Assembly: GCA_024704765.1 (NCBI GenBank)
Contig: JAKMXF010000307.1
Coordinates: 124,001 to 188,000, forward strand
DNA length: 64,000 nucleotides
Reading direction: 5' to 3'
Origin: Oopsacas minuta
Lineage: Eukaryota; Animalia; Porifera
Notes under the pieces: generated by a model
Seen by the model: the letters and a program-made list of their open reading frames with translations, nothing else
Database searches by the model: none
Told to the model about the DNA's origin: nothing
Translations under genes and position numbers: made by a program
Shown here: piece by piece, positions 1 to 64,000 of the stretch
Layout: every line of letters starts with the position of its first letter
Numbering within the stretch: the first letter of the stretch is position 1

Positions 1-403
1 ACCCCTGACCTAAGTGATATGAACTCTATAAACAAAAAATGCTAAATCTTCCCCCTTTTGATATCCAAAGTTCGCAAAAATTAAAATCTACCCGGGACAA
101 ATATGTTACAAAGTGAAAGAACCCATAATAATACTTTACAAGATAAATTATCCCGAACAGATTTGTTAAATGAATATATCATGACAAATTAGTTCCGGCC
201 GTTACCATTTTGTATCCCTAACAAATATGTCAAAACAGGCCTTATGTATAGTAGGCTATGATTATATATAATTAATTCATCAGCTGGTTCCTTGAATAAC
301 TGAACTGATGGGAAATGAACTAAATATTGCGGACTTTGGAACAAAACCAAATTCAATTTAGCTGCTTTATGCGCATTCATAATTAGGCGAAATATGTTTA
401 CAG

Positions 404-1062
404 ATAGCATTCTATACACTAAGGCAATGGTGCTGATTAATGGACTTGGACCAGGGATTGGTAAGTCATTTCTAATTAAATAATGGAGATATATTATTTG
501 CTATAAAATATAAACGGTACATTGTGGCCGAACATATATATTATTGATATTTGACATTACTCACAGTCTACATCTACAAACTATTTTCAGGCCAAAATGA
601 CGTTATCTGTTTGCCTAGTTAGCAAATANNNNNNNNNNNNNNNNNNNNNNNNNNNNNNNNNNNNNNNNNNNNNNNNNNNNNNNNNNNNNNNNNNNNNNNN
701 NNNNNNNNNNNNNNNNNNNNNNNNNNNNNNNNNNNNNNNNNNNNNNNNNNNNNNNNNNNNNNNNNNNNNNNNNNNNNNNNNNNNNNNNNNNNNNNNNNNN
801 NNNNNNNNNNNNNNNNNNNNNNNNNNNNNNNNNNNNNNNNNGCTAACTAGGCAAACAGATAACGTCATTTTGGCCTGAAAATAGTTTGTAGATGTAGACT
901 GTGAGTAATGTCAAATATCAATAATATATATATTCGGCCACAATGCACCGTTTAAATTTTATAGCAAATAATATATCTCCATTATTTAATTAGAAATGAC
1001 TTACTCAATCCCTGGTCCAAGTCCATTAATCAGCGCCATTGTCTTAGTGTATAGAATGCTAT
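404..1062. repeat. ~220-bp inverted repeat pair (404-623 / 842-1062) flanking an assembly gap; possible long TIRs of a DNA transposon (Academ-like TAG...CTA ends) or an assembly artefact
   Basis: 404-623 (atagcattctatacactaaggcaatgg...gcctagttagc) is the near-perfect reverse complement of 842-1062. The same terminal sequence recurs at ~45523 (cattctatacactaaggcaatgg). No TSD is visible. Confidence 0.6.
629..841. other. Assembly gap (run of N)
   Basis: N characters in the sequence. Confidence 0.99.
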
Positions 1063-2099
1063 GGTTTACATAATTGATAAGGGTTATAAATGTTTTAGAT
1101 TTTATATTAGCTAATGTGTTACGAATTTATAGTTTGTATTTTTGTATTGATCACAAATGGTATCCTATTGTACATAAATTAGTGTACTAATTGGTCATTA
1201 ATAATCTCTTTTGCAAATAATGACTAAAACCACATCCAATTATCGTATACAATAAACTTATTGAATACAATACTATCTCGTTATAATGATAGGTTTCAAA
1301 TTCACATGTTGTAGGTAAATTTAAAAACGATATTATGACAATCTGACAAATGGGTGAATTTAAATATTAGTGGTTAATGTATAATCTTTCATATAGCAAA
1401 TAATAATAATTAATTGCAGAAATTTGTCACATAATTATCACTACAGGCTCTTGATTTTACATACCTACAGGGTGCCTCAAGAGTTCTGCAACAAATTTTT
1501 TACATCATTTTTCAAATCAAACCATAATTCAACTGCTGTTAAATTCATACTATGAACAAGGCTATATACTATATTCAATATAATGTGATAGTTCAATTCT
1601 AGTATATTATTTTGTCTGGTATATCTGAACTACAACAGAAGATGTCTGCTATTATTCTAATATTTCTAAATGGTAAGAAGCAGAATCAAATTCTAAAAGC
1701 CCTTGGTTCACCGAAATTTCACCATCGTTGATATCCCGCACGATAAAATGATATAGTGAGACAGGCGATATCATAGATAAGCAACGATCATGTCGGTCAT
1801 GAAAAATTAGGACTCCTACTAACAAGAAAAAGGTTCGTCAGATTTCAACTCGTCGGCCCACGATGTGCCAACGCATGGTCGCCGCAAAGGTCGGAATAGA
1901 TAAGGAATCTGCTGGACGAATAATCAAGAAAGACTTAGGTATGAAATGTTTCAAACGAAGTAGAGTAGAGTCACTTAATGGCCAGGTAATTAAAAAGAGA
2001 ATCCAAAGATGTCGTAGACTGTTGGATCAACTCAAAAATGTCAACAGTGATTCAATTGTATTTTCGGACGAGAAGATATTCTGGATTGAGGAGAAATGG

Positions 2100-5000
2100 C
2101 ACAGTGTGGCAATATGAGGAAATAGGCATATTGTAAAAAACATATTTCAATGCATTTTTCGAATTCTCCATAGTTCACTTAATACGAGAATATGATTGCC
2201 AGCATTAGAAGCAGTGAGGAATCCTAACTACGCACAACTTTGTTATGTGTTTCTAATAATAGAAATATATATTTTCAAACCGCAAATTCCTATGCCCTAG
2301 TGAATGTAATCATAATTGATGTAAATACTAAATATAAGAGTAAAAAATATCTTCTGAAAATAAATCTATATTATAACAACAATTTAATCATTGATAGGTT
2401 AGTCTAGATATTCATTTGTACTTTTTGTCTGGTGTCTAGTTTGGCCCTTACAAAGTTATAATTTTGAATTTTTTCTATTGATTGAAGTGTAGCATCTCTT
2501 GTTTGACAAAATTTGACAAAACGTTAGTTATATATACGTAATGTTACTATATTTAGTCAACTAATTAATCACTTTCCAGGTTTGCCAAAAGCTACCGAAA
2601 AGTATATCACGTCATTCATTGTCCGGACCGGACAAAAATCCGAAAATATATTTTCATACGTTTTAAATTTTTTCAGTAAAATTCTACATTTCGCTGGGTA
2701 TTAGTTATTCCAATGCTCTACAATCATATATCATAATGTTTCTATGTTAGTGTAGGCCTTTTGCGATCATGTCTGTACTAATCACGAAAATGAGGCATAT
2801 AATTTGTATATTTCGAATGGAAGAAGTGTTAGTCTCTGTTAGGAAACTTATTGAGAACAACCATTTATCCGATGAAGAAACTGCTACTCCCAATTTCAAA
2901 TTTAAATCACTTCTAACATCCAGAGAGGCTAACCGCAGGAAGGATCTTAAACATGGGATAACATGATTTTCCACTCTACTCTACTCATCTAACTATATCC
3001 AATCCGAGAAAGAGAATATCGCTTGATCCTGAATTTTCCTCTTTAGTCACTGATTCTGAAAATCGAAACTTTTCAAAACAGATTGTAACTGAATCCCGAA
3101 GCATATTCTCGAATGTCACATGAAGACTTCCAGATCGAGACTTGGTGTTCTTTTAGAGCATGTGGACTTTTTAGCAGAGAGAGAAAAGATTGAGCCTAAA
3201 CAACTACTCGCTCTAGCTTTAGAATTAGTCTCAAAAAAATCTTATGACCGTGATATTTCTGATATATGCAGAGAAATAATTATAAGGGATCTTTTAGCGG
3301 TGTATTAAACAAAGTACAAATCTCTAAATGTGCTTATATATTGGACAGCTTAGAAATTAGGGCGAGTAATACACGAATATGAAAAGAATTCTCAAAGGTG
3401 ATGTCAAACTTCCTTCCTATAAGCTTGTCCCGCAATATCATAGGGAAATTAGCCTAATAAATGAAATGGAAATAGTTAGTGACCCCGAAGCATTGTCAAT
3501 TGGGACTTGGGTCTCTTATCATTCCATCCTTAGTCTGACCATTCAACGCTCGCTTTCAACATTAGGCCCAAATCTTGATTCACACTACCCACTCAAAATT
3601 AAGATATCTGATGGATTGGATGGCCCGGTTGTCATCAAACCTATAACTAATAAAGCAACAATTCTGTATTAAGCACAAAAACTTTCAGTTTGTTCGGATT
3701 CAAAGTAATATCAATTACAGACACACTTGGAAATGACATGTTCTATAACAGCTCACCCAACTCTCCGTTCTGCTTTAGGCCAGTAGCACTGATAGCTTTG
3801 AAAGAAGAATATTCTAGTGTAAAGCTTATCATGAATACAATAGTCAATCCTCAAACAGACCATATCATACAGGATGGGTTATCTCTTATTGGAAGCCATG
3901 CACAGGTCGAGATAGTCCGTTCTTTTTTTGATACCAAGATGGTAGGATGACTGGATGGAGCTGGTGGGGCTTCTTGTCATCTGTGTGCTGCAACGGATAG
4001 CCAAATTACAAGTTTAGAATGGACCATTCTGGTTTCCTATTAACAGATTAATTAGCGACGCTCGGCAACTTTTTGAAGAGGTTGATGAAGAAGATTACTT
4101 GAAACTCCCATCAAATCAACGTATTGGTGTTACGCATCAGCCAACTTCTAACATCGATATTATAGCTGCGTCTCCTTTGCATGCTTACCTTTGTGTATTC
4201 AGGTGGTTCATGCTGTTGATATACCATCTTGGTGCAGGACACAAGGTATGGGCGCCATCAAACTCGAAAGTAAATTCTTCAATGAAACAGGTTCGAGATA
4301 TACTCCAGGAAAGATGTAACTTCAGTGTCAATATCCCTTCAAGCCAGGGCGGCATTTCAACCACTGGTAACATTGCACGAGACTGCTTTTCAAATAAGAG
4401 AGATTTTTTGACGTGGGCCACTTCTTCCATTAATCCTTCAGATAAAATATCATTAAGTAGGTCCAGACAAATCCATCTGTTTTGTTAAGACTTCTCAACA
4501 GTGGTGACTTGATTAACTGTGACAAAATGCAAGAATTGTGCAAAGAAACGTACGAATTTATTCTAGTTGAGTACCCATGGGCAAGCATCACTCCATCTTT
4601 GCACAAGTTACTTGCCCATTCGTTTCAGTTAATAGGTGCTTACAATAATGGTAAAGGATTACAGAATCTCTGTGTGAAATGTTTAGAATCCTGCATTAAA
4701 TTTGTAAGGCGGTATCGAGAGAATCTTGCAAGAAAAACTTCTTTCACAGATAATTTTAGAGATATTTTAGTCAGGTTGTAATGTTGTCGTACCCCATCTT
4801 AGTACAGAATCGTTTGAAGCAACACAAAAGAAAAGAGACGTTGCAAATAGCCTCCAAGAAATATTATATAATAGTACACTATCAGATGGTTTATAATAAT
4901 AAGTATATCCAATAGTCATACATAATCAAGGGTCTTTAAATTGTACGTTATCAAATAGCAGAATAGAGACCATGACATGCATGTATTATCAACTTTCATA

Positions 5001-5202
5001 ATATCCTCACTAATGAACCACAAGTGTTAAAAGGTTGAAAATATCAGTAATCACGTGATAATTAGGTTTATAGTCGTGCTACTAAAAAATCATTGGTATT
5101 TTTGAAATCTACAGTGTCGATTTAGTATATGTAATTATAATTGTGGTGATATTACAGATTCATTTAGCTATTTCCCCATTATAGCCATTTTGCCACACTG
5201 TG
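2100..5202 (+). mobile_element. RAG1-like (Transib/RAG1L-type) DNA transposon, copy A, family 1, complete ends
   Basis: aatgg|CACAGTGTGGCAA ... TTGCCACACTGTG|aatgg, giving a 13-bp TIR that starts with the RSS heptamer and a perfect 5-bp TSD (2095-2099 / 5203-5207). Internal RAG1-core-like ORF fragments. Confidence 0.93.
2769..4870 (+). pseudogene. RAG1-core-like transposase, frameshifted (copy A)
   Basis: Ordered fragments: NBD-like (SRSRLGVLLEHV...), KISDGLDG (D, codon 3619), RSFFDTKM (D, 3930), ASCHLCAA (CxxC), SPLHAY, SITPSLHKLLAH (cf. RAG1 ITNYFHKTLAH), CLESCIKFVRRYRENLARK (E, 4686; cf. RAG1 GNESGNKLFRRFRKMNARQ). End coordinate is approximate. Confidence 0.88.
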
Positions 5203-8040
5203 AATGGAACTCTCAAAATTCGCGGGTTTATTCCTTAACACGTGATGACATCCCAGAAAACTTAAGAAGTGTCCATAAATCACAAGACCCCAAAAGTATT
5301 ATGGCTTGTGCGGGAATTTCAGTTTTAGGGAAAACTCCGTTAGTATTCATACCCGAAGGTACAAAAATTTATGCTTAAGGTATATAAAGATCTTATGCTG
5401 GAGAAACATGTCTTAGCAATTGGTTTGACCTTCATGAAGAACAAGGCATGGGTATTTCAACAGGATGATGTACCGGGTTATACCGCTAAAATATCTCAAG
5501 ATTGGTTATCAAGTAAGATCTCAGGGTTTTTGAGCCGTGACGAATGGTCCCCTTCAAGTCTTGACCTAGACCCTTGTGATTATTATTTGTGGGAAAGACT
5601 ATAGACACTAGTAAACAATAGATTCCACAACAATATTCCAGCACTAAAACGAGCGTTAAAGAAAGCTTGGTGTGGATTAGATCAAGATGAGGTCGCTCGG
5701 GCCTGCAAATTAAATCCGTCCAGATTTAAAGATTGTATGAAGACCGGAGGGAATAGATTTGAAATCAAGTAGAGCGAAAATATTTCGTATATGATAGTTA
5801 GACATAATAGCATTATCTTAACAAAATGTTAGTCTCGCTATATGCCTTACATGACAAGAATTACATTTAAATTTAGTTGCAGAACTTTTGAGGTGTAGCA
5901 TAGTGTCCAGTATTGTTATTCTTCGTGTCACCTCTACTGCCAAACTGGATAGAATTAACGTGTTATATGATAGTTCCTCGGTGTGAAAAAGAAATTCTTC
6001 GGTGTGTTTATCCTATTGGCTAATCAATTGGAGACCAAGAGCCACTAAATCACACCGGTTAAACTTTTGTCTGGCCTCTGGCAAATAACATGAAAGGAAA
6101 GTTACCAAAGATTTCACACCTTTCGAAAGCGATAAATTTTGCACCTTTGTCTCTTCGAGAATTATTATAATGGTTAAAGTTTTAATGTAAATTAATGAAA
6201 AATATTGATTTTACATTTGCTTTGCAAATAGCCTACATATATGTGCATGATACCTACACATATTGTCAAATTACCAATAAATGTTGTGATCTCACCAACA
6301 ATAGGGAATATATTGTTGTAATTTCAGGCGACTCGTACTAGTCTGTAGCTACAAAAAAGGAATGGGAACATTATTCAGGCACATAATGGGTACAAATACA
6401 CTCGGAACTTTGTTTACTCTAATTGAATACTAGTTGTAGATTTTCATGGTATTAGTAGATGAATCTTGTCCTTGGGAGTTGACCAGAAGTTTCCCTAACT
6501 CCATAGTTTTGCTGAGCATCTGTATAACTCACTAAGAACGTGATTGGATAGACATTTTTGGATTATATAACTAGACTGGATTTAGCCGAGAATGTCAAGT
6601 TAGTAATGTGATATATCCTATACACATGCGATTATAGATTGGTAACAATAGATTTTGTCTTGCTGGTATTTTAGTCCTATTATGTAATTGTCATGTGTTC
6701 GTAATTTGACACATGTGTTGGTAATTTGCAACTGTTTCGATTTTACATCACTATGTCATCAGTAATGATTTTATTGTTTTTACATTATATATATTCATTG
6801 GAAAACAATAGGTTTTTCTAGTGTTGTATACTATGGTTATACATTTTTCCAATGGGAAGTGTTCGATTCTGAAAAATTACTCAGTGTATAAGCAAATATA
6901 CTCAATTGTATGAGTTTAATAGCAGGCTTGAATAACTAATTGAGCTGAATATCAGGAGTTAAAGGCACAAAATGTTTTCCGCGAATAATCGAAACCTAGA
7001 ATAGCTAGGGTTGCGTGTATTTAGTCTTATCAAAAAGCGGTTGGCTGGGAAAAGTAACTGACACGCTCTGTTACGAGCTCAATAAATCTTAAAATCGATG
7101 CCACCAGAAGAGTTCAAAGATTTTTCAAATGTGTCTTGATATGCTAAAGTAATATGTTTCCCACAAGGGGGAGTATTCCGAAAATACTATGAAGTAAATT
7201 ACTATGCTATATATGTACCTCAGTTTCATTTAATTATATTAGTCTGTAACATATTGAAATGCCCTAAGCAATGAATTTTTTACAATGTGATACCTAGTAT
7301 TACAGATTTCCCTAAGGGAAATACAAGCAAAAATCAGTTGAGAACTACTCAATTATCAGTATTTCCTCGAAGGAATTTGGTATCTATCGGAATTTGGCCG
7401 TTTCAGACCTAACCCATAAATTAACATTTGAAGGCCTATAGGAATGTGTAGCGCATACCTCACGATATGTGAGATTAAGTCTGTATATAGATATAAAGCC
7501 CCGTACATATTACCTTGACTTTACTATCTATTAACAAATTTAAGAGGAACAAAAAGTTACCTGTATAACTGTCATGATTTGTTACTCGTAAATCGAAGGG
7601 ACCACAGTCATCTGTACATGTTAGCTGTTATTTTTCTTCTAAGATTCATTGCAGTTTGGGAGCGACCTTCACTATATCGAAGAGACCCTCCGCAGATATG
7701 ATTGCTAACAATAAATACCAATTGTCTGACTAACTGTTGAGTATGCTCGAATTATAGTTCACGTTCGAGGGTACGATCCTCGTTAGAAATTCCGATTTGA
7801 GGTGACCTCTGGGTTGGACAGTATGGATACTATAAAGTATATACCAGTACAAGTAATGTTAAAGTGAAAGAATTATCAACCAAAGCGATGTTAAGCAAAT
7901 TTACTTTTCAAATCAATCAGACCAAAGGGAAGTACAATAAATATATCATTGAATGAGAATGGAGGTAACAATGAAATATTCAAAATATGAACATAATATG
8001 CATAATTGATACATGGCATTAAGGGAAATTGCAAACGTAA

Positions 8041-8394
8041 TCAAGTTAATTGTATTTGCATATATCGATGTACTAAATAGTCTTTTAATGGTTTTGAAGA
8101 AATCACTTTTGATTTAAGCTTAACTACATCAGAAGAAGAAACAGCTAGGAGGCATTGTGCAGCAGATAGACGTGCTGCAGGATCAACCTCTAGTAAGCTG
8201 CCTATGCACATCTTAGAAGCCTTTGAAATAGTTAAAAATGTAGAATACGCAAATGAGTAAGAAGCAGTTAAAACCTTTGACCTCGTTTCATTCTCTGAAT
8301 TCCCACCGAAAGGGTAATATCCTGATAACAGGATATACATCACAACTCCTGAAGCCCATTGATCAGCTGAGTATGTAACATTGGAGCCAATCAC
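8041..8394 (-). CDS. Terminal coding exon of a CAMK-group Ser/Thr kinase (Trio/obscurin/MLCK-like), subdomains IX-XI plus regulatory tail
   Basis: VIGSNVTYSADQWASGVVMYILLSGYYPFGG...DPAARLSAAQCL. Preceded by acceptor ttcatAG (8395-8396); ends at a TGA stop. Confidence 0.85.
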   Translation of the reverse strand: MIGSNVTYSADQWASGVVMYILLSGYYPFGGNSENETRSKVLTASYSFAYSTFLTISKASKMCIGSLLEVDPAARLSAAQCLLAVSSSDVVKLKSKVISSKPLKDYLVHRYMQIQLT

Positions 8395-9252
8395 CTATGA
8401 ACATGAAGCAGTCACCTAGTCACTTATTTTAGTCAATATAATAATGCACAAAATTCAGCAGAACAATTTACAACGCACAAAATACGACAAATGTTTGACA
8501 AGGATTTAGTCAAATGAAGTCAGAACAACGTATGTAATCTATAAATAAATAATTTGCACTCAATTAAACTCAAATAAAAAGTACACCTTAGGTAACGAAA
8601 GATAACATGTATCATCTCGTTTGATTAAGTTGAGTTTTAAAACTGCTGGTAAAAATTGTTTTACAGAGACAATGTAGCAATCAACAAATTATAATATACA
8701 TTAACCGAGCAAAAGTACTTGTACACCACTAAGTATGCAATTGTATACCCTGCCAATCCAACCAATATTTTAACATGCATACAAATATATACCTGAAAGA
8801 ACTATCTGACTATGTTATTAACAATATCCTGGCTAAATATATGGAGGTATTTCCAATTAAATATTTCCAGGCAGACTATGCACATGACTCACTAAAGTCG
8901 GAGTTATAGAGTTGAACATCTAGAAAACTACCAACAGTGTGGGCCATTCAAAGTAGAGATTGCAAAGGTGTATATACGGATCTCTGCAGATTTTCCTTGT
9001 AGAATTTACTGAGTTCTTCTTTTTGACGATAATTATTCGCTTCATTGGCCTAGTGATAACTTTACCACCTAGTATCCTGCCCAATTCATTTTTAGTCTCT
9101 TCGATTTTATCATTTAGAATAAACAAAAGTTCAAATTCTTGAATGTGCTGGAATAATGTTACATTTAGCTTGGTATGGTAGCTCTCGGCTCGGGTATTAA
9201 TGGTAACTTCACTTTCGTATGTTGAAAGATGTTCAGAATCGTTTTTGAAGTA

Positions 9253-10219
9253 CTTAGGGCTTTCAATATGTTCCAAGCCCTACATCATAATTGCACAATT
9301 ATATATTCATATACTAATTCCTGTATATAATTATTTACCCACTACATTAGTCTATAAAATACATTTGAAATTATTCAATTCGGAATAGATTATGTAAATA
9401 TCACAAAGTGTTGCATAGTAGATTTTATAGCCTTTTTGATAACATGGCTTCTCCAGACTTCAATTTGAAATTTGAACAAAGGGGGATAATAAAGTTCTGG
9501 AGAAGGCTTGGTCTTGAAATTCTATCAGTGAGCTGACTATCGCAGGTTAGCTGAGGTCTGCACTGGTTATGAGACCTGGATTAAACATGCTGAGCCTCTG
9601 AGAAAGAACAGAGCAAAACGTGGCTCCCTAAAGGTGGTACCCCAAGCACTAATCCCAGGCCGGACTTCCGTGCAATGAAGGTTCTATACTGTATATTGTT
9701 TGATGCTCATGGTATAGTAGCTTCCATTTGCTTCCCAAAGAAGCGTACAATGACCGGACAATTTTACGCAGAGAAATGTTTGGCGAGGTAGAGAATCATT
9801 ACTATTCGAAGAAACAAGTCGTGTATACCAAAGAGATCCGAATATTGCACGATAACGCCAGACTTCACAAATCAAGATTGTCGTTAAAATGTTGAGTGAA
9901 ATGGGAATGGTTGAGTTGCCCCATCCTCTATATAGACCTGATCTATCGCCATCTGATTATTGACTTTTCAGTAAAGTCGAAAAGCACTGAGGAGGTAAGG
10001 TTTTCGACAAGACATGCACTCGGATATGAGCTTCATAAGACCCTTAAAGACATTCCCGAAAAGAGTTCAAAAAAACATTTCTGATGTGGGCATAATGATT
10101 AAAGCTATGTGTCTCATACAAGGGCGAATATTTCGAGCATACCATGAAATACGATATTTTATTATCATCTTACCTATGATATTAGAATAATAGGTCCGGG
10201 ACATATTGAATGCCCCAAG
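9253..10219 (+). mobile_element. Internally deleted mariner element
   Basis: Degenerate TIRs (cttagggctttcaatatg / catattgaatgccccaag). Transposase remnants (ILHDNAR..., PHP.Y..DLSPSDY) resemble the 21251-22578 element. Confidence 0.65.
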
Positions 10220-10340
10220 AAATTCAAAAGTTTGTTCAATTTAACTGATTCATTCAGAGGAAATTCTTGTTTTTAGGAAATGCTTAAGTTTGCTGAATAA
10301 TATTAGAAGGGAGAACGGTTGTGCTATCAATTGTCGATTA

Positions 10341-12963
10341 CACAACGTAACAAATTTTTATGAGGTCTTTGTTTGGCTTGATATTTTGATTGTTTATGGA
10401 TAATTTTGAGGCGCTGATTCCGAAAATGCAATTAGTTTTTTTCTATCATCGATCGTTAACTTTCAGGAACCCTATTTATATGAGCAGGTTACACGCTTAG
10501 CCAACTCAGCAAAAACGTACTTCACAATCAAAATCTTTTGTGCTATAACAATAAAGATAACAAACATTTTGCACTTCCTTCACTGTCTCTTGTCTTTTTA
10601 AGCTCTGGGAGACACTTAAAGTGTCTGCAAATGCACAGCTTAAACAGCATCAGAATTCCAGGCTGCAGCAAAACTTAGAAATTTCGTTCTTGTGTATAGT
10701 TTATTTGCTATCCAGTGCCTTCACTTGGAAAGTATTTACTTATATTAATAGTATAAGCTACCAGCAGCTAGTATAAGCATAAGTATAACTGCCTTTAGCA
10801 GAGAAGGCAGAAACAACTTGCTGGTTGTTCTTACGTTAAGTTAGTGTTTTGGAAAATTAGAAATTGCAATGGCTAGTAGGCAATGCAAAAATTCACCTGA
10901 CTCATTTTGCTATGTTTGTGGATATTATGTTGGTGACAAACATGTTTCAAATAAAATATCAAAAGAAGCTAAGTATTGGGAAGTGTATAGACTGTATTTT
11001 GCGATGTCCATTGGGGACCAAGAAAGGCCTGGGCCCCACATGTAATTTGTGGCAGCTGTCGATCTAATCTTGAAAGTTGATTGAGGGGCTCCGCTAGAGT
11101 ATGCCATTTGCTATTCCAAGAGTTTGGAGAGAGCTACAAAACCATCATGATGATTGTTACTTTTGCATGATTAATATTGCTTAGTACCGCAATGTTAAGG
11201 GAAGAAGAGCACTGACTTAGCCAAGTATACCTTCATCCATTGCATCTGTTCCTCACAGTGAAACTTTACCAGTTCCAAAACCACCAGTAAATGTATGTAG
11301 TTTTATGTTTTATAATATTAGGCTAAGCTAGCTTATATGCTGTAAGGGTGACCCACAATCTGCATCTTATGTTTTATTCTTGTCATCTGAGTTGGAGTTT
11401 AATACTGAATGTAAAGACTCGATATCAAGTGAAACTTCGGATGCTGAGGAGGAATATCTCCAATCAACAAGTGCAGATCGTCATTATCCTTCTAAGAGAG
11501 AATTAGATGACTTAATCAAGATCTGCAACTAACATAATCTGCAGCAGAGCTATTGACGTCAAGATTAAGCGAGTGGAACTTGCTGCGTGATGATTGCAAA
11601 ATAACTGCTTACAGGAGGAGGCACTTGGACTTTTCTGTTTACTTTGATATAATACAGGATCTGTGCTATGGCAAAGATGTGAATAGTTTGTTTGATGCTG
11701 TTGGAATTGAACATGACCCTCCTCAGTGGCAACATTTTGTTGACAGTTTCACCAAAAGTCTTAAAGGAGTTTTACTTCATAATGGGAACAAATATCCGTC
11801 AATTCCACTTGCTTATTCAATACAAATGAAAGAAGACTATGAAAATGTCAAGCAACTACTGCTTAAAATAAACTATGCTGAATTTAACTGGCAGCTCTGT
11901 GGTGATTTTAAGATGTTGGGGTTTTTGTTGGGACTGCAGGGTGGTTACACCAAATACTCATGTTTTCTTTGTTTGTGGAACAGCAGAGCTGATGGAGAGC
12001 ACTACAAGAAGATTCAATGGCCGCCAAGAAAAGAATTAATGCCAGGAAAGTACAATGTCATCAAAGAGACACTTGTATGCCGGGAAAAAGTTTTACTACT
12101 ACCTCTTCATATAAAACTAGGTTTAGAAAAGCAATTTGTTAAAGCTTTGGATTTTGAAGGAGAAGCTTTTCAAGAAATCCGTACAATGTTTCCAAAATTA
12201 TCAGATGCTAAACTAAAGGGAGGAATATTTGTTGGCCCCCAAATAACCACCATGTTAAAGTCAAGAACCTTGGAGGATAAAATGACCGAAACAGAAAGAA
12301 AACGAGGGCAAGCATTTCGAGATGTAGTTGATGGCCTTTTAGGAAATAACAAAGATCCTAATTATGGAGAGATAGTGAATACTCTGATCACAAGCTACCA
12401 AAAGATGGGATGTCGTATGTCGTTGAAACTTCATTTTCTATGCTCTCATCTTTACTTCTTTCAAGAAAATTGGGGGGATTTCAGCGAGGAACATGGTGAG
12501 AGATTTCACCAAGATATTCAGCTAATGGAAAGACGGTTTCAGGGCCGCTGGGACAGTGCAATGATGGGCGATTACATGTGGTTTTGATAAGGGAAGATAT
12601 TTCTGGTCACAAAAGAAAAGCTCGTTCAACAGTTCATTTTTGAAGTATTTTAACTCTCTAACATTCTAACATGAGTGCGTTTTGTTTTCTTTAGGACTTA
12701 TAACCAACAATGTACTGTTTGGTAGTGATTTTCATGTTCAAATAGTCTTATCAACACATAACTACGTGTTTAAATGAATTACAAGAGCTGTAGGTAAATC
12801 TACATGTAATGAACAACACAACTTGTTCGGGAAAAGTAAAAGTGTAAATACGTCCAAAAGCATTGATGATATGGAAAACTAACACGATTTTTGAATTCAA
12901 CGACGCAAATAACATAAGGGGACATCAAAAATTGAAGCCAAACAATAATTGTGTTACGTAGTG
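10341..12963 (+). mobile_element. Chapaev3-type DNA transposon (copy 1)
   Basis: tta|CACAACGTAACA ... TGTTACGTAGTG|tta: CAC termini and a 3-bp TTA TSD. Subterminal gcgctgattccgaaaa-type motif. Confidence 0.8.
10869..12643 (+). pseudogene. Chapaev3 transposase with stops/frameshifts; core ORF 11553-12587 open
   Basis: N-terminal MASRQCKNSPDSFCYVCG...WRE..NHHDDCYFC Zn motif. Core FVDSF, CGDFKM, CFLCLW, LHIKLG, HFLCSH, EEHGERFHQDI. Confidence 0.8.
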
Positions 12964-15513
12964 TTACAACTGTGCCAGATCAGGATTATTTCGAAAGTAG
13001 AAGCCGAATTTTATGAGTCTTAAGCCAATAGGCTGGTTATAATGAAATTTGCTTGATACACTGATATTTATGTGTTCACAAATAACATAAACTATTGTAG
13101 AATGCAATTGAATTTGTCCATTCCAGAAATACACGTGAAACACTAGAAGTAGAGACGATCTAATGGCAATAGTCAGAAATTTCAAGTTGATCTATTGACA
13201 ACTTACAAATTCTACCAAATGCAGGGCGAAACTATGACTAGATTTCCACCAATTTGGATATTTTAAAACACCTTAATGACCACTGCTCCACCAATATAAA
13301 AGATAGATGGTAGAAATCTGAACATCAAGAAACCGACAATATGTCGAATGTCTTGACGTCATGCCTTTTACCAAATATAAAGTCATCATGGCTGCACAAA
13401 ATATCAAACTTTGCTGAATTTCTATAATTTTGAGAATTTCATGATGCACGAGTCGCCAAGTGCCAAGATTAAAAAACGAAGAGCCACGTAGCAGCTCCAG
13501 TATTAACAAAGAAGGCCATTAATTGACCATTGATAATATATAACTATAATCTCAGGAAAATTAACATCAAGGTAAGTAGTGCCGAGTATATCTAGTCGCT
13601 TAGCTACCCAACAGCATTGACAAATGCATGTTTCATGCTTATGCTAAAACAAGGGACTAAGCTCAAGGATTCTCATACTGTATCTCATTCCCGTGCCAAT
13701 AATCTATTGATATGCAAGCTCTGCCACATAGGAACAAATAGTAAAATGCTAATAATTCAACTAAACTTGCTCTAAATAATAACATCAACTCATACTGAGG
13801 TAATACAGACCTGTAGAATGCAAATATTCTATTAGCATAGGCGCAACTAGGACCATTTAGGGTGGGTATGATCTGATCTTGCCACACCCAAATTCAAGAG
13901 CCTAGTTGGGCTAATGATTCCTAAAATTGGCACTTCCGACATACTTAGAACAAATATTACCTATATATATTTAGATATGAAAGTGGTAGTAAATAATTAG
14001 GGAAGGAAGGAATGAAAAAGATTAGAAATTTTACATTTACAACGTATATGATAGTTGCCAATAAAACTGCAGCCAATTTACTTCCTAAATATTTAACTAG
14101 AGGAGTTAAGGGTGGGGATAAATGCCCACTTTACCCACCCTATGTCTATGCTCACAAGGTCATAATGCACTAGCAATTCCTTAGTCAGGACCCCATCCTC
14201 TTGTCCTAGCTAATTGAAGGACTGTTCTCTAGCGACGCAAGTAATGAAGCAGTAAAGGTACGTAAACATGATACCGAGTGCATAGAAATAATTGTTCACT
14301 TGTGTCATCATTGGTGATAAAATAATTGTTATTTGGGAGTTTTCTCGGGTTTTATCTGGCGAACTTTCTCAGTTATTTGACCTAGAATGAGTTCTGAGGT
14401 TATATCAGTCTGTATGAATACATCAGCACTTTGAGATAAAGTTAACGAAACGAATTAAATATCAAATGGGTTTACAGAGGAGGATCCGATAGAATTAAGT
14501 GAATCTCCGGATATACTGGGAGTATGTCAACGCCATGACAATATTATGGCGATAATATAATACCTTTGTCTAGAAATTTGAACTGGGGGGCTAGTATCTT
14601 GCAAATATGACACGGTTTGAGTTACAGTAGAAGTGGATAAAGTTGAAAGTCGAGCAATAAATATTTCATTTTCTCAAGCAAATTCAAGTTCATATATATT
14701 AAAGTAAAATACAAGTTAGATATTATCTAATTACAGGAGGAGTTATTGAAAATTCTTAGATAAATGAAGTGAAATTTGGATGATCTCAAATCTATTGAGG
14801 AAAAATCCATAAGATTTAAGCCTCAAAATATTTATTTGTGAATAAACCGATTTATATGGTAATTGAAGCTAAATACACTCTGGTTAATATTTCGGAACAG
14901 TATACAGTATAGATTTCTTCAAGCAATATTTTCGGATAAATGACTTTACTGATGCCACATTATGGATAAATCATCCAAGACTTGATATTCGTTCAGTTGA
15001 ATTATAGTATTACCTCGATTACTAGCTTGGCCAATTAGTAATATCAATTTTCAAGCAACCTTAAGGGGGAACTGCAATATTTAGAAACATGTTTATTTTA
15101 ATAACCATAACTATGTGCTTGCATTATGTGCACTAATCCTAAAGCAGTAGATTAATGGTATCTTCATAAATATGAATGAAATTGCAGAGAGGATTAAGGC
15201 AAGAAATATCGAGACCAACAGAGTTCGAGAAAGAAATGATACACGATCACCGAAGTATATGTTAAAACCGTTGAGGATATGGCAATTCAGCCACATCTAT
15301 ACAGTATCCTACCACAGGACTGAGGAGAACTATGCTACATCATGATACAAATGGCTTAGATCACGCTTAATCACAAGTCAGTTAATGAATAATATATGGG
15401 AAATAAATTCATTTTACTAGCAAACCATTGGAGAACAATGTTTCCTCTTGAAAGGAGTACCTTGTAAGAAATTACAATTCTGATTATTACATTCATTCCA
15501 TTTGATATATTAG

Positions 15514-15927
15514 CTAACTCGTTAACTTAAACAGTGGTATTACTATATTGTGCCTGTTTTGAATAAGCGGGAAAATTGATATTTTCAGATTTACATACGT
15601 CGGATGTCTGTCTACTTGCGCTTTCCTATTTCGAGAATATCTAGCAGGTAGGTGGACTTGTAAAACAATGGTTTTGGATTTACCAGCAATCATTTCTGTA
15701 GTGATCATTTCAATACAAACATTAGAAGTATTGATTTCACGGGATTCACTGAATATTAGCTTCATAGCATAAGCTGCGATAGTTTGGGAATCAACTTTTC
15801 TTTGTCTACAATTATATCTAGTATATTCAGGAGGGGCATCAATCGCAATCTTATACCTTTCAGTGATAGTTATCACAAGGTTTCCGTGTTTCTTTTCAAA
15901 TAGCTGTTTCAATGATACTTCATTCAA
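15514..15927 (-). pseudogene. Possible decayed Ty3/gypsy gag-like fragment
   Basis: LVITITERYK...RQRK..SQTIAAYAMKL weakly resembles gag 'VIxERYKFxxRxQxxxESxxxY'. No LTRs or intact pol seen. Confidence 0.25.
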
Positions 15928-17606
15928 ACTTTTCGTTTTCTTCGAGTGTCTGTTAGTAAGGAGTAAAATAGCTTATCTTGCCAAACTAATATGTATTTTT
16001 AGTTTCTCGCAGATTTTACGGTTAGATTTGAGAAGTAGGGTCGCAAATTCAAGTCTTGAATGAATGCTAAAGCAGCACTTCGTGCCGATTCCTTTGATTC
16101 AAGATACTTCCAAGCTTCAAGATAAATCAAAATTATTCTATTTGGGAATTTCCAAATACACAAATAATGTCATAATGTATTTGAAAATTTGCTCACCTGA
16201 ACAGATGGATTGGATAGGCATATCAGGTCGAGGGGCTAGGGTTAAGGGAGCCAAAAATTTACAATGGATTGTTACTATAATGATTCGTAATGATATAAGC
16301 TATCTTTAGCATACCTAATTGTGTTGAAAGCCTATTGAGAACAAGTGCTAAGTATGAGTGAGGATTAATTGCAACAAAACATTTGTTCAAATTAATGGCA
16401 AAGACATCGCACAAAAGCAAAATATCGATATGTATAAATTTGATTTAGAATAAGAAAATAGTTATTCCTAGGTGTATAGTTATGGCGAAGACAACTGAAT
16501 TATTTCTAAAACAATCAGAGGTAAGTGGAAATATTTCCTAATTCCCGTCACTAACTAATATGGTGTTATCGAATGCATTTATGGATTTAAACATATTGAG
16601 AATATTCCGTACCCAGTGGGTATTACTATTTGGGTCATAAAACTCTTATAAAATGCCCTCATTGGTATGTACAATGTGTGACGTCCGTCCGCAAGGCCGT
16701 ACGAAGTATAGTAGTCCGATCTACATTACAATTTATACACATATACATTGGAGGCGGCGATATACACTAAGGCTATGAATATTTTCTAAATGTATTATAC
16801 AACTTTTACCGTTATTAGTCATATTCTCCATCATTTTTGTGTTAAATACACCAGCAGGTTAGAAATAGGTTTTCATACATTTTCAGGAGTAATTGGGTCA
16901 TAGATTCCGAATTTTGATATTTTCAGAGTCTGAAAGTTACAAATTCATAGATTTATTACCTGATTAAAAATAATTACTCAGTCCTTTGCTGAAAGATATT
17001 ATAGATTCCATTTCAACAGTTAGTGAAGGTAATCAAGTATGCAGATTCCAATTTTGACATTTCAAATCTATACCTACATCAAGGGTGTAATACTAAGTAT
17101 AAAAATATGGTAACTCTTCCAAATACTACCACCCCACACAAAATGACCTCAAGTAATTACAAATTTGTCTAAAAGCAAAATGTTGTGCAAAACCTGACTT
17201 ACTATGAATCAGACTCCTTAAATATTGTAAATCAAAGGAAAAAGACAAATTATAAATATCAAATTTTGCATACGAATAGTATTTATGTAACAAGGTTTTT
17301 CGTAATTTGAGGAGAAAACATATATATATTTGAATTATGTGTGAAAATATGATTAGAATAGTGAAAATATTCAAATTTACTGTTAGAATTTCAGACGTAA
17401 ACAGTTAGCAGAAGGTAACTTATATTCAAAACAAGATATTTCAATTCTATCAATTTAAATCAAAATCTTAACAAATTCCAGCATAATATGATGATAATAT
17501 TCGTTTCTTCTTTTGCTGAACGAACAACAGCATATATTTTCTAAATACAAAACATTTTAAATTAATGTAAAGATAACACAATAATTTGGGTAACAAATTT
17601 AATGTA

Positions 17607-18774
17607 CAGGGTGTTAAGAAATTGATGTCCCATTTTATACCATGCATATTTCAATAATGCGAACTAGAAAGGTGTGCTATTTACTTTCCTATGTAATCTC
17701 CATTTAATTTTAAACATTTATTAATGCGAGAGGGCATCCCTGCTATGAGTTTCTCTAGTGTCTCCGGTGAGATTTCCTTCCAGGCCAAAATCAGCTGCTT
17801 TTCTAACATTTTTAGGTTGGTTGCTCGCTCCATTGAATCCAGTTTGGTTTGCAAAATAGCCCAGAGGTTCTCAATAGGATTTAAGTCTGGTGTGTTTGGA
17901 GGCCATATGTCCTTGGTCCAAAACCCTGGCATATTGTTTTTTAGCCATTCCTGGCTTCTTTTGGAGGTATTTGCTGGGGCCCCATCTTGTTGAAAAATTG
18001 CTTTGGACCTTTCTAGCAACAATTTTCTCTCCAGAATAGTCCCTGGATCTCTCGTTCGAAGCATGCTGGGTATTAGAGACTGTTTCAATATAACTTCCAC
18101 ATAATATTCTGATGTCACAGTTTGTCCTTTGGGGATAATGTGGAGATGTGAGAGGGCTCGGTATGACATCACACCCCAGACCATGATTTTTCCAGGAAAT
18201 TTGACCTTTTCGGTAGGAGGAACATTGGAACTAGATTTCGCCCAAACTCGGTCGTTTTGTTTATTTGGAGTGTGGAATACCTCAAAGGAGGACTCGTCCG
18301 AGAATAAAACCCTTCGCCAGCTATCAATTGACCAATTCTTCCTTTCATTACAGAATTTTATCCGAGCTGTCCTCTGTTTTTCCGTCAATTTGGGTTGAAC
18401 CTGGGGTTTGTATGGTCGAACTTTCAGATTTTTGCGTAAATACGAGTGTACTGCAGCAACCAGCGCCGAATGGTACGGACAGATACTCCTACAACCTTGG
18501 CCACTTTATTAATAAAAATCCCAGTTTCTATCATGCAAACTGCACGTGTACGGACAGCTAGAGTAGCTTCTTTGACCATGATTATTTCTTGTATATGAAA
18601 AGTAAGAAAAATTGAACAAGAGAGTATTTTTAGTGTCTATAATTTTCGGAATTTACAGGAATTCTATTATTTCAAATACGTAGAATAAGAATTGGAAGCT
18701 AAAACACGATTCAAATAGTTAATTTATGGCTCTATTTAATTTCAAAATGGTGACATCAATTTCTTAACACCCTG
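17607..18774 (-). mobile_element. Tc1-like DD37E element with N-terminal deletion
   Basis: TA|cagggtgttaagaaattgatgtc ... gacatcaatttcttaacaccctg|TA. ORF has FSDES, QQDGAP and DLNPIE with 37 aa spacing. Confidence 0.9.
17681..18388 (-). CDS. DD37E transposase catalytic domain (235 aa, DNA-binding region largely missing)
   Basis: Open ORF with a complete DDE triad inside TIRs. Confidence 0.75.
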   Translation of the reverse strand: MTEKQRTARIKFCNERKNWSIDSWRRVLFSDESSFEVFHTPNKQNDRVWAKSSSNVPPTEKVKFPGKIMVWGVMSYRALSHLHIIPKGQTVTSEYYVEVILKQSLIPSMLRTRDPGTILERKLLLERSKAIFQQDGAPANTSKRSQEWLKNNMPGFWTKDIWPPNTPDLNPIENLWAILQTKLDSMERATNLKMLEKQLILAWKEISPETLEKLIAGMPSRINKCLKLNGDYIGK

Positions 18775-20879
18775 TACACATGTGTATTCAATATGGTCCT
18801 CAAATATAAAAATAATCTTTAGTATAGTATGAGAGAGAACCAAAACATAAGCAACTTGAGTCACCAATCACAGTAGTGTGTTCTAAGAATATCAATGTAA
18901 GTTGGACAAGAAACCTTCTGGGAGATCCTTGCATGAACATCGCCAACAAGTTGTCTTTGCTTGAAATCACAATTAAAGTATTCCATAAAGTTGTTACAGA
19001 GCCTAGTATAACCTCGGATAGATATTAATCTAAAAGCGTAAAGTCTGGTTGTGAATCATCATCCAAAAAATTCCTTTTGAATGGTTAAAAATTTATTGCA
19101 AAAATGAAATGGCTGGGTGTTTGTAAAATACCTAACTACGGAATATGAGGGACAAAAGCTAAAGACTGAATTATTTACAAATAAATTCAATGGAAGATAA
19201 ATCATCAATTTCACCTATGACTAGCTGCACGTCTATTTCGCTATAATGTATAGCATCACATAACGTTGGGTATTAATCAACAAATGTCAGAAGTGAATAA
19301 CCTAGTGTCCATTTGGGAGGCAAATGTCTTGAAAATATTGGATAATTTTAGATGGGTTTGAGTTCCAAAAATCTGAAGATATGTAATATGATCATTTGCA
19401 CCTGACATCATACGATAAAGGGCAAAATGATGTCTAAGGAATCTGTGTGTAAAAAGAACTCAAGAAATAATTAAATACACAAAACTTAGTTGAATAATTG
19501 GGTATCATAGGCAAAACAATCAAGAATGTTCATGCTGGTAAAGGTTTGCTTACTCAATTTTCATTTATATTCTGGTAATGCTTGCCAAGTCACTAACCAG
19601 AATGCCATACAAGCTAAGAAGGAATATCGTCAGTCCTGGAATATTAAAGGTCTTGAGATATTATCATTTAACGTTGACCTTTAAATAGGGTATTTATATT
19701 GAATATTTTCCAAATTTTAAGGAGGATATCAACAAACTCATGGGTATTTTGCTGGTTTCTGGCTGATGAAGTCCATTTTGTATTCCTAAGCGTCAATAGT
19801 CAATTCATGGGTAACTTTCAGAACCGGTGCTCATCAATAGAAGGAAAACATACTTTGACATTTAACTTTGGAGCAAATTTAGATAAAGAATGTCTCTTTG
19901 AATTATAGAGGAGGCGCACATCAAGGAAAAAATACTGATATAACTTGAACTGGTTATTCTGATGGACTCAACAAAATGCTTCGAAAGTTGGGGAAGTGAT
20001 AGCTCTGATGGTTATCTTTCTGATACAACCAGTTGTTTCGGACTAATTTCAAAATTGGTACAAAATATGGAATACACAACCCCTTGCTTTGGTAAACAAG
20101 CAAGGTGTGGTACATTCAGTTCCTACATTCATATTTGGAAGAGAATTGCTTGAATAAATTCACATCTAAAGGGTAATTATCTATAGAAATATCCATAGAA
20201 AAATGTACTTCCCATTGTTAAGATTCAATACCCAAAATACAAGATCTGACATTGGGAAAAAAGCCAAGATTTGACTGAGAACATTATATTTTTTCTCTTC
20301 TTAGGAATATCAGTGTTCTCTAATTGTCCAAGAATAAATTGTAGCTTGGCACAACATGAAAATAATTAGATCAGAATTAATTAATAACCAATATGTTCTT
20401 TTGGCCTAGAGATATGGTGGAGATATCTCTAGTTAGGAAAAGAGTTTGGATTACTATGAATTTCTGATAATAGAATTTTAGTCTGTCGAAGATCAGTGAT
20501 AGACCTATGGGTAAGAGAACAAACTTGTCCATACAGATAGCCATCCTATGATAAGTAGGAATTTATTTCAAAAGAAACATCTACAGAAATCATATGATTT
20601 TTAATCTTTGGCAAGAATAATTTAACAGTTATCCGCTGTAACCAACCGATCCAGTCAGTTGGGAGTGTTATCAAACTTATCTTATCTCGTAGCGTTATTA
20701 CACAACCAACACATACAGTATGTCCCACAATTATTGGCATTGATTTTAACTATCGATTACTTCTACCCTGTAAAATATTTATTATTTTGAACTTTATTAC
20801 ATCAATATACTGATGAATAAGAAAGATGTATATGTGATCCAACAACGAATAAATTAATATCTAATTTTTCCACCCTTAT

Positions 20880-23311
20880 TTTTCAAACAGAGTTTAATTC
20901 TTTTCTCCATTGAAAGGCAAAACGGCCTAATAAATTCAGGATCGAATGATTGCCATATCTCAATAATTCCCTTCTTCAACTTTTCTACAGCTTTGGTGCT
21001 CGCACCATAAGTCTTCTTTTGAGTACACCCCATAGATTTTCAATAGGAGCTAGATCAGGACTGTTGGGGGGGGGGCCAATCAATCCTGTGGGGTACAAAT
21101 TGGGACGTCCATGCTTTTGCCACCTTTCCTGTATGCACTGGGCTATTGTCCTCTTCCAAAATCCAAACATTACCATAGAGAGCGTCAGCCTGCTCTATCA
21201 AGTATTCGTTGAGAGTAGAAATATAACGCAATTAATTAAAGTTCTCTGTACAGGGGCATTCAATATATACTAATCACTGTATATTTTTAATGAAATAGCA
21301 GTTCTAAGCTAGTATTTCTCAGTGCAATTATATAGAACCATATTTCAACTTTCTAACAAAACTTAGGGAGAGTTGATCACTTAATTATTTCCTAAGTTTC
21401 AGTTATTTTTAGAAACCTACATTTTCTCCTTTACATTTTTCATGGCTTCTTGTCCAAATTTTTCGGAACTTGAACAACGAACGTACATCAAATTTCGCAC
21501 CATTCTCGAAATCCCTCCAAAGTCTATTTATGACGAGTTGGCAACGATATGTGGAGAAGATACTTTATCGTATTCAACTGTCAGAAGGTGGGTGAGCCTA
21601 TTTAGGGAAGGTAGGACCTTTGTCCAAGACGCCCCTCGTCCTGGAGCACCAAAACTGGCGACCAACAATGACAAATTGAGTGAAGTAAAGGAATATGTCA
21701 AGTCTTTTCCGCATTCTTCGGTTGAGGAGGTAGCTAACTATGTTGGCATTTCAACGGGAAGTGCACACACAATTCTGAAGGCGGATTTAGAACTGAGGAA
21801 GGTCCAAGTACGATGGGCACCACATTGCTTAACTTTTCCACCAAAGGCCGCGAGACTCCAAATGGCTAAGGAAAACCTTGATTTTATGAAGGAAGTGACC
21901 CTAGGCGGTTATTAGAGATAGTAACAGGAGATGAAACATGGATACAATTCAAACCACCGATCAGAAAGCAAGATGGCAGGGTATGGCTAAAGAAGGGAGA
22001 GGTACCCCCAGCTGTTTGTGTATCCGACTTCCGTGCCCCGAAGGTCTTGTACTGCATATTTTTCGATGGCCTAAGTCCTGTAGCCCAAATCCCTGTTCCC
22101 AAAGGTCAGACACTCACAGAACAATTTTACGCAGATGTGGTGTTGCCTGAGGTCGAAAAACATTATCTTAAGCGTCGTCCAAAGACTGGAACTCGTGGTC
22201 TCAAAATTTTGCACGATAATGCTAGACCGCATAAATCTTTGGCTGTAAGGCAAAAAATTAAAGATATGGGTATGCACGAAGTTCCACATCCACCTTACTC
22301 CCCTGATATAGCCCCGTGTGACTTCTGGCTGTTTAGAAAACTCAAAGATAACCTCTCCGGATGCGAATTTGAGGATCGGCTCAGTCTCGGTCCGGCAGTT
22401 AACAGATACCTTGAAGTCATTCCCAAGGATGAGTACAGAAAGACATTTGAAAATTGGATTAAAAGGCTAAATTCAGTTGTAGCGTATAAAGAAGACTACT
22501 TTGAACAATCATAGCAAAAATTACCAACTTTACACAAGTATCTATAGTTTTAGATGGTATGATTATTGAATGCCCCTGTAAAAATACACAATGGCGTAGC
22601 CCCCATCAGAGAAATGCCACCCCAAAGATGAACTTTGGATAGATGTCGATATGAAGGCAATTCAACTGGTTGACCTTTCTTTGTCCACACTTTAACTTTT
22701 CCCGAATCGAGCCAGATTGAACATTCGTCTGTAAAAAATGTTTTTGACCAATCAAACCTTTTCATATCCTTACACCAATTGACGCGCTTTTGGACCTGAA
22801 GGTCAGTTAATGCTAGAATTCGAACCACAAGGGGATTTTACGAAATTTTGTCTTTTAAGGTGACGATATACAGTACTTTTCCCGACATTCGATTGCAATC
22901 TGGTAGTCAACTGTCGTACAGACATCCTTGCATTCGATTTTAATAGAATGAGTATCCTTCTCTTGTCGTTTGGTGGAATTTTCGTTGGTGGACCAGCTCC
23001 CTTTTTGCGAAAAGACATTTGTCTTTTTTCATCAGCGCAATAACTCGAAACACAGTTCTGACGGGAACACCAATACGCGATGATATACCTTTAGCGTTGG
23101 TAATTCCCGCATTGTAAAGGCTTTGAATTTCCATTCGACGTTGTTGTTGGGTTTTCAGACCAGCCATGAATAATATCACAATAATAGAATGCTAGCAAAA
23201 ATACAACATAATTTGTGAAAAGAAATGTGAAATCTCTAATGGGTAGTGTTGAAATCAAGGGAGTCTAAACAAAATCAATAATGTATTGTATGTTTCTAAT
23301 ATATTCTGCTG
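20880..23311 (-). mobile_element. Degenerate Tc1-like element split by a mariner; left boundary approximate
   Basis: Fragments KKLSAKREL.../FFTDECSIW...HLWGGISLMGATPLCIFT and PPNSPDLAPIENLWGVLK. Removing 21251-22578 plus one TA restores LCIFT|ENFN. Confidence 0.75.
21251..22578 (+). mobile_element. mariner (DD34D) element, full length, frameshifted
   Basis: TA|caggggcattcaata ... tattgaatgcccctg|TA. ORF pieces 21442-21915 and 22047-22514 with TGDETW, HDNARPH and YSPDIAPCDFWLF (34-aa spacing). Confidence 0.92.
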
Positions 23312-24524
23312 TACATTTCGAACTGGATTACTAAAATATCAAAGAATGGTTGGATAATATTAATTGGTAACAAATCGAGATTACTGCCAATAATTATGGG
23401 ATGAATTGTACCCGAAACATTACAACTCATCATCTCGAGTTTCATATGAGATTGATGGCTTAGTTCAAGGAATTTTGGTCTTTGAAGTTAAAAGAAATAC
23501 GAGGGGATTAGACTCCTCTGATGAAGTCGATGAATAATCGGAAAGGAAATTGGGAAGTAGGGGGGGAAGAGCGCTGAGCTTCAATTTTGATTTTAGGCAC
23601 GAACCTGATAGAATATGTCATCTCCTTGGGTGCTGTGTGAATCATTTCAACATCTTCCTGCTCATATAAGACATATACATTCAAGAAGTCAGCAATACCT
23701 TTTGGATGGAGAGTACGTATCTAAGATTGTTGAATTTCAGGTGGACCTTCAGGAGTTTAAATACCGGAACATGATATTCAAGAGTATACATACGCTAAAT
23801 CCAGGAGCAGACATTTCGGCATTGAAATAACTAAACCTAATTAAAACTAATTGGAAGATAGGTAATTGATAGTGTGTTTGCTCAAGGGGGGGTCCAAAAT
23901 GGCAGTGGAAAGGAATTGCCGAACAACAAAAGTAGGAAAGACAGAAAAACGCAGGTTGAAAACATAATCGGATAAGAACGGGATAGAATATATAGAAAAA
24001 TGAGTTAAAAGTTGATCAAAGTATTTTAGCTATGTGTAAATATAGTTAAATCAAATGCAAAGGTATAAGTTGGAATAATATCGTACACTGCATCTACACA
24101 GTAGCTGCTTTTCGAGGTAGATGGTAGGCCAAGTATAGGACGAGGCAATGAATTCAATATTTGGAGCTGATTGACCAATAAGTATTTTCAATACTCTCTA
24201 GCAAAATAGAATATGGTCTAAGACATATATACAAGTTAACCAAGTATCTAAAGTGAAAATTGGATACATTTACACATATTTAGCTTTTCTATATCCCCAA
24301 TATAAGACATAAATTATTTATGGCGAAGTCAATATGAAGAATTTCAATTTGAATTGTTTGGTTTTCATAGAAATAGTAATAGATAATAACAAATTGGTCG
24401 GAGTTGGGTGGGGCAGCAATAAATGCAAATTGGGAGAGCATTATGTGAAATTGACAATAAAATCATAAATTACCAGGGAACGCCTGGACACTTCGAGTTC
24501 ATTAATTAAGTTTTGAGTGAAATA

Positions 24525-25872
24525 CAATGTCCGTCAAAAAGAATTGCTCAAAATGAATATATACAGTATAGTAGATGCCAAATTGTATACATTGACCAGA
24601 TAGTTGAATTCTTGCGAAACCATACTCAACCATATGTATTTTGACAAGTAATACACCAACACTGCTAATCCACTTATTATACTTGCACAATTTACCAATT
24701 TCATTTTTGTATTCTTATTGCCAATTTATCCCTTTTAATCGAATTTTCAATGCCTTCGAAACCCCGAATTACCATTGAAAATCGGACCAACCTGATACTA
24801 CTTTCAGAAAGTAGCCATACTCAGAGGGAGGTAGCCAAAATGGTTGGATGTAGCAAAAAGTGTAGCCAAGATCTTTAAGAAACACAGACTGACTGGATCG
24901 GTAAGATACCTCGATTTTTTCCGAGTATGCCTCGTGTCAGAGCCAAAAGACAAGACAATTTATTGGTCAGAAAATGCAAAAAGAATTTATTTAAGACTGC
25001 TACTCAGATCAAAGCTGAAGTGTTATCAGAATATTCGATATAACTTTCTACTTCAACAGTCCAGAGATGGTTACGAGGGGCTGGACTATTTGGAAGAAAA
25101 CGCGAAAGAAGCCCCGCCTTACTACCAAGCACAAAAGAGACCGATTTTCCTTCATAAGATCGCACAAGAATTGGAATACTGAAGAATGGGCAAGAGTTGT
25201 GTTCAGTGACGAATCTAGGTTCCTTCTGTATACTAATGACAGGAGCCTACGTTAGGAGGATGAAGGGGAGGAGTTCTCAGAGAGGTGTCTTCAAAAAACT
25301 GGCAAGTTTGGTGGAGGTGGCATCATGGTTTTGGGATGCTTTTGCTGGAGTGGCGTAGGACTCTTGTGGAAAGTATCTAGGAACCTCACGACTAATTCCT
25401 GCAATGAGATATTGGAAAATGCACTATTCCCAAGCGTTGATTTGCATTCTCTACTCCTGGATGGACCTGTCAGCAAGACAACGCCCCATGCCAAAGGTCA
25501 AAGTGTACTAAGCAATAGTTTGGTGAGCAAAAAATAAAGGTATGAATTGGTCTGCTTAGTCACTTGATCTAAATCCGATTGAGAATCTTTGGCATCACAT
25601 TGCCCTCAGAATTCAAGAGAAAACCCCATCAAACTACAAAGAGTTGTGGAATTCCATATTAAGCACTTAGGACAGCATCGACATTAATAGGCTCCATACT
25701 CTAATTGAGAGTATTCCGCAAAGATGTAAAGCCGTAATTCAAGCAAGAGGAGGTTCTACTAAATACTAACGACAATTTTACTTGATTATAATAAAGCATT
25801 ATTGTTAAATCAGTCATAGAGATAAGAATTTGGGGTAAATTTATTCTGAGAAATTCTTATTGATCTGCACTG
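24525..25872 (+). mobile_element. Degenerate Tc1-like element
   Basis: TA TSD (24523-24 / 25873-74), degenerate TIRs, and VVFSDESRF, GGGIMVLGCF, DLNPIENLW fragments. The empty site is visible in the paralogous arm at ~31890. Confidence 0.8.
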
Positions 25873-28800
25873 TACCTAAATTAGTTTATCCGAACTAGAA
25901 AAAATGAAAAGTTAGTCATTGGATAAGTATAATTGCTGAGATAAAAGAAATTTTGTCATCGCAGTTGTGTTTTTATCTCAATAAATTTTGTGGAGATCAT
26001 GTTCATAAGTGAAAGAGTTATGAAAATATTCAAAGCCACAGTGGGTAGCTTCGGACAACCACATATCCCTAATATTTACATTGGTAGTATACACAAATGA
26101 TCTCCATTCAAGGGAAATGATGATTATACTTTCATCTTGTTACAATAGTTATTTCATCTATTGCTTTCGTGGGCGTGTGGTATTGGCATCACAGCTGAAA
26201 GGGGGGATTTGTATGAATCACAAAGAGTTATGTCTTTGCAGTACTGAACTACTAAGATAGGTCATAAATTAGCATCCAAAGTAGTATGGCCATCAGTTCT
26301 TGGAGGATATAATTTCCTTTACTCTTGTACTTTGGGATCAGCCAACAACAAATGCTCTATTGGGAACAATGAAAGGCATTAGATTTCTAACCAAATCCAT
26401 CAATTGATTTCTCTCATTGACTAACATAACTTGGAAGATGTGTAACATTCCCAGTCGAGGGAAAGACATGTGTCTATATGATCCTCGTTCAAAGGTTTCC
26501 TGCTTAAAGATGATTGTTTATGGTTTTTCCCAATTTCTTACCTTATTTCTGATAGTTTGGAAGAGTCATAGTTGTAGTGGTAGAACCAAAAAACTTAGTT
26601 GACTAACACTAGCAGCATAATTGCAGCATCTCAGGTTATACACAATTAGTCAACTATTTAACAAGCAGAGATTCGATTTGCTTACATTTGAAACGATTTC
26701 TATTAAAAAATTCTCTTAAAAACACTTTAGTGTTCACAGGAAATTTTCTGCATGTAATTTCAAATTATGTATCTGCCAAATACTTGAGTATGAACAAATA
26801 ATTATACACACAAACGTCATAAATTATACACAGCTTAAGTTAGCATATTTGGGCTCGGTAAAGGAATTTGTTAAGGCTTTTTTTGTGACAATGAACCTGA
26901 TAACCATGTAATTCTCTAAACAAGCCTGAACACTTAATCTTCTCTTCTCCAATAAAACATAATTTTACAGATAAATATAATTCAGCAGTCCTTTACTCTC
27001 CCTGCTGGATATGCTATACACATTAGTTGGAAATCCAAGCTTGACTCATAGAAAGCTATTTCGAATTCCACTCCTTTGATATTTATTTTGTGCCTTTTTT
27101 ACTCAGACACCGAGAGTTTCACCATGAGTTTGAAGATTCCGCGCCAAGCGTACAAAATATATCACTTTGGTAAGTTACCAATGATGGCATTACTTTGTTG
27201 AAGATCCTAAATAGAATGGAACAGAACAATCAACATAAGATACAATTTTTTGTTGGTATCAACAGAATACTTTGCATTCAACACTCAATTTCAATGATAT
27301 AATTTGAGAATGTGAATTTCTGGAGATTTAAGTGAGCTACACTCCCCTACCAGGAATATACGTTCGCCAAAAGTTCCATAGAAAATAGTATTATAATATG
27401 TCTGAATATATAAATGCAATGTAGTCAATTCTATAAGATACGGAGACATTAATTTCAGAATCGTATTCTAAGCATTAGAATTCAGCATAAAAGAAGGTTT
27501 CAACTCACTGAAATATTGCCTAAATTGAAAATTTCATTGTGTGTCACTATCTAAAACTTTTCCAATTGCCACCATGGACACAATGAAACAAGTGGCACAT
27601 GATGGAATGATTGCCAATTAGCGACATATCTAGTAGATATTTGAATAGAAAATTGTGTAATGGACATTTATACACTATTGGACAAAGGTGTTAACACAAT
27701 CAGTGTTGTCTTATCTTCTTCTTTATACACGACCATTTCTGCATAAAATGCAAGTTATTAGGTTACTGTAAGAATTAAGTTTTGTTGATTGCCATCAATT
27801 TGGAGAAGTCTTCATTATTTCAAAAATTTATACTTTTAATTAGCTTCCAGAAACTTATTCGAAAATGACCCAAACCAGAAAGATTCGATGAGATCTCTTC
27901 ATTCTATTTTCAAGGGTGGGTCTGTATTGGCGGAGGGATAGAGGGATACATCTCCCCTCCAAGAGTAATCTCCATGATATGACGTCATAGTTGGAAATTC
28001 ATGCCAATACATTGAATTATTGGCTCAAATTCCAAACCTTAAATTTCGGCTCGCATTGCTCGCATCTTTCCTTATAATTCGAGACTCGAAGGTACCTGAC
28101 AGTAGAATTACAAGGAATCTTGTGTGGCAAATAGGGGTTGTCGTTCTGCCCCTCGTGTAACCGTCATATTAACGAAAGCTTTACTGATCGTCATTAAATA
28201 GCGCCGAATAATTATTCTTCCTAAAGCTAGATAGCTATATCTATGATTATCTCATCAATCATTCTCCGGACAGCAGGTGGAATATGTATTGATCACAACA
28301 AAATCCCTGACAATTCGAGATTTCCCACTGTATAAGTAATTCACAGTCATGGAGTCGTCTCTAATTTTTCCAGTTCTCGAATTATCTGCTTCGAACACCA
28401 TTACTCACCAGTGGATAATTAGAGAGGATCCACTGTTTTGTAGTTTGACAATATTTAAATCCGTATGTTTTCATAGGATTAAATTCCGCCATGGATTATG
28501 AACTAGATATGATTTCAATTCTGGATGAGATGATTTCATGACTGGATTTGGATAAAGGATTCCGATCCGTCTTGGACCTCTGCATACAAATGCACACTGT
28601 GTGCAATAATTTTTGAAGATTTGAATCAATATTTAGTATGTGTGAATGGGAGAATTGGGAGTGGAACAAAAGTTATATGTAAATAAGTCGAATTATCAAT
28701 TACGTATATACATTTACAGTAAATCATGGATTTCGTTTTTGTTAACTTACAGGCATAGATCTCTATAATCAAATAGACAAGTGGCCAATTTGTACCTAAA

Positions 28801-29364
28801 CCCTTAGCATGGACTGTATTTCATAAATTCCGAAATGGTGTCCAAAAGTTACAATAGTGTGTTGTATTAATACTAGTATATAATGGTTACAATTTAACAT
28901 GTATAGTATGAAATTTACAGCAACAGGGAAACTCATTGGGCTTTCCTAGTTCTTAACACATGAAATTATGTATGAAAAGAAAATTATATGCTTGATAATC
29001 ATCAAATTTGAGACATATCATGGATTACTAAAAATCCTCGAACTTTGAGAAATCCTTGTTTATTTTGTCGAATTTCAAATTCAATTTGATAAAATGTAAA
29101 ATCTTACATAACTGTAACTTTCTCTATTTATGGCTTACCATAAGTCTCGAATCTTTGACTAGGGATATGATAGTGTAAGGCAACCATAATATTAGTATAC
29201 GAATGGTTTTCTATATTACATTATGTCCAGGTACGTGTATTATGTTATTTGAAAGGGTGATATTTGGGTGGGATGTTTCCCATCCTGGATACTAAGTGCC
29301 CCCTAAATTGCCAAAACTTTACCTTGCCCAAATTTTCATCATGACAGATGAGACACAGGTAGAA

Positions 29365-30215
29365 TATCATGTCTATGTTGCAGTCAAAGTCCGTTTCCCG
29401 TCATAACGTGTTTTGACTGAAATTTCAAAACAAAGTGCGATAAATATGGAATTTTAATCAAATTGTGTTATTTCTGTCAGAAAGTAGTTAGATACTATTC
29501 TAGAATTATAATTAAACTCATAGCAGACTAATACTTATAAGTACTAATATGATTTTATACTATATGTAACTGACAAAAAGAATTTACAGTATACGTAAAC
29601 ATTAATATGTCATTTGTTTCTAGAAAAGGAAGCCAGTATTTGATATACAATTATTGCTGGAGACATAGATAATTTCCAGATAATTTCCAGATAATTGATT
29701 TGTTAAAGCAGAAGCACTGATGAATAGCCCAGTCAATTTCAGATTACTTAGATATTCTTGGGCCTGTTGTAGTGCGGATGAATCTTCAATTATTTAGGTA
29801 TTTCTGAAGGCAATTACATTGCTGGCAATGTACTTCTCTCTGCAAAACTTTTGCCCTCACCTAGCTTTGTTCTTTCCGCAATTTTAACAAGCCCTGTAAA
29901 TTCTGAAATTATCGCAGTTTGAATGAGACAAGAAGATCTCCAGTTTGCTTAAAATCTAGCTATAGTTGTATATCATACCTATATCAGCTTCCCTGCTTCT
30001 AGATTCAAAATAACAATTTCATGTAAACAAATTTTAACGGGATATGATTACTTATAAGTACTAGACAGTTAATAGTGTAACTATAAATTTAGGCTGTTGC
30101 ACTCTCATAGAAACAACATAGCTCAAGTATAATTAAATTCAATATGCAATTTGACTAGAATTTTCAGTCAAAACGCATTTTGATATGAAACGTAAAACAT
30201 CGACTGCAAAATCTC
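29365..30215. repeat. Small diverged inverted repeat (MITE-like remnant)
   Basis: gttgcagtcaaagtccgtttc..gttttgactgaaattt (~29380-29430) vs aattttcagtcaaaacgc..catcgactgcaaaa (~30160-30215). Confidence 0.4.
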
Positions 30216-32458
30216 CAACCATAAGCTAGGATTTTTAAAATGTGCTTACCCTTTGGAAATAAGGAATGTCTAGAGAAAATAACTCGATCTATAATAACAC
30301 GTTAGAAATTACACATCGCATTTTGATTTCAAAGATAAAGTACAAAATGATCCAAAAAAACTGTTCAAATAAGAAAGCTAGCAAGGAATGTGTATAGGAT
30401 AACCAGCAGGGAAAGGCAAGGACTGGCGAATTCTAGTTATTTACAAGAAATTGAGTTTTAGCGGAGAAGAGAAGATTATGATGTTCAGGTTTGCTTTGAG
30501 AACTACATGGTTACCAGGTTAAATACCACACAATAAATCCTTAACAAACTCCTTACCGTGCACAAATGTGCTAGTTTAAGCTGTGGATATTTTTATGACG
30601 TTTGAGTGTATAATTCTACGTTTATACTTAAGTATTTGGCAGTTACATATATATATAATTACATGCAGAAAGTTTCCTGTAGACAACAAAGTGTTTTTCA
30701 AGAGAACCGTTTCGAACCATCAGCGACCAAGTACAAACTTGGAAAGAGCACAAAACAATCATCTTTAAGCAGGAAACCTTTGAATGAGGATCATGTAGGC
30801 ACATCTCTCTCCCTTGACTAGGAATGTTACACATCTTCCAAATTATGTTAGTCAATGAGAGAAATCAATTGATGGATTTGGTTAGAAATCTTATGCCTTT
30901 CATTATTCCCAATAGAGCATTTGTTGTTGGCTGATCCCAAAGTACAAGAGTAAAGGAGACTATGTCTTCCAAGAACTGATGGCCATACTACATTGGATGC
31001 TAATTTATGACCTATCTTAGCTGTTGAGCACGGGAAGACTTGTAAATATTACATCTAGGGGCATTGCTCAATTATAGGGAAGAGATCATTTTCGTGAATT
31101 TCTATCCCATTGTTTTACCAAGGTATTTTGGCTACACTTCACTATATTAAGTGGGTCTAAGATCATGAAAACAGGTAGGATCTGTGGGTTTAGGCAAGTT
31201 AGCTGCAAATTTGCACCACCAGCTAGAGACATAAATGTACTCACCTTTAGTTGATAATTGTCTTTGCAGACACAAAGTCCCATTAGTTAATACAATAGTT
31301 CTCTATGTACATAAAGACTTACATTACTGCTGGGATTGAATAAGAAGATTTTACATTACAGTATGAAAGAAGTCTCACAAATTCTGAGCTATATGCTCAC
31401 GGGCTTGAAATGGATCAGCTATAAAGAAATTCTTTCTGGATGTGTTGAATCGGAAAAGGGAGGAGGATCAGAAGATATTACCTTAATATCATTCTAATCT
31501 GCCTTTAAGTGAACTTCGTGCACCTATAGGGGAACATGTTTCTTAAGGCCATATTTCTCCTTGGGTTGGGCCCCCGTCCTCAAAACAAAAATTGTTGGAT
31601 ACATGGTGGTGCAGAACAACTATTGTAACAAGATGAAAGTATAATCATCATTCCCTTGAATGGAGATCATTTGTGTATACTACCAACGTAAATATTGGGG
31701 ATATGTGGTTGTCCGAAACCGCCCACTGTGGCTTTGAATATTTTCATAACTCTTTCACTTATGAACATGATTTTCACAAATTTATTGAGGATATATACAC
31801 AATTACGATAACCAAATTTCTTTTATTTCAGCAATTATACTTATCTAATGACGAGCTTTTTATTGTGTCTAGTTTGGATAAACTAGTTTAGATATTTCAC
31901 TCAAAACTTTGTTAATGAACTCGAAGTGCCCAGGCGTTGCCTGGTAATTTGTGATTTTATTGGCAATTTCACATAATGCTCTCTCAATTAGCATTTATTG
32001 CTACCCCACCCAACTCCGACCAATTTGGTATTATTACTTACTATGACTATGAAAAACCAAACATTTCAAAATCAAAATTCTTCAAATAGGTTTCAGTGAT
32101 AAATAATGTATATTTAAACTATGAACGATATTGAAAAGCTTAGCCGTGTCTATAATATTTCATCGAATATAAAGTAGTGTTTGTGCCATCATTTATAGTC
32201 ATATAACATTCATATTTCCCGTGTCTAGAGGATGCCTGGTATATCTCATGGAGGGCCTAGGAATAGAAGGCTGCGACCCACTATAATACTTTTCAAAAGA
32301 TTATATCTAGGTAGCTCGTATTCTTTTGAATTGAGGAGGCAATCCTGAATTTCAAAAGAGAGGTCTATGCTCTCTTAGGGAAAAGGTAGGACACCCTTGA
32401 CGGGACCTACCCAAACCTTTGACACTAGGGATAAAAGAGGGTCAAAATTAAAACTAAC

Positions 32459-32768
32459 CTGTTCAGGGGATAGAAAACTAATATTTTTTAACTGCTGAAA
32501 TCGTCCTATGTCCACAACATCAGTCAAAACTTGAGAACATGTATAATCAGTCAATTTTATAGAATGATTCATTTTAGACAAATATATATTTTCAGGCCGG
32601 ATATCTAAATGAGCAATATTAATGAAATGTAGATACTTCATACCTTTCCACAATTGAGACATATAAACCAAGATATTGGTTTCTGTATAATATTGCATTG
32701 TAGCTAAATGTGAGAACAGTGGTATATCTCCACAGTTTGTAAACAACAACAAAAGCCTTCCTCCATCA
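32459..32768 (-). CDS. Internal coding exon of the same CAMK-group kinase (subdomains IV-VIII)
   Basis: Acceptor ttttAG (32769-70), then DGGRLLLLFTNCGDIPLFSHL...YLHFINIAHLDIRPENIYL...IKLTDYT...FLSPEQ, then donor GTTAGT. The upstream exon was not found in the window. Confidence 0.85.
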
Positions 32769-34184
32769 CTAAAATGAAAGTAAATAAGGTTTTACAATAT
32801 CTAATAATTCATATTATAACCTGCATCTCGTTTTTAGCGAATAAGAACACATCTTTATCGCTGATCATGTCCAAAGAGAGTATATGAATGTAATAAAATT
32901 TTGAGAGTTCTGATGGCTGAATGTAGAATATTTTGTATATCATAAATTTCAGTTTCAGATAACAAACGAATTGCGACAATAAAATGTGCACTGTAGTTGT
33001 CCAGAATTAAATTAACCTAAAGAGTTAGGAAATCCTACATTTAACAAATTTATGAATGAATCAAAATTCTTAATATATATAATATTTGCAAAGAGAAATA
33101 CATTATATCACGCTAGTAGCATCGACAATTGAACCATTCCAGCAATTAAAAGTGTATTGCTCACGAATGATAATAAACATATATTCAGACAGAGTGTCTT
33201 CATAGCTTCACAAGGGAGTTACTACAAAATATTTGAACTGGATTGTATACATGAATAATCGAGGTTCTATGAATACCAACAAAAGATAATTCTATTATAC
33301 TAGCTTAGAGATACATAACAAACAGAAGTGCAATTTGTCAGTAGAGCTGTTGAGATCCGAATTTCAAGATAGTGTGCAGTTTTGATAAAAGTAATAAACA
33401 TTCCAATAATATCACCATACCATAAGAAGAGACTAGACATGGAGTGATCTCGAAAGACGCATCTGATAATTATGTATGCATGTTAAATGAGCTATTTAGT
33501 GACACGGTTTGAAAATATAATGTTAATTACTTCTATTAGGATACTCCAAATTAACTTTTGTTGATATTCATCATCAGGGTTAAATTTCCCATCATTTGGG
33601 ACGAACCAGGAGAATAATTTCAAAATTGACATTAATTATATTATGTGTTCTTCCTTCTTTATCAGACAAATCGGGTAGGAGAATCAAACTACGATGAATG
33701 CAAATACCAATGAGCACATATCCTGGTCGATGGTGGATTAATACTATTACATTGTTCTATGTTTAGCATTACATTTCTACATGGTGCTTGGGGGGGCCGA
33801 GTGCATGTGTGGTCAAAGGCCCAATATTTTAAAGTTAATGTCCTTTGGTCATGACTTTTGTGTTGCTGAGTTCAAATTGGCAGATATTCGAAGGCCAAAG
33901 GTCAGAAAATCTTAAGATCTTTGACTTTGAGATAGAATCGCTCCCTTGTAGACATGGTTATAGGCATGTCTCAAGCAGGAGTAGTCTTAACCTAGCAAAA
34001 TGAAGGGTTTAACGCAGTTAAATTTGCATATAGCAGAGAGCAAGACTGCCGTACAAGCCCCCTCAAAATTACATGATCCTAAAGAATAGTGCAACTGTAT
34101 AATCATTTCAATACAACAAAATTATCCTAGAAATAAGTTGTATGAAGGACCCCTAAACAGATTTGTCTCGAAAGGACGAAATAC

Positions 34185-34910
34185 TCATCGAAATCCAATT
34201 GTGCCCAATTTTGCGAAGCCATTTAGCTTTAAGTGGTCACATGTATATATGTGGGAATGTTCATTCCCTAACAAGACAGAAGTGTGACGACATTTCATCA
34301 CAAAAGTTTTCCTGATACCACAAACGATCTTTTGTTCGACTTTACTAGGGGCTCTGACTCTAGTTATACTAGTGGTTCCCACATGTTTCCATATGAAAAA
34401 CTCGGTATTGTTTATAGGAAAAATTAGTATATTTCAAAAGATTTCATTTTGTATACATTCTGTGTTGCTAACGGATATACAGGCAGGCCCAGGCGCCGCG
34501 ACAAATGGCTTTCGGGAAATATGATGCTTCGTATTTAACGGTTCGCGACTCACTCTCTGGACTATCGCGATAGTTGAGTTAGTGAGTGACAACATGATAT
34601 TCTACATATCTACAAAAACATCGAGATGGTCAATAGCAATTAAGAATATATAAAATTACCCCTTCAAAAATATAATCAGAGACAGTATCACCAATACCAA
34701 GTTTACTAAATGCTGCTTGTACATTTGTTGAACTGTTTACAAATGTCTTCGAGCATGTAAACTTTGCAGTTCGACCACACCCTGACCCGAGGAACTCTGA
34801 AATCCTAGGAGTGCAGCAGGTATTTGTTCTCCAAATACCATGTATGCAGTAAAAGTATCATTGTCACGAAGATCACTACCTTTGCCAGTGGGAAACAATA
34901 TACGATTTCA
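34185..34910 (-). pseudogene. Probable Academ-type transposase remnant (XPG/PIN-like domain and Cys-rich C-terminus)
   Basis: Across frameshifts: FPTGKGSDLR...AALLGFQ..SGCGRTAKF...VQAAFSKLG resembles the 'F.TG.G..R...ALLGFHAFTGCD...F' signature. Downstream APSKVEQKIVCG...KC resembles the CxC tail. Confidence 0.5.
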
Positions 34911-37110
34911 AAGTTTAGCTTAGAAAAGTTTAAGCAAGAAATTATACATTAATATCAGAAGAACAAAAGAAAGATCTAAATTCACAATTACCGAATACGT
35001 TCATCAAATAATCCTACACTTTTCAAATTGTACTTTCACCATAAGGATGGATCAAAACTTTACTAGAGGAATGTTTAAAAACGTATATACTTGAAAAATA
35101 TATACCTCAATCTTTCATTCAACAGAGGTGAATAAAGTAAATTAGATCATACATGATTTTGGCCAAAGCACGAGTATTCTGAATGTATTGTATTTTACAC
35201 CATTAACCTCTCGAATGTATGTATGTATTCTACATAAGAAGTTGGAAACCAAATCTTAAATTAAATTATAATACATTGAACATTTAGAGATTCGAATTTT
35301 TCACTCATGAATCTACAACTTCATATCTATGATTCACATTGGCACTTATAATTGAAATATCTACAATCACCCTTGTATTGCATATAACCCTACATATAAC
35401 CATCATCTCTCATTTCTATGCTGTGTCTTCAATTTCCTTTCTTTGTTCTACCGTGACTCCTGAAGTAACTGACCATATCACATTTCCTAGCTAATCTAAA
35501 TTTCTACATTATAAACCATGATGCATATATTATACAAATTTAACTCTTCAGATTCCAAAGAAATCACAAAATCCTGATCAAATCATTTAAAATCTTGTCA
35601 AATTACCAATCATATCATTTCAAACCCAAGTCTATCAACCTTCACGGTCCCTTCGAAAATTAATTCTTATTGATACATCTGATTGTCAAAGTTACAAGGT
35701 TGAGAGCCCTTCAAATCGTCATTAAATCCTTTCAATACTAATTCATGAATGATTGGACTTGATTTCTATTCCCCGCTACTCACTCCTTAAGTTATCAAAT
35801 TTACCACTCTCCAAAAAGCAAACTAAACAGTTAAAGAATTCTAGATGGCCTATGACAGTGATTCCCAACTGGCGGACAGCGGTCCCGATCCGGACCTTTT
35901 TTCAATTTAGTCAGGACAGCAAGCTTGGGGTGGATTAATCCAAACTCCTTTCAAAATTCTGGCTATTTACCAAATATATTCTATATATTTACTCTTCGAG
36001 AAATGTTTCGCCAAACATATTATATATACTATTTCATTTAAATAGATACTAAACTCACACTGATTACACTGCTTGACAAAAATATTGTTCCATTTCTACC
36101 AACACTTGTCTTTACCTAATTTTGGGGCACTGAATCCGAATCCGAGCATAATTTTTTCCGCAAGTTCTAGATTTTTTGCAAATGGAAATTTTTAATGATT
36201 TTGCACAAAATTCAAATTTTTTGAAAAAGTGACATGATTTGACAAAATGTTGTTCTGCTTGCAGTTGAATAACTAGCCTCAATACAAGAATAAGTGCCAA
36301 AAGACTTTTATGTTGCCAATAGAAATTGTATTTGTAGATAGGCAACAATGTTTAGAAAATGTAAAAATTAACAGTTTTGCTTGTAATATGCATGCAAAAA
36401 TTGATTTTTTTTACAAAGTGACATAGAAAAGAACGATAGCAATCTACAAAAGTAACTTAAAGCGATTAATGACAAGATGCAAAAGATTCAAATTTTCTAC
36501 AACTCTGGGCAAAATATCCTCTTATAACTTCTGCGTTTGTACGCTTTGTGAAGACAGTCACGTTTAATGCCCCAACAATAGTCTGCCATCATATCGACCT
36601 CGGTAGCTTTCATCCACTGTCATGAGATCCTGGTGGAAACGCTCTCCCTGTTCGCCACTGACAGCCCTAAGGTCTTCAGGGAATTTGTCCAGGTGGCTGT
36701 ACAGAAAATGTACTTTTATGCTCATGTTGCATCCTAAATCACGAAACCCTAAGAGCATCTTGGATAGAAGCATTTCTGTTACCAAGAAAGTTCTGTATAA
36801 CATCCGCAACAGATAGTCATGCAGCTTCCTTCTTGACATTCATTTATTGAATGAAGTTTTTGACGAGAATAGGTGTATGTATCTGTGGTCCATCAAACAC
36901 TCCTGCTTTGATTTCATCATATGACAAAGCAGGGAAAGTATACACACGATGATGAAAGGATTCATTGTCAGGATTTAGGGCTTCAACGAACTGTTTCATG
37001 AGAACTAGCTTGATGTGCAGGGGCGGAAAAACAATTTGTCTCTGCTTACGATCGGGTCTTGTGTTCGTTAGGCATGCCAGCTTGAAATGTTTCACGTAAG
37101 GGCTACTCCT

Positions 37111-40100
37111 CACAGTGGTTTAGAAGCAAAGAATAGACAAAAAATTGATTCCGTATTTGATGGTTTCTTTTCATTTTATATTGTTTAAATGATTCTCATT
37201 TAAAATATCTAAGCGATTGAGAACCTAGAAGCTGTGAAATTTCTTTATCAAAGATGCAAAATATTTATAGGAAAATTGCGGCTACATGATCTCCAAATTT
37301 AGTCACAATTTCAAATGAACCTGTAAGAGCAATTACATAATTGAATGTTACTAATCTGGTATACTTTATATATTTCGACTATGCTAATTCTAAATATCTT
37401 GTTTCCATGACCGTATCTTGTATATATTTCGTGAACATAAGATTTCTAAAATCTAGTAAAATCCATACAGAATTTTTACAAAGAGGAATACTTAAAGTGT
37501 CAGGAAAAATAAACAACACAAAACAACAGCGCAAAATGAATCGAATACACGCATTACGATTCCTAAAAACGTAATCTACAACCACAAAACCCGAAACAGT
37601 GCGCAACCTATAATTTTCAATGACATTCCATTACAACTTTTCGTTGCTAGGAAATTCTCATTGTAGCATACTGCAACAATGGAATGAAATAGTATTGAAT
37701 TTCGTTCTTGAAATTTATTATAGTGACTTATATATATAATCTACTGAATAATACAACATATTTTTCGGAATTTCTTGAAAACAATGACAGAAAATTTAAC
37801 TTTCCCAAAGTTCCGCCTCGAATTGGCAAGGATCCTGAAAGACAATAATAATTGTATCTTGAAAACGACAAAATATTTCAAAGAACACTTTGAAATAGAC
37901 TCTGATAATACGAAACTCTTGGAAACGTTGCTGTTAAGAATTCGGGACAGATTCAAGAAGGCGAAGAGATCTTTAGATTGTTTAGAAGGAGAATGGTGGC
38001 ATTCTAACATTTCCATGAAACCTGAGTTAAAGAAAAATCGTGTTTCTGATTTACTAGAGTCGTCTTCTGATGATGGTGAAGTTCCCATTCATTCAGTGAG
38101 TCATAGAAAGCATCTTGATGATCTCTCTCTGCAACAACAGCGCACTCGATTGTCAAGCCTGCTAGAATGCATTAAATCACTCTCAGTTATTGAGAATACT
38201 ACATAAATAAGCATTGCAGCGCTCTCATTACAACTATTGGCACATGAGGAGAATAATCGTCAGGTTGCTACGGTAGCCAAAGAGATTATTGTCAGTGGAG
38301 GATTCTGTAACCTCAGTAGCAAGCATGTTCCAGTTGATAAAGCCTTATTCCTGCTGGATTTACTTGAAGTGGGCAGACGAAAATGCACTCAACTACGTCA
38401 AACACTTCCACCAGACAATATACATTTCCCATCCTACAGCAAGCTAGCTAATCTGAGAGATGTCATGATTTCGCGATCCAGTATAACTTTATATCCTAAT
38501 CCAGCTAAACCAATAGGTATACACGCACCATATTGTTTTCAAGTTCAGAAAACCCTGGAAAGAATATTATCAATGGTAGATCGCCCCACAAGTGAAGAAT
38601 TCCCATTCACATTTAAAATCGTAGATGGCTTAGATGGTTCTGGTTGTCACACTATCTACAACCAGCAGACAACTAATACTTTCACCAAAAACTTCATTCT
38701 GTTTTGTTTCAAGCCCATCTCCATCCACACTGTAACAAACAGGATTGTTTGGCAGAATAAATCCCCTAATTCATCCTTCTCTCAAAAGACCTATTTTTCT
38801 CTGCGCTGCAACAGAATGCGAAGAAAATATCCGTTCCTTCATGGAGACTATGATTAATCCCGATACAGCGATGTTGCAAAATGGGATTCCTTTAGAAAAT
38901 GGTGTTGTTAATGTCGATATTATCCGCTCAATGTTTGATGGGAAGATGGCAGCCATTCCCTCTGGAGCTGGAGGAGCCAGTTGTCAGATGTGCACTGCCA
39001 CACATAAAAATTTGAAGGACCGGAATTTAGTTCTTGAAGGGGTTCCCCATCAACAGAAATATCACAGATGCAATCGAGTTATTTTCGCACATTGATGACA
39101 TTGAGTCATTCTTTGCTCTTTCGACTAATGAACGCTACTATTTAACTCATCAACCAATTTCAGAGATTAACATACATCCAGCATCTCCACTTCATTCATA
39201 CACAGGCGTATTTAGGTAAGTAATCTAGTACTCCATTAATCATTCAGAATTTGTCTTCACATAAATAAACCAATTTTAGGTCGTTCAATTTGCTGGTATA
39301 TCATCTTCGCATCGAAAAGTTTACCTGGTCCCCAACTTCACCAATTATCAAGGAGTCAATGAAATTCCTTCAAACATTTATTCAGGAGAAGACAGGATTA
39401 AAGGTTGACCAGCCTAATTCTAGCGGTGGAACCACCTCAACAGGGAATGTTGCTAGAATAGCCTTTTCTGATGAAACTGAATACCTTGAATGCATTCTAT
39501 CAACTGTAGCAATACAATATCGCCCAATCTTATCAAAGATACATACTCAGCTTTCAGCCATTCTTCGGGTTTTTAATTCAAGTCACAAGGTCAACACTTT
39601 GGAATTGGGGAAGTGGTGCAAGGATACCTACCTTGTCATCTTAGATTCTTCCCCATGGGCTACCATGACTCCAACCCTGCACAAGCTCTTGGCCCATTCC
39701 GAGGAGTTAATACGTGAGTCGAATTCTATCTATGGCTTAAAGGCATTATCAGAAGAAGGCACAGAATCATGCAACAAATTAGTTAGAAAATATCGGAAGA
39801 ATTTAGCTCGTAAAATTAGTTTTGAGACCAATATTATGAATATTTTCGTTAGATTAACTTCTCAAAGTGATCCAACCTTAGTAAACTATCGAAAAATTTG
39901 ACTTGTGAACGATGTGGTCAATCTGGACACACAACGAGATCTAAATGCTGCAATGCTATGAACAATCAAAAAACTAGCATACAGACTTTATTCACGACTT
40001 TAACCTCCAATACAGATTGCCTATCATGAATTTAAGTATAAATATAATGTATATTTTGTAAATCAATAAGATAAATTCCATCATAAGTGTGATGTCATAA

Positions 40101-40420
40101 TTCTGAAGACGTCATAACTCTATAAATACAAGCCCTACAACAAAATTTTAAGTTCAAGGTGATTGCCAAATACGGATCACTCATATGTAATCAATAGATT
40201 TCATGTCGATAAAGTCGAGTAAAATGTATTTATTGAAGAAAATTAAAAATTTCACATATATCAATGACGTTATAACTTGGAAATTTTAGGCCATATACTT
40301 GTTATGACAAGCTGTATTGGTTCCTTATATATAATAATCTATATGTAAATAATACATTTCATATGGCTATCTCACACCAAAATAGCTATTCTTTACTAAC
40401 TGCCCTATTAAACCACTGTG
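37111..40420 (+). mobile_element. RAG1-like (Transib/RAG1L-type) DNA transposon, copy C, family 2, complete ends
   Basis: ctcct|CACAGTGGTTTA ... TAAACCACTGTG|ctcct, giving a 12-bp TIR with the RSS heptamer and a perfect 5-bp TSD (37106-37110 / 40421-40425). Confidence 0.93.
37775..40029 (+). pseudogene. RAG1-core-like transposase with NBD-like region, one intron and a CxxC-GH-C C-terminal tail (copy C), a few frameshifts/stops
   Basis: RKHLDDLSLQQQRTRL (NBD-like), KIVDGLDGSG (D, 38633), RSMFDGKM (D, 38937), ASCQMCTAT, SPLHSY, TMTPTLHKLLAH, LSEEGTESCNKLVRKYRKNLARK (E, 39764). Intron 39216-39279. Tail TCERCGQSGHTTRSKCC at 39901-39951. Confidence 0.9.
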
Positions 40421-43400
40421 CTCCTTCTGTGTCCAATGTTTTTCACATGCTCTGCTGTCCCGCATGCACAGATAACATGGAAATTTAATGTATCCTTTTT
40501 GCTGACCTAGCAAAAAACTAACCATTTTGAGGTCAACAGAAATGATCCAGTTGTGATCATGATATCCGAGTAAATTCATAACAATTCTAATGTAATCATG
40601 CTGTTCCTTCAAGATAGTGGAGTGACCAACTGGAACAGCTCCATAAATATTTCCATTGTGTAGAATAACACACTTGAGGCTGCGCTTGGAACTTTCCAAA
40701 AACAATCTCCATTCCCCTGGATCATATGAGGAGATACCCAGTTGTCCGAGAAGACCAGGAATATCGTTGCAATATGCCAGCTTATTTTCCATGAAAAATA
40801 GGGTAGAAGTTCTTCTCTTTTTCGAAAAAAGGAAACCTTTACAGTTCGATCCAGCAACTGTTTTTCTTTGAGCGTGGAGGCTAAGAGCTCAACTGCTTGT
40901 TTGGGCAGATCTAAATCACGTACTAAGTCATTCAGTTCTGATTGATTAAACTGCTGGACAGTTACTCTAGTTTCACAAGAAGGATCTTCAGATTCTGATT
41001 CTGTATCTATTTTTGATATTCCATTTCTACGATCTCTTCCCTTTCCAATTCAGTTTCTTCATCATCAGGAAAAGCAAAACCACTAAAAACCGGAGGAGGA
41101 AGTCTATCAGAGTGCGGGACAGGTCGTATAGCTGATGGTATACTAGGATGAGAAAGCGTTTGTCGGCTCTTCTTGCCAACACCTTTTGCATTGACCATGC
41201 AAAAGTAGCAGCCAGTCGTGTGGTCTTGGGGTTCACACCACAACCATCGGAATGGCAAAAGGCAGACCCTTCCGCTTTCCCTTTGTCCAGTCTCGGAGCA
41301 TTTCTTAGCAGTTATGGCACACAATATGAGGAGGCCTTTTCTTATCTTGATCACCAAGAGTGATATCAAAGTATGCTATGTAGGCACGCTTCACAAATGA
41401 TGTTATATTTCGTCTTTGATGCGAAAGTGTGTCCACACCACAGATGTAACAAAATGAACCAGGGCATTTTGCATTTATGTCTACTAGAAGAAACCATGAT
41501 TAAATCTGAAGAGTTAAGAATCGAAATAAAGTCCTTTGATGCTATGTAACTTAACACAAACAAACTGAATAACAAAACCTTGGTTCTAATTAGGCTACCA
41601 GCAGACGAGCGGAAAAATAAAGCTTAAATGCATATTCTGCTGCATCTATCCACAACACTTCACTACAATCAAGTTTTCTAACTTTGTACTATTTCTTGTA
41701 TCTCGTGGAGTGACTAACTGCGAATGAATAACGAAATGGTCAACAGGCGTTAAAGGAGGTGGATAATAAAACAGGAATGCAGTATGGTGATAAAACTTGA
41801 TAACGTGGGGCTTTCAACAGAAAGCTTTGGGCTGATAAGCACAACTCATTGCGAACTTCTTCAAATGCGCTTAAATAGCAATCGACTACAACATGAAAGG
41901 TTCTATCTGAGACACTGTACCATGTTATAGACAAAACACAAACAAATAGCCTTAACTTTGAAAACCAGTTGAATAATCAGGCCTGCAAAATACTCATTTA
42001 GCACGTGCTCATCATTCAGCTATGACTAACAAATGTTCACAATGAATCCAGATGATGTATACAAAAAGAAAAATGGCTTGATAGATAAAAATGTATTTGG
42101 TGGAGATCAGATTTATGTACTAAATAAGCACCACAAACGAAAAAATTCAAATTGTCGAATGCACAATCCTAATGCATGCAGAAAGAAACTGATTGCAGAT
42201 TTGAAATCAGCATCCCAAATTATATAGAATCAGTTAAAAATCTCATGAGACAAAAAATGAAAAAAATGATGAGCAGTGTTATATTTCATTAGTTATTATT
42301 CCAATAGTTACTGAGATTTACGTACTTTTAGCATTAGATTCATAGTAAGAAACTTAGTAATATATTGCAGTATCATAGGAGTGATTAATTCAAGGAAATT
42401 ACATATTGTGGACCGGTGATCCTTTTTGTATAAATATATGGACCTTGACTGAAATCCTTTGGAAATCTATGCCCTATAGACTCTACAATTCCAATAGTTC
42501 AATTGATACCTCCTAGATCTATATATTTCGAGATAATGATGATTCCTGAATTTGTTGACTCAAAAACTGACGAGATGCCAGAAGTAGATGACTTGAAGAT
42601 AATGATGTCCTTAGAATGTTTGGAACTATATTTCACTCATATATATCATAAATTTATGATAAGTAACAATGAAATATTCTTGATAATTGTCGATTTTAGG
42701 AGACGAAATAGTTTGCTGATATGTTGTGTAATTATAAAATTGTTACTGAATTAAATTGGCTAATAGAATCACAGAAAAAATACATTGCGTAACCACTTTT
42801 GAGTATGCATTCTCAATTACAGATGGAACTTATCATATTAACTCAATAATATCTAAGCAATTTTTCAGATTTTGCATAAAAAGTACACGCATGTATAATT
42901 GATTAAGCTATAGATATCCATCAAAATTTTCCAAAAATAAATTCCAGAAATTCAAAAAGTATATTTTGAAAAACGTGCAGGACAAAAAAAAAGTATTATT
43001 CCACCCCAGCAACGAACATAACAGAGGATAATCCATGGAAAAACTAAATCTAAACAAATTCGCAAACTTGATTCTGGGGATACAAGTGGAAATTCAGTGC
43101 AGCAAAGTCGATTATTGACACCGAACAATCTTCCGATGAAGAAATAGTTCTCGAAGTATCACCTATAGAACCAACTAGTTCGCCATCAACTGATTGTTGC
43201 ATTTTCAGAAAAGGCACAAAAGAAAACCGCCTGCCCGGCGACTGCAAGCTTGGAAATATCAGATTGTTTGTATATACATCAGATATTTTGATATTTAAAT
43301 ACAATATTGTTAGGAATGAAATTTATCATATAAACACTATAATAATATGTTGTGTTTAACTTATCCTGAAATCACCTATGTATTACCACATTCGATGAAT

Positions 43401-44214
43401 TTAATGGACTAAATAAGCAGCATTTAGAAAATCTCGTCTTCGAGTAAAGACGGCTAAAATTTTAATAACTCTAAATTTATAGGTTAACCATTAATGAGCA
43501 GCAGCGTTAGTCTTTGCAAGCCTATTACCCACTTTGAAATGAACAAATCCGAATGTTTAGATAATTTTCTCTCCTCCAGTAGACGATCTAATAGCGCAAA
43601 CTACTAAATATTCTAATTAAATGGGAAACTTACAGGTAACAGATCTCTAGTTACAAAACATGATAAACATAGGGTTTTTGTATTAGTAGAAACATAGGTT
43701 GCTATAAATTCACTATTAGCAACATACATATTTGATAACTAAGTTTATATTGCCTAATGTCAAGACATAATATTTAGATTTAGATATATTTTAACGAATA
43801 TTACATGATTTATCTTAGTAGTCTTTCTCTAATTCTCTTACAACTATCCCAAAGTTTAGACTAAATCAATGACTATACACTATGCATATTCAAACACAAG
43901 TGCACAATAAAAAGTAATCAGGCAACTGTAAGTACTGAACCCTGGCGGATCCATCATTTTCGTTATAGCTAAGGAAAAGAACATCAATATTTTGTTTGCA
44001 TTTTCAAGAACAGAAAGCACATATGAACTAACATCGATATTTAGATACCATAATCATGTAATTCTAAGAAACCTTGACACCATAGTTTTGCTCAAGTCCA
44101 ATTTAGTATTCATGGTTGTAGCTTGGAAAAAGTGAAATTAGAGTTCCAAAAAATATAAAGAAATCGTGAAAAATTTTGTAGGTAGTTGAATTTCCACCAA
44201 GGAATTCCATAGTA

Positions 44215-45522
44215 CAGTGTGGCTCCAAAGTTCTGATACAAACAATTTTGTCTATAATATTTTTTCAGCATGACCTACATTATTGATTTTCTATATATAA
44301 TTAATACATACTATTAGGAAGATATTGCATAGTCATTTATTCAATATAACCACCCTTTTGGAAATGACAGGCTTGAGTCTGTTTGGGAATCCTTCTACTG
44401 CGGCACACAGAGTTTCTTGGGGTATCTTCTCCTATTCTCGAAACAAGGAAATCTTTAGAGAACTAACTGTGTTGTGTGACACAGAACAAGCCTTGATTTC
44501 CAAGATAGACCATACAGAATAGTCCATAGGATTTAAATCTGGATTGTATGGTGGCCATTCATCCTTGTGTACAAATTGGGAGTACTGTGCTTCATCCAAT
44601 CTTGGGTCGCATTGGCCGTATGGGTGGGAGCACCATCTTGTTGGAAGAAAAATAGCTGTCCAGAAAACATGGTCTGACTCAGACCATTTACCACAGACTC
44701 TAGTACAAGCTCTCGGTATGTTTTGGCACTGATTTTCACTTCTGGGTAATGAAAATCAGTGGTGTCCGGCCAACAGCGGAGGCCCCAGGCCAAACCATAA
44801 CCACAGCGATTTCTTGATCCGACTGATACATCCGAACTTATCGGGGATCGCTGAAACTGAGGTCGAGATGACTCTGTCGTTTTGGCTATTTGTAGCCTCT
44901 TCAATGGTGAAAATTTTCTCATCTGTGAACAGGATATTTTCGAGAAACCCAATAGCGTGTGGCGCAAGTAGGCTCTTGCTCCGGGATACTCTCTTTTCTT
45001 TCACCGACCCAGATAGGAATTGTACCTTTTTGCGTTTAAAAGAGCGCATTCCTAGGTCCCTTCTGACAACCCTTTGTATTGCTCGGCGAGATATATTGAG
45101 CTTCCAAGGCCATTTTCTTCATCGGACGGTGTGGGTTCCGCGGAAACCGTTCTCGCACCCCTTTCTTGAGACCTGGGTCGTTACAGATCATGGACGACAA
45201 GATCTCTGCTTGTCTACAGCGTCCCTAGTTTCCATATATCGATCTATCGTTCTGGAGATAAATGCCCTACGTCCTTTTGCAATATTCAGCAGTTTGAAAA
45301 TTTCAGATGGACTTTTCCTCGCTACATGCAACTCAATAATTGCTTACCTCTCAGACTCCATGGTCAATCACAATTTTTTTCGAAATAGAATACACCAAAT
45401 TGAAATAATATTCGTTAGGAAGCGTATAAGGTATGTCATGGAAGAGCAAACCATCGAGAATAATTCCTGATAATGGTTGTATATTAATCGTGATTTTGTA
45501 TCAGAACTTTGGAGCTACCCTG
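44215..45522 (-). mobile_element. maT-type (DD37D) element, degenerate; same family as 52727-54039
   Basis: TA|cagtgtggctccaaagttctgatacaaa ... tttgtatcagaactttggagctaccctg|CA. Contains LFTDEK, QQDGAP and WPPYNPDLNPMDY fragments. Confidence 0.9.
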
Positions 45523-48402
45523 CATTCTATACACTAAGGCAATGGCACTCAATTTAAATATTGGACCATGGATAACAATTACTCTGGGACTTTTCGGAAA
45601 GATATCTCGATGAGTCTACAGTGATTCATGATTTTATGAGTGAATATGATCATTTAATCAATTTCAAATTTGGCCACATAGGAATTTTGATACTGAACAA
45701 TACATTTAGTTTTGACTCATTTGCAAATTTCGCACCACATTAATTATGATACTAAAATACACACATTGTTCTAATGTACTCTTTGCATACTTACAATATA
45801 TTTTGGAAGAATTTACGGCAAATGATAAATTTCATTTTCTGAGATATTTGCATTAACAATATTTGACTGAAAAGTATTAAAATTTATCGCCTACAATGCT
45901 ATTAAATTGGTTATTTCAACGGCATATGCTAGAAATATATCCACTAGTGTATTTACCTCAATATAAGCATCTGAATATACTAAAATTAGTTATATCCTGT
46001 CATGCACACATCGCCAGATCAAAATTTAGTAACCACATTTTGATCACCCATTATTCGTAAAAACAATTTTTTACAATATTTCAAAAATATTTCAAATTAT
46101 TGTCACACTCAAATTCACATCTTGACTCAATTCAACGTCTATTAGCACATCATATTTGCTCTATTCTACCTCTATTTCCACTGTTGCCTAATTCTACTTC
46201 TACGATCTTCAACATGGCTTGTCATGTACCTGAATGTAGGTCAAACTACTACTATAAAGATGAATATATACGTCTTCTCCTTCCCTACTGACAATAAGAG
46301 TCGTGAGAAGTGGTTCCAAGCTATACCTCGACCGAGAAAGGACTATGAAATGAACAATCAATTGAGGATACGTTGTGAACTTGTAATAATGCTCTGAATT
46401 AACACCATACTCAATAGCTATCGGATTTTATTTCTTCAAGATCTGTACACATCATTTTCCTGGAGAAGACATCGAAAGGATCATACAATTCTTTGATGAA
46501 TGAAGATAATAAAGACGGAAAGGAAGAAAGTTCCTCTTAAGAAGTCCGCAGTCCCTACATCTTCCCCAACTGTCCTAGCTATCTGACTGACCCTACTGTT
46601 AGCTGTCAAAGACTATCTCTGGATGACAAGGAGGAAAGGAGGATACAGGAAACATGTCAAAGAAGTCTGCAGATTTTAAAGAAACTGAAGCTAAGTTTAC
46701 TATTTCTACTCTTAATTGTATCAATCCAAAGTTGAATCTTGTTGAACTTCCTTACGGCTGGATAATTTTTTGTCCCAATTCTGCCATCAAGTTTGTCTTA
46801 TGATACGATAATATAATACAATGATATAATGAGATTTCTCCAGTCAACTCAATAAGAATTCATGTAAACTTATGTTGCAAGGCTTTATATCAGGGAAAGC
46901 AAAATTACACTATCATGTCACTAAAATAACGATATTAGGTCATTAGAAAACATTATTCATGAAGTAGATATATTTGAAATGCAAAATGAGAACGTATTTT
47001 CTTCAGCCACCCCTTTGTTACAATACGTGAATTGTGCCATGAACAATATCGCAAATGCTGTTGATACATTAAATCCCACTCATTCAATGTCCGATTTAGA
47101 ACACGAAAACGATTCTATGATAATGCGTCTAAATTTTTTGCTCGATCAGTTGAAATATATAATCGTTGAGAATCATGTTGGCAGGTATAGCATTCTAACT
47201 CACGTCTTTTGTTTAAAAATCCACGGATTGTCACCAGCTTGGCATCGTCGTATTTAGGGTTTTAACTATATTATTTTCCACACGAGCGTAATTTGTTGAA
47301 AATCAAGAATAGTATTGGATTGGAGAGCGAGTAAACTAAAATTCTATGTGAGGTTGCTTCCACATTTAATGATTTAGAGCTTCATGTCGTACTTCAAATG
47401 GATGAAGTCTACATTCGGAGTGATGCGTCATATAAGAGGGGAAGGGTAATCAGATCGATTGACAATCCAGATGATACACGACTACTGTATTTTCTATGAT
47501 GGTTTCTAGTTTATCAACCAGATTCCCCTCTATTCGCCAGTTAATACCTTTAGGCTCTTCTTCTGCAGAAACTTTTTATCCTCTTGTTGAATCAACTATC
47601 TGTGATATTGAAGATTGTTGTCTGTTTGTCGTATCTGTGTATAGAGACAACTATCCACTCAATGTTCGATTAATCAAATGTTTTTCGCTGATTCGACACT
47701 GCGACCAAAAGTACACCACCCATGCAATCCAGAAACAAATTTGATTCTGTTATTTGATATTGTTCACATAATTAAATCCATCAGGAAAAAATTAATTAAA
47801 TTTGAAAAAATTGGATAATACATTCATTTTTCCGAAATTCGATGATTGCCATTTAAATGCCAATCCAGACCGAAATATAAGCGACTCAAATAAATCGTTT
47901 ACGTCTCAATTTCTCGTGCCAGCATTTCCACCATTCAGTTTACCTCTAGAATAAATTATTCCGAAATTTGCTATGTACCATTTGGAAATATCTGTAATTG
48001 GTTTAAATCTGATAGACGCAATATCTTGAAGCTAGCACCAAAATTAACAGCGAAATCTTGCTGGCCATCTAGGTTAAAACGACAAAATGTTATAGCGGCA
48101 TTGAAAATTTACCATGAAACAACATCAACTTGTCTATTAACTTGGAAAATGGAAAATTACACCTTTACATCAATCGAACTCTAGAATTTCTTGAATTAAC
48201 CAATAATGTGTGGGAAATATTTAATGTAAACTGGGTCGGAAAATATACGATTTAATGGCGAATATTAAGCTCCAATTTACCCCTCGGACTTTCATTAAAC
48301 ATTTTAGAACGTTCTCCTAACTGGTGGGTTAATCTGCCGTTTACATCTGGAAATTTAACTGCACAAACTTTTACCAGCTTTGACACACTTGTGACGCGTT
48401 AC

Positions 48403-51188
48403 CAGTGGCGTCGTGCTTGGAAATTTTCTGGGGGGGTACAGAGTCAATAATAAATCCCAAAAGAGTTATAAATATCATAATAAAAGTACTCGAACTCTCT
48501 TTGGTTCAAACTATATTTCAAGTAATCTATGGAAAATACTATTATATCTGTAAATTAGTGTTCATATGTTCAGTACTGATATACACTATTTCCTGGGAGT
48601 ATTCCAAAATCTCTCGTGAATCTTCTCAAATGTTTTAGGGATTGAATTCATTCTGTTAGATTCAACGGACAATAACAGTAAATTACTTAACCTGTCTTCA
48701 CACATCGTGCTACGTAATCGAGTCTTAATAAGCTTTAATGTTGAAAAGAACGTTCACATGCGGAGGATGTCACTGGTAGTGTTAGAATCAACCTATATAG
48801 AATGTTCAAATTGGGATATAATTTGGCTATCCCTTCTTTGACCATATAAAGATAAAGTTTATGAATTCCAATTTTCCCGATATTGGATAATTCAATTAAT
48901 TTCGCAAGAAGTTTGTATTCATATTCTATTAAATCTGCGTCGAAGTCGCCAATATAATAACTTGCTAGTACTCTTAAATCCTGTATATTTTCAGCTTTAG
49001 GAGGATTTAAGCATTCAATAGATTTGAGAAGAGGCATGGTTTCATGTGAGAATCTACTCTGAAGCGCTTCTTTAATCAACTCTATCACATCATTAAAGAA
49101 TTGCTCTTTCATACGCTCTTTTCCAGTTAACACTATTGGTACATGGTGTTCACTATCATCCAACCTTGTAGGTACCTTCCTGTGACGTGGTTCACTATAT
49201 GTGACGCCAATATTCTCAGCAATTTTTTCAGCTTGTAAATATAATTGATCAAAGTATGCTTCAGTTGTATATCCTTGTAATGTACTAATCAAAGATTCAA
49301 TATGTAGACTTGCTGATGATATGTTAAGATCTTCATTTTGAAGATATTTTGAAATGATATTACACAATTTGAGGATATCTGTAAAGGTAACTAAACATAG
49401 ACAAAATTGGAAATCTATACATTTTGATAGAGAGAAAGCATCTGACGCTATACCAGAATCATATTTACCGTCGTATATAATAGAATCTAGAACTTTTAGA
49501 AGAACACTAATATTTTCAAGCAAAACTTGGCATGCCTCTGCACGGGAAGACCATCTAGTATCGCTTAGTGATTTAAGTGTGCCTATTTTCTTCCCTTCAC
49601 CCTGACTGGCATAGCATTTCATCTGAATATCTTTAAATAACCCATGTCTCTTTGTGCTACCCTCAATAAATGCGTACAGCTTTTGCATTATTCCAAAGAA
49701 ATTTCTAGTGATCACATTGCGTTTACAAGTATCAATAATAACTAGGTTTAACCGATGCGCATAACAATGTACAAAATATGCTTTAGGGTTCTTTACTTTA
49801 ATTAAATTTTGGACTCCATTATATCTACCAGCCATTGTTGCACATCCATCATAACCTTGACCACGTAATGATTCGATCAATAATCCGTGCTTACTGAAAA
49901 CTTCAACAATGGTTGTCACTAACCCTACAGCTGTACAATTCGCCACTTCAATCAAGTCAAGTAGAGATTCAATTATTTCACCATTTATATTGACATATCT
50001 TACTACAATAGATAATTGATCTTTCTTAGCTATATCTGGAGTAGTATCTAAACAAATTGAAAAAAAGTGAGCTATTTGAATATTTTCAATAATATCTTCC
50101 CTCAAGATTTCGGCACTATACTGAATCATTTCATTCTGAGAAGTAGGTGATAAATAACTGGGATAACCTTTTGGATTTGCTTGTCCTTTTTGTAGATGAA
50201 TCATTAAAGGTGGGTGATAACGAGAAATAAGTTCGACAATTCCCTTGAAAACACCTTTATTCGCAGACACTTCTCCTTCATTATGACCACGAAAAGGCAA
50301 GTTCAATTGAGCTAATGTAATAACTACACCAATCAGGAGATAAACAATATCTTTTCTTGATTGCCTTTCTTTATTCGCAAGAGATAATGCTTTCTTCATA
50401 TCTTCGCTGATGAGGACATCTACTGGAGTTTCATGTAAATAACTAGTCCATTTTTCCATGCACATGGAATGATTTTCACTTTTTGAATGTTTATCGAATC
50501 CCCTATTTTTCTCTAACGCATGTGGCCACTGTCTAAAACCATCTTCCACAAATGTTCTATCATATTTATTTAATGCAGAACCGAAAACACGACAGGGAAA
50601 GCACAAAGCCGAATCATTATACTTATTATACTCCAACCAGGGTCTTGAAATATACCAGTTTGCCTGAAAAGCCCTCATTTTCCCATGAAATAATGTCTGA
50701 GGGTATGAGTTATTTGGTAGTTTCAGTCGTATAGGTCCATATTTGATGTATTCAGCACGAAGTAATCTGTCTACTGGAATTACAAATTCTTGTCCCATAG
50801 CATCGTTCAACAACGATGCATTCACAAACGAAGTCTCAGATTCTATAGAACTATTAGTGACTACTGCATCTGTAGAAGTATCACTTGATTGAATAATTGG
50901 AAGAGAACATGGTGACAAAGGGTGAAAATATTTATCCAAATTCATTGACGAACAAAAGATAATAACTATATACGAAAGTTAGGAAAAAGAATCAAATAAT
51001 GTTCTAAATTGATATATAAAACAAAAAATTAAGGGTTGGCCTATGTACATGATGTAACTATCAGTAGTATGCATCAAGACCAAAAGCGAAAAGCATTAGT
51101 CGATTCGGAGAAATAAACTATCTGGAGGCGGCTCATGAAATTTGGGGGGGCCCTGGCCCCCCCGGGCCCATAGAGCACGACGCCACTG
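48403..51188 (-). mobile_element. hAT DNA transposon (ZMYM1/TTF-zinc-finger, DUF4371-type), nearly intact
   Basis: cgcgttac|CAGTGGCGTCGTGCT ... AGCACGACGCCACTG|cgcgttac: perfect 15-bp TIR and perfect 8-bp TSD. Confidence 0.95.
48586..50945 (-). CDS. hAT transposase; 736-aa ORF 48735-50945, with the hATC dimerization domain completed only after a 1-nt frameshift correction
   Basis: WYISRPWLEY..ALCFPCRVF, CLDTTPDIAKKDQLS, GQGYDGCATMAG, HCYAHRLNL, DTRWS, SSACERSF. The shifted frame continues STLKLIKTRLRSTMCEDRLSNLLLLSVE to a stop at 48586-48588. Confidence 0.88.
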
Positions 51189-52726
51189 CGCGTTACCACT
51201 TCCAATGGCACAACTTACAGACAACTGCGGCTACCAATAATTTCTAACAGCCAGAATTCAGAATGATCCTCTTGAACACCACTTTGGTCTATATACGTAG
51301 ACAGATGTCAGGATCCCATGATCAGATTTCCTTTAATCAGATATTAGAAAGCGAAAGCAAACACGAACTTTCGAATCTTCTAAAGGTGTTGGATCTTGAA
51401 TATTCTTCTGCGTCTAGCTCTAAGGAAGGCACAATTTCTCTGAAAGAAATCTCGACAGATTTGTGACGACTGTAACTGTATAAATCAGAACAACTTCATA
51501 TAGAATATTATCTCACCAAATTGAACGAAATCTCACTCCCTGAAATAGAAGCCTCACAAATAGAATGTCTCGTTTATATTGCAGGATATGCAATATTTTA
51601 CAAAGGTTGCTCAATAAGTAATGAGGCTAATGTATCAAATTCATATTTTTGTTAATACATCTCGAGCCAAGTATCAGATTACAAGCCAAACTTGATTGTC
51701 TAGCTTCTATACAATATACTTTTTACTCTACTAGCATATTCTTCTGTATAATGTTTCATTTGTATAGGCTACTTTATTCAACTAATGGATTTTAGGAAGA
51801 AGGAAAACGACAAATAATTTGGTACGTGTGGGAGAGAGGAAGACTAGTTCATACATTCTTCGTGAAATGCAGGATAATTTTTGGGATGAATGTCATTCAA
51901 AAGCCACCATATATAGATGGATCTAACTTTTTGATAATGGCGATGAAGGACTCCACGATGACCATCGTCCAGGTGGTCCGACTTCCTCAATACTCGCAGT
52001 GATATCGAGAGGGTCCAAACAATTTTGGACTAGGACAGACGAATAACCCTGCGAGAGTTAGAAGTAAGGGTAGGTATATCAAAAGCCACACTACACTCGA
52101 TTATCAATGAAGATCTGGAAATGTCGAAGATAACTGCCCGTTGGATCCCAAAGCTTCTTTCAAAAGAACATAAACGTAAAAGGGTCAGAGTTAGCAAAAA
52201 TTACTTTCAAGATAGAAGGCAGAGGAAGACTTTTTGGATCGTATAGTACGGGGGATGAAACTTGGTTTCATTATTATCAACTAGAGAGAGCAAAACTCAC
52301 TCAAAGCAGTGGAAGAGACGTGATGAACCTGTACTCATCAAGGTAAAGGCCGCAAAATCAATAGGGAAGAAAATGGCAACAGTATTTTGGGACAGGGAAG
52401 GAATTATACACCTCGACTGGTTGCCTGAGAAGGCAACCATAAACAGTGATTATCACGTTGACGAATTGAAAGAATTGCGTGCAGCGATTAAACTTGAGAG
52501 GTGAGGTAAGTTAACACGTGGCGTATTGCTGCAACATGACAACGCTAGGCCCCATGTAAGCTTCAAGACAATGGCTACAATTGACGACTTAGGATTCAAA
52601 TGCCTCCCTCATCCCCCGTATACTCCAGACCTAGCTTCCAGCGACTACTGGCTGTTTGAAAAGATGAAGAGACCTCTTCGAGGGAAGAGATTTGAGGATT
52701 TCAAACGGCTGGAGTATGAAATAAAA

Positions 52727-54039
52727 CAGGGTGGCTCCAAAGTTCTGATACAAAATCATGATTAATATACAACCATTATCAGGAAGTATTCTCAATGGTT
52801 TGCTCTCCCATGACATACCTTATACGCTTCCTAACAAATATTATTTCAATTTAGTGTATTCTATTTCGAAAAAAATTGTGATTGACCATGGAATCTGAGA
52901 GGTCAGCAATTATTGAGTTGCATATGGCGGGGAAAAGTCCATCAGAAATTTTGAAACTGCTGAATATTGCAAAAAGGACGTAGGGCATTTATCTACAGGA
53001 CGATAAATCGATATAAGGAAACTGGGAACACTGTAGACAAGCCGAGATCTGGTCGTCCATGCTCTGTAACGACCTCAGCTCTCAAGAAAGTGGTGCGAGA
53101 ACGGATTCGGCGGAACCCAGACCATTCGATGAGGAAAATGGCCTTGGAGCTCAATATATCTCGCCGAGCAATACAAAAGGTTGTCAAAAGGGACCTAGGA
53201 ATGCGCTCTTTTAAACGCAAAAAGGTACAATTCCTATCTGGGTCGGTGAAAGAAAAGAGAGTGTCCCGGAGCAAGAGCCTACTTGCTCTACACGCTATTG
53301 GAGTTCTCGAAAATACCATTTTCTCAGATGAGAAATTTTTCACCATTGAAGAGGCTACAAATAGCCAAAACAACAGAGTCATCTCGACCTCAGTTTCAGC
53401 GATCCCTGATAAGTTCAGATATATCAGTCGGATGAAGACACCACTGTCGGTGATGGTTTGGGCTGAGGTCTCTGCTGTTGGTCGGAAACCACTGATTTTC
53501 ATCCCCCCAGGAGTGAAAATCAATGCCAAAACATACCAAGAGCTTGTATTAGAGCCTGTGGTAAAAGGTCTGAGCCAGACCATGTTTTCTGGACAGCAAT
53601 TTGTCTTCCAACAAGATGGTGCTCCCGCCCATACGGCCAATACGACCCAAGATTGGCTGAAGCACAATATTCCCAATTTTATACATAAGGATGAATGGCC
53701 ACCATACAGTCCCGATTTAAATCCCATGGACTATTCTGTATGGTATATCTTGGAAAACAAGGCTTGTTCTGTGTCACACAACACAGTTAGTTCTCTAAAG
53801 ATTTCCTTGTGTCGAGAATGGGAGAAGATGCCCCAAGAAACTCTGCGTGCCGCAGTAGAAGGATTCCCGAACAGACTCAGGGCTGTCATTTCCAAAAAGG
53901 GTGGTTATATTGAATAAATGACTAGGCAATCTCTTCCTAATAGTATGTATTAATTATATATAGAGAATCAATAATGTAGGTCATGCTGAATAAATATTAT
54001 AGACAAAATGGTTTGTATCAGAACTTTGGAGCCACCCTG
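52727..54039 (+). mobile_element. maT-type (DD37D) element, near-intact
   Basis: Perfect TIRs cagggtggctccaaagttctgatacaaa / tttgtatcagaactttggagccaccctg. Flanked by a 12-bp duplication rather than TA only. Confidence 0.93.
52888..53917 (+). CDS. DD37D transposase; true start ATG 52888, one extra A near 52973 shifts the frame (open ORF 52967-53917)
   Basis: IFSDEK, QQDGAPAH, WPPYSPDLNPMDY with 37-aa spacing. The 44215-45522 copy reads gcaaaaggacg where this copy reads gcaaaaaggacg. Confidence 0.85.
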
Positions 54040-57000
54040 TATGAAATAAAACAGTGGGATTAAGGAACCCCTAAATAATTCTATACCACTGGGCTGGAAA
54101 AGTTACGAGAATGATGAAAACGATGTATACAGTTAAAGGGGGAATTTATCGAAACATTTGATAATCAATTATGATCAGTATAGGTTTACTATTTGAATTA
54201 TGAAAACAAAGTCTCATTGTTTATTGAACATTCATTGCATTACATTAAGAAGTCTAATTGTTGTGAATCTTGTTAAGGCCATTTAACTTCAGATAAACCT
54301 CTCAAAGTTAACAATGATATCGGATCCCAGTATACTTTGATAGACTTAGTGGATAGAGGCTCTCTCAAATATCTTCCGGCATGTTGTGAAATGTGTGAGT
54401 ATTTTATATGAACCTTTAATCAAATTGAGAAGCATTCTTTGTTATTTTCTTTTAGATTACGGTATTCAACTATTACTGCATGCCTTGCTGACTAGTGGAG
54501 AGAGTGGGAGAACGAAGAGCCGTACAATACAGTGGAACCTCCCGAATCGGGGGACCGAATCTTGGGGGCTCAACCTTCCCACTTTGCAGGTTTCACTGTA
54601 ATGAATTATTATCATTTTTATCTTGATTTATTGAGATATCTCTTTATCTAGTACTGTATTGTGAGTAATGGATTGTGGCTCTACTATTAAAGTATTAAAA
54701 TATGATAATTATAATTGGGGTGGGAGGTTATAGTAAATCATTACAATATAACAAATGTCACATTAGAACACTTTAGAATAGCGTTGAAAGGCATTATAAC
54801 ATTATTTGAAATTTTGAAAGTCCAGGGTAATTGCTATCCATGGTCCAGAAATTTAATAGAGTGCAACTGCCTCAGTGTAGAGAATGCTATGTTTATTTCT
54901 AACAAAATAATCGAGAATTAAATCATGAAATAGGTAGAGCTGAATCTTCATAAGTACATACCTACTTCTAGAGTTTGAATAAACGCCCCCACGATTATTA
55001 CAATCCCCCATCTATTCAATTTCAAAATTGACTCCACAAGTTTTAAATCATCAATCGCATCATTACTGCATATTTCAGGATCGTGAACTATTTATACAAT
55101 CATTCGGCTGGACGATAACTCTGTAAATTTGAAATCGAATAAAGTGGTTTTAGCCTTGTGTTTTCGAAAATAAATTGTAATCAAAAGCTACGCGAAATAC
55201 TGAATTAAACAAATAGTATACTATTAAAACTTTACACGATTCAAGAAGCATTTTACTGAATACACAAAAATATATCGAACAATTCGGTTTCAAGTTGCAA
55301 ACTAGATTAAAAACCAAAATAATGGGAATGTCACATCATTATTGCTGTTGCAGTCAAAGTGCATTTCTAGAAGCGGGATCTGACGAGTCCGGCACATTGT
55401 GACAATACTTCAGGCAATCGTTATTATTGAATACATAATTCAGTGGAAGTGCGTTGACATAGTTTTGTAAAGAAGAATTGCACATACAAAGATCAAATAC
55501 CAGAGGGAGACGTTAGTGGAAATATATAAATAGCGGAAGGGTTCTTCGCTGAAACTCGAATACTGAGCAAAATACTCTGGAACAACATTCAGGGCTTCTC
55601 ATTCACTAATCAAAGGAAAATACACTCGATAACCCGAATAGGCCTTAAAATAGACCAGAACGTAACCTACGTTAAAAAAGGCCTATGCACCACCTTTGTA
55701 AATTTGGACCATAGATTAAAGGAAGGCTATTGTTAAAACTTTATTGGGTCAGATATGATATTGAATATATGTTCAATGAGTGAGAAATGATATTGAAAAA
55801 TAAATACATATTATTATGAAAACACTGAGGTAGGAAATACAATACAAATCTGAGTAGGTAAATTAAGAATGTTAATAACAGGTATAAGTAGTACAATGGT
55901 ACTTAACAAGTATATAGTTGCAAATGTACAACCTAAATCTACTAACAGCGTTCCCCAACTTCCTCCATTCAAGTACATTGAAATTTCATCAATTTCCTGG
56001 TATTTTCACAATGAAATTCATGTATAGAATTCATGTTCTTTATTAAATTAGAGAGGAAGCAGATAGTGGCTAATCTGATTAACTTTCTAGGATATCCCAA
56101 CCAACTGTATCACAAATTGGACAGCTACCCCTTCAGCTTTCACTGTCCTCTTCTTCAATGATTTTGGCTTAATTTTCACAATATATTACCCGGATGGTCC
56201 CTTAACAATATCTTTAAAAGTGAAGGGCGATCTCCAATCGATGTACAAATCTTCCATCAGGAAACAATTACTTCGAATCACAAGTATGGCCATTTCAGTG
56301 AATTTCGATCAAATGACTGCAAGAGTGTGTAAGATGATTCGAGTCATTCTCCAATTTCCCTTACTTTAGCTTCGGGGATAAAAGTTAAACAGGCTTAACA
56401 ACGATTTGATTTCTTAAAGTAAGAATGAATTATGTACCCAGCAATAAATGCAGCTGCTTGAAGTATTTATATAGTACGAGGGCCGTCCAAAAGATTTTTA
56501 GAATGAATGTTGTAACTTCATTTCTTGCACACCAATACATATTATATCTATAGTACACTATTAATAACTACTCTAGTTGAAATATCTAAGCTTTTTATCT
56601 GTTATTACTTTTTTGACAGCTACTTATATAGTCAACATTTGTCTCTAATTTTAAATTCGTACCGAAATATTTCGCATGGATTTATAGTTGAAAAGGAGAG
56701 ACTTTCGCGCAATGATACTATAGGACTTTATGAGAAAACTCAGTCCTAAAGAATCACATATTCAACTTCAGGACACATTTGGAGAAAAATCACTATCTTT
56801 GGCTACAGTGCACAACTGGAACGGTGAATTTAACCGTGGACGAAAGACTCTGAGTGATGAGATGCGATCAGGACGTCGTGCAGATGCGGTTAACGCAGAA
56901 AGTATCCAGAAAGTTAAGAAAATAATCAAAAATGAGCGTTGAATCATAATAGACGAAACAATGAGTCATTTAGACATCAGCAGAGGAAGCCTCCATACCA

Positions 57001-57463
57001 TACTTCATGAACATCTCTTGGTGAGGAAAGTGGCTGCACGTTGGATTCCACATAAATTTGCCGAAGAAGAAATGAAAACTCGAGTGGATTGGTGCAAATT
57101 TGTGATCAGAAAATTCGATCATGGTCGTTCAAAGCTATTGAATACATTAATTACGGGAGATACGATTTGGATTCACCAATATGACCCAGAGACGAAGCAA
57201 CAATCCCAGTTTGGCTTTTCCAGATGATGATCCCCCTCAAAAATTGAGACGTGAACGAAGTGAGAACAAGCAAATGGTTGCCAGTTTCATCTCTAAAAAG
57301 GAACATGTTGTTACTATTCCCCTCAGTGAGCAAAATACTGTAACTGCGAGTTGGTATGTCAACATTTGCATGCATAATATGATAGAAAAATGGAGCATTT
57401 TACATCCTAAAGCCTATCCCACCTCACTTCAATGGCACCATGACAAAGCAAGTGCACACAGGG

Positions 57464-60400
57464 CACAGTGTGGCGAAATGGCCATAATGTGGAAATAGGT
57501 AAATGAATCTGTAATAACACCACAATCATACTTACATGTACTTAATCGACACTGTAGATTTCAAAAATACCAATGATTTTTTAGTGGCACAACTATAAAC
57601 CTAGTGATGACGTAATTACTGACATTTTCTAATTTTTAACACTTGTGGTTCATTAGTAAGGATATTATGAAAGTTGATAATACATGCATGTCATGGTCTC
57701 TATTCTGCTATTTGATAACGTACAATTTAAAGACCCTTAATTATATATTATATAATAATATACTATCAGATGATTTATGATAATAAGTATATCAAATAGT
57801 CATACATCTTGGAGGCTATTTGCAACTTCTCTTTTCTTCTTTTCCTGCTTCAAACGATTCTGTACTAAGATGGGTCACTACAATATAACAACCTGACTAA
57901 AATATCTCTAACATTATCTGTGAAAGATGCTTTCTTGCAAGATTCCCCCGATACCGCCTTACAAATTTATTGCAAGATTCTAAACATTCCTCAGGGAGAT
58001 TCTGTAATCCCTTACCATTATTGTAAGTACCTATTAACTGAAACGAATGGGCAAGTAACTTATGCAAAGATGGAGTGATGCTTGCCCATGGGTACTCAAC
58101 TAGAATAAATTCGTACGTTTCTTTGCACAATTCTTGCATTATGTCACAGTTAATCGAGTCACCACTGTTGAGGAGTCTTAACAAAACAGATAGATTGTCT
58201 GGATCTTCTCTAATGATATTTTATCTGAAGGATTAATGGAGGAAGTGGCTCACGTCTAAAAGTCTCTTATTTAAAAAGCAGTCTCGCGCAATGTTACCAG
58301 TGGTTGAAGTGCCGACCTGGCTTGAAGGGGTAGCGACACTGAAGTTACATCTTTCCTGGAGTATAGCTCGAGCCCGTTTCATGGAAGAATTTACTTTCAA
58401 GTTTGATGGCGCCCATACCTTGTGTCCTGCATCAAGATGGTATATCAACAACATGAACCACCTGAATACACAAAGGTAAGCATGAAAGGAGACGCAGCTA
58501 TAACATCGATGTTAGGAGTTGGCTGATGTGTAATACTAATAAGTTGATTTGATGGGAGTTTCAAGTAATCTTCTTCATCAACCTCGTCAAAAAGTTGCCG
58601 AGCGTCGCTAATTAATCTGTTAATAGGAAACCAGAATGGCCCATTCTAAACTTGTAATTTGGCTATCCGTTGCAGTACACAGATGACAAGAAGGCACACC
58701 AGCTCCATCCAGCAATCCTGCCATCTTGGTATCAAAAAGGAAACGGATTATCTCGAACTGTGTATGGCCTCCAATAAAAGATAACCCATCCTGTATGATG
58801 TGGTCTGTTTGAGGATTGACTATTGTATTCATGATAAGCTTTACATTAGAATATTCTTCTTTCAAAGTTATCAGTGCTACTGGCCTAAAGCAGAACGGAG
58901 AGTTGGGTGAGCTGTTATAGAACATGTCATTTCCAAGTGTGTCTGTAATTGATATTACTTTGAATCTGTACAAAATGCAGTCTTTGTGCTTAATACAGAA
59001 TTGTTGCTTTGTTGGTTATAGGTTTGATGACAACCGGAGCCATTCAAATCATCAGATATCTTAATCTTTAGTGAGTAGTGTGAATCAGGGACTGTGTCAA
59101 TGTTGAAAGCAAGCGTCGAATGGTCAGACTAAGGATGGAATGATAAGAGACACAAGTCCCAATTGGCAATGCTTCGGGGTCTCTGACTATTTCCATTTCA
59201 TTTATTAGGCTTATTTCCCTACGATATTGCGAGACAAGCTTATAAGGAGGAAGCTTAACATTACCTTTGAGAATTCTTTTCAGATTCGTGTATTTACTTG
59301 CCCCGATTTCTAAGCTGTCCAATATATAAGCACATTCAGAGATTTGTATTTTGTTCAATACACCGCTAAAAGATCCCTTATCAATTATTTCTCTGCATAT
59401 ATCAGAAATATCACGGTCATAAGATTTTTTTGAGACTAATTCTAAAGCTAGAGCGAGTAGTTGTTTAGGCTCAATCTTTTCTCTCTCAGCTAAAAAGTCA
59501 ACATGCTCTAAAAGAACACCAAGTCTCGATCTGGAAGTCTTCATGTGACATTCGAGAATATGCCTTCGGGATTCAGTTACAATCTGTTCTAAAAAGTTTC
59601 GATTTTCAGAATCAGTGACTAAAGAGGAAAATTCAGGATCAAGCGATATTCTCTTTCTCGGATTGGATATTGTTATATGAGTAGAGCGGAAATCATATTT
59701 TCCCATGTTTCAAGATCCTTCCTGCGGTAAGCCTGTCTGGATGTTAGAAGTGATTTAAATTTGAAATGGAGAGTAGCAGTTTCTTCATCAGATAAATGGT
59801 GATTCTCAATAATATTCCCAACAGAGACTATAACACTTCTGCCATTCGAAATATAGAAACTATATGCCTCATTGTTCGTGATTAGTACAGACATGATCCG
59901 CAAAAGGGCTACTTCAACATAGAAACATTATGATGTATGGTTGTAGAGTATTAGAATAACTTATAACCAGCAAAATATAGAATTTTGCTGAAAACTTTAA
60001 AACGTATGAATAATATACTTTTCGGATTTTTGTCCGGTCCGGACAATGAATGACAGTATAAATTTTTGGGCAGCTTTGGCAAGCCTGAAAAGTGATTAAA
60101 TAGTTGACTAAATATGGTAACATTACGTATATATTAATAACGTTTTGTCAAATTTTGTCAAACAAGAGATGCTACACTTCAATCAATGAGAAAAATTCCA
60201 AATTATAATTTTGGGAGGGCCAACTAGACACCCAGAAAAGTACAAATGAATATCTAGACTAACCTATCAATGATTAAATTGTTGTTACAATATAGATTAT
60301 AATCAGAAGATGTTTTTCACTCTTATATTTAGTGTTTACATCAAATATGACTACATACATTAGGACATAGGAATTCGGGGTTTGAAATATATATCTATTA

Positions 60401-60557
60401 TTAGAAACACATAACAAAGTTGTGCATAGTTAGGATTCCTAACTGCTACTAATGCTGGCAATGATATTTTCTTACTAATTGAACTATGGAGAATTCGAAG
60501 AATGCATTGAAATATGTTTTTTTTAATATGTCAATTTCCCCATATTGTCACACTGTG
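57464..60557 (-). mobile_element. RAG1-like (Transib/RAG1L-type) DNA transposon, copy B, family 1 (paralogue of A), complete ends
   Basis: caggg|CACAGTGTGGCGAAATGG ... CATATTGTCACACTGTG|caagg: RSS heptamer at both ends and a 5-bp TSD with one mismatch. Collinear with A along its whole length. Confidence 0.92.
57790..59903 (-). pseudogene. RAG1-core-like transposase, frameshifted (copy B)
   Basis: ORF pieces 59068-59706 (NBD/DDBD-like), 58620-58973 (RFLFDTKMAGLLDGAGVPSCHLCTAT) and 57897-58184 (SITPSLHKLLAH...LPEECLESCNKFVRRYR). The lower (3') boundary at 57790 is approximate. Confidence 0.88.
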
Positions 60558-63500
60558 CAAGGCAGCTTTGACATTGGATTTCTTTGCAGAAAATGATATA
60601 AAATTGATACCACATCCAACATATTCCCCAAATTTGGCGCCATGAGACTCCTTCTTTTTCCCTAAACTGAAAAGAAGATCAAAGGGGTTCATTTCAATAG
60701 TGCAGAAGAGGCAAGACTGGCTTATAATGAGGGCCTCCAAGACCTAACAAAAGAAGACTGGGAAAATTGTTTTGAAAGTTGATTTAGAAGGATGGATTTA
60801 TGCATACAATCATCTGGTATATGCTTCGAGAAACCATAAAACCATAATCCATTTCCTACTGTTCCTTCATATAGATTCAAATAACTTTTTGGACTATCCT
60901 CATAGCAATAATATCTGAATAATTATGTAGGGAAGGTTGAACTGACAAGATCTAAAGTTGGAAATGATTGATGTCTGAAGAAGTAGAAGTAGAACCAATA
61001 GACTCATTAATGGAAAGTTGTTCTGTTGAATTCTGGCTAGAAAATAATTGTAATAACCTTGATAATTTGATACGTCTTCCACTTTCGAGAATTTGACAAT
61101 GCTAATATGGTTCCGAATATCGGACACCATTCTGTATAAACCAAAATTGTGGTCGAGTGGATCATTTTGTAGGAAAGAAGTGAGAACATAAGTAAAATCA
61201 TAATCTTATATTAGGTGGTTAATTATAGCAGTTATAGCGATATAAGAATGGCGAAAGCTTATTAAAGTTTGAGTTCCTGTTTTTGTGGCAAGGTTTTCCA
61301 TTTATCAAGTCATTCAATAACTCTTGACAGATATTTCAGTCTTGAGTCATTCAAGACGAAAGAATGAGAAAATTCGCCATTCAGGTGAATACCCTTACAA
61401 GGGTACTTAACATTAAACCTTTTACGGTACAACAAACTTTGAGAGCAGAGGCAGTAGAATTATCAAAACCCTCATTGCCAATTTGATATCCTGCTGTTAA
61501 TCGGAGAGCCAATTTTGCTAGAGACCTTTGATCAGCTTGTAAATAACTCGAATTATTTCGAAAGAAGCAGAAAGAATGAGAGAAATTCTTCAAAGCTCAG
61601 AAAACAATGTACAATAAGTTTCTTACTAATTTAGCCAATTGTTCAGAATAGATTTCAGCATATGCACAATAACAAATAGTAAGATTAAAATTCTATTTGG
61701 ATCAAGAATATGGGGAACAATGGGCTCCAGATATGCGCTGGTGAAAGATCTCGAGGACGTTTACGTTCATAGGATAGTTATCTGTACATATAATTTTAAC
61801 ATACAATCCACAACGCACGATATCTTCAATCACTTGCTTGATAACAGGGAATATATCCATTGCAGATGTATTTGAACATGGTAGTAGACGAACGATGGTT
61901 GATCATCTTTTAGATAAGCTAGAAACCATAAAAGCAAATATAGTTTGGCTGGCTTCCACCTTTATTGGTGAATTATGATTTCACATTTCGTTCTATTTGG
62001 TTGAAATCAGAGGTAGCCTTTTCCAAAAATGTAATATATTTACCATCCAGACCAAATTTTATATATAAACGCTGAAGTGTTGTGTAATATGGAAGAGAAG
62101 TGAATCAAGAGATTGCAAATAATGGTAGCACGCCGGAGAGATAAGTTGGCACTTGAGTGCTATTACAATAGTTCCAATGTTGAGGCGTGGTAACTTTCGG
62201 AAGAAACAATTATTCAACTGACATATAATACATTGGAGGAAAGATAGTAGTTGATTATACTCTTGACATTCAACTAGTATTGCCTGTGAATTCGACAACT
62301 TATTTACTGTTAGACGCAATTATTTGGTCACTTGAACTATCTGTTGGTTAAATGTAGGGGTTTATAATTCCTGTCTATTATGGTTTTCAATACCGATAGA
62401 TGATATCTCTTCTAGCAAGTTGTCAATAGCCAGAATATCAGTAATCTGCTTTATGTATTTGTTGTTGTAGAAGCCCTTTGTAGATAAAGAATCATTGATC
62501 GAGAGAGAACGTTCAATATTGTGAGCACCAGTGACATCCGATATAGGAGGTTGAATTAAATGGAGTTGATTTTCATCAGTAGACTAAAGTATTCACTGCT
62601 TTGGAAGAGATACACGAACAAGCTTAGATTGTAAATTTTCAAATCCAAGTACTTGAAATTTCTGTCCATCAATATTTTCTGCTCCATACTCAGTTCCATC
62701 CCAAGAGCCCGCCATAGTTGCTCCTACAACCAGGAACAGACTATTTATTTGGCATTGAGACAGAAAAGTGTGATGGATATCGAATTTGAACAAAAGAAAC
62801 AATTAAATCAGTAGCGGTCCCAAAGGGAGGGGGCAAACGGGGCATTCCCCTCGGATTTGAAAAACTTGGCCCAGTGGCCAAAATTCTGGGAACATCCCTG
62901 AATTCAGTACGAAAATAGATAGGACATATATGAATTAGACAAAATGGAAGAGTAATAAGGTGAGAAACATGCAATATTGAGGAAATATACTGAGAGAGTA
63001 TCAATAAAACGATCTAAATCGTAATAAGATCCAGGTACTAATACTATTAAAGAATATATAAAGTTATGGTATTAATATAATAGCCTTCCTTGATCCCATG
63101 TTCCCAGTTCACTAAGTTGGTGCAATAGGCCTTATTTAACGTAGGTCACGGCTGGAACAATATTCAAGGGTCCCTATCCACTATAACAATGGAAATACCA
63201 TGGGCAACAACTTCAACAGTGCCTCAAAATTGGCTGTAATGACATCCAAGGCAAAAATGTATCTGGACAAAACGCGTATGGACTGAAAGTTTGGATAAAT
63301 GTCGTTTGGAACAGTTGAAACTAGTTTTGACAGCAAACGCACTTTGACGGCGAATTTCAACTATATTCAATAAATTTGTTAACTAGTAATCAAGTAAGAA
63401 TTGAGTTGTTATAGTAAACAAAATTGAATTCGAATACGAATACCTACATTAAAATGATATTTACAAAATAATGGTACAAGCAAAAATATATTACTTAGTC

Positions 63501-64000
63501 ATACAATATTGACCAAATGTTTAACTATATTTTCTCAAATGAAAACATAGTTAAATAAGCCAAACTAATCAAAAAAGCACCTTCTCTTTCTCCATTGTTC
63601 CCGCTCTTAATTAAATTAAGGGAACGGCGTGACAGGTGAGTAGGACCAAATACCTATAGATGCATATTAGTATGGTAGTTGTTATGCATAAATCAAAACA
63701 ATCTGACTATAATAAATAATGCAATTTTCCCCATATGATTTGGCATAGTAAGGAAATCTTTCCTCATTCTTTTGTTTGATGATCGAAATTCGAGATCCTT
63801 TGTTACATCAGGGTCTCAACGAGTTCTATCACCGTGAATACTGCGATTTTACCATAATGAAAGGGTTGGGGGTGTAACATTATATAATTGTAACATTAAT
63901 TAACCTATCAACTACCACTTGACTCTCTCCAGCTGACCAGTATAAATAACATTTTCTTGCGAAGATTCTTAAATTTGTGTCTAATTTATCAAACAGCAAC

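Follow-up and report, generated by a model that had tools for sequence, protein, structure and literature searches.

The window analyzed here is a 64-kb stretch of the glass sponge Oopsacas minuta (GCA_024704765.1) and contains three decayed transposable elements, named A, B, and C, each with a RAG1-like open reading frame (ORF) between two similar ends. Element A (positions 2100..5202, plus strand) is 3103 bp long, element B (57464..60557, minus strand) is 3094 bp long, and element C occupies positions 37111..40420 on the plus strand; the transposase ORF is broken in all three. Elements A and B show 91% identity from end to end and represent one family (A/B). Between A and C, the DNA shows no similarity apart from one 65-nt stretch, and their translated pieces share 35-52% protein identity. 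As A and B are near copies and A and C share almost no DNA similarity, we treated the window as a sample of two independent families and not of six independent ends.

In element C, the frame of the Transib (RAG1-core-like) transposase spans positions 37748..39898 on the plus strand and is split by frameshifts and stops into at least five pieces. Three candidate catalytic motifs lie on this strand: DGLDGSG at 38624-38644, MFDGKM at 38931-38948, and SEEGTESCNK at 39749-39778. The C-terminal piece of 210 aa matched the structure of the Helicoverpa zea Transib transposase (HzTransib, 6PQN; E = 6.6e-13), the amphioxus RAG1L protein (BbRAG1L; 1.2e-5), and vertebrate RAG1 (about 5e-4), and all these alignments span the SEEGxExxNK motif that bears the catalytic glutamate. 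Pfam recognized one of eight ORF pieces, with a RAG1 match at E = 5.9e-6, and a search of a representative sequence library returned 1,521 homologues of the transposase, mostly fragments. The central 216-aa piece of C had no match of its own among PDB sequences, the exact look-up of one window-encoded piece found no record, and the Rfam search of the window gave no match. The elements are 3.1-3.3 kb long with a transposase frame of about 2.2 kb, and A, B, and C contain no other coding-strand ORF of at least 80 aa outside this frame. They leave no room for a RAG2-like partner and thus fall outside the RAGL elements, while the DDE-motif RAG1-core-like transposase, the target site duplication (TSD) of 5 bp, the CAC heptamer, and the single gene place them among the Transibs.

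All six termini of A, B, and C open with the heptamer CACAGTG and carry further inward a shared 9-mer, here called the box, that follows the heptamer after 10 nt at the ends upstream of the ORF and after 19 nt at the downstream ends (a 10/19 layout). Element C is flanked by the TSD CTCCT (left copy at 37106..37110, right copy at 40421..40425). Its 5' end consists of the heptamer at 37111..37117, a short 10-nt spacer at 37118..37127, and the box AAAGAATAG at 37128..37136, all on the plus strand. Its 3' end, read on the minus strand, consists of the heptamer at 40414..40420, a long 19-nt spacer at 40395..40413, and again the box AAAGAATAG at 40386..40394; the initial GTTTA (5 nt) of the short spacer is common to both ends. 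In element A, the 5' box is AGGAAATAG (2117-2125, plus strand) after 10 nt and the 3' box is GGGAAATAG (5168-5176, minus strand) after 19 nt, with the TSD AATGG on both flanks. In element B, the corresponding boxes are GGGAAATTG (60532-60540, minus strand) after 10 nt and TGGAAATAG (57490-57498) after 19 nt, and the TSD is imperfect (CAGGG/CAAGG). A gap of 9 nt is all that is needed to align the 5' end with the 3' end in each element: the 5 nt next to the heptamer are common to both ends of the same element, and the likeness of the two ends ceases directly past the box. The end coordinates and sequences given for the three elements in the first-pass annotation were all correct when checked directly, and the bipartite and asymmetric organization that it described was borne out at all six termini.

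The same organization was found on other contigs. We collected loci encoding homologues of the C transposase from O. minuta and two other assemblies and found the layouts 10/18, 10/19, and 10/20 among these relatives. The locus L006, from the same O. minuta assembly (GCA_024704765.1), contains a copy that is 93% identical to C, is flanked by the TSD TAATA, and has 10/18 ends; L011, also from GCA_024704765.1 and representing a different family, has a perfect TSD (TATAG), and its box, TGGAAATAG, lies 10 nt from the heptamer at the 5' end and 20 nt from it at the 3' end. The locus L009, from another assembly, combines a perfect TSD (CCTTG) with the 10/19 layout and a diverged box, which matches between its own two ends at seven of nine positions and has drifted from the boxes of the other families. 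Single ends with a box at the expected offset were present in L001 and L010 (5' ends) and in L006b and L007 (3' ends). One relative, L003, is an exception: its 5-bp TSD is perfect and its 3' end normal, yet a recognizable box is missing from the 5' end. Four loci (L001, L002, L004, and L005) are short contigs with at most one usable element end each and provided no end pairs. The claim that the asymmetry is kept across strongly diverged families thus holds for A/B and C within the window and extends to the relatives.

Sequence reads independently confirm the boundaries of element C and show footprints of its mobility. For one sample with four public runs, we compared the assembled contigs with positions 36900-40650 and found in three of the runs a joint from 37105 to 40421, with five ambiguous letters, that corresponds to the empty-site form of C, in which the flanks meet at one CTCCT and the element is absent. 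Exactly at 37111 and 40420, there were loose ends whose flanks agreed poorly, as expected of many other copies of the element with different neighbors. The flanks of C were 5 to 100 times deeper in reads than the element, indicating that C is inserted in a repeat of very high abundance and that further copies of this repeat act as empty sites. In comparison with the copy in the window, the reads showed single-base indels at 38784, 39039, and 39896, suggesting that some frameshifts of C are private to this copy.

The box is short and the ends are AT-rich, and we asked how much of the pattern could be a chance likeness in AT-rich DNA beside a common CACAGTG word. The heptamer word alone was not significantly enriched in the window, with 10 occurrences where 4.9 were expected, a count that 4 of 100 shuffles also reached. 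In tests on individual elements, a box match of 8/9 somewhere in the two AT-rich ends appeared in approximately one-quarter of the shuffles, and the matches of A, B, L006a, and L009, taken singly, were not significant. The full 9/9 match of C was reached in 23 of 2,000 shuffles and the perfect match of L011 in 3 of 2,000. As the results from single elements were weak, this test was dropped in favor of one that compares offsets across families. This matrix scan covered 43 offsets in a leave-one-family-out design. At the predicted offset (±1 nt), the box ranked first in 7 of the 12 ends, and in 1 further end it came second. It is thus the recurring offsets, rather than the matches within single elements, that carry the signal. 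Although the unenriched heptamer and the unremarkable individual matches of A, B, and L009 are what chance would give, chance does not account for the perfect 5-bp TSDs, the copies ending at the heptamers, or the RAG1-like ORF between each pair of ends. Together with the scan, the read joints and the occurrence of the same offsets in independent families among the relatives refute the explanation, and its probability is negligible. The remaining occurrences of the heptamer at 11254, 26037, 28601, and 31730 lack a box and were ruled out as element ends.

The long 3' spacer has a conserved motif of its own. Five nucleotides past the heptamer, A (AAATGGC at 5184-5190), B (AAATGGC at 57476-57482), L003, L006b, L007, and L009 all have AAATGG followed by C or G at their 3' ends. 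Degenerate versions are present in element C, where the family has ATAGGGC (40402-40408), and in L011 (TTTTGGG), and the motif is absent in L004. A search covering the text, as distinct from the figures, of publications found no description of AAATGG(C/G), and its conservation within the long spacer may be a new detail. A motif of this kind means that seeing the 3' spacer as plain spacing may be too simple: the 3' end could hold an extra site, bound by a second contact of the transposase or by a host bending protein, such that the two ends differ by content and not by distance. The exact AAATGG at the same 3' offset in A/B, in the C clade (L003, L006b, and L007), and in L009, among families only about 45% identical in protein, is consistent with this, as are the partial versions in C and L011. 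However, the distance between box and heptamer is tightly kept, at 10 nt in 5' ends and 18-20 nt in 3' ends, the motif is degenerate or missing in three of the cases above, and published asymmetric terminal inverted repeats (TIRs), such as those of AanRAGL, share no such motif. An extra site and a distinction by spacer length can both hold, and content in place of distance is, in our judgment, a possible but somewhat unlikely basis of the asymmetry.

The first-pass annotation had assigned the reading of the 9-mer to an NBD-like domain, and the transposases indeed contain a segment homologous to the nonamer-binding domain (NBD) of RAG1. In element C, the segment lies within the broken ORF at 38099..38203 (plus strand), with profile matches to RAG1 and 3GNA, and in element B at 59467-59571 (minus strand). 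A clade profile, made of the N-terminal regions of this clade and intact relatives, matched zebrafish RAG1 with E = 4e-7, mouse RAG1 with about 2e-5, and 3GNA, the structure of the NBD alone, with 6e-4, and the basic motif of the clade and the next helix align to a 20-residue segment of RAG1. For a profile of sponge sequences only, consisting of five pieces of the sponge clade of which two are from the window, 3GNA was the best match among all PDB sequences but a marginal one (E = 0.044). Where RAG1 has its minor-groove motif GRPR, the sponge clade has diverged: the position has SHRK in C, SRRH in B, and IRKP and similar basic pairs in other relatives. A GGRPK in an upstream frame of L011 was considered as the possible true AT-hook of the NBD and set aside, because in the main frame the NBD aligns with RAG1 at another position. 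For the solved HzTransib chains, the alignment with the clade profile starts at chain residue 9 and is confined to the part downstream of the NBD-like segment; this segment is therefore missing from every solved Transib chain, and recognition of the box has no structural precedent in Transib.

At the other end of the protein, element C encodes a C-terminal zinc knuckle of the form CX2CX3GHX5C (39904..39948, plus strand), similar to the CTT1/CTT* tail of RAG1L proteins. The knuckle is in frame in the 93%-identical O. minuta copy of C and is also found in many full-length relatives; it was not found in family A/B, where the tail is decayed. This tail bears on the alternative that the 9-bp difference is functionless, an old indel in one end that descendant families inherited and tolerate since nothing beyond the heptamer and its neighboring bases counts, as has been proposed for the tail-dependent RAGL-B elements. 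A tail-dependent mode would be permitted by the knuckle of family C; L003 transposed despite its box-less 5' end; and Martin et al. (2020) argue that invertebrate RAGL enzymes depend chiefly on the outermost 15-17 bp of the ends and are insensitive to the asymmetry. On the other hand, the box is matched between the two ends within each family whereas the sequence just past it is unrelated, and the box offsets have been maintained in four or more families that are otherwise saturated at the DNA level. As neutral sequence would lose such matching, its retention argues against neutrality, and we consider a functionless difference quite improbable.

The first-pass annotation had regarded the 10/19 organization as a distinct and undescribed code. 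This does not stand, as asymmetric TIRs of Transib and RAGL elements were published in 2005, 2021, and 2022, and the architecture is documented both in the papers on Transib TIRs and in AanRAGL. Kapitonov and Jurka (2005; PMC1131882) describe several Transib families whose 5' ends resemble RSS12 and whose 3' ends resemble RSS23, and consider the 12/23 rule derivable from the Transib structure. Yakovenko et al. (2021; PMC8355894) built a hypothesis on asymmetric Transib TIRs, and Tao et al. (2022; PMC9435367) report asymmetric TIRs, the CTT1 tail, and an NBD-equivalent for all Subgroup I Transibs. Martin et al. (2023; PMC10462144) count three features as known in Transibs: TIR asymmetry, a GRPR/K-bearing NBD, and a zinc-knuckle tail.

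Among the described systems, Transib5, Transib2_AG, and TransibN1-3_AG resemble the sponge elements in having a single gene, 5-bp TSDs, and a heptamer with an inner block at a short 5' and a long 3' distance (PMC1131882); they differ in their reported spacers of about 12/23 (a difference of 11), A-rich nonamer, and insect hosts, in contrast to the spacers of 10/18-20 (a difference of 8-10), the GGAAATAG-type box, and the sponge host seen here. The ends of AanRAGL, from Aureococcus anophagefferens, consist of a terminal element of 13 bp and an inner one of 10 bp that are 4 or 13 bp apart, and in the supplementary alignment the second box starts 10 nt (5') and 19 nt (3') from the heptamer (PMC9435367). 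Its geometry and 5-bp TSDs are thus those of A, B, and C, but AanRAGL has a RAG2-like gene, a CACACCC heptamer, and another inner box, and is GC-rich. MleTransib_2823 of Mnemiopsis leidyi, a member of Subgroup I, shares with the sponge elements the exact CACAGTG, bipartite asymmetric TIRs, a CTT1 knuckle (comparable to that of family C), and the NBD-equivalent (PMC9435367), but in the published alignment has its long end (about 19) at the 5' side and the short one (about 8) at the 3' side, a difference of about 11. The sponge elements have the asymmetric TIR pair of Subgroup I; for its CTT1 (CCGHC) knuckle the picture is mixed, with a CX2CX3GHX5C knuckle in family C and its O. minuta copy and none found in the decayed tail of A/B, and their placement in Subgroup I is tentative.

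Similarities also extend to elements and signals that involve a second gene. PflRAGL-A of Ptychodera flava (PMC10462144) has a heptamer, a conserved adjacent region, an asymmetric spacer (10 bp), and an AT-rich inner element, and its protein combines an NBD and a C-terminal zinc knuckle, as in sponge family C; it differs as a two-gene RAGL with an intact GRPR/K, the sponge clade having no GRP. The RSSs of V(D)J recombination have the identical CACAGTG and two signal classes that differ by approximately one helical turn. They differ in their 12/23 spacers, in the nonamer ACAAAAACC, in requiring RAG2, and in a pairing rule that was demonstrated by experiment, whereas for the sponge elements such a rule is hypothetical. 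The sponge spacers of 10 and 18-20 nt also lie outside the ranges of 12/23 RSSs (12±1 and 23±1), and their box, (A/T/G)GGAAATAG or AAAGAATAG, stands in place of an A-rich nonamer. The genome paper of O. minuta makes no mention of Transib, and our search found no paper linking Transib to glass sponges; the host lineage may therefore be new.

Taken together, the three elements are very probably decayed copies of two families of single-gene sponge Transibs, with ends that are the already-described bipartite TIRs of unequal length. Counting against this reading are the box-less 5' end of L003, the diverged box of L009, the altered GRPR position, the marginal sponge-only match to 3GNA, the start of the solved Transib chains past the NBD-like segment, the conserved motif in the long 3' spacer, and the lack of a knuckle in A/B. 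The anatomy of the ends, the TSDs, the cut-and-paste footprints, and the homology of the protein domains are direct observations. Each end consists of CACAGTG as the cleavage heptamer, approximately five family-specific bases common to both ends, and the inner 9-bp box, and a dimer of the transposase would cut at both heptamers. By analogy to RAG and to RAGL of amphioxus, the heptamer and the shared bases beside it may be held by the catalytic core together with the tail; in amphioxus RAG1L, the zinc-knuckle tail clamps the bases adjoining the heptamer (PMC10462144). The same analogy suggests that an N-terminal dimer of the NBD-homologous segments would hold the two inner boxes, making the NBD-like domain the putative reader of the box. 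As the 9-10 bp difference is close to one helical turn, the boxes would be on the same face of the helix and the two ends could still be told apart.

Whether a short end must always pair with a long one is a matter on which the box-less L003 and the published view that tail-bearing enzymes pay little heed to asymmetry call for caution, and obligatory pairing is no more than a hypothesis. In the strongest version of this idea, a single protein without RAG2 enforces the pairing of 10 with 19±1 via the NBD-homologous dimer, with the 3'-only AAATGG(C/G) as an additional site for recognition or bending. We consider this version unlikely. If true, a working 12/23-like rule would predate RAG2 capture, and it would do so in an animal lineage that was among the first to branch off.

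Where the 12/23 rule came from is an unsettled point in the evolutionary history of V(D)J recombination, and the literature already regards asymmetric ends, NBD-like domains, and the C-terminal zinc knuckle as older than RAG2 capture. The sponge elements add to this a well-bounded set of multiple families with footprints of recent mobility. They leave the current picture unchanged and provide a new example of a known end design rather than a new code.

Within the long spacer of the 3' ends, we identified a conserved AAATGG(C/G) motif starting exactly 5 nt past the CACAGTG heptamer, shared between families whose transposases are only about 45% identical. The motif is found in the decayed Transib elements A (window 5184-5190, minus strand) and B (57476-57482, plus strand), which belong to one family, and in four loci encoding relatives of the transposase of element C (L003, L006, L007 and L009). 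At the same position, element C itself, a member of the other family, reads ATAGGGC (40402-40408, minus strand), and L011, a further relative of C from the O. minuta assembly, reads TTTTGGG.

The 5' ends carry a different feature, an A-tract directly inward of the 9-bp box, which we observed in element C (window 37137-37145), B and the C relatives L009, L010 and L001. The tract of element C, ACAAAAAAT, begins 19 nt past the heptamer and much resembles the nonamer of the RSS. Its placement differs among families, at about 20-29 nt, and it is missing from the 3' ends. The 5' A-tract could be a promoter feature or an additional binding site. One relative of element C, L003:2290-5372, departs from the 10/19 arrangement of the boxes: it is flanked by a perfect 5-bp target-site duplication, its 5' end resembles the beginning of a 3'-type end (GTTTAGGGCAG...), and no box is recognisable at +10.

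About 480-500 nt inside the elements and 5' of the main ORF lies a short frame (L011:3890-3935, A at about 2575-2630 and B at about 60030-60085), translating as RPAGGRPKYQTFI in L011 and as FPGLPKATEKYITSFI in element A. This stretch seems to be conserved and to contain an AT-hook-like GRPK; it may represent an upstream exon or a block of conserved non-coding sequence.

Elsewhere in the window, an uninterrupted hAT-type transposase ORF of 736 aa (48735-50945, minus strand; DUF4371 and hAT dimerisation domains) is flanked on either side by mutually inverted 1.3-kb copies of a Tc1/mariner-like DDE_3 element (44213-45522 and 52727-54041; about 91-95% identical). The window also holds another pair of long inverted repeats (24352-26562 and 30710-32065; 88-89% identical), and a 272-nt palindrome of perfect-hairpin type (461-1004), surrounding a run of N (629-841), is probably an assembly artefact.

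Element C interrupts a repeat (window 36900-37110 and 40421-40650) that has no Pfam or Rfam match and is read at 5 to 100 times the depth of the element. The empty-site joint seen in read contigs (37105 to 40421) comes from copies of this repeat that lack the insertion. At 38784, 39039 and 39896, the window copy differs by single-base indels from most or all contigs of other family C copies; several of its frameshifts thus look private to that copy, and intact members of the family may exist.
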